A stretch of DNA of 64,000 bases from Candidatus Latescibacterota bacterium (GCA_965198115.1 OZ240241.1:6368001-6432000); one strand, 5' to 3'. Shown: positions 1 to 64,000, numbered from the stretch's first letter. Numbers and translations are program-made. Notes: a model not told the origin generated them from the letters alone.

Positions 1-1138
1 GCATCAACTTCGCCAGATAGTCCATCCGCACGAGCGTTTCGCTCTGATACAGGCTCATGCCGTCGATCCCGGCCGCGTATTGCCGTGCCGCGAGCGCATA
101 CGCCGGCTGCGCCTCGAAGAAGCCGGTATTCTCCTCGACCCGACTTCCGATAAGTCCCATCGACCCGACCCCGCCGATGCACACTTTGCCGTGCTTGTGC
201 GCCACCGCCGCGTGGTATTCGACGTGCAGATCCAAATCCTCGAGAGTATTCGGGAACGGGCTGAGCATCAGACCGTCGACCAGGTCCTCCGCGCACCAGC
301 GTTCGGTGTCCAGACCGTAGGCCAGCATCAGCCAGCGCGCGTTGTCGGGCACGCGGGCGATAATGGGGCAGCGACGGCCCAGCTCCGCTTCCTGCTTTCG
401 AACGGCCTTGCGTAGCTCGTCCATGAAACCCGTGAGCACATCGGCGCGGTACTGGAACCACGTCTCGTAGGCATCGACGTCGTCCGAGTCGATTTCGCGG
501 GGGTCCAAGCCCGATTCCGCCACGAAGGGCTCGACCAGCGCATGGTGGTAGCGCAGCAACGGCATCTGCCGACAGAAGTCGAGCACCAGGCCGTCGACGC
601 CGATCCGCTGGCACTCCAGCAGAATCTCGATCCGCTCTCTCCGCACCTCCTCCAGCGCGTAGCAGAGCCGGCTGGCATCTTCGTTACCCAGCTTGGTCAG
701 TTCCCTGAACGATGGATTTTCCAGCGCCAAACTCGACGTGACCCCGATCCAGTCCGCCCGGCCGTAATGGCGGTTCATCCCCAGGCGGCCCCACAGCTGT
801 GCCCCGCGATCGTGGCACCGCCCCAGCGCGTGGCGCACGGGGCACACTTTGTCCAACACCTTGTGGACGAAGTCCCAGGAGATGCCGCCGATCAGGTCGC
901 CGTTTTCGCACACCCGCGTCACGTTGGGTAATTCGGACCAGTAGTCGATGACCGAGCGCCCCAGGTTCCACACCAGGTGGTCGAAGCCGGCCTGCAGGTG
1001 CAGATCGACGCATTCGTCCAGCGCCTCGGGGCCGGGGCACGGCTTGTCGTAGTTGGCGTACCAGCACTGCCACTCCGAGATGCCGAACACCGGCTTTTCG
1101 TTGCGGCTTGACTCGCGCACTTCGAGCATTGGATTCAT
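1..1138 (-). CDS. Glycoside hydrolase-like (GHL10/DUF187-type) TIM-barrel protein, runs off the window edge
   Basis: Manual translation from ATG 1138 (GAGAGGGG RBS): MNPMLEVRESSRNEKPVFGISEWQCWY...LQAGFDHLVWNLGRS...RLCYALEEVRRERIEILLE...GVDGLVLDFCR. Absent from the ORF track because it has no stop in the window. Confidence 0.6.
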   Translation of the reverse strand, partial: MNPMLEVRESSRNEKPVFGISEWQCWYANYDKPCPGPEALDECVDLHLQAGFDHLVWNLGRSVIDYWSELPNVTRVCENGDLIGGISWDFVHKVLDKVCPVRHALGRCHDRGAQLWGRLGMNRHYGRADWIGVTSSLALENPSFRELTKLGNEDASRLCYALEEVRRERIEILLECQRIGVDGLVLDFCRQMPLLRYHHALVEPFVAESGLDPREIDSDDVDAYETWFQYRADVLTGFMDELRKAVRKQEAELGRRCPIIARVPDNARWLMLAYGLDTERWCAEDLVDGLMLSPFPNTLEDLDLHVEYHAAVAHKHGKVCIGGVGSMGLIGSRVEENTGFFEAQPAYALAARQYAAGIDGMSLYQSETLVRMDYLAKLM

Positions 1139-1373
1139 GTCCCCTCTCTCGCGGGCTCACCAGTCAACCGTCTCCGCCGCGAGGAACGATGCAAAAAAGG
1201 AGAGAATGACCTTCGTGATGGGCCCACTCGATACGAGCACCGGCACTGGGCGAAAAATGACACCCGATTCGCGTAAGATAGACACTACCAGATATAGTAG
1301 CGACTGGAGTCAACGGCATACCCAAGTGTGACCAAAAGAGAAGCAGAGAAGTGGGGCGGTGAAAGATTCAAGG

Positions 1374-2576
1374 TTAGCCGATCGCCGGTGGATAGGGCTC
1401 CAGACACGATCCCGTGGGAGACGGTACGGTCGGTCGCCAGGCCAGTTGTTCGAAGGACCGGTAGGCCACGTCCAGCCACGGGGTTTCGAGTCTGGTGTGA
1501 CCCTCGTATCGCGAGGTCAGGGCGGCCTCGAGAGCGCCGGACGTCAGCAGTGTGCGCTCTACAGGATACTGCGGTACGCCGGAGAGGAACATCTCTTCGA
1601 TGTTGAGCCCGAGGTAGCTGAAGTGGGCATACGCGCCGTCTTGCCCGCCGTGACCCTGGCACTTGAACCAGGTTGACTCCACACTTCCGTCCCGGCGCCG
1701 GGAGGCGTAAGCGAGCTCTCTCAGGTAACCGTTGAGCATGAGGACGGCGCCCCGAAACCCGTCGCGGTACTCCAACAGGAAGAGCACTGGATTCTCGCAA
1801 TGTTCCTCCATCGATCCCGATTCCTTGCCGGATGCGTCGACAGCCTCACACGCCGACCCGGCAAGCGTCCGCCACCACGAACCGGCACCACGCGCGTGCT
1901 CCCAGACGGCATCCCCTTCCATGCAGGTGACAGCGGCGATCCCTGTTTCGCCCCCTGCGCGCCGTTCGACCATGCACTGGAGTACTTCGAGCGTGTGGAA
2001 GCCATAGATGTCGAGGCCCGAGAATCCGACGGCGACAGCCTCTCGAAGCGGCGCGTCGATTTCGTGTTCGAGGAAAGGGTCTCGCCAGGTCACGGGAAGC
2101 GACGAACCCGCCATCAAGGGCGCGTCGAGCTCGGCGGCTCGATCGACCATCCACCTGGCATCCTCCCAGCGCCACGAGAGGTGCTTGTCGTTGAAGACAG
2201 GGACGCCACGTCCCGACGCGGCCATCACCCCGGCGATCTGCTCCATGAAATAGCGGCGTGGATAGAGCTGCTGCTCCTTTTCGTTCCATGCGTAGTCGCC
2301 GTGTTCACCGATCAGCAGCACGCCGTCTACGGCCAGTTCGTCACCACCCAGGGTGAGGGCGCGGACGATGCTCGGATAGATGGGAATGCCGAACTGCTTC
2401 GAGATCATTCCGCTCATGTCGTTGTCGAAGGTCTGGTCGACGTAGAGAGAGGCGACCTCGAGGCGCGGGGCCTGCAGCGCGCCGTCCGTGGGGAAGCCGT
2501 GCAGAAACTTGCCGACGAGCACATCGGCGTGCGATCGGGGACGGAAGACGGTGACGATGGCAGCAATCTTCTTCAT
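1374..2576 (-). CDS. Conserved hypothetical protein, oxidoreductase-like (Gfo/Idh/MocA-related)
   Basis: 400-aa ORF; VDGVLLIGEHGDY, PVFNDKHLS, LMAGSSLP and YGFHTLE motifs. Confidence 0.6.
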   Translation of the reverse strand: MKKIAAIVTVFRPRSHADVLVGKFLHGFPTDGALQAPRLEVASLYVDQTFDNDMSGMISKQFGIPIYPSIVRALTLGGDELAVDGVLLIGEHGDYAWNEKEQQLYPRRYFMEQIAGVMAASGRGVPVFNDKHLSWRWEDARWMVDRAAELDAPLMAGSSLPVTWRDPFLEHEIDAPLREAVAVGFSGLDIYGFHTLEVLQCMVERRAGGETGIAAVTCMEGDAVWEHARGAGSWWRTLAGSACEAVDASGKESGSMEEHCENPVLFLLEYRDGFRGAVLMLNGYLRELAYASRRRDGSVESTWFKCQGHGGQDGAYAHFSYLGLNIEEMFLSGVPQYPVERTLLTSGALEAALTSRYEGHTRLETPWLDVAYRSFEQLAWRPTVPSPTGSCLEPYPPAIG

Positions 2577-2613
2577 GGTCGGCAGGTGGGTTTCGTTGGA
2601 GATGTACCCGGTC

Positions 2614-4760
2614 CTATCGATTCGGTCGTGCCTGCCTCGCGGAAGCGAACGCGTGGATCATTCCGTCACACGATCCGGTCCACAGGCCGTCGCCCGAAAC
2701 GACCGGAGATGAGAGCGTGGGCACGCTGAGGTCGTGCACCCACGCGACCTCGCCGGAATCAACCCTCAAACCGTAGAGGTGGCCGTCAGCCGACCCGAAA
2801 AAGACGAATCGCTCCGTCACAACGGGCGATGACAGGGCGCCCTTCCCGCCCCGGACATACGGCGAGAACGACCCGAGACCCGCACCGGATGTCCAGGACC
2901 AGATCACTTCACCGGTCAGGGCGTCCAGCGCCGTCAGGCCGCCGTCACCGTCCGGAACGAAGAGACGGCCGTTAGACAGCGCCGGGGAAGCGGCACATCG
3001 CGTCCTGTCCAGCAGCCGCAACCATCGCATCTCGCCCGTCGAAATCCCGATCGCCCGAACGTTCGTCCTTCCCCCGACGATGTAGACGAGTCCGCCGGGT
3101 CCGACGACGGGCGTCGTGTTGGTGCGATTGGCCTTCTCTTCCACGAGGCTCCAGACCGTGGCGTCGGTCTGGGCATCCAGCACCGCCAGGTTCAGCGTCT
3201 GTCCGTAGAATGCGAGCATCAGGAAGTTCTCGAAGCCGGCCGCCGACGGATAGGAAGCGATCCAGTCTCTGGTCCCCAGATCCTCGCGCAGCCAGTTGAC
3301 CCGACCGGTCGCCTGGTCGAGGGAGACGTAGTGAGGCGTCATGCCTGTGTAGAGGCTCCCTCGCCACGCGAGCGGAGAGCTGTAGACCCAGCGTTCCGAC
3401 GGGTCTCCGGTCTGGTAGGACCACAGCTGACGTCCGTCCAGGTCGAGCGCGATGACCTCACCAGTCACGGTCGTCGCGAACAGGCGTCCGTTCTGGGCGG
3501 CCGGAGAAAGCTTGATCGAAGCTGACGTTGTGAAGTCCCACAGAGGTCGGCCGCTGACGGCGTCCAGAGCAGTGAGCCCGGACGCGTTGGGCCTGTCCTC
3601 GTTCTGCGTCCCCACCACCAGCGAGCTGCCGACGAGGATCGGAGAGCCCTGGTGCAACCCACCCCCCGCGGACACTGTCCAGGCCGGCTCGAACGGGAGC
3701 TCGGGATTCGCGTCCGATGCGCCCGTGCGCGCCAGACTCCCCCGATACAGCTGCCAATCCGAATCCGGCGTTGGCCGCAGGTCCGTTTCTGGCACCGGTT
3801 CGCGACGTGGGGAAGCGGGTCTGAAGCTCGCCCCTCCGAAGGGCTTCACATCCAGCGCCCGGATCTCGGACGTCAGCCTCCCCTCTCGAACCGTACAGAA
3901 TCGGTAAGCCCGTGGACTCTGGTCGATGCCGCCGAAGCAGAAAGTCGGGGTGTTGTAGTGAACGGTCGAAGCATCGTCATACACACGCGCGCAGTGCCAG
4001 TGACCGGAGAACGTCGCGATGATGTTGTGACCGCGAAACTGCTCGTAGAACCGGTCACCCCAGGGGAAGTGGATCAGCACGACAACCGGTGTCTCCGGAG
4101 GGACGGCATCGAGATCGGCCTGCACCCACGCTCCCTGATGGTCCGGTTCGCGCCATTCGTGCCCGACGCCGTCGTAGACGACAAAGTAGACGTGGCCGTA
4201 GTCGAACGAGTAATAGGTGGGCCCGAGCGCGTTCGTGTAGTGGTCCCCGTCCGCGTCGTTATCGTCGTGGTTGCCGATGCACGGGTAGACCGGGAGAGGA
4301 GATTCGGAAATCCCACGGAGGAAGGCGTCGAACTCTTCCTTTATACCCTTGTTGGTCAGATCACCCGTAGCCACAATGAAAGAAGCACGATCCCCCACAT
4401 CCTCGTAGACCGTCTTCAGGTCTTCCCCGAGTTGACGGTCGTTCGACCGACTGCCGTCGACAGACATATGGATGTCTGTGATCTGAACGAAGGAAAACTC
4501 GGAGGCCGCGCTTCGGTCGTCGGGCTCGAGCAGGAAATCGAAGTCGATCGTCTCGCCGATCCGGCGATAGCAGGGGATGGAACCTTCAGCCGAGTAACCC
4601 GATGGAACCGTCACGTAGACGAATTGATCCTCCGAACACTGATCGAGGGTGTAGCACCGGATTCGTCCGTCAGCGTGACGTCCCGACCGTTCGAAACGCG
4701 GACCTTCGCAAGCCCCACTTCTCCCGATTTGGTGCTGGCCTTGACGGTTCCATGAATCAT
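2614..4760 (-). CDS. Calcineurin-like metallophosphoesterase fused to a PQQ-like beta-propeller (frameshift near 4655)
   Basis: QITDIH, TGDLT, GNHD and SGHWH motifs followed by PQQ-type repeats. The N-terminal VRVSNGRDVTLTDESG segment is in an adjacent frame starting at ATG 4760. Confidence 0.8.
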
Positions 4761-4877
4761 CTGGGGGCGAGCTTGATTTTTGTGATCATTTCCGAAGTCG
4801 CGTGGCATTCTCAATCCTCGATAGTTCTTCACGTATAAGAGTGGATGGCTGACGCCCCTTCTCTTTTTGTAGCTGAG

Positions 4878-5023
4878 GAAGCGCTGGTTCTGCCGTCGGC
4901 GGCCGACACGGGCTCACCCAGCGTGTGTGTCCACGAGGGACAGTTATGGGCCAGCTACTACTCCTGCCACGAAGCGAGGCGACGCTGGAAGCCGAAGGTG
5001 TACCTCGCCCGAGTACGTCTGTA
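4878..5023 (+). pseudogene. C-terminal remnant of a sialidase-like beta-propeller gene
   Basis: Translates ALVLPSAADTGSPSVCVHEGQLWASYYSCHE...KVYLARVRL*; no upstream part present. Confidence 0.5.
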
Positions 5024-5036
5024 GCGGAGGACGAAT

Positions 5037-5441
5037 ATGCGTCGACGAGAATCAAAAAGCACCGACCGAGCTGAGGCCGTGGACGCCGCCATGGCCGTTC
5101 TCGATGCGTACACGGCGGCTCTCAATCAGCGCGATGAGGTCGCCTTGTGTGCCACCCTGCACTTCCCTCACTACCGACTGGCGGGCGCTCGCGTGCAGGT
5201 CTGGGAAACGCCCGATCGCTACCTGGCCGATTTCTTAGCCCGATCGGGGAAGGAGTGGCATCACAGCGCCTGGGACTCCCGGACGGTCATTGCGTCGAGC
5301 CCCGACAAGGTCCACTTCGACGTGCAGTTCACCCGCTATCGATCGGACGGATCCAGTATTGGGCAGTACCGGTCGCTCTGGATCGTGACGCAGTTGGACG
5401 GTCGGTGGGCTGCCCAGGCGCGTTCGAGCTTCGCCGGATAG
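5037..5441 (+). CDS. NTF2/SnoaL-like protein
   Basis: 134 aa; LHFPHYRL...DKVHFDVQFTRYRSDGS...SLWIVT..DGRW. Confidence 0.7.
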   Translation: MRRRESKSTDRAEAVDAAMAVLDAYTAALNQRDEVALCATLHFPHYRLAGARVQVWETPDRYLADFLARSGKEWHHSAWDSRTVIASSPDKVHFDVQFTRYRSDGSSIGQYRSLWIVTQLDGRWAAQARSSFAG

Positions 5442-5501
5442 CAGACGGGCCTGACCGAGTGCATCCAGCGCCCGACACGGCTGCGACAAGGGGCTGATAG
5501 A

Positions 5502-5599
5502 GCATAGAACGTGTGAAAATTGAATATAGAACGTTGGCCAACCCTCCGGGGAAGTTTCAATTCCCACATGTTCGATTTTCACATCTTCTATGCCAAGGG
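5502..5599. repeat. Imperfect hairpin containing the 43-bp junction repeat (copy 1, 5557-5599)
   Basis: GCATAGAA..GTGAAAAT / ATTTTCAC..TTCTATGC inverted repeat; 5557-5599 matches 25255-25297 at 41/43. Confidence 0.75.
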
Positions 5600-5802
5600 T
5601 TCGCAGTCCGCCTCGGATTGGGATTCTCGGTCATGGCGTGAATCGCCAGTCGGGCCGAGTCGGCGAGATCGAGCGTGTCCGGCACCAGCGTTTCGGTGCG
5701 CTCGCCGGCGAGGGGCGGCACGTCGAACGCGGGGATTTCGGATCGGATGTAACCGATCGGGTCGCCAGGTTGCCAATCGGAGGTGTTAGAGGAGGTCGGC
5801 AA
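5600..5802 (-). pseudogene. 5' fragment of a hypothetical gene, truncated at the junction repeat
   Basis: DPIGYIRSEIP...VPDTLDLADSARLAIHAMT reads as a protein N-terminus and breaks off at about 5600. Confidence 0.5.
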
Positions 5803-5845
5803 GAGATTGGGTCAGTTTGGGCTGGGTCCAGGTATCAACGAGCAA

Positions 5846-5932
5846 GATTATCGTAGAGGCTTGTGACGCGCGGCGGAGCCCGCGTGTTGGGTGGGTCTGG
5901 ATCTGGATGGGCCCGCCGGACGCGAGCTAAAC
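5846..5932 (-). other. Degenerate attC-like site
   Basis: Core GACGCGCGGCG.AGCC resembles the site at 35995; R boxes decayed; lies just past the stop of 5957-6757. Confidence 0.5.
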
Positions 5933-5956
5933 GCGGTCTCGCCTAAAGGCAGGGAA

Positions 5957-6757
5957 TCAACTCCTTGGAGGAAGCGGAGCCCCTCGATTTGGTGTGAGGG
6001 CATACCGGTACCCAGCAGGTCCGTCTATTCTGGCCTGAGGAATCCGCGTAATCATGACAGACCCTCTGGTCTTCCGGGCAAGCAAAGCTACCACGACGTC
6101 TTCAGAATGACGAAGTAGCGATTCTAGGATGGTGAGCATGTAATCGTCCAATGGTTGACTATTCCATCCTAGTTTGGGGAGAGTCAGAACAGGACTTGTT
6201 CCGTTCTTGATATCCACCTTGGCAAGAATGATGGACACCTGTTCGTGCTCAATATCCCCACGAATCTCGTAGAATCTGCCCAACCACTCGTTGTCTTTTC
6301 TCAGCCACTCAACGTCTTGACCGTCTTTTTCTAAAGTCCTCACAAGCTCGTTGTGTAGAGCCTTTCCACCTTTCAATTCCAAACCAAGGATTTCGGAGGC
6401 GATCTTAGGTAGTTTGCGGTGGGCGATCGCCGCGTAGATTACGACGTCTCTGAACAGGTTTACAAGCTGCTCGGTTGGATCATTAAACGAGATTGCGTTG
6501 CCCTGAACTGAAACATCCTCTCCATTGGCAATGCTCGTCTGCGCGGTTTCCGCCAGTTTCTGGTAGGCGTCGAAGGACTCCTCTGCCTTAGCCAGATCCT
6601 TAGCCAACTCATAGAGAAGTGCCTGGACCTTATTCCTCACGTCATGGGAGATGTCGACAAGACCTGAGCCGAGGATTTCAGAGAATTGGAGTAATAGCCT
6701 GTTTAAGAATCGGGAGCCTGTGCCGTGGTTAAGGACTTTTCTGATCTCAAAACTCAT
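5957..6757 (-). CDS. Cassette-borne hypothetical protein (266 aa)
   Basis: Visibly more AT-rich than its surroundings; flanked by attC-like sites; cassette ends are complementary (CTTAAACGCAATCTCGCC vs GCTAAACGCGGTCTCGCC). Confidence 0.75.
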   Translation of the reverse strand: MSFEIRKVLNHGTGSRFLNRLLLQFSEILGSGLVDISHDVRNKVQALLYELAKDLAKAEESFDAYQKLAETAQTSIANGEDVSVQGNAISFNDPTEQLVNLFRDVVIYAAIAHRKLPKIASEILGLELKGGKALHNELVRTLEKDGQDVEWLRKDNEWLGRFYEIRGDIEHEQVSIILAKVDIKNGTSPVLTLPKLGWNSQPLDDYMLTILESLLRHSEDVVVALLARKTRGSVMITRIPQARIDGPAGYRYALTPNRGAPLPPRS

Positions 6758-6779
6758 GGGCGTAGCCTGGCGAGATTGC

Positions 6780-6849
6780 GTTTAAGGATCAAGTGTTCCA
6801 CGGCGCCTGCCGTGGGCAGGTATTGCGATGCGAGTACACTTAGTTAGCC
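6780..6849 (-). other. attC-like site with R' GTT changed to CTT
   Basis: Minus strand: GGCTAAC-TAA-GTGTACTCG...CGTGGAACAC-TTGATC-CTTAAAC; right half nearly identical to the site at 39429. Confidence 0.7.
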
Positions 6850-6892
6850 GCGGGTAGATTTCCAAGGGGGTTTACCCACGTGAGCCCATGTC

Positions 6893-6987
6893 GGTTAACG
6901 TCTTCGTCATGCGCGATGGCCACCGCAGGTGTGGTGCCAGTAGGTGGTCGGTGGGTCGGGATGGGTTCGAGCGTGGACGTGTTAGCG
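6893..6987 (-). other. attC-like site
   Basis: Minus strand: CGCTAAC-ACG-TCCACGCTCG...CGCGCATGAC-GAAGAC-GTTAACC; 13 bp downstream of the stop at 7001. Confidence 0.7.
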
Positions 6988-7497
6988 GAAGTGCCACCCC
7001 TCATTGCATCCAAGAGGCGATGGTTTCAGGGTAGGCATGGGCAAATCGTCTCCAGAGCACCTCAACCGATGTACTGAAACTGGATGTGGGAGCTACTGCC
7101 TCAGGCAAACCGGTTTCGAGGGCAGAGAGTATTCCTACTTGAGTTCGCAATAGAAACAGTGTTCTCACGAGGAAATCTGGTTGAGTGTCGGGGGAAATCT
7201 CTTGGAAGTTGAGTCTGAACTCCGAGTGACACCTTCCGTCCTCAAACGAAGATTGCTGAACCAGCCCAAGGAAACACTTGCCAGCCGAACGTGCTGAGAT
7301 GCCGCTGACGCGAAGTTCCAAGCGTCAGAAAATCCGTGCTTGTCTACCAATTTGGAAACGCGCTTGGAGTATCTGCGGTAGAATGACTTCCCGTCCTTGT
7401 CCGATTGGGCGTGAAACCATTCCCATGCACACGCCGGCTCATTTGCCATAATGCTCATAAGGCAAACTGCCTCTATCTGAAGCCGTAGATAGCCTAG

Positions 7498-9051
7498 GAG
7501 CCTGTCGGGTTACACCCGGAAGCTCGTTGAGATTAAGTCCAGCTGAGTCTGTCAGCGACCGGTTACCTTCGTTTTTTCCTTGAGCCGAGTTCCTCTTCGG
7601 GATCAGGTAGCCAATGAGAGTCGATAGAGTTTCAGAAGGTTGTGTGTGAGACAGATCAGGTTCCATTCTCTGATGACTTTGTGGATTCGGCGGAATGAGA
7701 ATCGGGTGAAGTTCCGAACGGATTTGATCTGTCCAAACACGGGTTCGATGATCTGTTTTCTTTTCCAGTAGGTGCAGCGACCTTTCTGTGTGAGAAGCTT
7801 TCTCGCCATTTTGTCTTTCGTCGTTGCGCCCTTGGGGATCCGTCCCCTGGGGCAGGTCGCGATGGGCGTTCCATGTTTCTGTTTTGTCGTCGCCACATAG
7901 AGGTCGACGCCATCTGATTGAACCTGATCGACCTGACTTTGGTTGAAGTATCCGGTGTCGGCAGTGAGGTGCTTGGGTGTCGTGCCGCCCATATTCGCTC
8001 TGATCTGGTTGACCATAGGTGTCATCTGGTTCTTGTCATTAGCTTCTTGGGTGACGTCGGCAGCAACGACAATCTGGGCCTTGTCATCCACAGCAGCTTG
8101 GCAGTTGTAGGCTTGAAGGAATTGGCCCCCTGAGACCATGATCCGTGAGTCGGGATCGGTGAAGTTCAGTTGTTCCTTGGAGTCGGGCTCTTTCGATGGA
8201 GGCTTGGGCTTACGTCCACGACCGCCGCGGCGCTCCCGGGCCTTTACCTTCTCTTCATACGCTGCCTGCTTCTCAGGAAACTCAGCCTCCGCTTCGGCTT
8301 CGATCTCGGCTATTGCGTCGCGGATTACTTTGAGTCGAGTCTCCCGGTGCTGCAACTCCTCGGGCAACTCGTCGCCGCGGTTGTCCTTTCCGTAGAGTTC
8401 GTCTTCGGCCGCGTCAGTGGCTTCGGCCTCGGTCAAGAGTCTGCGCACTTCGGCCTCGATCTCGGCTTCTTTCTTCTTCATCCGGCCGTAGCTCATCGCT
8501 TTGTGTTTTGAGGCATTTGCTTTGACTTTCGTGCCATCCAACGCCACGTGTCCCAGCTTCACCAGACCTGCCTTCACGCAGAGACACAGCACTTGCCTGA
8601 ACAGACCTGAGAGGGCATCCAGATGCCGTTGACGAAAGGTCGATATCGTGTCGTGATCAGGATGCTGATCCAGGCTGAGCACACGGAAAGCAACGGAGTC
8701 ATAGGTCGCACGCTCAATCTTGCGGGAACTCCTGATGCCTTCGCAGTAACCATACAGCAGTAGGCTCACCATCATCCGGGGATCATACGGTGGCTGGCCA
8801 CCTTGAGACCCATCGTAGGTCTCGTAGATCGCGGACAAATCAAGTTGTCCGACGATATCCAGAATGAAGTAGGTCGGATGACCCTTGGGAAGCCAACTCC
8901 GGAGATCCGGAGGCAGCAACATCAACTGAGCCGGATTGTAGACACGAAACCGAGTAGAAGTGCTCAACGGAAACCTCCAATTCAGAGTCGGAACCTTGAT
9001 CGCACTTCTACAATACGAAATCTTCCTCCGGCTGGGTACTCCGACAGGCTC
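7498..9051 (-). mobile_element. IS1182-family insertion sequence
   Basis: Terminal IRs GAGCCTGTCGG; CTAG duplicated at 7494-7497 and 9052-9055. Confidence 0.9.
7603..8967 (-). CDS. IS1182-family transposase
   Basis: GQPPYDPRMM, PDHDTISTFR, ALDGTKVKANAS, TDPDSRIM, ADTGY, IEPVFGQIK. Confidence 0.92.
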   Translation of the reverse strand: MSTSTRFRVYNPAQLMLLPPDLRSWLPKGHPTYFILDIVGQLDLSAIYETYDGSQGGQPPYDPRMMVSLLLYGYCEGIRSSRKIERATYDSVAFRVLSLDQHPDHDTISTFRQRHLDALSGLFRQVLCLCVKAGLVKLGHVALDGTKVKANASKHKAMSYGRMKKKEAEIEAEVRRLLTEAEATDAAEDELYGKDNRGDELPEELQHRETRLKVIRDAIAEIEAEAEAEFPEKQAAYEEKVKARERRGGRGRKPKPPSKEPDSKEQLNFTDPDSRIMVSGGQFLQAYNCQAAVDDKAQIVVAADVTQEANDKNQMTPMVNQIRANMGGTTPKHLTADTGYFNQSQVDQVQSDGVDLYVATTKQKHGTPIATCPRGRIPKGATTKDKMARKLLTQKGRCTYWKRKQIIEPVFGQIKSVRNFTRFSFRRIHKVIREWNLICLTHNLLKLYRLSLAT

Positions 9052-9286
9052 CTAGCGCGCTGGTAACTCGTAGGCGATACAAGTCCGTTGCGGCAAACAT
9101 GAATGAGCGGAAGCAGAATGTGAGGAGAATGCCTCGTACGCGTCTAGACATGAATCGGTACTTCGCTGCTCTTGCTCGTTCGATAATTTCTGGATCGCAG
9201 CCCTCTTTCGAAAGCTCTCCGTTGATAAGGGCATTCAGTTCTTCGTGTGTTTCTAGTCCAAGCTCCCTTCTACAAGCCTCCATTGC

Positions 9287-9520
9287 TACCTGCCCCCCTG
9301 GATTGTTCCCATTCCTAAAGTTAGGATATCGGAACATAGAAAGGGGGCCGAATGGCCAGGAAGCGATACACAGCGGAGCAGATCATCGGACATCTCCGTC
9401 AGGCAGAGATTCGTATATCGTAAGGCAAGACGGTCGGCGAGGTCTCGCGTGAGCTTGGCGTCAGCGAACAGACCTACTACCGGTGGCGCAAGGAATACGG
9501 CGGTATGGAGGTCGACCAGG
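9287..9520 (+). mobile_element. IS3-family (IS407-group-like) left-end remnant with disrupted orfA
   Basis: CTGCCCCC end motif; MARKRYTAEQIIGHLRQAEIRIS*GKTVGEVSRELGVSEQTYYRWRKEYGGMEVDQ, then breaks off. Confidence 0.8.
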
Positions 9521-10081
9521 TCAGCGGCACCAGCTTGACGTAGGCTGCGTTGGCGATGGCGCAGCGGGCCTTGTCTCCCCGTCACGGTCGGTCTCCACCC
9601 AGCTCGGCTGCGCCAGCTCGAGGTCGGCGCCGGTGAGATCCGTGATCTGCCAGAAGCACTCACTCAGCTCCTCGCCGCCGGTGTGCGCGCTCCAGTCCGC
9701 CACCGGGTCCTGCGGATGCGGCTGCGTCGGTAGATGCAGTATCGAGAACACCGGATCCCCGGCGAATCGGACCAGGAGCTGTGCCGGGCCGCCTTCGCCG
9801 TGGAGATCAAAATACCAGGGCTTCAGGCGCCATACCCCGATCGATACGGCGTGCCATCCGCGGGCCGGGACGGAAAGGCGCACCGGCGGCGCCTCGGTCT
9901 CCTGTCCGGCCACGATTGCGGTGCCCGACAGGCGGTCGCTGTGATAGGGCAGGACCCGCCACTGGCGAAAGGCTGCATCGGACGCCAGGGCCGACTGGGG
10001 GCGACAGCGATCCATGGCGGTCAGGTAGGCGGGCTCACTGCGCAACCACCGGTCGGCATAGCAATCGATCGGTTCACTCAT
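9521..10081 (-). pseudogene. N-terminal part of a hypothetical protein, truncated at the IS3 remnant
   Basis: APPVRLSVPARGWHAVSIG...; a shifted frame gives AAYVKLVPL immediately before the IS3 junction. Confidence 0.5.
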
Positions 10082-10111
10082 GGCCGGTCTTACTGGCTGG
10101 CAACGGAGACG

Positions 10112-11476
10112 CTACGAGAACCAGAGCGAGAAGACCTCGGCGTTTCGTAGACTCAACCGCACGCTCCGGTTCTCGTTGTGGTTGTCCTTCGAAGCAGGAC
10201 TTCGCCACTTGATTGTGTGATCGAGCGAGTCGCCGTCGAACGGGAGGCACGTGTCGCGTTCGAATCCCGGTACTACCGTTCCCGCCTCATTCAGCAGCTC
10301 CGCAGTGATCTGACCCCTTGATGCGTCGGCGTTGACGTGGAGCTGGTTGCCGGCGGGTATGGGCACGGAGACGAGTTCGCCTCCCCCGTCAGCGGCTCGA
10401 AGCCCTACCAATCTATCCCTTTGCCAACTCGCCAGGCCGACGGCCCGCTTCCAGTCGCCCTTCTTCTGTGCACCGTGAGGATGGTCCATGGCGAAGTAGT
10501 AAAGTCTGAGCTCGTCGCCGTCCTCGACGAAGGATTTGGCCGAGCGAATGAAGCCGCCGTCCCACTCGCCGCGCCTGCCCATCTCCAGAATGCGCCCGCG
10601 ATCTCCGACCCGCTCCCAGGTCTGGCCGTCCCGGCTGCTGATGAGCTGGACGTCAACGACTCCCTGGTTGTTCAGCCCGAGCGTGCCCATGGCATCGGTC
10701 GAGCGCAGGATGTCCATGAAGCCGAGGAGTAGGGAGCCATACCTGAATATCGGGATGCCGTAGATCTCCGAGGCCTTGTCCGGATTACCGTTGGTCCACG
10801 CGTCGTCGATCTGGTCGGGGATCACGGCTGGAAGAGGCAGCGTCCAGTCGTAGGCGTCCGCGCTCACGGTCCTGCTCTGAATGCGGATTCGACGGCCCCG
10901 GACCTCGAGGTATTGCTTGACCATGCCGCGAAAGAGCTTGTCGCGCTCGTCGTACGTATAAAATCCGACATCGCCGAAGCGGGGAATCACCGGCTCCGAC
11001 GACCATTCCGTCCAGTTCAGCCCGTCGTCGGAAAAACGGACGTGGTGGCCGGGCCCGCTGAACGACAACAGCGTGTAGCGCCGGCCCGGCCCCAACTGGG
11101 GGGTGCTCATCACGTTCGAGTACTGGTGGGGGCGGCTCTCAGGATCGAGGAAAACGTTGTTTCTGGTTGATCCTTCAGGGTCGGTGAACTGACCCAGAGA
11201 CGGCAAGCGCCACTCGACTCCGTCGTCGCTCTCGGCGTACATATGCCACAGGCGGCCCTTGTTGTGGCCGTGCTGCCCGACGCCCGATCCGTACCACATG
11301 CGGTAGACGCCCTCCTCCTTCAACACAGTACCGAGTATGGACTGGCCTGATTCCCACTTGCGGTCGCACCTCAGGACCGGGTTGCACTCGAACTTCTCGC
11401 CCGGGTGGATACGGCGCTGCATGCCTTCCATCGATTGGACCTGAGCGTCGTCGATAAAGAGGACTCTATCTGTCAT
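10112..11476 (-). CDS. Five-bladed beta-propeller glycosidase-like protein (GH32/GH43-like fold)
   Basis: LFIDD start, YRMWY, YAESDDG, LISSRDGQTWERVGDR, LHVNADA; ATGA overlap with the upstream paralog. Confidence 0.7.
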   Translation of the reverse strand: MTDRVLFIDDAQVQSMEGMQRRIHPGEKFECNPVLRCDRKWESGQSILGTVLKEEGVYRMWYGSGVGQHGHNKGRLWHMYAESDDGVEWRLPSLGQFTDPEGSTRNNVFLDPESRPHQYSNVMSTPQLGPGRRYTLLSFSGPGHHVRFSDDGLNWTEWSSEPVIPRFGDVGFYTYDERDKLFRGMVKQYLEVRGRRIRIQSRTVSADAYDWTLPLPAVIPDQIDDAWTNGNPDKASEIYGIPIFRYGSLLLGFMDILRSTDAMGTLGLNNQGVVDVQLISSRDGQTWERVGDRGRILEMGRRGEWDGGFIRSAKSFVEDGDELRLYYFAMDHPHGAQKKGDWKRAVGLASWQRDRLVGLRAADGGGELVSVPIPAGNQLHVNADASRGQITAELLNEAGTVVPGFERDTCLPFDGDSLDHTIKWRSPASKDNHNENRSVRLSLRNAEVFSLWFS

Positions 11477-12846
11477 CGCTCCCACCATAGGGAGAAAAGC
11501 TCGGCATCTCTCAGCGTCAGGTGAATGTGTACCGTTCGATCTGCGAGCGACGAGAGGTCGCCCGCGCTCCATTCGACTGCATGGTCGAGAGCGTCGCTGT
11601 CTGTGAGCGCGTTGCAGTCAGCGGTCGAGAAGCCTTCTATGGCTGACCCATCTTCGTCGAGAAGCGCGGCGGTCACCTGCCCTCTCGAGGCGTCGGCATT
11701 GATGTGCAGCCGGCCTGAGGCAGCAGTCGCCGCGGTCTCGACGACGCCGTCGCCACGGGCAGCCAGTCCGACGAGCCTGTCGAGCGGCCAGGATGCTGTG
11801 CCGATACTCTTCGACCACTTGCTTCGCGCCAAGGCGTCGGGCGTCCTCTGGCAGCCAGTGTAGTACGCGACGACCCTGTCTCCGTCTTCGACCAGCGAGT
11901 TACCCATCCACACGAGCCCACTATCCCACGACGCGTCGTCGCTGCCTCGCTCGATGATTGGGTGCCGGTCTCCCACGCGATGCCAGGTTTTGCCGTCTCT
12001 GCTGGACACGAGCTGGACGTCCATCTCGCCGTCGAATCCGTCGCCGACGACGTGGCCGCGGAGCACCTGGAGGAAGCCCAGCAGCACCGGGCCATATCGG
12101 GCGATCGGCATGGCAGGGAAGAGGGTCCTCTTTTCGGACTCGCTGCCGGCCCATTCCGTATCCGCCTCATCGGGCGTCAGCACCGGGCGGGGGAGTGACC
12201 ACTCGAGCGCATCCGCGCTCTGCGTCGAGAACAAGTGCGGATCGGATGCGTCCCAGGCGATCATTCCGCGAAAGGACTCGTCGACCTCGTCGTAGATGAA
12301 GCACCCGCGCTCGCCAAAACCGGGGATGACCGGTGTCTGCGGCCCGTCACGCCAGCGCAGCCCGTCGTCGGAGTAGGCGACGAAGTGGCCGTTGTAGGGC
12401 AGGTCGTAGCCTACCCCATACGAGAGCATCGTGTAAGTGTGGCCGTCAGACGCGTGAGGGCTATGCAGCACGGAAGAGTTGATGTCTTTGCTGAACGCCG
12501 GTCTGACGAAGGCGATGTTGTTCGCGACCGAACCGGTCGAATCTTCCGTCATGCCGAGCGCGGGCTTCGACCACGCGAGACCGTCGTCGCTTTCGGCGTA
12601 GAGATGTAGGGAACGGATGAAGGTGTCGATCCCGTCAGGGTCCGGAACGGTGGCGTAGGTTTGGTACCACATCCGGTACCGCTCGGCCTCCTTGCGGACA
12701 GTACCCAGGGTTGTCTCGGACCCCTCCCAGTCACGGTCGGAGGTGACAACCGGGTTCCCATCGTACTTGCGGGCGGGGTGGATGCGGCGCTCGACGTCCC
12801 TCATCGAGGTGATTTGGGCATCGTCGATGAAGAGGAATTTGTTCAT
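11473..12846 (-). CDS. Paralogous beta-propeller glycosidase-like protein
   Basis: Same motifs (LFIDD, YAESDDG, VSSRDGKTW, LHINADA, LFSLW). Confidence 0.7.
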   Translation of the reverse strand: MNKFLFIDDAQITSMRDVERRIHPARKYDGNPVVTSDRDWEGSETTLGTVRKEAERYRMWYQTYATVPDPDGIDTFIRSLHLYAESDDGLAWSKPALGMTEDSTGSVANNIAFVRPAFSKDINSSVLHSPHASDGHTYTMLSYGVGYDLPYNGHFVAYSDDGLRWRDGPQTPVIPGFGERGCFIYDEVDESFRGMIAWDASDPHLFSTQSADALEWSLPRPVLTPDEADTEWAGSESEKRTLFPAMPIARYGPVLLGFLQVLRGHVVGDGFDGEMDVQLVSSRDGKTWHRVGDRHPIIERGSDDASWDSGLVWMGNSLVEDGDRVVAYYTGCQRTPDALARSKWSKSIGTASWPLDRLVGLAARGDGVVETAATAASGRLHINADASRGQVTAALLDEDGSAIEGFSTADCNALTDSDALDHAVEWSAGDLSSLADRTVHIHLTLRDAELFSLWWER

Positions 12847-13005
12847 CGTGGTTTGGATTCATTTGGCATTAGTTGCCACCCAAGGGCGCGGCCCGAAGAG
12901 AATATGCGCACAGTCTGATTGAGGATAAGCGATCATGAAAAAGGGCAAAACCGAAAACATCCGCGATGCCCCTTTCGTCTGCACCCCCCCGCTTCGCCAA
13001 AACCT

Positions 13006-13060
13006 GAGCTCGATTCCCTTGTCAGGCTACGTGAGAACGCCGTTTATTCTTCCTATCCGC
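13006..13060 (+). repeat. 55-bp junction repeat, copy 1
   Basis: GAGCTCGATTCCCTTGTCAGGCTACGTGAGAACGCCGTTTATTCTTCCTATCCGC, identical to 26512-26566. Confidence 0.95.
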
Positions 13061-13088
13061 GGTTGTTGCACACTGAGGGGAAACACCT

Positions 13089-13850
13089 ATGACCGACGAT
13101 CTGGATCCCAGAAGGCACCTCGAGCTCGAAGGTACTGTCAACACGAGAGATGTCGGCGGCTACGCGACCGCAGACGGGCGCCAGACGCGCTGGGGCCAAC
13201 TGCTCCGGTCCGACTCTCTGCACGAGCTCTCGCCGGCGTCACAGCAGACCCTGATCGACTTCGGCCTGCGCTCCGTTCTGGATCTGCGCAAGAGCCGGGA
13301 GATGCAGGAGAAGCGCAACGCCTTCTTCGGCTCGGACCAGGGGGTGACCTACTACCACCAGAACATGGTCGGCGACACCCTGATCCGGGAGCGCGAGGAC
13401 ATCCCCAAGGGGCTGGACTACGTCGAGCACATGCGGTGGTCCTACTCGGTGGTCCTGGACCGGCGCAAGTCGCACATCCACGACACGCTGGTGCTGCTGT
13501 CGCAGGAGGGTACTCTGCCCGCCCTCGTGCACTGCGCCGGCGGCACCGAGCGGACCGGCCTCATCGTCGGCCTCGTCCTCGGGATCGTCGGGGTGCCGGA
13601 CGAGACCATCGCCGAGGACTTCGCCCTCACTGCCCGCCTCACCTACGACCAGCATCTGAAGACCCATCCGGAAGTCGACGCCGACAGCTACAGCCTGCAG
13701 GATCACCAGGATCGCGTGTGCCGTCCCGATACCATGCTGGCCGTGCTGCGTACCCTGGAGGAGCGCTACTGCGGCGTCGTCGGCTACGCGCGCAACATCG
13801 GCATGAGCGAAGCGCAGATCGAGGCGCTGCGCGAGGCCATGGTCGAGTAG
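13089..13850 (+). CDS. Tyrosine-protein phosphatase (Y_phosphatase3 family)
   Basis: NTRDVGGY, LLRSD, VLDLR, P-loop HCAGGTERTG. Confidence 0.85.
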   Translation: MTDDLDPRRHLELEGTVNTRDVGGYATADGRQTRWGQLLRSDSLHELSPASQQTLIDFGLRSVLDLRKSREMQEKRNAFFGSDQGVTYYHQNMVGDTLIREREDIPKGLDYVEHMRWSYSVVLDRRKSHIHDTLVLLSQEGTLPALVHCAGGTERTGLIVGLVLGIVGVPDETIAEDFALTARLTYDQHLKTHPEVDADSYSLQDHQDRVCRPDTMLAVLRTLEERYCGVVGYARNIGMSEAQIEALREAMVE

Positions 13851-13946
13851 CCCCGATGAAAGTCACCGCAGTCGACCTGACCCCGGAAGCTTTGGTAACT
13901 GGTAGATCAGTCACGCAGAAAACTCCCACACGTCACTCCAGTCCAA

Positions 13947-14412
13947 TCAAATACCGGAGGCGGCTTTCGCCCGCACACGCCAGTAGTAGGTGCGGCCGTG
14001 GATCAGCCAACCCTGCGGGATTTCCCAACTTGCGATGTTTGAAAAAGTGAAGCGGTCAAGGCTAGGCGATACCGGATACAGCATGTCCTTTCGGGGCGAT
14101 ACTTGGACGTGGTACGTTTCTACGGGTGTGTCGAGCGCAACCCATTCAAGAAGCGAGCGACCAGTCTGTGCAGGGCTGCTCGGCGGTACGGTGGCTTCTG
14201 GATGCATCGGTTTGGGTGCGTCCGAGTTCTCTGCCCAGCAGTGAGTAATCAAGACCTTGCCGGGCCGGAGGGAATCGTCGGTGTAAGAGACGGTGTTGTC
14301 TCCGCAGGAGAGGGCAGGCAGTGACGTCTCTGCCATTTGCAGGTCAATGCTGATTCCTATAGCGGTCAGAGAAATGTCGTCGGGGGTTAGCCCCGGGTTG
14401 GAGGATGATCCT
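13947..14412 (-). pseudogene. C-terminal fragment of a large hypothetical protein with an Fn3-like end, cut by IS630
   Basis: LQMAETSLPALSCGDN..YTDDS...YHVQVS...GRTYYWRVRAK; no 5' part. Confidence 0.5.
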
Positions 14413-14414
14413 TA

Positions 14415-15676
14415 GTACTCCTGTTCGCAAATACGGTGACGTATTCTAAGCAGACTTTGCCAAGGGCGTATCGTAGAACCTGAGTTTGTCGATCATCTCC
14501 GCGAGATCTGTTCGTGTGAACTTCCATTTGAAGGGTGTGGCGATACGTCCGTAGCGTTCCTGAAAACCGAGGATTCTTGCCTCAAGCTCTTCGAGCGATG
14601 CAAATTCGATAGGTGTCAGAGCCTTGCGTTTGAGGATCGAGAAGTAGATCTCGATCTGATTGAGCCAGCTTGCGTGGATCGGAAGGTGAACGGGGTGGAT
14701 GTTTGGCCACTTCCCCTGGATACGGTCGATGCATGTTTGCCCTCGGTGCGAGGAGCCATTATCCACGATGAGGTAGACTTTCTTTGCCGAGCAATAGGGT
14801 TTCCGGCTCATGATCAGGCTCAGGAGCCGGTTGAAGGGCTCGATACCCGAAGAAGACTCACAGAGACCGAAGATTCGACCATTGTGCACGTCGAGAGCAG
14901 CCAGATAGGCCAGGGCTCCTTTCCGCTCGTATTCGTGTTTCAACGCGTGCCGCTCTGTTCGAGGCTGGCGGTAGGGTAACGTGCTTGCGAGCTCGTGCTT
15001 GAATACTGGTCTTTTCGTCGGCAGAAAGTACATATTCCCTCGGCCCTAAAGGCTTTCCTTGCCATTGGCGGTGATACAGATCAAGGACTCTACCTGCTTT
15101 GGTTTGGAAGTCCGGGTCCCGTGGGAAAATCCAGGAGCGATGATACCAAGGACGAATCGCGTCCTCGTTCAACCAGCGCCAGACAGTGGCGCCGCTGATC
15201 TTGGCAACGAAGCCCCTTTGCACTGCCTCGGCGGCAATCTCGGAACAGCTGAACCGCGAGAGCGGTATCCCGCTCTCGCTCGGTAGTTCACACGCCAGCG
15301 CCTTGATCTGAACGACCACCTGAGGGGGGAAAACCGGGCGGGCGCCCGGGACGAGATCTATCTTCGAGTCCCGAAAGACGCTCTTCGAAAAAGCGCTTAC
15401 GCCATTTGCTTACGATCGGACGCGGGACATCCAACCGTTGGGCGATACTCTTGTTGGATAATCCCTCGGCGGCGAGAAGCACGATTTTCGATCGGATCAC
15501 TTGATAATACGGTAACGTATATTGTCCAGCCATTCGCTCGAGGTCGACCCGTTCCTTCTCAGACAGTAGCACCACATAAGGCGAACGTCTTGGCATTGTT
15601 CTCCTCCTTTTGAAGGAGAACATAAGCTACAAATAATGTTCAAGACATACGTAATAATGTTTATGAAACCATGCAC
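14415..15676 (-). mobile_element. IS630-family element, copy A (1262 bp)
   Basis: HTH orf 15288-15623, TTTTCCCCC slippery site, DDE (DEKTSIQA, DNGSSH, SWLNQIEIYF); TTA on both flanks; near-identical to 34291-35552. Confidence 0.9.
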
Positions 15677-16158
15677 TTAGGAAAATGCCGGTATACCTTC
15701 TTTAAATGGGAGGCGTACATACCCGGTTCCATCCATAACCGAAACATCGTCCAAGAGGACAGCCCGTTTTCGAACGCCATCCTTTGTTCTGGCCTGAATC
15801 GTCTCTTGCTGAAATGGGCCCGCTGGATAAAGGCCCGGTCGATCGGATTTCTGAGCGTCATCGTCAGTTTTAACATTGGGCAAATCCCGTTCAATCCTCT
15901 CCAAGGCGCGCTCAACCAGCATATATGAATTCGTCGTCTCGCCTATCGCCCGCTGGTCCGACCAATCGGAGAAATAAGTCCGCTCATACCACTGTAAACC
16001 TTGGCAGTAATCCGACACGAAGAACTTCACATTATCCAAGTGTTCCGGAACATAGACATCAGGGTGCTCCTTGTATACGTTCCATAGCCACGATGACGCG
16101 CACTTGGCGGCGCCTATATGCAGAAAATTTGGTAGTATGGCATCCTCTCTCTTCTCAA
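15677..16158 (-). pseudogene. Sulfotransferase, frameshifted near 15867 and truncated by IS630
   Basis: PNFLHIGAAKCASSWL (5'PSB), LRNPIDRA (3'PB). Confidence 0.75.
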
Positions 16159-16912
16159 TTCCAGTGACTCAGATCCCTTTCTGTAATCTCCTGGACAGCC
16201 TCGATGTCTTCTCTAAAGAGCGCCTGTAGTTGCGCCCTTACTCCGTCCGGCATACCTTTTTCGATCAAGCCCTTGTGGTCAGCTCCCCGGTCACCCGGAA
16301 ACCCTACCATACGATCAAGAATAGTAGGCTTGAAGTCGCAGTCCACATCCAGGAACTCGAGGAATGTCCGCAAGAAATCACGCGGATTCTTAACTAAGTC
16401 GTCATAAAGCATGACCAGCACGCGATCCTTTGGAAAACACCGAAAGACATTTTCAAGTGCATAGCATACATGCTGGGCTCCATCCCATATCGAAACCACG
16501 CCCACCCGTGCGGTTTCAAGGCATCCTCAAATGCCAACCTTTGTTCGGGGCCGAATCCTCGTCTATAGTGAAGATGCACCCACGCAACATATGACCGTTC
16601 AACCGGGTTCCGCAGCGTCATCGTCAGCCTGACATCCGGCAGATCCCTTGCGATCCGCTCCAGCGCCGGTTCCGAAACCATGTAGGAGTTGCTTGTCTCC
16701 CCCAGGACCCTTTCACCAGCCCAGTGACCGAAGTAGGTTTTCTTGTACCAATCGAAACCCCGGTGATAGTCTTCTAGAAAAAAGCTCGGGTTGCCCACAT
16801 CGGTTGGGACGCACATCTCAGGATGTTCCTGGTAGGCGCGCCATAGCCACGTAGACGCACACTTGGCTGCACCGATATGCAAGAAGTTTGGCAGCAAGTC
16901 TCTTTTCCTCAC
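16155..16912 (-). CDS. Sulfotransferase (frameshift near 16455)
   Basis: PNFLHIGAAKCASTWL, LRNPVERS, LYDDLVKNP..FLEFLDV. Confidence 0.8.
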
Positions 16913-17072
16913 GAATGTTCGGCTGACGGTGCGGAATGGTCGGGTTTCAACGACAGAGCGCCGACAGTCTGAATCTACCTTTGGCCGCGTCGTCCATCAA
17001 CCGCCCCGCCGTACTGCCAGAGGGCGTATCCTACTTGTAGCCCATCTCAGACCGATGAAGGAAGGAGACGGC

Positions 17073-17999
17073 GTGTCATTCGACCTGACGATCCCGATCG
17101 CTGAGCTTTCCGACCAGGGATATACGGTGATCGAGGGCATGCTCGGCGAGAGTGAGCTGGAGGAGGTGCGCGCGGCCCTCGAACAGGCGGCAGAGCAGGA
17201 CCGGAAGAATCCCTTCGATCCCGGGGAAACCGAGACCTTGGATGGCGATGCGGCCATCGAGGCATTCCTGGCCGAAAGCTACTCGATCAGTAAACAAGAG
17301 CTGCGCCGCATTATGCGTCAGATTCGCCACACCAGGGCACAAAACTACGGCACTCCGTGGCCGCTGCCGATCGCGGAAGTGCCCAGGAATTTCGTCCAGT
17401 TGGCGAATTTCACGGAGGACGGTACGCAGTACGTAAGGAACCTGCCGGTCAAAAACGAGCTCTTCCTGAAGCTGATGGAGGACGCGAGAGTGCTGGCCCT
17501 TACGAGGAGCGTCCTGGGTGACGACTGTATCCTCTCCGACCTCTCCGCCAACATTCTCGGGCCTCATACCGCGGGCCAATCGTGGCACGTAGATGCCCCT
17601 CTGCAACAGTTGCCGGACCCCCTGCCTGAATTCGCCCTCACGACTCAGAGCGTCTGGATGATCGACGATTTCACCCATGAGAATGGGGCGACCCGCCTGG
17701 TACCCGGTAGCCACCGAAAGCGCAGGAAGCCCACGTGGGTGAATGAGGTCATGGAAGACGAGATATCGCTCGAAGCCCCGGCGGGGTCCTTGGCGATTTG
17801 GAGCTCGAACACCTGGCACAGGGCAGGCGCCAACACGACCGACCGATGTCGGCGGGCGGTCTTGGGCTACTACGCACGATCGTGGGTCAAACCCTTCACC
17901 GACTACCGGCCAAGTATCACGTCGGAGATGGCAGAGCGGATGTCGCCTACGGCGCGGTACCTCCTTGGCTTTTCCTCGAATGCCGTGCCCCGCGCGTGA
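17073..17999 (+). CDS. Phytanoyl-CoA dioxygenase (PhyH) family protein
   Basis: WHVD, DDFTHENGATRLVPGSH, WHRAGAN. Confidence 0.88.
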   Translation: MSFDLTIPIAELSDQGYTVIEGMLGESELEEVRAALEQAAEQDRKNPFDPGETETLDGDAAIEAFLAESYSISKQELRRIMRQIRHTRAQNYGTPWPLPIAEVPRNFVQLANFTEDGTQYVRNLPVKNELFLKLMEDARVLALTRSVLGDDCILSDLSANILGPHTAGQSWHVDAPLQQLPDPLPEFALTTQSVWMIDDFTHENGATRLVPGSHRKRRKPTWVNEVMEDEISLEAPAGSLAIWSSNTWHRAGANTTDRCRRAVLGYYARSWVKPFTDYRPSITSEMAERMSPTARYLLGFSSNAVPRA

Positions 18000-18172
18000 A
18001 AGTCGAGTGTCGGGGCCTGCGTCGTTTGGGTGTTCTGTTGATCGAGGTTGGACCGTGCGTGCACTTTGCGCATACTTGACCGTGCGACCGAGAAAGCTCT
18101 TTTTATTTTGAACTTGTGGGTTTTCAGGAAGCTGGGGGAAGTAGAAGACTTTAGCCTGTCCAGAGACGCCAA

Positions 18173-19202
18173 ATGAAGGCAACGTGCAAAATGGATTCCA
18201 GATGCACCGAGCTGAAGCTGCCGGAAGGCATGTCGGCTTCGATGGTGCGTTTGGGGAACGGGAACCTGCTCACTGTAAAGGACAATGCCGTTTTCACGAG
18301 CGGAGATGACGGCAAGTCGTGGTCTGAGAGGGGGCCTGTGTACACGGGCAAGAGACCGGGCATCCCCGGCTCGGGCCTGCTGCTTCAGACCCGCGACGAC
18401 TGGACGATCCTCCTCTACCTGGACTCGAGCAGTCGCATCTGGAGCTGGGATGACGAGACCGGCCAGGCCGACCCCAACGCGCGGCTCGACGTGTGGTCGT
18501 TGCGCAGTCCCGACGGCGGCGAGACCTGGATGGACCGCCAGCGGATCATGGAGGGGTACTGCGGCGCCCTCATCACCGCGGTGCAGATGGGCAGAGGCAA
18601 CATCGTCGTCCCAGTGCAGATCTTGCTGCGGGATCCGGACCGGCATGCCACAATGTCGTACATGTCGGAGGACGATGGCAAAACCTGGACCCACAGCAAC
18701 ATTCTCGACCTGGGCGGGCACGGGCATCACGACGGCGCCATGGAGGCCACGCTGGCAGAGTTGAAAAACGGCACCCTGCTGATGCTCCTCCGCACCAATC
18801 TGGATTATTTCTGGGCATCGTATTCCATGGACCAGGGCCGCTTGTGGCACATACTGCAGAAGTCCGCCATCGACGCCAGCAGTTCCCCGGGGTACCTGCT
18901 CCGTTTGGCCAGCGGCAGGCTGTGCCTGGTGTGGAATCGTCTCAATCCGCAGGATGGCAACGCCCCGGTCAGGAGGTCGGGCCACTACTCGCGGGCAGAG
19001 GGAAGAGTTGGCCATAGCCTTCTCCGACGACGAGGCCGAGTCGTGGTCTGACTCCCAGGTTGTCGTCACAAGCAGCGAGCCCCCCTTCCCTTGCTACCCT
19101 GTCGTTTTCGAGCACAGCCCCGGGCTGCTCTGGATTACGGCGGGCGACATGAAGTTCAGTCTGCGGGAAGGGGACTTCGTCGCGGCGGGTTCGACCCCAT
19201 GA
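18173..19202 (+). CDS. Sialidase-like BNR/Asp-box protein (frameshift near 18995)
   Basis: SGDDGKSW, SPDGGETW and SEDDGKTW Asp-boxes; C-terminus REELAIAFSDD in the next frame. Confidence 0.8.
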
Positions 19203-20226
19203 CCCAGGACTTCACCCGTGCGCGGCGCTGGACACACCCCAAGTGTTCCAGGCTCGACCTGCCCGCCGACCTACTGGGGCCATTCGTCCTCCTCGGCGAT
19301 GGTCGGATCTTGACCATCGAGAATGGCGACACCATAGTGAGCGGCGACGACGGGGCGACCTGGTCGGAGCCGCGTGCCGGCGCTGACTTGCCGGCATTGG
19401 GACTGATGCTGCGGACCCGGGACGGTACCCTCGTTCTGGTCTACAACGACAGCAGCACCTTCAAGTGGGGCTGGGTCGACGAGACCAGCGAGCCCATAGC
19501 CAATGTGCGCGGCGATGTGTGGACCGTGCGCAGCCTGACGACGGCGAAACGTGGATCGACCGGCAGCAGATACTGGACGGGTACTGTGGCGGCCTGATCG
19601 ACATCATCGAAACCAGCGCGGGCGATATCGTCGTGCCGGTGCCGGAGTTGCTCTACAATCCGGGACGGCACGGGACCGGCGCCTATGTGTCGGCGGACCA
19701 GGGCGCGACGTGGACCCACAGCAATGTGGTCGACCTGGGGGGTCACGGCCACCACGACGGTGGCGATGAGGGCACCCTTGTAGAACTCAGCGACGGCAGG
19801 CTATTGATGCTGCTGCGCACCAGCTGGGACAGGTTCTGGGAAGTGTTCTCCGACGATGGCGGTCGCTCGTGGCGCACGTTCCGCCCCAGCCAGATCGACG
19901 CCAGCAGCGCGCCCGGGTATCTGGCGCGACTGGCCAGTGGGCGCATTGCCCTGGTCTGGAACCGACTCTACCCCCACGGCAGGAACTACCACACCCGGCG
20001 CGGCATGCAGGCATCGAGCGTGCCCGCCAGCAACCACCGCGAGGAGCTTTCCATTGCCTTCTCCGAGGACGAGGGTGAGAGCTGGACTGAGCCGCAGGTA
20101 TTCGCCGTCGACCGCGACAAAATTTCGTATCCGAAGATCTTTGAGCGCAGGCCGGGCGAGCTCTGGATCACTACCGGATTCCAGGGCGCCCTTCAGGTCA
20201 AGCTCATGGAGGACGACTTCGCCTAG
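19199..20226 (+). CDS. Paralogous sialidase-like BNR protein (frameshift near 19535)
   Basis: SGDDGATW, SADQGATW, GGHGHHDG, SEDEGESW; ATGA overlap with the upstream paralog. Confidence 0.8.
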
Positions 20227-20243
20227 CACGCCGATGACCCTAG

Positions 20244-21872
20244 CCTGAATCATGCATGAATTTGAGTTTAGGTTGTTTTGGAGTGATGTGATCACGCACA
20301 GGATTTGTTCTCGGCTTCTTCGGATGTCCAAGGTCCCGTAAGCGGTCTCTACGAGTCGCAAGAGTCACGATTTTCGTCCGGAACAGGTGTTGTTTTGCGA
20401 CGTGTACATAGCTGTCCCCGGTATAGATCGGCGTTGTTACTGCGTGTTCGTTTCGAGCCTGGTGATGATTGACACCAAGACGTTTTTGAGTGGATACGAT
20501 GTTGGAAAATGGAATCGGATTCTTCGTGCGCTTTCAATGACTCTCGCGCCGATTTTGAGGAAACGGTTCTGTATCGTGTTGACCTGAGGTTTGGTCCACG
20601 CGGTGCCCTTGAGTCCCTGTGATCGGAGTGCGTGAAGCAAGGCGTATGCAGCACTGTGTAGAAAGAGTCGGAACTGGTTGGCTTCAAACTTGTGGCACGA
20701 TGTTCGATCGGAGTGAAGGAATGTTTTGTGGTCCTTGATGAAGCCTTCCGTGCGTCCCCTTGCGCAGTAGATACGATCATAGATAAAGCCGTCTCGATTA
20801 CTCTGTAAATTGGTCACGCGGTATCTTGGATTTGCTTCGCCGTTTGTGACTTCAGCCTTGTGAATGATCCGGCGAGGCTGCCGGTAGGTGCCAGCCTGAT
20901 ATGAGAAGGATGAGAACAAGCGAATCGTCTCCTTATGCTCGCTCAGACGTAGCGCTTGGTCCATCAGGTTTTGTCCAGCCGCTTTGAGCTTGGAGTTGGC
21001 GCCCTGGCCCAGAACGTAGTAGATACCGTTGTCTTCGCAGAAATCGTGCATCTCTGGTGAGCTGAACTTTGAGTCTGCGCGAACGATGATCTCCACGTTT
21101 GGCCAAGATCCGCGTAGGTGTTCCACCAAGCGCTTGAGAATAGAAACGACCTGTTTACCGTTCGTCGGATGCCCGGGTCTCAAGATCGTCGTAATGAGCT
21201 TGCCGCTTTGGCCTTCATAGATATGTAGCGGCATATAGCAGTGTTCATTGTAATACGCGTTGAAGAGTGAAAATTGTTGCGCACCGTGCGTTGGGTCATC
21301 CGTGTCGTCGATATCGAGAATGATGCTTGGGGGTGCCTGGTCATACGATGCGATGAACCCGTCTACAAAAGCCCGTGCGAGCCGATACAAATCCGAGCGT
21401 CGCACATCATTCTCAAGTCGTGTCATCGTTGATTGGCTCCCGAGATCAGGACCGGAAAGAGGAAGCCGATCGCAGGCAGCCTTGACGCCCGGATCGTGGC
21501 GCAAATCATCACAATCGACGGCATCTTCATAGCCGCAAGCGATCTGAAAAACACGCTGCTTCACAAGATCCAAAAGCGTGTGATCGATATAGCTTGGGTG
21601 ACGACGATCTCGCAAAGCATCTACCATTCTGGCGATCAATCCCATCTGAGACTCAAGGGCGCGAAGCAACAGAACTCCACCGTCACTCCTGACGGCGCCA
21701 CCGGCAAAATCAGCCTCAACTACCTTGCCCGAAATGCTTGCGAATGGTAACCGGATCTGACTAGGTTCTATCACGGTAGTTCCTTCCAAGTGTTGTTTTG
21801 ATGTGTCAGCCCTAATGTAGGGAAAAACAAACACTTGTACAAGGAGACTACCTTTTTTATGCATAATTCAGG
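20244..21872 (-). mobile_element. IS1380-family insertion sequence
   Basis: IRs CCTGAAT(C/T)ATGCAT; CTAG duplicated at 20240-20243 and 21873-21876. Confidence 0.9.
20437..21864 (-). CDS. IS1380-family transposase
   Basis: SDGGVLLL, GYED..D...LRHDP, LDIDDTDDPTHGAQ, VRADS, YCARGRTE. Confidence 0.9.
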   Translation of the reverse strand: MHKKGSLLVQVFVFPYIRADTSKQHLEGTTVIEPSQIRLPFASISGKVVEADFAGGAVRSDGGVLLLRALESQMGLIARMVDALRDRRHPSYIDHTLLDLVKQRVFQIACGYEDAVDCDDLRHDPGVKAACDRLPLSGPDLGSQSTMTRLENDVRRSDLYRLARAFVDGFIASYDQAPPSIILDIDDTDDPTHGAQQFSLFNAYYNEHCYMPLHIYEGQSGKLITTILRPGHPTNGKQVVSILKRLVEHLRGSWPNVEIIVRADSKFSSPEMHDFCEDNGIYYVLGQGANSKLKAAGQNLMDQALRLSEHKETIRLFSSFSYQAGTYRQPRRIIHKAEVTNGEANPRYRVTNLQSNRDGFIYDRIYCARGRTEGFIKDHKTFLHSDRTSCHKFEANQFRLFLHSAAYALLHALRSQGLKGTAWTKPQVNTIQNRFLKIGARVIESARRIRFHFPTSYPLKNVLVSIITRLETNTQ

Positions 21873-21873
21873 C

Positions 21874-23044
21874 TAGCGTTCACGTCCCAGGAATAACTAG
21901 AAAAATATTCGATTCTGTCGTATGGTTCCTCAAGCACTCATTCTTGGGAGGAACCGATGGCTAGAGGTCGTCCGTTACAGCCACTGAACATCAGTGATGA
22001 GGTCCACGATCAACTCGAGTCATTGTCTCGTTCGCGTAGCATGTCTCACGCTTTGGTGCGTCGCGCGAAGATCGTCTTGATGAGCGATTGCGGTCTGACC
22101 AATCAGGAGATCGCGGAACGAGTCGGGTTGTCCGGAGCGTCTGTCGGCAAGTGGCGTCGTCGCTTCTGCGAGCAAGGCTTGATGGGACTGTATGACGAAT
22201 TGCGTCCTGGAGGGCCACGGTCGGTCAGCGACGAAGAGATCTCCTCCCTCATCTACAAGACGCTCAAGAAGCAACCGAAGGGTGCCACCCACTGGACCTG
22301 TCGTTCGATGGCCGACGAGACGGGGCTCTCCAAGTCCTCGGTTCAACGTGTATGGAAAGCTTTTGGACTGCAACCGCATCGACAGAAGCACTTCAAACTG
22401 TCGAACGATCCCTTCTTCGTCGAGAAAGTCAGGGATATCGTCGGTCTATACCTGAACCCACCGGACAACGCGATGGTGCTCTGTGTAGACGAGAAGAGCC
22501 AGATTCAAGCACTCGAACGGACACAACCGATTCTTCCTTTGGGTCTCGGATACGTCGAGGGCGTCACTCACAGCTATATCCGGAACGGCACGACCACCCT
22601 CTTTGCAGCGCTCAACATCGCATCCGGCAAAGTTCTGACTCAGTGCAAGCCCAGACACCGCAACAAAGAGTTCCTTCAGTTCCTCAAGCACATCGACAAG
22701 AACGTCCCAAAGGATCTCGACATCCATCTGGTCGTCGATAATTACGGCACGCACAAGCACCCGAACGTCAAGCGTTGGCTCGCCTCACGGAAACGATATC
22801 ACGTGCACTACACACCAACATATGCCTCCTGGCTGAACCAGGTAGAGATCTGGTTCGGTATCATCACCCAAAGAGCCATTCGACGAGGCACCTTCAGAAG
22901 CGTCAAGGACCTGATCGCCTGCATCAAGAAATTCACTGATCACTACAACGAGAATTCTACACCCTTCGTCTGGACCGCCACGGCAGATTCAATCCTCGAG
23001 AAAGTCCATAAACTTTTGAAGCTTATACGCGGGACGTGACAGTA
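21874..23044 (+). mobile_element. IS630-family element (second type); transposase 21957-23039
   Basis: IR core TCACGTCCC at both ends; DEKSQIQALER, DNYGTHK, SWLNQVEIWF; single intact frame. Confidence 0.88.
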
Positions 23045-23046
23045 GC

Positions 23047-23890
23047 GTGCCGAGTCTGAACGCTGCGCAGCTTGCTGAGTTTTCGGAACAGGGCTACCTG
23101 CTGCTGGAAGATCTGATTCCAGACGAAACTTTCGGACCTGTCATTGCTGACATAGAAGAGGGGATCGAGCGAGGAGCACTGGCGGCGTCACAGGAGCGAA
23201 GGATTCAGAAAACGTTCTCTGGAGAACCGTTCGATCGACGTTTCGCCTTGATCGAAGAGGAGTTCGGTGAGGCCGCACGTCGGTCGACACGTTCTCTTGA
23301 AGCGTCTGAAGACGGCGGGAATGTTCGGCCTGATGACCCATCCCGTTCTCCTCGATCTGGTCGAATCGATGATCGGGCCGGAGATCCTCTCTCATCCACA
23401 GTTCAACTGTCAGGCGAAGATGCCCAACGAAGAGATCTCGAAGGTTCGCTGGCACCAGGACCTCGTATACCTGGATTCCGACGCAGAAGAAACGCCCATG
23501 GTGAACCTCTGGATTCCCCTCGTCGACGCGACGGAGGTAAACGGGTGCCTGGAGGTCATTTCCGGAAGCCACAAGACTGGCCTGAAACCTCACGGAAGGC
23601 TGAGTGCCACCGGGAGACTCGACATTTCCGACGAACATCTGCCAACGGGACACATCGCCGTCTGTCCGGTCAGACGAGGCGGTGTGATCGTCTTCTATCC
23701 CCGACTCGTGCATCGGTCAGGTCCGAATCGGTCCGAAAAGATTCGATGGAGCATCGACATCCGGTACTCCGATGCTGATATGCCGACCGGACGAGAGAGA
23801 GTACCCGGGTTTCTTGCCCGCAGCACGAAACGTCCTGCCGAAGTCGCCACCAGTCATCTGGACTGGCTGAAACTGATCGAAAAGGCCTAG
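23047..23890 (+). CDS. PhyH-family dioxygenase (frameshift near 23260)
   Basis: FSEQGYLLL N-terminus; WHQD, WIPLVDATEVNGCL..ISGSH, HRSGPN, RWSIDIRY. Confidence 0.82.
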
Positions 23891-23941
23891 GCGACAAGCC
23901 TCGACAAACGCGGATGCCAGGCCGTAGCCTTGGGGCTTGGC

Positions 23942-23992
23942 GCTCGATTCCCTTGTCAGGCTACGTGAGAACGCGGTCTTCTTCTTATCCGC
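23942..23992 (+). repeat. 55-bp junction repeat, copy 2 (slightly diverged)
   Basis: GCTCGATTCCCTTGTCAGGCTACGTGAGAACGCGGTCTTCTTCTTATCCGC. Confidence 0.9.
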
Positions 23993-24034
23993 TCGAGGCG
24001 TCAGTCGATGCCGAATGATGACGGGCGGATTTCA

Positions 24035-25159
24035 TCACACCCAGCTGGCGATGAAGTCCTCGAAGTCCAAATCCTGCGGCATTTCGTAGAAGTAGTATTT
24101 CATCGGCGGGTTCTGAAAAAGAGGTTCGTACTGCTCCTCATCGGCAGTTAGTGCTTCTTCCAGTCTGCTGAATCGGTCCCACAACAGATCGAGCTCCTCG
24201 GGGGAAAACCGCGCCCCCAGCTCCTTGACGGTGCCAGTGTTTCGCTGGTCGTCACTATTCTTGTGCGTGCGGATCGTCTGCGCGATTCGAGCCAGCACGA
24301 CCACGGACGTCATGCGGGCATCCGGGCTGGCGTGCACGCGGTCGAATGCGTTTTTGAAAGCCAGTTCGTCCCTATCGATCATCCCCTGGAAAACGGCTTC
24401 GATCCGGTCGAGTCGTTCGGCGTACAGCCTGGCGAACTCTTCGCACTGCACGGTAGACTTGGCAGAGAGGTTCTTGACAAAATCAGCGCCAATCGTCTGC
24501 GGCATGAAATGGGCGAAGTTGTGATTTCCGTGGTTATGATAACCCCCGTGATACGTGCGCCGTTTGATATCGCCGTTAGGGCTGGCGCTGTGCAGAAAGC
24601 AGTTGATGTAGACCGCTCCGTCTCCGGCTTTGAGATCCACCTGCGTTGCACCGGGCAGCGGCACGACCCCCATTTTCCGTTCGATCTTGCTCTCCTCGGC
24701 GTTGTTGCGCCGCCGATGGCTCCCCGGAATGATGTGCAGAAAGTCGTCGTCGTAGAGGGCGATGTGCCATTGCAGGTACGGGGGGCCGTTCGACAGGATG
24801 TCCTCCTGCAGACCGTCGAGCGGGGCCATGTCGATCGGATGGATATCTCGGTGCCATCCGGTACTCGAGCTGACCAGGACCCACATCCCCGACGGTGTCA
24901 CCGCGGGCGCGCCCATCAGATCGCGACTGAAGCCGAGCGTTCTCTCGTCGAAGAAAAACTCGACGGCGTTTGCCGTTTCGGGCTCCACCCATTCGGTGGT
25001 GTCGACGCGACTCTGCACACCCGCCTCGGTTGCCCGTTCAACGATGCGATCGACGCTGGCGCGAAGCTGCTCCAGCTCATCAGCCGGAATCATGTCGCGG
25101 ACCAGGACGAACCCGGCTTCCATGAGTTGCTCGCGCTGCTCCTCGATAGTTGTCTGCAT
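24035..25159 (-). CDS. PhyH-family dioxygenase
   Basis: WHRD, QWHIALYDD..L.IIPGSH, LKAGDG...LH. Confidence 0.8.
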   Translation of the reverse strand: MQTTIEEQREQLMEAGFVLVRDMIPADELEQLRASVDRIVERATEAGVQSRVDTTEWVEPETANAVEFFFDERTLGFSRDLMGAPAVTPSGMWVLVSSSTGWHRDIHPIDMAPLDGLQEDILSNGPPYLQWHIALYDDDFLHIIPGSHRRRNNAEESKIERKMGVVPLPGATQVDLKAGDGAVYINCFLHSASPNGDIKRRTYHGGYHNHGNHNFAHFMPQTIGADFVKNLSAKSTVQCEEFARLYAERLDRIEAVFQGMIDRDELAFKNAFDRVHASPDARMTSVVVLARIAQTIRTHKNSDDQRNTGTVKELGARFSPEELDLLWDRFSRLEEALTADEEQYEPLFQNPPMKYYFYEMPQDLDFEDFIASWV

Positions 25160-25254
25160 GTTATCTCCGTCAGAACAGTAAGGTCGGCATAAACGCTTCT
25201 ACATTGAAGAGTGAGAATAGAGCATTGATCCTCGTTGGATGGCCTTCATGCTTC

Positions 25255-25297
25255 TCAATTCCCACGTGTTCTATTTTCACATCTTCTATGCCAAGGG
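25255..25297. repeat. 43-bp junction repeat, copy 2
   Basis: TCAATTCCCACGTGTTCTATTTTCACATCTTCTATGCCAAGGG, 41/43 identical to 5557-5599. Confidence 0.8.
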
Positions 25298-25348
25298 GCG
25301 CACGAATCCGCGCGATCTGGCGATGGCTGCCCGGCCGCGTCAGCCCCG

Positions 25349-26362
25349 TCACCTCGAGGCGTAGAGATCGGGACGGTCGGGGACAGAAACCGATTCCGGA
25401 GCGCCAGAACGGAAGGATCGCTTGCACGCGTCAGCGACGATGAGCGAAGTATAGCCGTCCCAGGCGGTCGGGCCGCTCGCAGATGGCAGACCGGCAACCC
25501 ACGATTGCGCTTCCCGGGCATATGCCTCGCCGAAGCGATCCAGGAAGTGGGTGTCGATCGCCTGCGTGAGACCGCCCCGGTTTCGGACGAGCGGCCGAGC
25601 AACCGGCGACGTGGTGATTTGACCGGATGCGCCCGTGATCTCCACGGCGACTTCGTAGCCGTAGCCCGATTCAGAATTGACCTGGATTATCCCCAGCGCG
25701 CCGCTTCGGAAAGTGAGATGGAGCACCAGGAGCCTGCAGGTCTCGTGTCGATCCACGGCGTGGGGGATATGCCTGGTGTAGACCTCCACGATTTCTTCAC
25801 CCACGAGCCAGTGCGCGGAGTGGATGTCGTGGATGGCGGAGTTCGTGATGACGTCGTCGATATGTCGTGCCACGCCCTTCGACGGCGACGGATTGTAGTG
25901 AAAGCCGCGGAACAGGAGCGGTGAGCCCACGTCAGCGAGTGCGGCTTTGAGGTCCTGGTGCGCCTGATCGTACTCGCGCATGAAGCCGACCTGGACGAGC
26001 GTGCGGCCCAGCTCGACTTCTCTCCGGAAGATGGCCTCGGCATCCGATGCGTTCGTGGCGAGCGGCTTCTCGCACAGCACGGGCTTACCAGCGTCCAGAC
26101 AGGCCTGAACGAGCTCCGCGTGAAAAGCGTCCGGAGCGGCGATGACAACGGCGTCGACAGACGCGTCCGCGATGAGAGCCTGACCGTCGGCAAACGTCCG
26201 CGATCCGGCGCATTCTGTTGCCATCTTTGCGAGTCGGGCTTCGTCCTTGTCCATCAGCGCGACGACTGACGCTCCCGCCACGTGTCGGGAGAAGTTGACG
26301 GCGTGTCGTCCTCCCATGTCTCCCACTCCGATCACGCCGATGTTAACCGTTCCGTTGCTCAT
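25349..26362 (-). CDS. Gfo/Idh/MocA oxidoreductase, inositol 2-dehydrogenase-like
   Basis: GVIGVGDMG, CEKPLA, QVGFMREYD, NSAIHDI, YGYEV. Confidence 0.85.
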   Translation of the reverse strand: MSNGTVNIGVIGVGDMGGRHAVNFSRHVAGASVVALMDKDEARLAKMATECAGSRTFADGQALIADASVDAVVIAAPDAFHAELVQACLDAGKPVLCEKPLATNASDAEAIFRREVELGRTLVQVGFMREYDQAHQDLKAALADVGSPLLFRGFHYNPSPSKGVARHIDDVITNSAIHDIHSAHWLVGEEIVEVYTRHIPHAVDRHETCRLLVLHLTFRSGALGIIQVNSESGYGYEVAVEITGASGQITTSPVARPLVRNRGGLTQAIDTHFLDRFGEAYAREAQSWVAGLPSASGPTAWDGYTSLIVADACKRSFRSGAPESVSVPDRPDLYASR

Positions 26363-26511
26363 ACAATCCTCTCTCGTCGAGCAGACAGCCCCTCATTAGG
26401 CTGGCGCACCCCCCGCTCCCCGTCCTCCCACCTTCGCTGTACAGCTTCGGCGGGCACGGCCGTAGCAGTGCTACTGCGGAGGGTGGACTGCTGGGGTGGA
26501 CGCCCAAACCC

Positions 26512-26566
26512 GAGCTCGATTCCCTTGTCAGGCTACGTGAGAACGCCGTTTATTCTTCCTATCCGC
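26512..26566 (+). repeat. 55-bp junction repeat, copy 3, preceded by REP-like palindromes (about 26400-26490)
   Basis: Identical to 13006-13060; upstream TCCTCCCACCTTC...CGTAGC..GCTACTGCGGAG.GTGGA is shared with copy 4. Confidence 0.95.
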
Positions 26567-26677
26567 AGTGACAGAACGACTGTAGGATCGGAAATCTGAG
26601 ATTGGAAATCGGGGATGGGAGAGCTGTTCTTGAATCCGATCGTGTCTTAAATAATGCGCCTGCCGATCGACGGGCGA

Positions 26678-27098
26678 CTACTTCTTGACCTGCATCAACT
26701 CGATGCTGACGCCATCCGGGCCTGCGAGGTAGCAGATCGTGTTACCTGGCGAGAACTCCCACGGCTCGACGGTTAGCCTGACGCCCTTGATCGTAGTTCC
26801 TCACAAAAGGCCTTCAATCGCCGTGATACGTGAAGGCGAAATGGTCGACGCCGTATTCGTTATGACTGGCATAGTCCTCGAAGTTCTGCATTGGTGGGGG
26901 ATCGGCCGGTTTCTCCCCGGTTCGAACGCCACGGATCAGGATCGTCAGCCCACCCAGGTTGATGGTGATCTGGGGTGCGTTCCTCAGGTCGATTTCTCCG
27001 ACAATCGACGCACGGAGTTTTTCCTCGTACCACTTTGCGGATTCGTGTGGGTCGTCACTGATGATGTGGATATGATGAAAGTTTAAATTGTCGCTCAT
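26678..27098 (-). CDS. VOC/glyoxalase family protein (frameshift near 26810)
   Basis: FHHIHIISDDP..SA.WY, GVDHFAF; C-terminus CYLAGPDGVSIELMQ in another frame. Confidence 0.8.
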
Positions 27099-27203
27099 TA
27101 TTAACCTCCGACAACCTCAGCCCCGCTTGAATTCGGTTGTGAGGCTACGTGTTTTACGTAGAGGAAGACGACTAAACGCATAAGCGACCGAAAGGAGTGA
27201 ACT

Positions 27204-28166
27204 ATGGCTTTCAAATACACGCTGGTTTGCGACACCCTGCCCTGGGCCGGCTACAACGTGCTGGAAATGCCAGACGAAGTCCTCACGGCCGCCAAGGCGG
27301 TTGGTTACGATGGCGTCGACCTGCCCGGCGATCCGACGAAGATGGATGGGAAGGAATGGCGCGACCGGGTCGCCGCCGCGGGACTGGCAGTGCCCGAGAT
27401 CTTGGGCGCGTGGGGCTATTATCACGCCGGGGAAGAACGCCTGCTGGCCAGCCCAGACAAGGCTATCCGCAAGCGCGCGGTCGATTACGCGCTGGCCACT
27501 GTCGATCTGGCGGTCGATATCGGGGCGCAGTACATGGAGCTGTGCGCGGCGCAGCCGGCGGTGCCTCAACTGCCCTTCCCGGTCGAGCCGATCCCGGCAC
27601 TGCGCAAGGCCTTCCGCCAGTCGATTGCCGAGATCTGCGATCACGCTGGCGCCAAAGGCCTGACGATTCTGCTGGAGCCGCTCAACTGCTACGAGGGCCT
27701 GCCCGGGGTGCTGACCACGCTCTACGAGGCGATGAACTACTGCGACGAACTGGGCTTCGACAATTTGGGCATCCAGCCCGACATCTACCACATGAATATC
27801 GAGGAGGGCTCTATCCTCGACGCGGTGCGCGCCGCCGGGCCGCGCATCAAGCACTTCCACCTCAACGAGACCAACCACGGCTTCCACGGCAGCGGCCACG
27901 GGGACTACCAGGGCGTCATGCGCATCCTCAAGGCCATCGGCTACGATGGCTATCTCGCGACCTATCTGCCGCTGATCAGCCAGGAAATTCTGATGAGCGC
28001 GCCAGGCAGCGTCACTTATGCCACCACGCCCAAGAGCGCGACCGACGCCGCGCGGCCGGATCTGCAGGCGGTGCTGGAGCAGATGTTGAATTTTCTGAAG
28101 TCGGTGGAAAAGGCCGTCGACACCTCGCGCGATTTCTACGAGGTCGGGGGGTTCAGGGGAGATTGA
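27204..28166 (+). CDS. Sugar phosphate isomerase/epimerase (xylose-isomerase-like TIM barrel)
   Basis: GYDGVDL, LEPLNCYE, DIYHMNIEE, HFHLNETN, GSGHGD. Confidence 0.88.
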   Translation: MAFKYTLVCDTLPWAGYNVLEMPDEVLTAAKAVGYDGVDLPGDPTKMDGKEWRDRVAAAGLAVPEILGAWGYYHAGEERLLASPDKAIRKRAVDYALATVDLAVDIGAQYMELCAAQPAVPQLPFPVEPIPALRKAFRQSIAEICDHAGAKGLTILLEPLNCYEGLPGVLTTLYEAMNYCDELGFDNLGIQPDIYHMNIEEGSILDAVRAAGPRIKHFHLNETNHGFHGSGHGDYQGVMRILKAIGYDGYLATYLPLISQEILMSAPGSVTYATTPKSATDAARPDLQAVLEQMLNFLKSVEKAVDTSRDFYEVGGFRGD

Positions 28167-28180
28167 CGTGCCCGTTTTGA

Positions 28181-30454
28181 ATGGCGCGGAGCAGTGATGG
28201 TGACACGATGACAATGTCCAGGGACGATGTGAAAGGGCTCGATGTCGCCCGACAGTTCTTCGGTGAGTGGGGACTCCCCTACCTTCGATCGGAGTTCCCC
28301 GAGATCTCTGAGCGGATCGCGGCCTTTCTCTGTGGGGGCTCCCAGAGCTTGGGCAATGACGATGAGGCCTCTCGGGATCACGGGTGGGGTCCCGGTTTCG
28401 GAATGGTGCTCACCGGGGAGGATATGAAACGCTACGGGCAGAAGCTGAGGAATCGTCTTAAGGAGGATGCACCGAACAACTGGCACGGCTATCGATGGAG
28501 GACCGAGGCGAACGTGCCCGTCGACTCAATCAACCCGTGGTTCAAAAGCAACATCGGGTGCTCCCATCCACCTGGATCTGCCGACGCGTGGCTCGACAGA
28601 ACGCGGGAGATCAACCTCTATATGCTTCGCGACGCCACGATCTTCCACGACCCGTTGGGTGAGTTCACCGCCCGTCGGCGCAGCTTCCACGTCTATCCGG
28701 ATCGCGCGTGGCTAAGGGTTCGGAATAAATAAACGGTCGATCTCAATGTTGAGCCATTGGCCGGATCGTGTAGTTCCAGTCGCCGTGGAAATCGTGCGGA
28801 GTGAGATCGATTTGGGTCATCTGTTCATCGGTCACCTTGACCCCGTTAGGGTAGGGTCGCTTGTCGATCTCGGAGCGTACTCGGAGACCGGCTTGAGTGG
28901 TCGTTCCGGCAATGAGATTCACGGTTGCAGCCAGGCTGACCAGGGGCTTGCCTCGCCAGTTCATAGCGATGAAGGAGAACAGGCGATGTTCGATCTTGTT
29001 CCACTTACTAGTGCCAGGAGGGTAGTGGCATACGGTGATCGTCAGGCCAGTGCGATTCGCAAAGCGCTGCAGCTCCCACTTCCACAGCCGCGTCTTGGCG
29101 CCGTTGCTGCCGCCTGCGTCCGCCGTGATTAGCAGATGCGTCGAAGTGCCGTAGGCGGGCCGTCCCATGTTCTTCCACCAACTTCGGATCGCATTCACGG
29201 CGAAGCTGGCCGTGTCGTGATCGATACCGACACTTACCCAGCCTTCATCACGGCTCAGATCATACACTCCATAAGGGATCGCCTTGCCCTGAGCAGGCAC
29301 TATGAAATCGTGTACCTTCACACGCTCCGGGTCTCCCTTGGGTCGCCATTCTCGGCCAGGATTCTTGAAGTCGCCGATCAACTCTTTCTTCTTGGTGTCC
29401 ACCGAGATAACGGGAAGGCCCTGCTGCTGCTGCTGGCTAATCCGATCATCGAGGTAAACGAACTGAGCGTCCCGATCCGGGTGTGCAGATCCCTCCCTTG
29501 TCTTCCGATTCGCCTGCAGCGTGTAATCGTGTTCGTGCAGGAGATTGGCAACGATCCTGGGGCTCACCGAATGCCCCATCGCTTGCAACTCGGCGGCCAG
29601 TTTGCGAGTGCTCTTCGATGTCCATCTCAGAGGATTGTCGTCAGGCGACCCCGCAGTCGTTGGCTCGACCAGATCATTCAGGTCCTGCCACAGCGTCGGG
29701 TCCGTGTCGGCCTTCCGCTTACGACCGCCGCCTGGACGCCGGATGCGAGCCGGGTCCAAAGGTTCGTCCGACCTCAACTCCTGAATGCCACGAAAGATCC
29801 GCTCTCTGGACATTCCTGTCGCCAGAGCCACAATCGCGATCCCACCGTGACCCAACGCTTCGGCTTCCGTGGCGGCCCACAGACGACGCGTGCGTTCCGT
29901 CAGCACCGGAGCCAAGGCTTCATACTTCGTTCGGAGAGTTTCGACGTCCACACTCCGAGCGTAAGATCATTACCTTGAAAAGTGCAGCACTTATTTCGTG
30001 GCAAACCCTAAGGCGCATCCGGGGCGAGCTCTACAACGTCTGGCATCACGGACAATACAACTTCCCACGTACTGTGAAGAGAGACGACCCTATCGCGATC
30101 GCAGTGGGTCACGGCATCTTCGTTCAGTCCGCCATGAAGCTCTGCCTGATCCTGGCAAAGGACTATGCCCCGTACTGGAAGTGGGTGGCCGCGGAATTCA
30201 GGAAGAGATCGGAGAACGAAGAGATCGACCAGGAACTTACCGAGTTGACGTCGATCCTGGATCGAGCAAGACAGGTTGAACTGGTCGATTCAATCTGCGA
30301 GAAGCTGCGGGCCCGCATCCTCGCGACGGGAATCGAACGACAGGCAGTGGACTCAAATCTCGACCTCGAGACCAAACGGCAACGTCCACCAAAGCGAAGG
30401 CCGCGAGACGTCCATCGGCGTATTCCCATATTTGGGCATTCTGTTCCAGGTTGA
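28181..30454 (+). pseudogene. DUF4037-domain protein interrupted by ISAzo13
   Basis: GSQSLGNDD..SRDHGWGPG; removing the IS restores AWLRRIRGELYNVWHHGQYNF...YAPYWKW in frame. Confidence 0.82.
28716..30008 (-). mobile_element. ISAzo13-family element, copy A; transposase 28743-29951
   Basis: GGGTT...AACCC ends; TAA duplicated; ISVDTKKKE, DHDTA.FAV, PPGTSKWNKIEHRLF. Confidence 0.92.
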
Positions 30455-30626
30455 AGCTCGGCGGAGTGAATTGTGAGCCAGGGGTGAGAATGAATCGAAG
30501 GATGAACGGTAAAAGCAGATCGATGGTTCCTTCCCGCCGGCGAGTAAGGAGCAAGTCAATAACTCTCACCAGATCCGCGTTACGATAGCTCCTGGGCACA
30601 TACTTCACGCCAAGGCCTCCGCTCAT
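30340..30626 (-). pseudogene. Cassette ORF (possibly a GNAT N-terminal part), apparently 3'-truncated
   Basis: Starts just after R' at 30663; NAQIWEYADGRLAAFALVD then runs into the convergent DUF4037 gene; no closing attC. Confidence 0.45.
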
Positions 30627-30662
30627 TCGTTCTTACGCGCCACTTTATCCTGGGCAGCTTTC

Positions 30663-30751
30663 ATCTAACGTTTTGGCCACTGGCGACGCCCGCCGAAGGC
30701 GGGTGTTCACGGAGGCGCGAAGCGCCGGAGCCGCCAGTGGACCTGTTAGCT
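30663..30751 (-). other. attC-like site
   Basis: Minus strand: AGCTAAC-AGG-TCCACTGGCG...CGCCAGTGGC-CAAAAC-GTTAGAT. Confidence 0.85.
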
Positions 30752-30908
30752 GAAGTCGTCGCCCACCGTGCTGGTCTGGTTAGGAGGCCGACCGCCTTAC
30801 GCCTGTCGGCGGTCAGCCGCAGCGAGTCGCCGCCACACGCGCACCCTGGCGTCAAACCAACTTCCCCCACAGCACCCGAGCCGACGCCGTCCCGCCAATC
30901 GCGGATCT

Positions 30909-31091
30909 CTAGGCTTTCTTGTTTGCGCGGGCCGCCCCAAACGCTGCACCGAACGCGACGCCCAGGGCCACTCCCACGCCGACGTTGCCGAAGGCCGCTC
31001 CTAGTGCCGCTCCCAAAGCCACACCGAGGCCTACGCCGGTGCCAACCGCCGTCCCACGCTTGCTATCGTCCTGCCGAATGTCTTTCTCCAT
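30909..31091 (-). CDS. Cassette-borne small glycine-zipper membrane protein (60 aa)
   Basis: GxxxG repeats (GTGVGLGVALGAALGAAFGNVGVGVALGVAFG); GAGGGA RBS; lies between the attI-like and attC-like sites. Confidence 0.75.
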   Translation of the reverse strand: MEKDIRQDDSKRGTAVGTGVGLGVALGAALGAAFGNVGVGVALGVAFGAAFGAARANKKA

Positions 31092-31184
31092 AAGTCCCTC
31101 AATATCGCTGGCCGACCCAAGTAGCAGTAACCCCAGGCGCGTGCTTCCATTCTCCCTACTGCACCATCGCGCTCAAACGATTTC

Positions 31185-31220
31185 AGCTAACAATGTATCT
31201 GCGCCGTACGTCGCAGATTC
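31185..31220 (-). other. attI-like site (no adjacent recombinase)
   Basis: Minus strand: ATCTGCG-acgtacgg-CGCAGAT-ACATT-GTTAGCT; R' box with no attC left arm; the first 15 nt pair with the cassette end at 30745. Confidence 0.6.
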
Positions 31221-31372
31221 GCTTTCAAGCAGCGTATTCGCGAATTGTAAGTTGCTTTGTGCGACGAATATAGTGACGCCCTTACGTCAACACGCTTCTG
31301 AATATGAGACAGGCTGTCAACCGCGGTCAGGTTCGCACCACCGGCCCATCCGTCTGCTGATCCTCAATGTCT

Positions 31373-32067
31373 TTAGGATGATTCGAACTGGCGCGCGGCT
31401 CGGCGGGTTAAATAGACGAAGAGGGCCAACAGTACCAGTGAAAGCAGCAGCTCCCAGGACGGGTGCTCTCGATCGAGCAGGACGCGCCAGTCCTGCAACT
31501 GGCTGCCGATATAGGTGGCAAGGAGCGTTCGGGGCAACAGGCCGACATAGGAGAACAACCAGATCCTGGCCGATGTCAGCGGCAGGCGGGCACAGACAAG
31601 ATTGGTGAGTGCGAAGGGCATGTGCGGCGACAGGCGCAGCAGAGCGACGGCGGTGGGCAGAAAGGAGCCGGCGGTGTGGACCAGGCGCTGGTAGGTGGCC
31701 CACCAGCCCGCCTTTCGCTGCAGTAACACCTCGAGGAAGTTGGTGCTGAAGAGGTGCCCCAAACCCAGCCCCGGACGGTGGCCCAGGCCAGCCCGGGAAC
31801 GGTGGCGAGATAGGGCCAGGCTCCCGGTAGCAGATAGCCGCAGACCGCCCCTAGGAAAAAGGACGGTAGCAAGGCCAGGCCGACGGCGCTACCGCCGACG
31901 AGGACCAGCCCCAAAGCCAGGAGCGGAGGCGCGATATTCTCGAGAAGGTGGAGGTAGGCGGGGGCAGTCAGCCCGACCAGGGTCATTCCCACCAGGGGGC
32001 CGCCAACGGCGATAGAGGCGATGCTTAAGGCCGCGAATGGTCGGGCTGTGTTGGGGGGTGCAGGCAT
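31373..32067 (-). CDS. VTT/TVP38-TMEM64 (DedA-like) membrane protein (frameshift near 31790)
   Basis: LALLPSFFLG, ALLRLSPHMPFALTNL, GLLPRTLL. Confidence 0.75.
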
Positions 32068-32837
32068 AGGACTTAGTGGGGGGCAGTGTTGGTCCGCGTG
32101 ACATCAACGGTATTCTTTTGACGATCGGGGGATTGAGGATCGCCATCCCTCCTGCATGGCACCTAGTATCAGGCAGCCGGCGGCGCGAAGCGCTGTTGGA
32201 AGGGCGGGGGATATTTTGGGCCGGGCGCCGTTGTAGGCTATTGGCGCGCCCCCTTCACGGTGAAACCCCTTGCGGGGCAGACGTATCAAGCCTTAGACAA
32301 TGGTTTTCTGCTTTTAGCGGCGGCGGAGACGAGGGAAAAATGTATAGCGGTGTGCCCCAGGACTCCAAACTGGACCACCACGAAACACACATTTGACCTG
32401 TCCGCTACCTTTAGCACTACTCATGGGCTGGCGGCCGAAAGGGCGCTGTTAGGATGGCACAGCGTGATACAGTGCTTGGTATGGCTACGTCCCTGCCAAG
32501 AAGGCAAGGCACTACGCTCTCGACAGATCAAGCGATACTTCCTTGGACCGAAGCAAGACCGTTCGAAGGAATGCCCAGTGTTAGGCGGAGGTGCCCGCGG
32601 GGCCAGAGGAATGGGCATCCAGAGCAACGGAACAAGGAACCGCAGACGCAGATCCATTCTCTTGCCAGATGTCATTGGCCAGCACTCCGAGTCGCTATGT
32701 GTGAGGTGTGGCACCTCAGCGAATCCAGCCCAGCATCCGCCCAATAGAGCTGGTCAACCTAGGCTGCCCATCCTCCCACCTTCTGAGGGCAGGTCGTAGC
32801 CGGCTACTGCGGAGAGTGGAGCCCGAGACTGCTCCCA

Positions 32838-32884
32838 GATTCCCTGCCGGACTACACGAGAACGCCGTTATACTTCCTGTCCGC
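32838..32884 (+). repeat. 55-bp junction repeat, copy 4 (diverged)
   Basis: GATTCCCTGCCGGACTACACGAGAACGCCGTTATACTTCCTGTCCGC; shares upstream palindromes with copy 3. Confidence 0.8.
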
Positions 32885-33023
32885 ATTGAGAGTTGAGCAA
32901 CGGAGACCGATCTGCTATCGTTCTCCGTACGATGTACCCTCCTGACGACGATAGCGATGCTTGTCGAGCCGCAGGGCGGTTGGGCATAGCGAACCTTGGA
33001 CCATTAAGCGAGTTGGATTGATT

Positions 33024-34166
33024 ATGGAAAATGGCTCAAATCTCGATGAGCGGTTGCGTGTTCCTTACTCCATCGGCACGGGCGTCCCCGCAGGGGGTGA
33101 CGCGGAGATCGCAGGGTATCTGCAATCGCTGCGCGTCCAAGGTTTCTGCGTCGTTGAGCGTGTGATCCCCGAAGACCTGGTCGGCGCGGTGAGCGCCAGC
33201 GTGCACCAGGGGCGCGAGCTGTTGCTGCAGGACCGCGAGGCGGAGCGGAGTAAACGCCTGGAGCTGGAGCGCCGCAGGAATCCCAGCTACGAGCCTGGCG
33301 ACAGCCGTGTGCGGCCGCCGCAGGAACCCCACACCGAGCTCTGCGACATCGCTCGAAACGAGACTTTCGCCGAATACCTCGTGGAACCGCGCGTGCTGCG
33401 GGTGGCCAGGGCCATGCTCGATACGCACGTCCGAATCCTGCAGACGGAGGTCAACAAGTCGTCGAAGCCGGCGAAGCAGCCGCTGTCCGAAGAGCAGCTG
33501 CTGCGGCGCGGCTGGCATTCCGACTGGCCGCACGACCTGACCGCGTACGGTCCGAGCAGCGAGGAGCCATGGAAGCACTGCGGCGCGGTCGCCCAGCCTT
33601 TCCCCGATGTCTGCATGGCGCTGTCGACGGTCTGGTATCTCGGTCCAGAGGACGTGACTCCATTCAACGGCGGGACATGGATCGTGCCGGGGTCGCACAA
33701 AGACCCGCGCAACCCGCGCGGCCCCGATGACGGCATCGACCAGCACGTGCCAATTCCGGGCGAGTTCCAGGTCTCGGCCCCGGCGGGTTCGGTCTTTATG
33801 CAGGACACGCGGATCTGGCACTCAGGCGCGATAAACCAGAGCGAGCACGAGCGCACGGCGGTGGTGTGCCGCTACGGGCCGTGGTGGCTGTCGGGCAACG
33901 AGTTCGGCAATCTGCACTCGGGCGGCCACACGCTCAGGACCTACGTGCCGCAAGAGGTGTATGCACGATTTTCCCCGGAACTAAAGCTGCTCTACCGGCA
34001 CCTGGCCGAGGGCGATGAGGACGTCCTGCAGCCCGAAAACCAGCACCGGGCAGTCCGTGCCCGGGAAGCGCGCGATCCGAGTCGCACCGGCGACAACAGC
34101 CACGTGGTCGCCGGAGCGATGAGCGTGGAGGAATGGGAACGGAACCGCGCCTTCGTCGGCCAATGA
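33024..34166 (+). CDS. PhyH-family dioxygenase
   Basis: QGFCVVERVIP, GWHSDWPH, NGGTWIVPGSH, DTRIWHSG. Confidence 0.85.
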   Translation: MENGSNLDERLRVPYSIGTGVPAGGDAEIAGYLQSLRVQGFCVVERVIPEDLVGAVSASVHQGRELLLQDREAERSKRLELERRRNPSYEPGDSRVRPPQEPHTELCDIARNETFAEYLVEPRVLRVARAMLDTHVRILQTEVNKSSKPAKQPLSEEQLLRRGWHSDWPHDLTAYGPSSEEPWKHCGAVAQPFPDVCMALSTVWYLGPEDVTPFNGGTWIVPGSHKDPRNPRGPDDGIDQHVPIPGEFQVSAPAGSVFMQDTRIWHSGAINQSEHERTAVVCRYGPWWLSGNEFGNLHSGGHTLRTYVPQEVYARFSPELKLLYRHLAEGDEDVLQPENQHRAVRAREARDPSRTGDNSHVVAGAMSVEEWERNRAFVGQ

Positions 34167-34290
34167 CCACAGCGTGCAGATAATCTCCACCTCTCCTGCC
34201 CGGCGCAAGATACGCCAAGGTATGGCGACTCAAATAATCCGATGATGCCGATTCGTTTTTTGCTCAGTCTGCCTCCTCTAACTCTTCTTA

Positions 34291-35552
34291 GTACTCCTGT
34301 TCTCAAATACGGTGACGTATTCTAAGCAGACTTTGCCAAGGGCGTATCGTAGAACCTGAGTTTGTCGATCATCTCCGCGAGATCTGTTCGTGTGAACTTC
34401 CATTTGAAGGGTGTGGCGATACGTCCGTAGCGTTCCTGAAAACCGAGGATTCTTGCCTCAAGCTCTTCGAGCGATGCAAATTCGATAGGTGTCAGAGCCT
34501 TGCGTTTGAGGATCGAGAAGTAGATCTCGATCTGATTGAGCCAGCTTGCGTGGATCGGAAGGTGAACGGGGTGGATGTTTGGCCACTTCCCCTGGATACG
34601 GTCGATGCATGTTTGCCCTCGGTGCGAGGAGCCATTATCCACGATGAGGTAGACTTTCTTTGCCGAGCAATAGGGTTTCCGGCTCATGATCAGGCTCAGG
34701 AGCCGGTTGAAGGGCTCGATACCCGAAGAAGACTCACAGAGACCGAAGATTCGACCATTGTGCACGTCGAGAGCAGCCAGATAGGCCAGGGCTCCTTTCC
34801 GCTCGTATTCGTGTTTCAACGCGTGCCGCTCTGTTCGAGGCTGGCGGTAGGGTAACGTGCTTGCGAGCTCGTGCTTGAATACTGGTCTTTTCGTCGGCAG
34901 AAAGTACATATTCCCTCGGCCCTAAAGGCTTTCCTTGCCATTGGCGGTGATACAGATCAAGGACTCTACCTGCTTTGGTTTGGAAGTCCGGGTCCCGTGG
35001 GAAAATCCAGGAGCGATGATACCAAGGACGAATCGCGTCCTCGTTCAACCAGCGCCAGACAGTGGCGCCGCTGATCTTGGCAACGAAGCCCCTTTGCACT
35101 GCCTCGGCGGCAATCTCGGAACAGCTGAACCGCGAGAGCGGTATCCCGCTCTCGCTCGGTAGTTCACACGCCAGCGCCTTGATCTGAACGACCACCTGAG
35201 GGGGGAAAACCGGGCGGGCGCCCGGGACGAGATCTATCTTCGAGTCCCGAAAGACGCTCTTCGAAAAAGCGCTTACGCCATTTGCTTACGATCGGACGCG
35301 GGACATCCAACCGTTGGGCGATAATCTTGTTGGATAATCCCTCGGCGGCGAGAAGCACGATTTTCGATCGGATCACTTGATAATACGATAACGTATATTG
35401 TCCAGCCATTCGCTCGAGGTCGACCCGTTCCTTCTCAGACAGTAGCACCACATAAGGCGAATGTCTTGGCATTGTTCTCCTCCTTTTGAAGGAGAACATA
35501 AGCTACAAATAATGTTCAGAACATACGTAATAATGTTTATGAAACCATGCAC
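34291..35552 (-). mobile_element. IS630-family element, copy B (1262 bp)
   Basis: Near-identical to 14415-15676, including the frame breaks; TA on both flanks. Confidence 0.9.
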
Positions 35553-35926
35553 TAAGGGAAGCGCCCACTCGAAGGGCGGTGGTGAGACAGTCGCGTCGAA
35601 CGCCCCGACGACGTTTCCTTGTAGGTGAACGTGTTCCACCCCGGCGAGAGAAAACCGGCCGCTTCACCACTCTGTCGGATTGGGAAATCTCTACGGTTCT
35701 GCCTGCCCCTACAGACTCCACTGCGCAAATACCAGGCAGCGTCATATGCGAAGAAAGGACAGGGCCGATCGGAGGGGGCGTGCCGCTTTGCTATGGATCC
35801 TACAAAGTCGTCGTTGATGCTTACCGGTTCGGCGTGTGCTCCCATATCCTGAACGTGGTCCGGAAGGGGAGGGTATTCGCAAGCCTCATAAAGTCTCCAG
35901 TGGTCCGGTAGCCAAAGCTGTTCCAT
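35553..35926 (-). pseudogene. Cassette 6 hypothetical ORF truncated by IS630
   Basis: Starts about 70 bp after R' at 35995; its stop codon falls at the IS junction. Confidence 0.5.
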
Positions 35927-35994
35927 CCGGCCACGTTTCCGCTTAATCCTATGGCAGCCCAGGGATGGGCCGTCTTTTCTGGCACCGGCATGGC

Positions 35995-36081
35995 ACTTAA
36001 CGTTTCAGGGTTTGCGACGCGCGGCGTAGCCGCGAGTGGGTGGACGGGTTCGGGGTACGGTGCGCAAGCCCGCAGTTAGAC
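35995..36081 (-). other. attC-like site
   Basis: Minus strand: GTCTAAC-TGC-GGGCTTGCG...CGCAAACCC-TGAAAC-GTTAAGT. Confidence 0.85.
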
Positions 36082-36093
36082 GGAGTCCCCTTG

Positions 36094-36834
36094 TCAGCTC
36101 AGCCATGGATACAACGCTTCGTAAACATCCGACTGAACATACCCCAGTTTCTCTGCTAGGCCGACCGACTCTGAGTTTGAGGCATTCCAGTGCGGTTCTA
36201 TTCCGCGTTTCAGGCAGTATGTGATTAGAGTTGTGCACACCGCGGTCGCGAGGCCTTTCCGTCTGTGATCAGGATCCGTGCCTATTTCTATCTCGATGGC
36301 TTCGTCAGTTTGAGTGTAAGAATAGGCTTCGCAGACAACCTTGTCCTCGTTGAGGGCGCAATACCCAACCCCCTTTTCCAGCAAGTCGAGAGGTGAATGG
36401 GCACTCATGCCATCCGAGACGAGGTCTTCATCGATTCTGAGAATCTCATATCCTTCCGGGATCGATCTGCTGAGTTTCACCAAGTGATCAATGTCCAGTC
36501 CGTAGAAGTCAAACCCAACACGCTGCTGTTTACGAAGCTTGTCCTTGTAGAAGGCGATGACTAGATCACGCCACAAATCGCACTCCGGGATGAACATTGT
36601 GTCCGAGAGTTCCCGGAGAAATCCAGAAGCGAGGGCACTGTCCTGGTTACCCGCCAGAAGTGTGAAGTACCCAAACTTCAACACGACAACTTCCGGGTTG
36701 CTCGCTGAGTCGGCAAGCGCCGAGCCGTAGCCATGACCAATAACGGCGTCGATGATTACGCGTTGGCGCCTATGTCCAGCAAATAGTGGTGCCAGCCCGG
36801 ATCTCGAATCAGGAGTGATCGGGACAAAGTCCAA
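36094..36834 (-). CDS. Cassette 5: GNAT-family acetyltransferase
   Basis: IEIEIGTDPDHRRKGLAT, PHWNASNSESVGLAEKLGY. Confidence 0.88.
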   Translation of the reverse strand: MDFVPITPDSRSGLAPLFAGHRRQRVIIDAVIGHGYGSALADSASNPEVVVLKFGYFTLLAGNQDSALASGFLRELSDTMFIPECDLWRDLVIAFYKDKLRKQQRVGFDFYGLDIDHLVKLSRSIPEGYEILRIDEDLVSDGMSAHSPLDLLEKGVGYCALNEDKVVCEAYSYTQTDEAIEIEIGTDPDHRRKGLATAVCTTLITYCLKRGIEPHWNASNSESVGLAEKLGYVQSDVYEALYPWLS

Positions 36835-36880
36835 ATTAATAACCCAAGATTTCTGGGGGTTTCTGAGTTTAGGGGATTCC

Positions 36881-36981
36881 GGCTAACGTCCTGCCATACA
36901 CGACGGCGGCGGAGTGAAACGGAGCCGCTGTGCCCGAGGGGCCAAGGAGCGAAGCGACGCAGCGTGTGTGGTTTGTTATAG
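36881..36981 (-). other. attC-like site
   Basis: Minus strand: CTATAAC-AAA-CCACACACG...CGTGTATGG-CAGGAC-GTTAGCC. Confidence 0.85.
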
Positions 36982-37022
36982 GATGTGCCAGCCCGGGGTG
37001 GAGAGGATGGGCTCATCCGGAT

Positions 37023-38210
37023 TTATGATATGGAATCATACAGCGCTCGTATCACCCGCGTCTTAGACATTTCAATTGGGCGATTCACGCGCAGCTTAGG
37101 AGGCTGATCGGAGAGTGTAAACATGTGTAGCAGAGTTTTGGTATATCCAAAGCCAAGCTTGAGTTGAGGATCGGCAAAGCCCGTTGCGCCACCATAACCA
37201 TCATGTCCAAAAGCTCGCAGATTATTACCATAGTAGAATACTTGATCCTGCTTACCAGTGTTTCTTTGATAGCCCAAAATGCGAGGAGTTTCTTGACGTA
37301 TGCCAAACGTCTTATTCATGAACACGTCCGGTAGATCAGCCTGGTGGGAGAATATCACGTTAAGATGGTCATTTGAAATCAACCGACATCCGTCCACTTC
37401 TGAAACAGTCGCTGCATAATGTTTAGCCAAAGCACGAGCTGACGCACTAATATTGCCACCAGGGATTTCAGCAGACCTCACGTGAGGATGGGTGAATATA
37501 GCACCTAGAGGTTCATCCACAGGAGGAATAACCTCAAAGAAAATGGGATCGAGTTCAGGTAAATCCTCTTCGTTAACTGGTGCATCATAGGCCATGGCCA
37601 TCCTCTCTTGTGCTTCTGCAGGAGTACCAAGGAATAGTTCATTTTGGATATTCAAAGGAATGGCTATTTCGTCTCGGACTAATTGCCCCAGAGTGCGACC
37701 ATCGACTCGTTTTACCAGACCAGCTAAAACCCAACCTATTGTCAATCCATGATAGCAGGACGTCGTTCCAGGCGTAAACATGGGTTCCAATTTGGCTGTT
37801 TCCTCAACAACACGCTCTAAATCACACCACAGGTCCGGGGGGGATATGTTGGGCAAAACGGGCGTCTGGGGAATGCCTGCTACGCTATTCATGACCTGTG
37901 AAATCGTTATCGATTCTTTGCCTGCTACACCAAACTCAGACCAGTAATGTGCGACAGGTTTCTCGTAGTCGATCAACCCCCGTTGGGCCAACATGTGGAA
38001 AGCCGTTAAAATGGGACCTTTAGAGCAACTGAATATGGTGAACAGGGTCTGAGGGCTGACCGCTGTGCTCGAATTCTCCGCGACAACACCCGCAACACAA
38101 TCAGCTATAAGCTCACCATCTAAGTATACGGCGGCCTGCAACCCCACCTCGTGGCCAGAACCGACAAGGTCATCTAATGTCTCTTGAATCACAGACTGTA
38201 TATCAGCCAT
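37023..38210 (-). CDS. Cassette 4: serine hydrolase of the beta-lactamase-like/esterase family
   Basis: SxxK in FSCSKG, PVAHYW.EF...GK, YHG, FGHDGYGG..GFADP; AT-richer than the backbone. Confidence 0.88.
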   Translation of the reverse strand: MADIQSVIQETLDDLVGSGHEVGLQAAVYLDGELIADCVAGVVAENSSTAVSPQTLFTIFSCSKGPILTAFHMLAQRGLIDYEKPVAHYWSEFGVAGKESITISQVMNSVAGIPQTPVLPNISPPDLWCDLERVVEETAKLEPMFTPGTTSCYHGLTIGWVLAGLVKRVDGRTLGQLVRDEIAIPLNIQNELFLGTPAEAQERMAMAYDAPVNEEDLPELDPIFFEVIPPVDEPLGAIFTHPHVRSAEIPGGNISASARALAKHYAATVSEVDGCRLISNDHLNVIFSHQADLPDVFMNKTFGIRQETPRILGYQRNTGKQDQVFYYGNNLRAFGHDGYGGATGFADPQLKLGFGYTKTLLHMFTLSDQPPKLRVNRPIEMSKTRVIRALYDSIS

Positions 38211-38250
38211 TAGGTCAACCTCCCGCTTTTTGGTTTTGGGCTGGCATTTC

Positions 38251-38338
38251 CGCTAACGTTTGAGGAGCCGCGACGCCGCCGAAAAGGCGGTGTGAGTGGT
38301 CGGGTGAGGCTGGGTTACCCGCGGCTCCGGTGTTAAGA
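38251..38338 (-). other. attC-like site
   Basis: Minus strand: TCTTAAC-ACC-GGAGCCGCG...CGCGGCTCC-TCAAAC-GTTAGCG. Confidence 0.88.
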
Positions 38339-38370
38339 GCCGTGCCTGGATCCAGAAGTAGTACCCACCA

Positions 38371-39368
38371 CTATCGGGCAAGGTTCATAGGACTGATGCC
38401 TTCACCAAGTGTGAAGGTTGCCCCAACGGCCCCGACCACACAGGTCGGCCGTGACAGTTCTGCCCGATCCCGGATCTGATATACTGCTTCAAGTCCTGTT
38501 CAGTGGGCTCCGATCAAGTGCTGCAATCCAAATTCTCTCAGATTGCGTGAAGTCCACTCGAGATTCTCGTCGTCAGCACGGAGTAGATGGAAACCGCCCA
38601 GTGCGGCGTGGATGGGGGCCTGACGAACAATGCTTCGACTATACTCCAGCGTATTGATCATGCCAGCGTGACCACAGCCAGATAGAATGACAAGGCCTTG
38701 GTCGGTGTCGATTACAAGTGACTGGCTCTCAGGTATGTTGTCCGGGGTGAGCCCTGTCTCGGTTTTTAGCTTGGCCGAAGTACCCCAGTTCCGTTCGGGG
38801 TGTGGTCTGGGCACCGGTCCTGTGGGCCATACGCCGGGAAAGAGCTGAGATGGCTTGTCGTGTTGGATGACGACTCCGCCTGTCGCCTCGTATTCGGATC
38901 TCATTCGAGCCATTCGGTTTGTCCGCTTGGTGCCATCGGCACGATAGCGATCGAGAAAGATGCCTTCTGCGACGTGGGCTCTGGATAGGGCCGTAGGGTT
39001 CTTCTGCGACAGCTCAGTGCGAAGACGGATCAGCCCACCGGTGTGTCACTATGGTTGTGGCTGAGAACCACGTCGGTGATGTCAGAGAGATCTATATCCA
39101 GCGTCTTCGCATTTCTGAGCACGGTGTCCGGCCATTGCCCGGTATCGAACAGGATTCGCGTCCCATCGGCTTCTACGAGTGCAGCGAAGCCCCACTCGCC
39201 GATTCCACGGAATGGCGATGCCAACATGGTGGAGAGAACCACGATGTGCAGATTCTTGACTCTGTGTCCATTCTCTTCCGCAGATACAATTCTACCCTCG
39301 AGTACAGGGATAACCAGAGAGACGATTAAGGTGCCCAGGAAAGCACGCACATATCTTTTCTGTGTCAT
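38371..39368 (-). CDS. Cassette 3: exported MBL-fold metallo-hydrolase (frameshift near 39045; in-frame TGA at 38500-38502)
   Basis: Signal-like N-terminus, GEWGFA, ILFDTG, LSHNHSD(H)TGG, SGCGHAG, GGFHL, GAH*TG; the frame continues to TAG at 38371. Confidence 0.78.
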
Positions 39369-39428
39369 CTCGTTCTCCCGGGGTGAGGATCAAGGTTTGA
39401 TGACTCGCGCGGGTCGGTTAGGCATGGC

Positions 39429-39517
39429 GCTTAACGATCAAGTGTTCCGCGACGCCGTGCGAAGCACGGTGTGGTTGGATCGGGGTTGGGAGGGGTTCGC
39501 CGGACACGAAGTTAAGC
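39429..39517 (-). other. attC-like site
   Basis: Minus strand: GCTTAAC-TTC-GTGTCCGGCG...CGCGGAACAC-TTGATC-GTTAAGC. Confidence 0.85.
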
Positions 39518-39555
39518 GCCGATACATGGCTCATTCACTCAGACTCGAAGGGTCT

Positions 39556-40082
39556 CTACATATGCACGATTGCATCAATGATCATCCGTGAGAGCCAGAC
39601 AAGCACTACCAGTAGCAGCACGGGAATCACCTCCGAGGCACCCCCGTTTCTCGAACCATCTGACAGAACACCTTCCAGACGATACTGAATAGGAAGACAG
39701 ACTCCGTAGCCTAACAGGGCGCTCAAGAATAGGGGGACCATCGCGGTCTGGAGGCCGAGCCCAAATGACTCACCTCCGATTGCGGGTAAGTTCGACATCA
39801 ATCCGATCAACGTTCCTAGACAACCTCCGGAAATAGCGAAGACGCGAGTGTTTCGCCATCCGCAAATCGCCTCACTTGTCTCTTTCTCGGAAAGCGTACT
39901 GGCCCACAGAGACCGGGCAAGAAGGCGAATCGATGTCCGACTGAGCAGAATGCAGCCACCAGGAAGCCCCACAGATAGATGTGGGAGGGTGTGTCCCAAA
40001 ACAGGTAAGGCTTCCCCGGGCCACTAGTCAATGTCATTAGGACAACGATGACTAGGATCAGGACGAATCCGATGATCCCCAT
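39556..40082 (-). CDS. Cassette 2: membrane protein, MotA/TolQ-like segments (frameshift near 39950)
   Basis: Hydrophobic; G.LGTLIGL...L....G.GL.TA motif; GGAGG RBS. Confidence 0.6.
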
Positions 40083-40194
40083 TACGACCTCCTAGCTCGG
40101 TTTCTGAGGCTTGAAGGACCAGATTAAGAGACTCGAATCTTGGTGTGCGAGAGACTCTCACTGCCGGTTCGTGTAGGACTTGTCTGGCATTGGC

Positions 40195-40278
40195 GCTTAA
40201 CGTTCTCGCCGCTTGCGAACCCGCGCAGCAGGTTGGGTCGAAGCCCGCAGGGCTGAGCCGAAAGCGGTCGTGTTATAG
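40195..40278 (-). other. attC-like site
   Basis: Minus strand: CTATAAC-ACG-ACCGCTTTCG...CGCAAGCGGC-GAGAAC-GTTAAGC. Confidence 0.82.
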
Positions 40279-40492
40279 GATGTGCCAGCCGGGGTGGGGG
40301 GGTGCGGCCTTGCCAGGACGGCGAGGCCGCAAGAGTGAGCGTGTGTTGTGAAGGTACGTTAGGAGGAAGCAGCCGGACTCCCCGCCTTTTCCATCCTGAT
40401 CTCGGTCAGCGAGATAACCTGTATAGCAACTTCAAACACTGCCAGATTGGAAGGCAGGAAGTGTCACAGTGTATGTAAGTTGGGCTGGAGTT

Positions 40493-41866
40493 GAGCTATA
40501 ATCAAAAGGTGTGGAAAAAGAGAAAGGGCGACCCTACCCTTCCCGTGAGATAGTTGATTCACACAAAACCGGGTGAGAGGCCCGGTTGGGAAGGAGGATC
40601 GCCGTGAAGGAACATACGCATAGAGCCCCATTGAAGTCCATGCCGACGTGGGAGACGGTTGACGATTGGATCCGTGAAGAGATCCAGGGCCGGTTCCAGT
40701 CCATTCTGGAGGAGGAGGCGACCGCGTTCTTGGGCCGGTCGTGGTATGAGCGCCGAGCCGAGGTCGATAGCTCCAGGGGCTACAGGAACGGCTACGGCAA
40801 GCCCCGGCGTCTCTCGACGAGCTGCGGAACGATCAAGGTCCGGCGTCCCCGGGTTCGTGGTCTGGAAGAGCGGTTTGAAAGCCGCATCCTCCCCCTGTTC
40901 GCCCGGAGAACCAGGGCCATTGGAGATCTGCTTCCCGACCTTTATCTCCACGGTCTCTCCCAGGGCGACTTCGAGTTGTCTTTGCGTGCGCTGCTCGGTG
41001 ATGGCGCGCCGCTTTCGCCGACCTCGATCGCTCGTCTTCGAGGGAAGTGGGAGGTCGACTTCCAGGACTGGAAAGAAAGGCGTCTGGATAATCGCGAACT
41101 GGTCTACGCCTGGGCTGATGGCATCTACGTCAAAGCCGGGCTCGAGCGCGAGAAGGCGTGTCTGCTGGTCGTGATCGGCGCGATGAGCGACGGCAGTAAG
41201 GAGATCCTGGCGATAGAACCCGGTTATCGAGAGTCTACAGAATCCTGGCTCACGGTGCTCCGGGATCTCCGGGATCGCGGGCTCGAACATCCTGTCCTGA
41301 TCGCCGCGGACGGGAATATGGGCATCTGGGCGGCCGTTGATCAGGTCTGGCCAGAGAGCCGGCAACAACGGTGCTGGAACCACAAGATCCTCAACGTGCT
41401 CGACAAGGTCGCCAAGCGTGCACAGGCTGAAGCCCGCGCACTGCTCGTCCAGATCCCCTATGCCGGCACGAAAAAGGAGGCCGAGAAGCTCCGGAAACGC
41501 TTTGCCGCACGGTATCGCTCACAGTTCCCTGCCGCCGTGGAGACGCTCGAAAGAGACTGGGATCGGATGGTCACGTTCTACGACTTCCCGAAGGAACACT
41601 GGAAACACCTGAGAACCACGAACGTCGTCGAGAGCCCCTTTGCTTCCGTTCGGCTTCGCACAAACGCCGCCAGGCGATTCAAGAAAGTCAGGAACGCCAC
41701 GGCTCTCATCTGGCGTACGCTCAAGGTCGCAGAGAGCCGATTCAGGAAACTCACCGCGCCACACTTGCTACAACAAGTCTACGATCAGAAACACTCAACC
41801 GGACCGCAGGTCGAAGCCGGGAAGATGGCCGCCTGATTTCTTTTACACACCTATTGACCTGAGCTC
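40493..41866 (+). mobile_element. IS256-family insertion sequence; transposase 40586-41836
   Basis: IRs GAGCT...TCAA.AGGTGTG; 8-bp duplication CTGGAGTT at 40485-40492 and 41867-41874; YRNGY, ADGIY, QRCWNH, RTTNVVES. Confidence 0.93.
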
Positions 41867-41918
41867 CTGGAGTTGCTTTTGCTCTCCCATACTTTTCCCA
41901 TCACAAAAACCACATGGC

Positions 41919-41957
41919 TCTTAACTGCTTAGTACCGAACTAGTACAAAAAGTTCGC
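41919..41957 (-). other. attI-like primary site downstream of the recombinase
   Basis: Minus strand: CGAACT-tttgtact-AGTTCG-GTACTAAGCA-GTTAAGA, followed by GCCATG as in other cassette starts; about 100 bp past the recombinase stop. Confidence 0.6.
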
Positions 41958-42042
41958 GCTCTGATCTCCGTGGCGCAAATGCCGTCGAAAGTGAGGGATC
42001 TGCGAAATGAGTTTCGCGAATGCTCCACTATGGTGATCGGAC

Positions 42043-42711
42043 TTAAGACGAACCGTCGTTCCCGTCCATCAGCTGATCAAGTGGGCTCCGGATCCGACCG
42101 ATATCGCGCTGGCTGACGTGTGTGTAGATCTCGGTCGTTCTGGAGCTTTCGTGGCCCAGGAGTTCCTGGATGTAGCGCAGGTCGGTACCGCCTTCGAGCA
42201 GATGGGTGGCAAACGAGTGACGCAAGGTATGTACGGATACCTGCTTGTCGATGCCCGCCTTCTCCTTGGCCCTCTGGAATACCTTCTGGACGGATCGTTC
42301 GTGGAGGTGCCGGCCATAACGCGCGCCGGGGAATAGCCACGTGCGTGGTCGGTACCGCCGCAGATATTCGCGTAGCGCCCCGAGGGCGAACTCCGAGAGC
42401 ATCGTATAGCGGTCCTTCCTCCGCTTCCCTTGTCGGACGAGGATCATCTTTCTGTCGATATCGATGTCTTCGCAACGCAGTCTGACAACCTCTCCGACCC
42501 GGAGCCCCGCAGAATAGGTGAGCAACACGATCGCTCTGTGTTTGACGTTGTCGATGGACTGAAGGATTCTCAGGGTCTCCTGCTGGCTGAGTACCCTGGG
42601 AAGCTTGTTTTCCTTCCGTGGCCGTGGCAGCCGCTCCAGCCGGTAGTTGCTCCGTAGCGCTCGATGATAGAGAAACTTGATGGCGCTGATACACTGGTTG
42701 ACGTAGGAGTG
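42043..42711 (-). pseudogene. Integron-integrase-like tyrosine recombinase, short form, 5'-truncated
   Basis: HSYVNQCISAIKFLY..RPRKENKLPRVLS..YSAGLRVGE..GKRRKDR..HTLRHSFATHLLEGGTDLRYIQELLGH..TTEIYTHV. R-K-H-R-H-Y intact; homology ends at about 42711 with an in-frame stop upstream. Confidence 0.85.
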
Positions 42712-43050
42712 CGGCCAACCAGGGAGCGGGTTGTGGTTCTGTCTGCGCCCCCATATGTACTGAGTTGGGGGCGGCTACTCGGTGGTGGTACCGAGCACCG
42801 AAGTCGGGACTTCGCCGAGAGGGTGAACGATCCCTCGATACAGCGGGACCGACGGGTGCGCATCCAATGAAACGTGCAAGCGAATGCCAAAGACCGCTTA
42901 CTCGGGATGAGCGGAATCGCTGTGCTGTACCCCACCTTCCTTCTGCTTCTCAGGCTGAACCCAAGTCCGTGCTCTGGATGTTTGACAATGGAGAGTGGGT
43001 GCTGTATTGTTTTCCCAACGTTTGAACACTTGTTCAAGTGAGGTGTCATC

Positions 43051-43407
43051 GTGTCGATCGACGTATGTGACATTCAGACCGTGGACGAGGCCCGTGTCGA
43101 AAGTGCGAGGCGGTCTTCTCCGTCCGTCACCCAGTATCAGACTCTGGCGGATACCTTTAAAGTTTTGAGCCATTCGACGCGGCTCAAGATTCTACACGCG
43201 CTTTCGCGGGACGAGTTCTGTGTCTGCGATCTGGCAGCGCTACTGGAGACGTCCGTTTCAGCCGTGAGCCACCAGCTGCGAATGATGCGGGCACTTCGTC
43301 TGGTTCGTAGTCGTCGCGAGGGGAAGCTCGTCTACTATGCTTTGGATGACGATCACGTGCGGCAACTTTATGCCGCCGGACTCGATCACGTGATGGAGGA
43401 GTCGTGA
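43051..43407 (+). CDS. ArsR/SmtB-family metal-sensing repressor (CadC/SmtB-like)
   Basis: FKVLSHSTRLKIL, EFCVCDLA, SAVSHQLR, YYALDDDHV. Confidence 0.9.
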   Translation: MSIDVCDIQTVDEARVESARRSSPSVTQYQTLADTFKVLSHSTRLKILHALSRDEFCVCDLAALLETSVSAVSHQLRMMRALRLVRSRREGKLVYYALDDDHVRQLYAAGLDHVMEES

Positions 43408-45548
43408 TGAATCAAGAACTTCATCTCGAGATCGAGGGAATGGACTGCCCCGGTTGTGTGGCGACGGTCGAGCGCGCCCTGACACACGTCCCCGGAGTCG
43501 TTTCGGCGAACGTGGCGCTGGTGACCTCGAGTGCGCGAGTGACGATCGAGCCGGCGTGCGAGGGGCGAGAGGCGCTGGTGTCGGCGGTGCGCGAAGCCGG
43601 CTACGGCGTGGCTGAGGAAGACGATGATGGCCATTGTGATGACGACCATCGCAGGGGTGTGAGGTGGCGAGGTCCTCGGAGCCTGACTGTTGTTTCGGGG
43701 ATTTTCTTCTTTGCGGGACTTGCGGGACAGTGGATCGGACTGGCGTGGGCCGTGGGCCCCTCGACTACGCTCGGGACAGGCTCTTGGCTGTGGGCGGATC
43801 TCTTGCTGCTGGCTGCTGCGACGGTGGGAGCAGTGGGTTTTCTACCTGCGGGGATACGAGCGACATTCCGGTTATCGTTGGATATGAACTTTTTGATGTC
43901 GGCGGCCATTATCGGGGCCGTGTGTATTGGGGAGTATGTCGAAGCGGCGGCGATTGCCTTTCTGTTCTCCCTGGCCGAGCTGCTGGAGGGTTACGCGGTC
44001 GATCGGGCACGACGCTCGATCGAGACGTTGATGTCGGTCGCACCGGATACAGCGACGGTTCAGCGAGATGGGCAGGAGGTTGTCGTGCCGGCCGAGGAGG
44101 TTGTTCCCGGTGATTGCGTGGTCGTTCGGCCCGGGGATCGGCTGGCCGTGGATGGTCGTGTGACGAATGGCGTCTCCGCGGTCGACGAGGCTGCGATCAC
44201 GGGTGAGTCGATGCCGGTGTCGAAGCAAATTGATGACGATGTGTTCGCGGGCACGATCAACCGGGAAGGTTATCTTGAAATCGAAGCGACGCGTCCGGCG
44301 TCCGAGAGTACACTCGCGCGAATCGTTTCGTTAATCGAAGAGGCGGAGAGCAATCGGGCGCCGAGCGAACGGTTCGTTCAACGGTTCTCGAAGATTTACA
44401 CGCCGGCGGTAACGGTCGCCGCGGTTCTGGTGACGGCGATTCCCACGCTGATATTCGGTGGCGACTTCGATTTATGGTTCCTGCGCGGACTGACGTTGCT
44501 GGTGATCGCCTGTCCGTGCGCGCTCGTGATTTCGACGCCGGTTGCGGTGGTGAGTGCGATTACGAGTGCCGCACGCCACGGCGTGTTGATCAAGGGCGGG
44601 TCGTTTCTGGAGGCGCTGGGAAGTACGAAGGTCGTCGCTTTCGACAAGACGGGCACGCTGACACAGGGGGAACCGAAGGTCACGGAGGTTGTCGCTTTCA
44701 ACGGTCGAACACGGGATGAAGTGATGATGGTTTCAGCGGCCCTCGAGCGCCACTCACGCCATCCTGTCGCGGAAGCGATCGTTTCACACGCAGGCGAACA
44801 GGAGCTTCCGGGCGTAGATACGTTCGAGTCGGTGACGGGTCTGGGCGTCCAGGGACGGGTTGGGAATGTCGTGTATAGAGTGGGTCGTGCCGAGATGTTC
44901 GATTTAGAGATTCCCGAACGGTTCGATACCCTTCGCGCAGATTCCCGCACCTCGGTACTCGTAGGGACGGAGTCGGAGATCGTCGGTGCGATCGTTGTGG
45001 AGGATACGGTTCGCCCATCTGCGAGAGAGACAGTCGGGGCACTAAAAGCGTTGGGCATTCGGACGGTGATGCTGACGGGCGACGATCCGGCGACGGCTGA
45101 ACGGATTGCCGAGTCGGTCGGTGTCGACGCGTGGCACGCCGAGCTCATGCCGGAGGACAAAGTGTCGCTTGTCGAGACGCTCGAGCAGGACTACGGTCAG
45201 GTAGCGATGGTCGGGGATGGCGTGAATGACGCTCCAGCCCTCGCTGCCGCGACGGTGGGTATCGCGATGGGGGCCCGCGGGACGGACACGGCGATCGAAA
45301 CTGCGGATGTCGCTTTGATGGGCGACGATCTGACGAAGATGCCGTATCTAATGCGCCTGTCCCGCTCCTCACGGGGCGTGATCCGGCAGAACGTCATTGC
45401 GTCGATTATCGTTAAAGTAGGCCTTGCCATAGGCGTTGTTCCGGGCTTCGTCTCGCTCGTGGTGGCCGTGTTGGCGGGCGATGTGGGGACTTCGTTGGGG
45501 GTGACGACGAATGCTTTGCGGTTGGCCGGGGTAAAACCCAAAGTCTGA
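43404..45548 (+). CDS. cadA: Heavy-metal-translocating P1B-type ATPase (Cd/Zn/Pb, CadA/ZntA-like)
   Basis: GMDCPGC HMA domain, TGES, CPCALVIS, DKTGT, HP, GDGVNDAP. Confidence 0.9.
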   Translation: MMNQELHLEIEGMDCPGCVATVERALTHVPGVVSANVALVTSSARVTIEPACEGREALVSAVREAGYGVAEEDDDGHCDDDHRRGVRWRGPRSLTVVSGIFFFAGLAGQWIGLAWAVGPSTTLGTGSWLWADLLLLAAATVGAVGFLPAGIRATFRLSLDMNFLMSAAIIGAVCIGEYVEAAAIAFLFSLAELLEGYAVDRARRSIETLMSVAPDTATVQRDGQEVVVPAEEVVPGDCVVVRPGDRLAVDGRVTNGVSAVDEAAITGESMPVSKQIDDDVFAGTINREGYLEIEATRPASESTLARIVSLIEEAESNRAPSERFVQRFSKIYTPAVTVAAVLVTAIPTLIFGGDFDLWFLRGLTLLVIACPCALVISTPVAVVSAITSAARHGVLIKGGSFLEALGSTKVVAFDKTGTLTQGEPKVTEVVAFNGRTRDEVMMVSAALERHSRHPVAEAIVSHAGEQELPGVDTFESVTGLGVQGRVGNVVYRVGRAEMFDLEIPERFDTLRADSRTSVLVGTESEIVGAIVVEDTVRPSARETVGALKALGIRTVMLTGDDPATAERIAESVGVDAWHAELMPEDKVSLVETLEQDYGQVAMVGDGVNDAPALAAATVGIAMGARGTDTAIETADVALMGDDLTKMPYLMRLSRSSRGVIRQNVIASIIVKVGLAIGVVPGFVSLVVAVLAGDVGTSLGVTTNALRLAGVKPKV

Positions 45549-45572
45549 ACACGAAGACGCGAAGGAAGTAGG

Positions 45573-46328
45573 ATGGATGTTTTGATGAGTATGGCGGGGG
45601 CGGGGTTGGCGGTGTCGTTTCTTCACGCGATTCTGCCGAATCACTGGTTGCCATTCGTGCTGGCTGGACGAGCCCAGCGTTGGTCCGATAGAAAGACGTT
45701 GTCGGTCGTGGTGGTTGCAGGCGGTGGTCACGTTCTGATGACGGCCCTACTCGGTGTTCTGATTGTTTCGCTGGGGATGGCCGTTTCGCATTTTGTGGAG
45801 GAGTGGTCTGCCTTGCTTGCAGGAAGCATTCTGATTGCGTTCGGTCTCTACTATGGCGTTCGCCATTTTCGAGGCAAGGGGCACGGTCATATCCATCTTT
45901 TTGGCACTCATTCGGATGACCACGGCCACGACCAATCTGATTCGGGCGGTGACGAACACGACCATTCGGGTCATGACCACGATCACCATCACGAGGGGCC
46001 AGATCACGGCCACGTGCACCGCCACCGGTTAGATGCCGCGGATGCGGTGCCTGTTTTATCGCTGATTGCGATGCTCACGTTCTCTCCGTGTGAAGGGTTT
46101 CTACCGATCTACCTGACGGCGTGGCCGCACGGGTGGGTGGCGTTTGGGGTGCTGTCGATCGTGCTCGCCATCGGCACACTGGTCGGAATGATCGTGTTCA
46201 CGTGGTTGACGATGCGTGGGTTGGAACGCGTGTCGTTTCCATCGCTGGAGAAGTATGAGGGACTGGTCCTGGCGACCGTTCTCATTCTGTTGGGCGTTGG
46301 GGTGATGGTGATTCACGAACACGCTTGA
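45573..46328 (+). CDS. His-rich Ni/Co transporter-like membrane protein
   Basis: LHAILPNHW, His/Asp-rich loop, SPCE. Confidence 0.75.
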   Translation: MDVLMSMAGAGLAVSFLHAILPNHWLPFVLAGRAQRWSDRKTLSVVVVAGGGHVLMTALLGVLIVSLGMAVSHFVEEWSALLAGSILIAFGLYYGVRHFRGKGHGHIHLFGTHSDDHGHDQSDSGGDEHDHSGHDHDHHHEGPDHGHVHRHRLDAADAVPVLSLIAMLTFSPCEGFLPIYLTAWPHGWVAFGVLSIVLAIGTLVGMIVFTWLTMRGLERVSFPSLEKYEGLVLATVLILLGVGVMVIHEHA

Positions 46329-46369
46329 GATTGAGGATCGAGAATTGAAGGGCGAGAGGCGGTCATTGC

Positions 46370-47237
46370 GTGTTTGAGTATAAACCCCTTCCGAAATCGG
46401 ATATCGAACACTTCGATCGGAAGGGGTATCTGATTGTCCGAGGCGTGTTGGATGCGACGACGATCGAGTCTTTGATCGAAGCGGGAGACCGATTACTGGC
46501 GAGCGAACTTCGGACTGGACGTCAGCAGGCAGAGGATGGACTCTACGATGGCTTTCGGAATACGATCGCCTTGGATGACGCGTTTATTCCGTTGATCGAT
46601 AATCCCGGGATCCTGCCGGTCGTTATTCAGCTGTTGGGCGCAAGCCTGCAAGTGATGACTTCCCACCTGATTTACAAGCAACCCGACCCCCCAGGAACAC
46701 CCGATACGCACCGCCGACCGGGATGGCATCGAGACTACGCGATGGCGATGGACGATATGGGCCATCGCGCGATTCCTCGCCTGCTCGTGAAGTGCGCGTA
46801 TTACTTGACGGATTTGAGCGAGCCATCGCGCGGGGCTACGATGGTTACGCCTGGTAGTCATCTGCGTACAGGCAAACCGGAAATCCAGGACGATGCGGCC
46901 GATCCGGAAGGTGCGGTGGAACCACGGCTGAACCCGGGTGACGTTCTGATTTTCGAGAATCGGACCTTCCACGCCGGGGCGATGCACCGTGGACAGGATA
47001 CGTGAAAGGCAATTATGGTCGGCTACGGATACCGGTGGGTGTTACCGATGGACTATCGATCGCAGTCGCCCGAGTTCATTGAGAAGCTGAGCCACTACAC
47101 GTTTTTTGGTGGGTGAGGAATACGAGGATGTGGCGGAGTTCCAGGTGCACGGAGGGCGGAATCCGTTGATGGAATGGTGTGAGGAGCACGGGGTTCCGGC
47201 GGCACGGCATCCTGTGGTGCAGTACATCGAGAATTGA
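46370..47237 (+). CDS. PhyH-family dioxygenase (in-frame TGA at 47003 and frameshift near 47095; possible pseudogene)
   Basis: GWHRD, YYLTDL, PGSH, FENRTFHAG; continues DT*KAIMVGYGYRW. Confidence 0.75.
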
Positions 47238-47463
47238 AGATCGAGATCGAATATTGAAAGACGGGCGAGGCCCTTCGGGATGATGGAGATCCTGGAGGGC
47301 CGTTTCATTGAGGATCGATCCGGCCTTCGCTAACCGCCGCCGCCGAGCTACGGTGCTCAGCAAGATTCAGCGGACAGGAGATCGGAACATCGAGAATTGG
47401 ATTCGGTTAGGGCAATGGCGCGACCTGGCCGTCCTTCGACTCCGCTCAGGATGACCAGACGTG

Positions 47464-48897
47464 TCAGACCAAGCACCAATCGTACATACCAGGGCCGGTG
47501 TGCTGGACCATTTCGCTGATGAGGTGGCGGAGGTGGGTGACTCTTTCGGCTTGGTCAGAAGATTGAGCGAGGTTGGTCATTTCGTCGGGATCCGACTCCA
47601 GGTCGTAGAGCTCGTCGATGTCGGTGCGGTTCCAGTTGAATTTCCACGATCCCTCACGAACCATTACTCGAGCGGCCAGGTCCTCGTGCGCAGTGGAACG
47701 GTCGTTGATGCCGTCACTCGTGGCGACTTCGGAGAAGACAGGTATTGCGTCCGGCTGCTCCCCGTTCTCAATTGCACGAGCAACGCTGCGACCGTCGATC
47801 GGATGTTCGAAGGAGAGACCGCACAACTCGAGCAGGGTGGGCGGGAGGTCGATGCCGCCGAAGGGCGCTGTGACGCGGTGTCCGGCTGGTAACCCTCCCG
47901 GCCAGGTCACGAGACAAGGGACACGGGAGGAGGCTTCGAAGAAATTACGCTTGGTCGTGGTCTGATGGTCCCCCAACATCTCGCCGTGGTCGCTGATGAA
48001 CGCGAGAATGGTGTCTTCGGCGAGTCCTTCACGTTCCGGTCGGCCCACGAGTCGTCCGACTTGTGTGTCGATGTGCGTGACGAGGGCGTAGTAATGGGCG
48101 ACCATTTCCCGAAAGAGGTCTTCGTCGACGTCGTCGGGTAAACGGCCGCTTTCGTTCAGCAGCCAGGCAGGTCTGCCGCTCAAATCGTCCTTGAAGGTGG
48201 AGGACAGTTCGATGTCGTCGATGGGATACTCGTCGACCCACTCCTGCATCACGGCGACGAGCGGATGCGGATCCTTGACGCTCAAGAAGAGGAAGAACGG
48301 GCGATCGTCCTTCGTGTCTAGAAACTCGAGACCTTGTTCGATGGTCCACGTCGTTCGCTGCTGGCGCGGATCTTCGATTGCCGTGTATTGCAGACCACAG
48401 CGCTTGATGTTGGGATGACTGCTTTCATTCTCGTAGATGTTGGTGACGCCCTCACGATCGAAGTAATCGAACAGGATGTCGGGGTGATCACCCTGGTAAC
48501 GATAGACGTGCCAGAATTCCTCGAACCCGTGCTGCGGGATATGGTCGTGGCCGAGGTGCCAGGGGCCGGCGATGCCGCATCGGTAACCATTCGCGTTGAA
48601 GACATCGCCGAGGGTGACGGCATCGGGCCGAATCACGGCCATCTTTTCGGGTTCGAGCCGGGCCGGGCCATAGTTTGCCAGCTGCTGATGAAAGTGCGGA
48701 TAGGTACCGGTGAGCCAGGAAGCACGCGCCGGAGAGCAGACGGGGGATGGGCAATAGGTCGTTTCGAAGACGACACCTCGTTCCGCCAGTCGATCGAGAT
48801 GTGGTGTCTTGACGAGAGGGTGGCCGGCGTAGCCCAAACAGTCGTAGCGTAGCTGGTCGCACATGATAAAGATGACGTTTGGGGAATCGTCAGTCAC
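47464..48897 (-). CDS. Sulfatase (Cys-type)
   Basis: PNVIFIMCDQLR, CSPARAS, SDHGEMLGDH, ELYDLESDP.E..NL. Confidence 0.9.
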   Translation of the reverse strand: MTDDSPNVIFIMCDQLRYDCLGYAGHPLVKTPHLDRLAERGVVFETTYCPSPVCSPARASWLTGTYPHFHQQLANYGPARLEPEKMAVIRPDAVTLGDVFNANGYRCGIAGPWHLGHDHIPQHGFEEFWHVYRYQGDHPDILFDYFDREGVTNIYENESSHPNIKRCGLQYTAIEDPRQQRTTWTIEQGLEFLDTKDDRPFFLFLSVKDPHPLVAVMQEWVDEYPIDDIELSSTFKDDLSGRPAWLLNESGRLPDDVDEDLFREMVAHYYALVTHIDTQVGRLVGRPEREGLAEDTILAFISDHGEMLGDHQTTTKRNFFEASSRVPCLVTWPGGLPAGHRVTAPFGGIDLPPTLLELCGLSFEHPIDGRSVARAIENGEQPDAIPVFSEVATSDGINDRSTAHEDLAARVMVREGSWKFNWNRTDIDELYDLESDPDEMTNLAQSSDQAERVTHLRHLISEMVQHTGPGMYDWCLV

Positions 48898-48940
48898 AGG
48901 ATGACCCTCTATGCAGGGTGATGAAGAGTGGAGAGACTTA

Positions 48941-50234
48941 GGGTTTGCCACGAAATAAGTGCTGCACTTTTCAAGGTAATGATCTTACGCTCGGAGTGTG
49001 GACGTCGAAACTCTCCGAACGAAGTATGAAGCCTTGGCTCCGGTGCTGACGGAACGCACGCGTCGTCTGTGGGCCGCCACGGAAGCCGAAGCGTTGGGTC
49101 ACGGTGGGATCGCGATTGTGGCTCTGGCGACAGGAATGTCCAGAGAGCGGATCTTTCGTGGCATTCAGGAGTTGAGGTCGGACGAACCTTTGGACCCGGC
49201 TCGCATCCGGCGTCCAGGCGGCGGTCGTAAGCGGAAGGCCGACACGGACCCGACGCTGTGGCAGGACCTGAATGATCTGGTCGAGCCAACGACTGCGGGG
49301 TCGCCTGACGACAATCCTCTGAGATGGACATCGAAGAGCACTCGCAAACTGGCCGCCGAGTTGCAAGCGATGGGGCATTCGGTGAGCCCCAGGATCGTTG
49401 CCAATCTCCTGCACGAACACGATTACACGCTGCAGGCGAATCGGAAGACAAGGGAGGGATCTGCACACCCGGATCGGGACGCTCAGTTCGTTTACCTCGA
49501 TGATCGGATTAGCCAGCAGCAGCAGCAGGGCCTTCCCGTTATCTCGGTGGACACCAAGAAGAAAGAGTTGATCGGCGACTTCAAGAATCCTGGCCGAGAA
49601 TGGCGACCCAAGGGAGACCCGGAGCATGTGAAGGTACACGATTTCATAGTGCCTGCTCAGGGCAAGGCGATCCCTTATGGAGTGTATGATCTGAGCCGTG
49701 ATGAAGGCTGGGTAAGTGTCGGTATCGATCACGACACGGCCAGCTTCGCCGTGAATGCGATCCGAAGTTGGTGGAAGAACATGGGACGGCCCGCCTACGG
49801 CACTTCGACGCATCTGCTAATCACGGCGGACGCAGGCGGCAGCAACGGCGCCAAGACGCGGCTGTGGAAGTGGGAGCTGCAGCGCTTTGCGAATCGCACT
49901 GGCCTGACGATCACCGTATGCCACTACCCTCCTGGCACTAGTAAGTGGAACAAGATCGAACATCGCCTGTTCTCCTTCATCGCTATGAACTGGCGAGGCA
50001 AGCCCCTGGTCAGCCTGGCTGCAACCGTGAATCTCATTGCCGGAACGACCACTCAAGCCGGTCTCCGAGTACGCTCCGAGATCGACAAGCGACCCTACCC
50101 TAACGGGGTCAAGGTGACCGATGAACAGATGACCCAAATCGATCTCACTCCGCACGATTTCCACGGCGACTGGAACTACACGATCCGGCCAATGGCTCAA
50201 CATTGAGATCGACCGTTTATTTATTCGCGAACCC
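48941..50234 (+). mobile_element. ISAzo13-family element, copy B; transposase 48998-50206
   Basis: Inverted, near-identical copy of 28716-30008 (one R/H difference in the protein); flanks TTA / TAA. Confidence 0.92.
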
Positions 50235-50348
50235 TAAGGTTCACGTCCATTTGCCGAATGATGAAGTAACGCATGGTTGGACAGGTCCTCTTCGAGGTCG
50301 GTCCCCGGACGTTCATCGGTAGCGAAGTGGGCGGATACTACCCGACCC

Positions 50349-51986
50349 TCACCATCCAACGGCGTAGCCCGGGCCGCGGGGGTCCGCTCCACCCACTCGT
50401 GTCCCCGTTAACGGATCCACTCGAATCGTCGACACGCGGCTCATGCCGCCCCCCCACTCGCCCCCATCGACCACGACGTGGCCGCGATCGGACAACTCGC
50501 TTCGGACCTCTGACGGAACACGAGTCTCCACGACCGCTTCACCGGGCAAGGATCCGTGCGGCCAAAAGGAGTTCGGGAAGCTGTGTGATACGACCCGTGG
50601 TGCTTCGATCGCTTCTTGTGGATCCATCCCGAATTCAACGACATTCAGAAACACCTGCGTCATCCCCTGAACCTGGGCGTCCCCGCCGGGGCAGCCGATC
50701 GGCATGATCGGCTGGCCGTCCTTCAGTACCATCGCAGGATTCGGTGTCAAACGAGGTCGCTTGCCCGGTTCCAGGCGGCACGGATGATCCGGATCCAGCC
50801 ACGTCTGCGTGCCACGCGCTGAGATGGAGAACCCGAGCTCCGGAATGATGGGACTGCCGTGGATCCCGTCACTCGGTGTCGCCGAGAAAGCATTTCCCTC
50901 TTCATCAACCACACAGGTGTACGCCGTATCCTCCTCCCACACGGTCAGGACACCACGATCCGATGCGGTCTCCACGGCTAACGGAACCGGGCCTGATTCA
51001 GATCGCGGTTCCAGATGATGTGGCCAGGGGTCGCCGGGGTCCGGCATGTCGGGACACGCGCGCTTCGTGTCGATCGCCGACCGTCTTTCCTCCGCATACT
51101 CTTTTGACAGGAGGCCGGCCATCGGAACCTGCACGAAATCTGGATCGCCGAAGTAATGGTGCCGATCCGAGAAGGTCATCTTCAGTGACTCCAGAAGGAC
51201 GTGCAGATAATCCGCCGAGTTGTGACCGAACCCCTGGAGGTCGAAACCCTCCAGTATGTTCAACACCATTGGTAAGGTCGGTCCCTGGCACCACGGCCCG
51301 CAGCTGAACACGTCATATCCTTTGTAGGTTGTCCTTTCGGGTGGTTCGACGCGTGCGTGGAACTCCTCGAGGTCTTCCATTCGAAGAAACCCGTGCGCCT
51401 GCTCCGAAAAAGCCGCGATCTGTCTCCCGATATCTCCGTGGTAGACGAGGTTCCGGGCCGCTCGCAACCCGGCGCTCCGATCGCTGCCAGCTCCTTTCTC
51501 GGCCTCGATCAAGCGACGGAACGTCTTCGCTAGGACTTCCTCACCCTCGTAGACGGGAGGACGATTCTCGAGCAGATACAACGCCGGCTGCACAACCTGT
51601 TCGAAGGTCATCGTCCCGAAGCGTTCCAGGGCCGTGATCCAGGCATCCGGAGCCGACGGGGTCACCGATCGCAGAATTCCCCCGGGCAGGTCCCCACCCT
51701 CCTGTTCAAGGAAATAGTCGATGCTTGCCGCTTTCGGCCATCGCCCCAGCCCCGCGACCGTCTCAACCGGGCTTCCGGACGCAGGACTGAAGATGATCGG
51801 AGCAACACCCCCGAAGGAAGCCGATTTTGGTTGTACCACGTTGATACAAAGACCCGACGCCACCCCTGCATCGGCGGCGTTTCCTCCCTGCTCCAGAATT
51901 TGAAATCCGCCCATCGTCGCCAGGTAATGTGTGGTGGAGACGACGAAGCGTGTGCCTTCGATTGGAGGACGCAGCGATGTCGGCAT
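50349..51986 (-). CDS. Gamma-glutamyltransferase family protein
   Basis: GGNAADAG, nucleophile region DTAYTCVVD..GN, PGKRPR.T..P, PGGDAQ, GADPR. Confidence 0.9.
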   Translation of the reverse strand: MPTSLRPPIEGTRFVVSTTHYLATMGGFQILEQGGNAADAGVASGLCINVVQPKSASFGGVAPIIFSPASGSPVETVAGLGRWPKAASIDYFLEQEGGDLPGGILRSVTPSAPDAWITALERFGTMTFEQVVQPALYLLENRPPVYEGEEVLAKTFRRLIEAEKGAGSDRSAGLRAARNLVYHGDIGRQIAAFSEQAHGFLRMEDLEEFHARVEPPERTTYKGYDVFSCGPWCQGPTLPMVLNILEGFDLQGFGHNSADYLHVLLESLKMTFSDRHHYFGDPDFVQVPMAGLLSKEYAEERRSAIDTKRACPDMPDPGDPWPHHLEPRSESGPVPLAVETASDRGVLTVWEEDTAYTCVVDEEGNAFSATPSDGIHGSPIIPELGFSISARGTQTWLDPDHPCRLEPGKRPRLTPNPAMVLKDGQPIMPIGCPGGDAQVQGMTQVFLNVVEFGMDPQEAIEAPRVVSHSFPNSFWPHGSLPGEAVVETRVPSEVRSELSDRGHVVVDGGEWGGGMSRVSTIRVDPLTGTRVGGADPRGPGYAVGW

Positions 51987-52190
51987 TACGGCTCCTTTCT
52001 TCTCGGCACCAGGCCGAGAGCGTGCTTGGCCGGTGTCTGGACCCGAGCATTCGGTATATCGCTCAGCATGCCCGAAACTCACAGACCCTCTCCTCGAGTT
52101 CTTTTTTGGGTGTTATCCAGATCTTTCGTTAAGGATGAATGATAGAAGCACACCTCACGGATGCCGTATGTGCCTGCAGGTATGGTTCTG

Positions 52191-53333
52191 TCAGCCGGTC
52201 CCTCCCGCGGCCATCGTCAACACCCGTCTCAGCCCGTCCGCGACGATCCGATCCTCTCCGTCGTTCAGCGTGTGGACGTTGACGTTCAGCGTATCCTTCC
52301 CTTGTCTGAGCACTCTGATTCTGGGATTCTCCGCATACAGCTCGTCGGCCACCTCCTGAGCGGTCTTTCCCAGGGTCGCAGAATCGAGCACGACGTGCAG
52401 CGTGACGCCCGGGTGCCTTGACACTTCCACCACCTTCGCTTCCCGTATGTTTGGTGCGCCTTCCAGCCCATTCAGAATCGTGGCGAATTTCGTATCGTAC
52501 TCCGCGAATCGAGCCTCGTGGTCCATCGAGAACCACTCATTCAGACCGGTCACGACGCCGACAATATCCTGCCGGTCCAGCTTCATCCCACGGCCGAGCG
52601 GACGCGCAGTCGCAAACCCGTGCCTGGCTACAGCCTCAACAAGGTCCTTCCTGCCGCACACGAACCCGGTCGACTGCGGCGCGTTCATATACTTACCGGC
52701 AAAGCAGACCAGCTCGGCCGACTGCGCCAATTTCTTGAAATAGTCGAGCGGAAAGATCCGCGAAGCAGCATCCACGATTACCGGAATGTCGTGCTTACGG
52801 GCGATCGCCACCGAATCCTCCAGGGAAACGACGGCGTCGTCTCCGTCCGGCTGCACGTAATAGGCGAGCGCGGCCGTGTTTTTTCCCATCGCTGATTCCA
52901 ACTGCTCGGGACTGCACCCGTCAGCATCCCCGACCTCCACCAGCTTCCCGCCGCACACGGTGTAGCACCGATCGAAGCCGTAGCGTTGCCGTGTCTGAAG
53001 GAGGATCTCATCTTTCATCCCCGTGGTATCCGGAAGCCGTCTGAGCTTCTCCGGATCATTCCGCGTGATGCAGGCCGCCGTGCTCAGAGCAAGGGCGGCG
53101 TAACATCCCGTCGTGACGTAGGCGGCTTCAACACCAAGGACATCGGCGATTCTTGCTCCCGCCCCTTCCAGCAGTTCCTCGATCTCTGCCCAGTTCTTTT
53201 CGGCTGCCTCCATCGCCTGCTTCACTGCTTGAGAAGGCGTGGACCCTCCCCATCGTGTCGTGCTGCCCCCGGCGTTTATGACGGGGACGACCCCGAGGTT
53301 CTTGTAAACTTCACTTCCAAGACTTTCACCCAT
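52191..53333 (-). CDS. SelA-like PLP-dependent enzyme (DgaE-like ammonia-lyase family)
   Basis: VINAGGSTT.WGGS, PVIVDAA, FAGK...PQSTG, GRGMK; lacks the SelA N-terminal extension. Confidence 0.8.
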   Translation of the reverse strand: MGESLGSEVYKNLGVVPVINAGGSTTRWGGSTPSQAVKQAMEAAEKNWAEIEELLEGAGARIADVLGVEAAYVTTGCYAALALSTAACITRNDPEKLRRLPDTTGMKDEILLQTRQRYGFDRCYTVCGGKLVEVGDADGCSPEQLESAMGKNTAALAYYVQPDGDDAVVSLEDSVAIARKHDIPVIVDAASRIFPLDYFKKLAQSAELVCFAGKYMNAPQSTGFVCGRKDLVEAVARHGFATARPLGRGMKLDRQDIVGVVTGLNEWFSMDHEARFAEYDTKFATILNGLEGAPNIREAKVVEVSRHPGVTLHVVLDSATLGKTAQEVADELYAENPRIRVLRQGKDTLNVNVHTLNDGEDRIVADGLRRVLTMAAGGTG

Positions 53334-53455
53334 CGCCGCCTCCTGCCTTTGTATCACGCACGTCTGTTAGGATTTCCGTTTCGGAAAATACGAAGGCTGT
53401 GACCGGGAGCAGTAAAGTGTATCAACCCAAGAATTCATGTCGGTAATGCGTTGCG

Positions 53456-54487
53456 TCATTTGCCTACGACCACGAGCGCATCATTTTGCTTACGAAATTG
53501 TGTTTCCCAGGGTGAGGATAGCGATGCGACCGTGTCCGCAACCCTACGCCACTCTGGGCTGTCGATCGAGGGTAGCCTGGGCTGGCCTCGTTCGTCGCGA
53601 CAGACGGGGTGGAGCGATACTTCGCTGACCATTCCCGAAGCGATTGTCGCGAGAACGAGAAGCCCGTCGGGATGTCGATGGGCCATCTTCTCCCAGCCGA
53701 ACACGAAGTTTCCGAGGCTGTAGAAGATCGGCTTTCCCGCGTAGATTTCGACGCCCTGGATCACGTGGGGATGATGTCCGATGACGATGTCGGCACCGGC
53801 ATCAATCGCAGCGTGTGCGATGTCGTGCTGGTAGGTGACCGTTTCGGAACGACCCGAAATCTCCCAGTGAAAGGACATCACGACGACGTCTACGCTGGAC
53901 CGCAAGGATTCGATGTCGGCCTGTGCGGCATCGAGTTCCTTCTTGCTAGGCCAGGTGATGACGTCGGGGGGCGCCCCGGGCATCTCGAGGGCTCTGCGGT
54001 GTGGACGGTAGGCCGAGTGGGCCTTGATCGTGGCCACTCCGGGTTGACCGGGTTTTGCGGCGTGACCGGCCGGCCAGAAAACAGACGTGTAGGCAAGGAA
54101 ACCAAAACGGGTGCCGTCCCGCTCGACGATCGCTGGCCCCCGGGCTTCGGCTGGATCTCTCCCCGCGCCGGTATGGGCAATGCCGAGACGATCGAGATGG
54201 CCGAGTGACTCGAGTATGGCCTCCGCACCAAACGTCACGTTGTTGGCGCATCCTACGGCGTCGAAGCCGGCCACTGACAGCCCATCGACGCACGTACTCG
54301 AGGGGTGAAACCAACCTTGCTTGTAAGGCAATTCGACGGTGGGATCGGAATAGCAGCCCTCGCAGTTTGCAAAGCGCACGTCCGCTTCGTCGAAGGTTTC
54401 CTGCATCTCCGAGAACAGGTCACAGGGATCGTTGACGTTCCGCAGATTGACGTCGCCGACTAGGAGCAGATTCAGGGGGTTTGGCAT
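53456..54487 (-). CDS. CapA-family (PGA_cap) metallophosphatase
   Basis: GDV, NCE, ANN, FHW, GHHPHVIQGVE, YSLGNF. Confidence 0.85.
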   Translation of the reverse strand: MPNPLNLLLVGDVNLRNVNDPCDLFSEMQETFDEADVRFANCEGCYSDPTVELPYKQGWFHPSSTCVDGLSVAGFDAVGCANNVTFGAEAILESLGHLDRLGIAHTGAGRDPAEARGPAIVERDGTRFGFLAYTSVFWPAGHAAKPGQPGVATIKAHSAYRPHRRALEMPGAPPDVITWPSKKELDAAQADIESLRSSVDVVVMSFHWEISGRSETVTYQHDIAHAAIDAGADIVIGHHPHVIQGVEIYAGKPIFYSLGNFVFGWEKMAHRHPDGLLVLATIASGMVSEVSLHPVCRDERGQPRLPSIDSPEWRRVADTVASLSSPWETQFRKQNDALVVVGK

Positions 54488-54614
54488 CTTGTGAGATAAA
54501 AGATGTTCGGTGTTCCTGCCATCGCTGCTCACGCAGCTTCGGCTCTCGCCCCTTGGGTTACAGCGGGCAAGTCGGCGAGCAGGCAGTGTTCGGGAAAATT
54601 TTACATAGCCGTGT

Positions 54615-56555
54615 CTATTCGTCCCCAAGTGCGGTGTCATAGCGGACGACGCACGCGGCTATGACGATGTCGATGTCTTCTTCGAGCAGATAGCGGTCGG
54701 CGACGAGTTGCTTTGCGGCGGCTTCGATGCGCTTCAGATAGGCTTCGCGATCACGATAGCGGGTCTCGAGCGAGCAGCGCTCGTCGGACGTGCATTGATC
54801 GGTGTCAGTGGGGGCAAAGAATCTGGAAAAGCCCTGCATCGGGATGATCTGCTCGGGTGCGCCCGTCTCCGGATTGCGCGGATTCCAGCCTGTATGCGTG
54901 CCGACCGGAACGGCGATGTCGGGCAGCCTGATGCCGGCGACCTCGTTGCCGTCATCGTCGACGGCTGACACGAAGCAGGGATAGGTCCCTCCCTCCTTCG
55001 CGGGATACTCTCCGGCCCCTTTGGCCGCATCGGAGCCCAGGTCGACTTCCCGTACGACCCACAACCTTTCGGATCCACCTCATCCAGGCCGCATAGGACG
55101 TCGCTTCGCGGTACGGCCGTTCCGTCGTCGAGACGCGGATGCCGGTTCGGGGGAGGAGTGACGCCCTCGGATGCCCAGCGATCGAGGTTGACGAGCGCGG
55201 CCCTCAACAACGGGCGATAGTCGATCACGCTGAATGCGTATCGGCCGCTAGCACCGTCAGGCCCACCACCTGAAGCCTGGGGGAGCGTGCCTGCGCCGTG
55301 CTTGCGTTCCGGCGAAGTGATAGATGCGACTCGAGTCGGCGGGTCCCAGATCGGTTTTCCCGTCAGGGCTGATGTGGAGGAAGGATCCGTCGCCCCGCCA
55401 GTATTCAGCTGAGGAGTTGGTATAGACGACCTTTGGGACGGTCTTCGACTCGCGCACCCGATCGAGCAGGCCTTCGGTACGCCCTGTCAGTGGATCGTCG
55501 GTCGGGTTGTCTGCGAACGGGAAGAGGTGACCGAAGCCGGGGGCGGACTGCTGCGACGGCTGCGCGAATCGGTGGTTGAATTCGCCTCGTCGTCCGCCGG
55601 CGACGTGGGGCAAGAGGCCGTCGTAAACGAGACGGCCCTCTTCGTCTTTATTGAGACCTTCGTAGAGGAAGTGGCGAAGCAACCTTCCGGTCTGAGAGAC
55701 GCCGTATCCGTAAACGTAATCGTACCCGTTCTCGACCGGGTTGAGGTCGGAAGGATAGCGGAGCCAGACTCCCACGTCGCGGACGGCGAGAAGTCCGGTC
55801 CCGACGATGGGGGCGCCTTCCGCGGTATAGACGATGTAGTAAATCTGGCCGGGTTGGAACCCCGACTCCAAGTAGACGTGCTCGCGGCTTGGGGCGATGC
55901 CATTTTCGGTGGCCTGGGCGAAGCACCAATCACTTCGTGGAATGACCGTGTCCGGTCCATCTTCCCAATCTCTCACGACAAGCTGGGCGTCAGAGGTGTC
56001 GGAATCGGCGACGGGAAGAACCTGATGAATCCGGTTTGCGAGAAGCCGGGTGTGTTCGACGACATTGGGCCGAATCTCGACAACGGCCTGTCCGCGGACG
56101 GGTTGGCCGTCGATCTCTGCGTAGGGCGCTTGGAGACCCAGCAGAATCTCGCTGCGGTAGACGTCCCATTGCCAGCCTATCGAAACGACTGAATGGCCCC
56201 GTTCGAACAGGAAGCCATCACCCGGTGGGATTTCCCACGCGTCCTCGGCGTTGTCGACGCGGTTGAGGGTGTTGACGACACGTTTTCGACCCCGGTTAAC
56301 GACGTCGACGATGAGCCGGCTCTTGCCGGCCGAGTTCTGCGGATGGAGGAGGGCGAAGTCGGATTGGAAACGGACACAACCATCCCCGTCGCGTGGCGCG
56401 AGGTCGAGGTCGACGATGGGCCGATTGGCAGAATGGCTCGGATCGACCGCGCAGGTGATGATGCCATCGATCCGTTCGTACGAACCGGTTTCGCCGAAGC
56501 GGTGACCTGCCTGGTAGGATTCACGATGGGTGATTTCGACGTCGATGACGGCCAT
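54615..56555 (-). CDS. Alpha/beta hydrolase domain-containing protein (frameshifts near 55280 and 55075)
   Basis: FGETGSYER, VVNRG, GVSQTGR, NSSAEYW, VDDDGNEVAGIRLP; three collinear frames. Confidence 0.8.
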
Positions 56556-56642
56556 CGATAACTCGCTCCCGTGACAGGGGGACATCTTCGGTGGACGACT
56601 CGGCTATGTCAGTCGTAGCCAGAAGTTCTGCCACGATGTCAA

Positions 56643-57662
56643 TCAGGGCGTGGGTGCATCCTCGCGGATGAGTCCTTCCGACTTGAGGTCGGACCATAGA
56701 CCGGCAGGAATGTCGTACTGGGACCAGGCGATGTTGGTTTGGACGTGTTCGGTTTCGAGGGCCCCTGGGATGATCGAGTTGACAATGGGATGGTGCAGCG
56801 AGAATTGAAGCGCCGCAGCGCCGAGAGGCACGTCGTGGCTTTTGCAGACGTCCTGGATGCGTTGCGTGCGGTCCAGCACGTCGGGCTCTGCGGGCGCGTA
56901 GCGATAGTAGGCTCCTTCGACCGCCCCCGTCGCGAGAATGCCGGATGCGAAGGCGGCCCCGATGACGATCCCGGCGCCCTGCTCCTCACACAGGGGGAAC
57001 TCCAGATCGAGCGTGTTCTGGTCGAGCAGGCTGTAGGGCATTGCGACGATGAAGAAGTCGATGTCGACATACTTGAAGAATCGTGGAATCATGCCTTCCT
57101 CATTGATGCCGGCTCCGATGCCCTTGATGCAGCCACTGGATTTCAGTTCTTCCAACGCGCGCCACCCGCTCGTGTAGAGTTGTTCGAGGTAAGCGGTGAC
57201 GCGCTCCTCCGTCTGGTTGAACAGAAAGTCGAGGTCGTGGATGAGGAGGAGGTCCACGCGATTGACACCGAGCCGCTGGAGGCTGTCTTCGTAGGATCGC
57301 ATGACACCGTCGTAGCTGTAGTCGAATGTGATTTCGAACGGGAGTCCGCCGGTCCAGAAGTCGGATTTCCAAGAGGCGAGATCCTTCGTGGCGGTCAATA
57401 CACGGCCGATCTTGGTGGAGAGGACATACTCGTCGCGTGGCTGTTCACGAAGCATATGGCCGAGGCGGTGTTCACTCAGCCCGTGGCCGTAAAAAGGTGC
57501 TGTGTCGTAGTAGCGAATACCGCCGTCCCAAGCGGTTTCGAGAATGCTCTGGCACCGTTCTGGGCTCACACGTTCGAAGAGTTCGCCCAGCGGAGCGGTT
57601 CCGAAGCCGAGCTGGGACACTATTGCCGAGGTCTTGCCGAGTTGTGATGTAGGAATGGACAT
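56643..57662 (-). CDS. Aldo/keto reductase (sugar dehydrogenase-like)
   Basis: LGFGTAPLG, YDTAPFYGHGLSE, LSTKIGR, FDYSYDG, LIHD. Confidence 0.9.
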   Translation of the reverse strand: MSIPTSQLGKTSAIVSQLGFGTAPLGELFERVSPERCQSILETAWDGGIRYYDTAPFYGHGLSEHRLGHMLREQPRDEYVLSTKIGRVLTATKDLASWKSDFWTGGLPFEITFDYSYDGVMRSYEDSLQRLGVNRVDLLLIHDLDFLFNQTEERVTAYLEQLYTSGWRALEELKSSGCIKGIGAGINEEGMIPRFFKYVDIDFFIVAMPYSLLDQNTLDLEFPLCEEQGAGIVIGAAFASGILATGAVEGAYYRYAPAEPDVLDRTQRIQDVCKSHDVPLGAAALQFSLHHPIVNSIIPGALETEHVQTNIAWSQYDIPAGLWSDLKSEGLIREDAPTP

Positions 57663-57753
57663 TTGGTAAACCCTGTTCAGTGTTCGGTGTTCAGGAAACC
57701 CAGAATGCGACCGTGATTTTTTGCGTCACGGTGGTTCGATCGTTTCGCAAGAG

Positions 57754-58711
57754 TCAGGGACGGTAAGCCCAGTCGACCAGGGCCTTCATATACCCGATGG
57801 CGTAGGCGCGCCCGCGATGACCCCAGGGTGTGTCGTCGACGATCTTCGGTACGTGATCGGTGATGAGGAATTCGGTGAAATCGGCATCGCGCAGGGTGGC
57901 GATGACATCGAAGGGGTCGACGCTGCCTTCGTCGATGAAGCACTCGTTGAAGCAGGGAACCTCGCCCTGTACGAATCGGAAGTGGACGTAGGCGATACGT
58001 TCCCTTTCGGCGAAGTGCTTGATGGCGGGAATCGCACCTTCCGCGCCCATTTCGGACCAACATCCCATACAGAAATCGAGCTTGTGATGCGGGCTGTCGA
58101 ATTTGTCGATGCCTCGTTTGAATTGATCGAAGTTTCCGAAGATTCGCCCGACGCCACCCAGGGTTGGGACGGGAGGATCGTCGGGATGGAGGGCGAGCAC
58201 GACGCTGGCTTCTTCGGCAACAGGCAGGATTCGCTCCAGGTAGTAGTCGAAGTTCTCGACCATCTCATCCTGTGAGAATTCACGCTCGTGTGAGGGTGGC
58301 GCATCTTCGTGTTCGGCCATATCGAAACGGGTTGCACGCGCGCCACCCCGCAATTCGGCGAGGGGCTCGGTTCGCCAGACTTTGTTGGGCATCCAGTGGT
58401 AGCCGAGGACAGGAATGCCGGCTTTGCCCATACTTCGGATGGTGTTGCACATATGTTGGATCTGCTCGTCGCGTCCCGGGAGGTTGAGCATAATCCGTTC
58501 GTAAAAGTGGACGGGCACGTTCTCGAGCGCCATCAGTCGTAGCCCCGCTCCATCCGCTTTTTCCTTCAGCGCCTTCAAGTCCTCATAAGCCCATTCCTCG
58601 TCACCCGGCAATCGCGGTGTGTTCATCAGAAAAGTCGTCGGCCCCCATCTGTTTGATGAAGGCGAGCATTTCGTCAGTGAGCTCCTGGAATTGCCCAAGA
58701 CCGACTCGCAT
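57754..58711 (-). CDS. uxuA: Mannonate dehydratase (frameshift near 58645)
   Basis: GYHWMP, ILPVAEE..V.LALHPDDPP, YVHFR, F.E.FIDEG, DHVP; start MRVGLGQ in an adjacent frame. Confidence 0.85.
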
Positions 58712-58906
58712 TCTGTCCATTCTTCTACCCTTTGTGTGAAAACCTTCGCCACTCCTCGGACGCGCTCGGGACAGCGACGGACGCCGAGAAAGAACAAGAT
58801 AGAGTGAAAGACTTTCGGATGCGTAGACTATTCGGACGGCTTGGTAGGATGACGAGCGAGACAGGAAGATTGGGACTGTCGTCCTGAGTGGACGGAACGC
58901 TTCAAC

Positions 58907-60509
58907 TTAACGTACGATCAACAACAGGGTGACATCGTCGATGGGTTCCGTGTCGCCACTGAACTTCGCTACAGCTTCGGTAATCCGAGCGAGGGTGATG
59001 TCACCAGATTCCTCGAGTGCGTGGGTCAGACGGTCGATGCCGAATTGATCGCCCTGGCGGTTCTGTGCGTCGGTCACGCCGTCGGTGTAGACGAGGAGTC
59101 GTGATCCGGATGAAATGCGAACTCGTTCGGACTGCCACTCGAAGCCATCGAGCAAGCCCAGGATCGCGCCGGCCCCCGGTAGTGGAGAGACTGCATCGTT
59201 CTGACACACGAGCGGTGCCTCGTGTCCGGCGATCACGCAGTCGAGGGTGTGTTCTTGAGGATCGAGATAGCCGATGAAAGCGGTGAGGAACATTCCCACG
59301 GCGCCGGACTCGGTGCGGAGTCGATGATTGACCTGCTTGGCAAGTAGCCCGGGATCGTCGTGGTTCAACGCTTCCGAGCGAATGATTGATCTGGCCATTG
59401 CCATATAGAGTGCAGCGGGCGCCCCCTTCCCAGACACGTCGGCCAGCAGGATACAGAAACGGCCGTCGGACAATTGGAATACGTCGTAGAAGTCTCCGGC
59501 CACCTCACGGGCGGCCTCCCAATGCGTCTGGATTCCATACCCGGGGATCCTTTCGAACTCGGTCGGAAGAAGACTCCGCTGAACCGCCTGAGCCATTTCG
59601 AGTTCGGACGCAAATCTCCGCCGCTGTTCTTCCACCTCGTCGAAGAGTGCTGCCCGGTCGAGAGCAGCGGCGATGTGCTGTCCCGCCGTGGTGAGAAGCT
59701 GGAGGTCCGCGGCATCGAGGATTTCCCAACGATCCGTCGCGATGTTGATCAGTCCGTGTGTCTGCTCCACACCCTGAAGTGGAACGGTTGCGTGGAAACG
59801 TAGACCTTCCGTATCACCCTCCGCTCTTGCGGCGTCCATCAACCTCGAACACTCGACGGCATTCACGGCGCGTGAAAGACGACCCGTATTGAGCAAGTTC
59901 TGACAGTAACAGGTCGGCGCTTTGCATAGAAAATGACAGTCATCGGACTCGAGACCGTTGGGCAGCGCGCAGTGATCCGCGAGACGATACCCGTGTGGAT
60001 TTTCGGTTTCCGATCCGGGATCGGGTACCGACTCCAAAAAGCCCCAGGCTGTTTCGAGATGCATCACCTCGACCAGGATTTCCAGAGCCGTTTGCATCAC
60101 GTCGGAGACGTTCGCGGCTCGGTTGACATAGTCGGCAAGTGCGTTCAGAGCCTGTAGACGTGCGACCTCGGCGTCGTCACCTTTGAACTGGGATTCCCTT
60201 CTCTTCGTTTCTTTGAGAGCCCAGCAGTCGAGGAAATGCGTCACCCTCGAAAGGAGACTTCTTGATGTGCCCGTCGGCCGCCAACTGTGTGTAGAGCGAA
60301 CGGATGGCATCCAGTCGTAACTGGAGGGCTTCGGTGCCGTCTTTTGCGAAACGACGTTCCAACAGATACGATCGAATGTCGACGTCATTCGGGTAGGCGG
60401 CGACACCCGCGGACGGCCGCGTCATCCACCAGTCGGCGAAGTGTGCAAGAGGCTCATCCGCCTCGGGTCGATCGGCGCAATGTTCCGTGATGATGTCCTG
60501 CAGTTTCAT
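58907..60509 (-). CDS. GAF + SpoIIE/PP2C phosphatase with an N-terminal integrase-core-binding-like segment (frameshift near 60235)
   Basis: GDFYD, ADVSGKG..AAL, AGH, YTDGVTD, DDVT; GAF region upstream; N-terminus DIRSYLL...RLDAIRSLY..L...G.I..SP. Confidence 0.8.
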
Positions 60510-60731
60510 CGATTCACTATGACCTGTGTCATTCGTTGCGCGTGAAAGGTTCGTCTGCGAGAATCCTGTAGGGATCCGGACATGAAATCGTTGGGGCGAA
60601 AGGTGAATAAACCTGTTCGATGCGGTAGAGAAGATACCGAGAAAACACGTCACGCGATATCAAGGCGACCGCTGGTGGAGGACCCCACTCGTAGTGTTGT
60701 AGAATAGCTCGTTCTTGGCTACCCTTCTTCT

Positions 60732-61913
60732 ATGCCCACGAACTGTGCAAAGAGTCTGAGATGGATCATTGTCTTGACGGCCATCACCATGACTGTCGCC
60801 CCAAACCCGTTAACCGCTCAGGATTTCGACGGGAACGGATCGGTTGGGTTCGAGGATTTCCTCCTGTTCGCGACGGCTTTCGGGTCGACCGACCCGGCGT
60901 TCGATCTGGATGGGGACGGACAGGTCGCGTTCGGGGATTTTTTGGTTTTCGCCGACGCGTTCGGCTCTGCTGGTGGAACGATACCGTCGACGTGGAACCA
61001 GATCAGCTCGTCCGGAGTGACACCGCTGGGCCGGTTGGATCATACGATGATCCTGGATTCATCACGGTCGCAGCTGATGACGTTCGGTGGGCGCCGAAAC
61101 GTCGATCTGGATGACACCTGGATCTACGATCTGGCGAACGACTCGTGGCGGGAGGTAACGTCCTCACCCAAACCGGACGCAAGGCGGGGACACGTCGCGG
61201 TTTACGATGCGTCTCGCGATCGCGTGGTGATCTTCGGAGGCGAAGATCTGAGCGGACGTTTCTTCAACGATACCTGGGTCTTCTCGCTGGCTACGGAAAC
61301 GTGGTCCGAGATGAACGTGGGTGGATCGTTCCCGTCTCCACGATACGGGCTCTCGGCGATTCTGGATGCGCAGCGCGATCGGATGATCATATCCCACGGG
61401 TTCACGAACAGTGGGCGATTCGACGATACGTGGGCGTTGGATTTGGCCACGTTGCAATGGTCACGCTTGTCGACGCAGGGGTCGACGCCGCAGGCGCGTT
61501 GTCTGCACGACGCCGCATTTGATGAAGCAGGAGATGGAATGTATCTGTTCGGCGGTTGCTCCTCGGGTGTCGGACCGTGTCCGAGGAACGACCTGTGGAG
61601 ATTGGATCTGGCGACGACGGCGTGGCAGGAGGTTACACCGACTGAGTCACCCGATGCCCGGAGCAACCTTCGTCTGGCGTGTCGGGATGACGAGTTCTAC
61701 CTGTTCGGTGGTGTGGGCAACTTCGGAACGAACGATGTCTGGCGCTATGCGTTCGGGACCGAGGCGTGGCGTCTGATCGACACAGAAGGCGAACTACCGC
61801 CCGGAAGGTGGAGTACGGCGATCGTGTGGGATGCGGTTGAGAAAAGGATGATTGCCTTCGGCGGTACGAATGGTGCGGTGTGGTATGATGATCTTTGGGA
61901 GCTTAGAGAGTAG
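60732..61913 (+). CDS. Secreted kelch-repeat protein with a dockerin/EF-hand-like duplicated motif
   Basis: Signal peptide; DFDGNGSVGFEDFLLF / DLDGDGQVAFGDFLVF; FGG...DTW kelch repeats. Confidence 0.85.
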   Translation: MPTNCAKSLRWIIVLTAITMTVAPNPLTAQDFDGNGSVGFEDFLLFATAFGSTDPAFDLDGDGQVAFGDFLVFADAFGSAGGTIPSTWNQISSSGVTPLGRLDHTMILDSSRSQLMTFGGRRNVDLDDTWIYDLANDSWREVTSSPKPDARRGHVAVYDASRDRVVIFGGEDLSGRFFNDTWVFSLATETWSEMNVGGSFPSPRYGLSAILDAQRDRMIISHGFTNSGRFDDTWALDLATLQWSRLSTQGSTPQARCLHDAAFDEAGDGMYLFGGCSSGVGPCPRNDLWRLDLATTAWQEVTPTESPDARSNLRLACRDDEFYLFGGVGNFGTNDVWRYAFGTEAWRLIDTEGELPPGRWSTAIVWDAVEKRMIAFGGTNGAVWYDDLWELRE

Positions 61914-61943
61914 AGAACATTAGGAAATGGAAATGCGGTAATT

Positions 61944-62735
61944 TCATAATTGCAGTACCAGGCTTCCTTCGTTCAGGCCCTCCAATTTTTCAATATTGGG
62001 GCGCCGGTCGAAGAATTGATTGGTGTCGTGAAGAAAAGCGTATTTGCCTCCACGGTCGCAACCCTTCTCGAGTGCCACCCTGTTGATTTCCTCGATGTTG
62101 TTGTAGCCGCCCCATAAAACTCCGTTCTGACAGTAGGACGTGTCGATGAAGTAACGTTTGAAGGTCTGTCCGCCTGGTTTGGGACGACGACAGTGCTGCA
62201 CCGCGGAATGTAAGATGATGAAGGAGCCTGGCGGAAGGTCGTCGTAGGTCCTCGACCGGGGAAGATCTTCGAATTCGAACTGACGGAATGCGTCACCGTT
62301 CATGATCTTCTTGTGCGATCCAGGCAGTACGAGCAGGTCGCCTACCTCACCGTTCAACCCATCCAGATACATAAAGACGTGGACCATCAGGTGTGACCGG
62401 TTTGTTTGTGGCGTTTGGACGTAATCGTGATGCCACGCGACACCCCGCTCCCCTTCGCCCTGCCAACGGGCGTGGATATGATGGTGCGTGAACTCTTTGC
62501 CGTCCATCAGGTCGGCGACGCGATCGACGACGATGGGCTCGGATGTGAGCATTGCGAGCTCGTCGTAGCTGACGATCATCTTCCTTTCACCCTGCTCCCG
62601 GTCTTCCATCATCAAGTCGACGTCATCTTTGAGACGTTGGTTCAGGTCGTCGTCGAACAGGCCCTCGAAGACGAGATAGCCTTCTTCGTCGAATCGCTCC
62701 AGATCGTCTCGCGTGAGGTGATTCAGATCCGCCAT
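61944..62735 (-). CDS. PhyH-family dioxygenase
   Basis: FDEEGYLV, WHHD, LLVLPGSH, HSAVQH. Confidence 0.85.
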   Translation of the reverse strand: MADLNHLTRDDLERFDEEGYLVFEGLFDDDLNQRLKDDVDLMMEDREQGERKMIVSYDELAMLTSEPIVVDRVADLMDGKEFTHHHIHARWQGEGERGVAWHHDYVQTPQTNRSHLMVHVFMYLDGLNGEVGDLLVLPGSHKKIMNGDAFRQFEFEDLPRSRTYDDLPPGSFIILHSAVQHCRRPKPGGQTFKRYFIDTSYCQNGVLWGGYNNIEEINRVALEKGCDRGGKYAFLHDTNQFFDRRPNIEKLEGLNEGSLVLQL

Positions 62736-62796
62736 TGGGGTCCTCGCGTATGTAGCCTGTCTTGAACGAACGTGAGAGGTGGTTCAGGGGGTGGTT

Positions 62797-63636
62797 TCAG
62801 GCTGGTTGGCCGTTGGAGACGATGGATTTGATGTCTTTGTAGGGTCGAACCTCGAGGAGTTCGCGGGTTTCGGGGTCGAGACGTTCGATGATTTCGTCCG
62901 GCCATTCCGTGCCGATCGTGTATTGCGGCATGTAGCGGAGGGTGAGGAAGCGACGATCGCGGTCTTGGGGTTTCCAGCTGAGGGCGCCGTGAGTGACCAT
63001 TTCGGAGATCATCGCGACGTCTCCTGCTTTCGGAGTGATGTTGGCCACACCAGCCGGGACATCGAAAGACCGGTAGTCCGGACTGTAACCTCCATCGGGG
63101 GATCGGCTCCCGGGATAGAAATACTCCTCCGGGCGGTCGAACTGACTCTTGTGCGAACCTGGGACGACGAGGAGGCCACCGTCGCCGGGATGGACGTCGG
63201 TGAGGTAGACGAAGATGACGAGGTGATCGCAGAGGACTCTGTCCTTTCCGATCAGATAGTAGGGCGCCTCGGGTCCACGCGTACCAGTCCCTTCGCGCTG
63301 GGAATGGAGGGGATGGAACTCGTGCGTGTGGTTGTTGATCATCAGGTTGCCACTCGTGAGGCGGGGCCGGTCGTGCATCAGCTCCAGTACGATCGGCCAG
63401 AAGGACGGATGACGTGTCAGTCGCTCGAGGGCCTTGTCGAAGGCGATCCCGAAGAAGTGCCAGATGAAGTGGTTGCGTTCGCGATCGACACGGAAGCCAG
63501 GCGGCAATTCGTCATCGGTGGTTCTCAGGTAACGCTCAGCCGCGTCCTGAGCGGCGGAAAGCTCATCAGACGTCAGCGCATCGGGGATGTGTAGGTAACC
63601 GGTCAGGTCGAAGAAGTAGCGTTGCTCGGGTGTCAT
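62797..63636 (-). CDS. PhyH-family dioxygenase
   Basis: FFDLTGYL, YLTDVHPGDGGLLVVPGSHK, KAGD..ISE..THG. Confidence 0.85.
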   Translation of the reverse strand: MTPEQRYFFDLTGYLHIPDALTSDELSAAQDAAERYLRTTDDELPPGFRVDRERNHFIWHFFGIAFDKALERLTRHPSFWPIVLELMHDRPRLTSGNLMINNHTHEFHPLHSQREGTGTRGPEAPYYLIGKDRVLCDHLVIFVYLTDVHPGDGGLLVVPGSHKSQFDRPEEYFYPGSRSPDGGYSPDYRSFDVPAGVANITPKAGDVAMISEMVTHGALSWKPQDRDRRFLTLRYMPQYTIGTEWPDEIIERLDPETRELLEVRPYKDIKSIVSNGQPA

Positions 63637-63840
63637 GGGGAAGACCTCGAAAAGTGGGGACCACGGAATACACGGAAGGGGGCGTCCGTGGAATCGAGGC
63701 CTATTCGGGGAGAGGATCGGTAAACCAAGTAAAAGAAAAAACTGGAACCACCTCTCACGTTCGTTCGAGGCAGGCTCCACACATTAATAACACGAACGGG
63801 ATACCGAGCAACAGAGATCGAAATGACTTGGCGGCGTGAT

Positions 63841-64000
63841 TCAGGTTGAGATGCCGAAGGCTTCGTTGTAGAGACGTGAGACGTCGTTCAAGTTGCCGTA
63901 GAAGGCGCGGGTTTCGGGGTCCGGGTCGTCTTTCCAGAGTCTGGGGGGGATGATGGAGTCGTTGGCGAGGAACTTTCGATCGCGATGTCCGTAGTAGGTC
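63841..64000 (-). CDS. C-terminus of a gene entering from the right edge
   Basis: Open frame TYYGHRDRKFLANDSIIPPRLWKDDPDPETRAFYG...GIST* ending at 63841. Confidence 0.5.
   Translation of the reverse strand, partial: TYYGHRDRKFLANDSIIPPRLWKDDPDPETRAFYGNLNDVSRLYNEAFGIST

Follow-up and report, generated by a model that had tools for sequence, protein, structure and literature searches.

In classical integrons, the strand and the active subunit are marked by extrahelical bases of the folded attC site, which are held by the I2 helix of the integrase. The I2 insertion that holds these bases defines integron integrases both mechanistically and in detection software. The canonical attC site has an unpaired central spacer of 5-6 nt per arm and its variable part may branch, according to the text available of Nivina 2016 (PMC5027507). 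In the 'inverted integron-integrase' integrons of Treponema and others, the integrase is described as oriented for transcription in the direction of the cassettes (Cury 2016, PMC4889954, text available in part). Clusters of attC sites in genomes without IntI are called surprising in parts of the integron literature, and integrons are reported in the accessible text of Neron 2022 to be rare in some phyla, e.g. the Bacteroidetes.

Here, a stretch of 64,000 nt from a Candidatus Latescibacterota bacterium (the window) was analysed. Its layout and its crossover core are those of integrons, yet the I2 insertion and the canonical extrahelical bases are absent. We think it likely that its repeats are the attC-type cassette sites of a decayed, co-oriented integron-like element, and that an insertion-less Xer/IntI-like recombinase would recombine the folded bottom strand at the AAC/GTT core. 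A literature search found no description of such an integron-like system.

Hairpin sites in the window

A sequence-only reading had reported six sites of a common layout between positions 30,663 and 40,278, and all six were present in a single orientation (Table 1). When the window was searched with a strict pattern (TAAC, 6/3 or 7/4 spacers and at least 8 of 9 pairs), seven co-oriented sites were found on the plus strand and none on the minus strand. In 300 block-shuffled windows searched on both strands, a mean of 0.32 and a maximum of 3 sites were expected by chance. The plus strand reads xxxTAAC, 6-7 nt, an arm of 9-10 bp ending in CG, an A and an abutting hairpin, followed by the variable part, an arm starting with CG, 3-4 nt and GTTAxxx. 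The earlier description, with 3 nt before 6 nt and the hairpin beside the right arm, holds for the minus strand, which is the cassette-coding strand, and its quoted arm sequences were in plus-strand order. Two less clean sites had been named as well. The site at 6893 belongs to the family, although its score is that of a training sequence, and the one at 6780, degenerate and with a low score, was rejected as a working site.

The spacer lengths were then counted over the whole genome of 8.43 Mb. Apart from 0-3 hits in each of the other cells, they fell on the diagonal on which the left spacer exceeds the right one by 3 nt, with counts of 7, 10, 10 and 7. Rfam gave no match within the window, and a generic inverted-repeat finder detected only one of the six sites.

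Table 1. Predicted features of the window, with coordinates counted from its first letter
Feature	Coordinates	Strand	Remarks
attC-type site 1	30663..30751	+ (bottom strand, carries the AAC predicted to be cleaved)	7/4 spacers, 9-bp arm, 85.3 bits
attC-type site 2	35995..36081	+	6/3 spacers, G.T wobble in arm, 69.9 bits
attC-type site 3	36881..36981	+	longer variable part, not a training sequence, 25.7 bits, E 1.1e-4
attC-type site 4	38251..38338	+	6/3 spacers, perfect 9-bp arm, 61.1 bits, z -2.81
attC-type site 5	39429..39517	+	82.9 bits
attC-type site 6, nearest the recombinase	40195..40278	+	68.3 bits
Distal attC-type site of the same family	6893..6987	+	60.1 bits; training sequence
Degenerate site, AAG replaces AAC	6777..6852	+	8.2 bits, E 7.8; left half resembles site 5
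Cassette gene, GNAT acetyltransferase	36094..36834	-	PF12746
Cassette gene, serine hydrolase, beta-lactamase family	37023..38210	-	PF00144
Cassette gene in two frames	38500..39368	-	39030-39368 part matches metallo-beta-lactamase fold
Cassette ORF between sites 6 and 5	39556..39999	-	no family match
IS256-family insertion (PF00872)	40492..41866	+	inside first cassette, between attI-like region and site 6
attI-like region, directly 3' of recombinase stop	41922..42042	-	motif common with G039/G025 junction region
Tyrosine recombinase remnant without IntI insertion	42046..42774	-	no start codon; aligns to residues 151-369 of intact relative P0002

The arms covary and the AAC strand is the better fold

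The pairing of the arms was followed with a covariance model in 148 sites from six related genomes, 143 of them distinct. This large alignment was itself fitted to the model, and ten of the 148 rows had served as training sequences; the genomes are also related to one another. Ten sites of the own genome (the long site 36881..36981 left out) were aligned plainly with MAFFT. RNAalifold predicted the 9-bp arm from this alignment, and 7 of its 9 pairs showed compensatory changes. In the model alignment compensatory changes occurred at 8 of 9 pairs, and 92.6-94.0% of the arm cells were paired against 75.4% after shuffling, a value that was as high in none of 500 shuffles. Arm cells changed on both sides numbered 390 against 128 in the shuffles, and the covariation score was 0.474 compared with 0.149 for shuffled partners and at most 0.096 when the partners were slid. 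The arms therefore vary in sequence and keep their pairing, as had been proposed. Fourteen of the 148 sites had weak arms with at most 6 of 9 pairs, and several of these were chimeras of two site types. Weak-arm and chimeric sites are not predicted by a pure single-strand exchange at the core.

Among the 143 distinct sites the ends and the inner boundary were nearly invariant. The TAAC columns were at consensus in 137-143 of 143 sites and the GTTA columns in 138-141 of 141-142. The conserved CG boundary was confirmed with the innermost two pairs, which were C-G in 138 and G-C in 136 of 143, and the secondary hairpin abutted the arm with no unpaired nucleotide in 106. The arm carrying the AAC was 2-4 nt longer in 139 sites, the difference being 3 nt in 95, 4 nt in 27, 2 nt in 17 and another value in 4, and it was 3 nt in all seven window sites.

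The claim that the arms mostly lack bulged bases stood for the L stem, which runs over 9 bp without interruption. Beside it, a covarying mini-helix of 2 bp with one bulged base on the short arm, and at most one, is possible in about 70% of the family sites. Within the window it can form only at 30663 and 40195, leaving four of the six array sites without it. Extending the arm into the spacer without a gap was rejected, since this gave 52.8% pairing compared to 71.6% for the bulged mini-helix.

Both strands were folded. The strand with the AAC (bottom) was the more stable one in all six array sites and in 123 of the 143 sites overall, and a G.T pair closing the R box, which forms on one strand only, was present in 129 of 140. 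C-A mismatches of the arm had been reported to become G-T on the bottom strand. Such a wobble occurs in the arm of site 2, but G.T and A.C pairs were about equally frequent in the family (38 and 34), so that the arm shows no family-wide strand bias. The idea that the site is recognised as folded single-stranded DNA is supported indirectly, because divergent arms keep their pairing and the AAC-bearing strand folds better.

Comparison with canonical attC sites

Strict hairpin scans near the canonical intI genes of the phylum returned only a few, roughly symmetric sites. Because these were too few, class 1 plasmid integrons served as the control. Folded in the same way, class 1 attC had 6/5 spacers, with a G and a T bulging from the arm that faces the AAC, and the published attC models give in their text a 5-nt spacer, 3 bp and then an unpaired base. 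The published Planctomycetes attC model is canonical too. The sites described here thus depart from canonical attC, as the sequence-only reading had stated: the AAC arm has 6-7 nt and the other arm 3-4 nt, where 5 nt are usual on the short arm, and the L stem of 9-10 bp has none of the extrahelical bases, of which canonical attC carries two or three (positions 16, 20 and 23/24). The spacer and the stem-closing bases are also conserved in sequence here, unlike in attC. With the site model the class 1 attC sites were not scored (best 14.7 bits, E 0.5), and in 235 kb around canonical intI sampled in five genomes nothing was found at E below 0.01.

In other features the sites resemble the attC sites of class 1 and sedentary chromosomal integrons. 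They are imperfect palindromes with R and L helices and invariant AAC/GTT cores, the inverse core RYYYAAC and the core GTTRRRY lie at the site ends, and the L'/L'' repeats are kept by structure and not by sequence. The bottom strand is the better fold, the variable part can be branched, and one site follows each cassette ORF, with the cassette boundary at G|TT in the ORF-distal core.

Cassette boundaries and the crossover position

The array runs from the recombinase gene over an attI-like region of about 120 nt and G|TTA into the cassettes, each of which consists of one minus-strand ORF followed by its site. In inter-site segments of 200-2000 nt the longest ORF was opposite to the model strand in 94 of 96 cases, and the median cassette size was 963 nt. 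The IS256-family insertion in the first cassette has several copies of 99% identity elsewhere in the genome.

The ends of the exchanged segments were located by comparing related loci. G039 and G025 have the recombinase gene and about 130 nt in common and diverge right after GTTA, and in G036 this GTTA also terminates all six recombinase units of 2.5 kb. One cassette was found twice, beside an attC and in first position beside the end of a G036 unit; the copies are 97% identical over 766 nt, the identity reaching from the TAAC of its own site to the TAAC(G) of the next. In a second cassette pair, 99.75% identical over 1607 nt, TAAC is at both ends. According to these breakpoints the apparent crossover lies at TAAC/G|TTA, in the core that adjoins the long spacer of 6-7 nt. 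In the attI-like region of the window, the putative crossover of the minus strand is between G41925 and T41924. Judged from their sequence, the repeats are genuine recombination sites of hairpin type and delimit gene cassettes.

The recombinase lacks the I2 insertion

The remnant at the head of the array matched PF00589 with an E of 8.8e-45, and the catalytic columns R, K, HxxR, H and Y were invariant in an alignment that included it. The best solved relative was VchIntIA (2a3v), with E values of 1.8e-60 for the sequence profile and 2e-15 for the fold. The 58 residues 182-239 of VchIntIA correspond to 16 residues in the remnant, and positions 180-235 of TIGR02249 were unmatched. Against TIGR02249 (cut-off 265 bits) the remnant scored 191.5 and an intact relative 213.1, compared with 465 for a canonical IntI of the same phylum, whereas the intact relative scored 222.7 with the XerA model (cut-off 220).

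The proposed loss of the I2 region was borne out as regards its absence. That it was lost is doubtful, because in a FastTree phylogeny, the only tree calculated, the insertion-less proteins formed a clade beside the monophyletic IntI and not within it (support 84), with an N-terminal domain instead. The absent I2 looks from this tree like the mark of a separate lineage and not of a recent loss. The extra N-terminal domain of the intact relatives has about 75 residues. With E values no higher than 0.1, HARP (PF07443) matched 41 of 94 relatives (best 4.2e-4), none of which reached the curated cut-off, and the SMARCAL1 entry 4o66 matched at E 0.25. The assignment of this domain to HARP is tentative, because a Foldseek search with the domain model alone gave nothing significant (best E 1.2) and no HARP entry was among the matches listed.

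Like IntI, the recombinase has the catalytic motifs and a C-terminal SPL motif, and an attI-like site and a cassette array adjoin its gene. It differs by the lack of I2, the score below the TIGR02249 cut-off, the extra N-terminal domain and the position in a sister clade. With the inverted integron-integrase integrons it shares an array that lies 3' of the integrase and is transcribed in the same direction, but in the description available to us those have the IntI-specific region by definition (PMC4889954), which is absent here.

Damaged recombinase copies were found in the window, G039, G026 (N-terminally truncated) and G025 (frameshift). G000 contained neither a second close homologue nor an intact copy, and its other attC clusters had no recombinase of their own apart from a trace of 22 residues near the one at 3.70 Mb. 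The system is probably inactive in its own genome, because the only recombinase copy is truncated and IS elements interrupt the array.

Distribution of the sites and alternative explanations

Intact relatives head co-oriented arrays of the same asymmetry in several phyla. At the loci of the long-form recombinase 43 strict sites were located downstream on the bottom strand, and 1, 7 and 5 in the other three compartments. The spacer differences across phyla were mostly 3 (28 pairings) and 2 (16 pairings). The site model built from planctomycete sites gave a best E of 0.036 in other phyla, so the cross-phylum claim draws solely on the strict pattern scan.

The array could also be a CALIN, i.e. 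an ordinary attC cluster left by a canonical IntI that was later lost, with the insertion-less recombinase as an unrelated neighbour such as an IS91-type element targeting GTTA; we regard this as rather unlikely. Among 168 genomes of the phylum, 17 have a canonical IntI, the recombinase copies beside arrays are often broken, and an IS91-family transposase lies directly 3' of the recombinase in 22 of 79 related loci. The six-copy unit of G036 contains such a transposase, and therefore IS91-type targeting could explain some of the adjacency to GTTA. The IS91-linked recombinases are about 40-46% identical to the one described here, and their G036 copies also end at GTTA beside arrays. However, these short forms lack the N-terminal domain and branch as a clade of their own, and sites lie downstream in 2 of 12 of their loci, compared to 11 of the 15 long-form loci for which 5 kb or more of downstream sequence is available. 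In the window, G039, G025 and G026, no IS91 transposase was present between the recombinase and the junction. In addition, canonical IntI above the TIGR02249 cut-off was found in none of six array-bearing genomes (G000 and five array-rich relatives), the canonical intI loci searched in the phylum did not have this site type, and the geometry is unlike that of class 1 and of the published Planctomycetes model.

Very improbable is a reading of the repeats as duplex Xer-type sites, like dif or the Acinetobacter pdif modules, where the arms bind an Xer-like dimer and no single strand folds. The recombinase resembles XerA and XerC/D in its overall length and in the fold of its two core domains, and the XerA model scores it about as well as the IntI model does. 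An arm without extrahelical bases, the occurrence of chimeric sites and the missing G.T bias in the arm would suit such sites, too. But arms that diverge between sites and remain complementary within each are needless in a duplex, the 3-nt spacer difference would have no meaning there, and here one strand folds better and alone forms the conserved G.T pair. Unlike Xer, the recombinase carries the N-terminal extra domain and heads cassette arrays, and its sites are covarying hairpins in place of the conserved 28-bp duplex of dif. That the repeats are terminators or REP-like palindromes with no role in recombination is hardly credible: they are GC-rich hairpins downstream of ORFs, but no T run follows them, they carry the AAC/GTT core of integrons, cassette copies end exactly at the TAAC, and the sites cluster behind the recombinase in several phyla.

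Proposed mechanism and significance

Cassette recombination in the integron-like element may proceed as follows. The plus strand would fold into an R box of 4-5 bp closed by the G.T wobble, an internal loop in which the cleaved arm is longer by 3 nt, and the uninterrupted L stem of 9-10 bp closed by the invariant C-G and G-C pairs. A three-way junction would follow, its first hairpin stacked on the L stem. The R and L helices would be the binding sites for two recombinase subunits, and the right strand and the active subunit would be marked by the fixed 3-nt asymmetry together with the strand-specific G.T and the junction. The asymmetric loop may set the strand choice, as the sequence-only reading had suggested. 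The exchange with attI would involve one strand only, and its product would be resolved by replication. We infer the activity of the system as well as the strand used and the role of the loop.

With non-canonical sites and a broken recombinase that lacks the insertion, the locus is therefore likely to represent a second, undescribed kind of integron. On balance we favour a second integron lineage that works without an I2 helix or extrahelical bases, uses Xer-like recombinases with an N-terminal domain for binding DNA structure, takes its polarity from the 3-nt asymmetry and extends over the Planctomycetota, Gemmatimonadota, Bacteroidota, Ignavibacteriota and others. Such integrons would probably escape standard finders or be called orphan attC clusters.

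As a natural system it makes it possible to test directly on which features of a folded site strand choice depends, and it supplies engineering with a new site for structure-specific recombination. Some of the attC clusters in genomes without IntI may be explained by it, and it would extend cassette-capturing platforms to phyla in which integrons are reported to be rare.

Layout of the sites

The six attC-type sites proposed in the sequence-only reading were recovered in the window, in a single orientation, by reading the sequence and by a simple scan. On the + strand each site reads TAAC, 6-7 nt, an arm of 9-10 bp ending in CG, an A, a hairpin and a variable part, followed by an arm starting with CG, 3-4 nt and GTTA. 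The spacers had been described as 3 nt and then 6 nt, which is true of the minus strand and is reversed on the + strand. A strict pattern of TAAC, 6/3 or 7/4 spacers and at least 8 of 9 arm pairs occurred seven times on the + strand and not at all on the minus strand of the window, whereas 300 block-shuffled windows gave a mean of 0.32 and a maximum of 3. Throughout the 8.43 Mb genome only spacer pairs with a left spacer longer by 3 nt were enriched (7-10 per cell versus 0-3 elsewhere). When both strands were folded with DNA energies, the + strand was lower for 6/6 sites.

Features of the window and of related regions (L numbers denote fetched regions of array-bearing genomes, G000 being the genome of the window and G026 and G036 its relatives)
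Feature	Position	Remark
attC-type sites 1-6	30663, 35995, 36881, 38251, 39429, 40195	
Recombinase remnant	42046-42774	minus strand
P-type heavy-metal ATPase (PF00122, PF00403)	within 43042-45548	upstream of recombinase remnant
Split cassette gene	38500-39368	sites 5-4
Metallo-beta-lactamase fold match	39030-39368	part of split cassette gene
IS256-family element	40492-41866	also G000 3.70 Mb and 8.09 Mb regions (L009, L010, L011)
IS630-like copies	14411-15684, 34287-35560	99.4% identical
PF07592 (Rhodopirellula-type) transposase element	28712-30012, 48937-50238	inverted copies, 99.8% identical
PhyH-family dioxygenase genes, six	16863-17999, 24035-25159, 32961-34166, 46370-47005, 61944-62735, 62797-63780	
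2.5-kb unit of G036	L024:10146-12681	five further copies in L020, L022, L026, L027, L028
Cassette gene of two genera	L019:5514-6426 (G026), L021:10795-11706 (G036)	90.6% identical
Chimeric sites	L024:2404-2489, L025:3995-4079, L031:1608-1681, L029:747-829, L019:1965-2049	

Comparison with canonical attC

As a control, class 1 attC sites from plasmids were folded in the same way and showed TAAC, 6 nt, 3 bp, a bulged G, 6 bp and a bulged T, with the bulges on the far arm and 5 nt preceding GTTA. According to Nivina 2016 (PMC5027507), attC spacers are 5-6 nt per arm and the extrahelical bases lie at positions 16, 20 and 23/24, opposite AAC. In the supplement to Ghaly 2021 (PMC8352920, file 4), the Planctomycetes attC model opens with 7 paired, 5 unpaired, 3 paired, 1 unpaired and 4 paired positions, and the next model has spacers of 5 and 6 nt and an unpaired base past 3 bp. 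Compared with the class 1 control and these published descriptions, the present sites keep the long spacer and have the other shortened by about 2 nt, and their stems lack the bulges of canonical sites. The view that the sites are atypical attC was thus borne out, the unequal spacers and bulge-free 9-bp stem standing against the 6/5 spacers and bulged G and T of class 1.

Covariation of the arms

When ten sites of the own genome were aligned with MAFFT, RNAalifold recovered the 9-bp arm unaided, with compensatory changes at 7/9 pairs. At E up to 1, a covariance model trained on this alignment matched the own genome 19 times. It recovered site 36881 (E 1.1e-4), which was outside the training set. 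Matches were present in 26/41 related genomes, and in fetched arrays that totalled 411 kb and came from six genomes the model found 148, of which 143 were distinct. In the alignment of these 148 sites, which was fitted to the model, includes the ten training sequences and draws on akin genomes, 94.0% of the arm cells paired compared with 75.4% after shuffling, in agreement with the earlier claim that pairing is kept while the sequence differs. Changes on both sides of a pair numbered 390 versus 128 in shuffles, and the covariation score of the arm was 0.474, with 0.149 for shuffles and at most 0.096 for slid partners.

The claimed CG boundary and the spacer asymmetry also held among the 143 distinct sites. 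The two innermost pairs, C-G and G-C, were nearly invariant, and the 5' arm carried 3 extra nucleotides in 95 sites, 4 in 27 and 2 in 17, the remaining 4 sites having a different number. The inner hairpin abutted the arm in 106/143 sites, two inner hairpins occurred in 93/143, and a G.T pair closed the R box in 129/140. About 70% of the family can form a covarying 2-bp mini-helix, with a single base then bulged out of the short arm; this helix could not be formed in window sites 2-5. The arms paired poorly in 14/148 sites, some of which were chimeras that joined the left arm of one type to the right arm of another and formed 4-5 of 9 pairs. Such sites may have originated by homologous recombination within their conserved central portion.

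Cassettes and the crossover point

The cassette ORFs ran opposite to the model strand in 94/96 inter-site segments, and the median cassette size was 963 nt. In the related genomes G039 and G025 the recombinase gene and about 130 nt are in common and the sequences diverge immediately past GTTA. In G036 a recombinase unit is present six times, and each copy terminates at this same GTTA. One cassette was seen within an array and also beside the end of this G036 unit, bounded on both sides by TAAC, and a second duplicated cassette had the same bounds. Together, the divergence point, the unit ends and the cassette bounds place the crossover in the core adjoining the long spacer. Judged from sequence, the cleaved AAC lies on the + strand of the window, the bottom strand in integron terms. 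The asymmetric spacer loop may set the strand choice. The junction motif of the relatives recurs in the window, where it ends at G41925|T41924 and is followed by the IS256 copy.

Identity between the copies of the cassette gene common to two genera stops at the TAAC and short spacer of the gene's own site, and the two copies have different arms; within each host, exchange or homogenisation of the site seems to have taken place. Between sites 5 and 4 lies a cassette gene that is split over two reading frames and is probably broken.

The recombinase

The open frame of the remnant has no start codon, and its TIGR02249 match was confined to positions 64-180 and 235-315. As had been proposed, the I2 region is missing: 16 residues stand where VchIntIA has 182-239. 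Canonical IntI was found in 0/6 array-bearing genomes and in 17/168 genomes of the phylum, and the covariance model gave no match with E below 0.01 in 235 kb around canonical intI loci of five genomes of the phylum.

Intact relatives have about 370 residues, with an extra N-terminal domain preceding PF13495 and PF00589; between phyla they share 50-65% identity. The AlphaFold model of one of them (P0002) had a mean pLDDT of 86.8, and its top fold match was PDB 2a3v (VchIntIA). The N-terminal domain matched the HARP profile weakly in 41/94 relatives and the SMARCAL1 entry 4o66 at E 0.25; a fold search with the model of this domain alone gave nothing significant. According to PMC4035279, HARP domains belong to an annealing helicase active on forks. 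N-terminal truncation affects the copies in the window, G039 and G026, and the G025 copy is frameshifted; no second close copy was found in G000. Directly upstream of the remnant lie a small frame, which by eye looks like an ArsR-type regulator, and then the heavy-metal ATPase; the recombinase may have lost its N-terminal part to these neighbours.

Occurrence in other phyla

A survey of a one-in-64 sample of the species genomes yielded 79 loci of two kinds. Downstream of the 33 long-form loci, which encode the extra N-terminal domain, 43 strict sites were found on the bottom strand; the three remaining compartments contained 1, 7 and 5. Among loci with at least 5 kb downstream, a strict site was present at 11/15 of the long form and at 2/12 of the IS91-linked short form, 22 short-form loci having an IS91-family transposase directly downstream. 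The spacer differences were mostly 3 and 2. In a FastTree phylogeny of 90 proteins six canonical IntI formed one clade (support 99); next to it, 78 insertion-less proteins made up another (support 84). The window remnant clustered with proteins from Gemmatimonadota, Bacillota, Latescibacterota, Ignavibacteriota and an archaeal bin (supports 93-97). The literature searches, with the Ghaly 2021 file as the supplement covered, gave no account of a comparable system, and none was found in passages of Cury 2016, Neron 2022, Smyshlyaev 2021 and a 2024 preprint.

Mobile elements

The PF07592 copies flank about 19 kb holding the array, the recombinase remnant and the heavy-metal ATPase. Each IS630-like copy has its transposase split into an HTH and a DDE ORF, and one copy lies in the long stretch that separates sites 1 and 2. 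All six PhyH-family genes fall within the 64-kb window, one of them in the array region on the opposite strand. The IS256-family element has many 99% identical copies, several adjoining scattered attC-type sites. The model matches in G000 are spread over about eight places, and its arrays have probably been broken up by IS-mediated rearrangement. The 2.5-kb unit of G036 combines an IS91-family transposase with an insertion-less tyrosine recombinase of the short form; its six copies are 96-99.8% identical, and each ends at GTTA, heading or within a cassette array, as if the platform were itself mobile.
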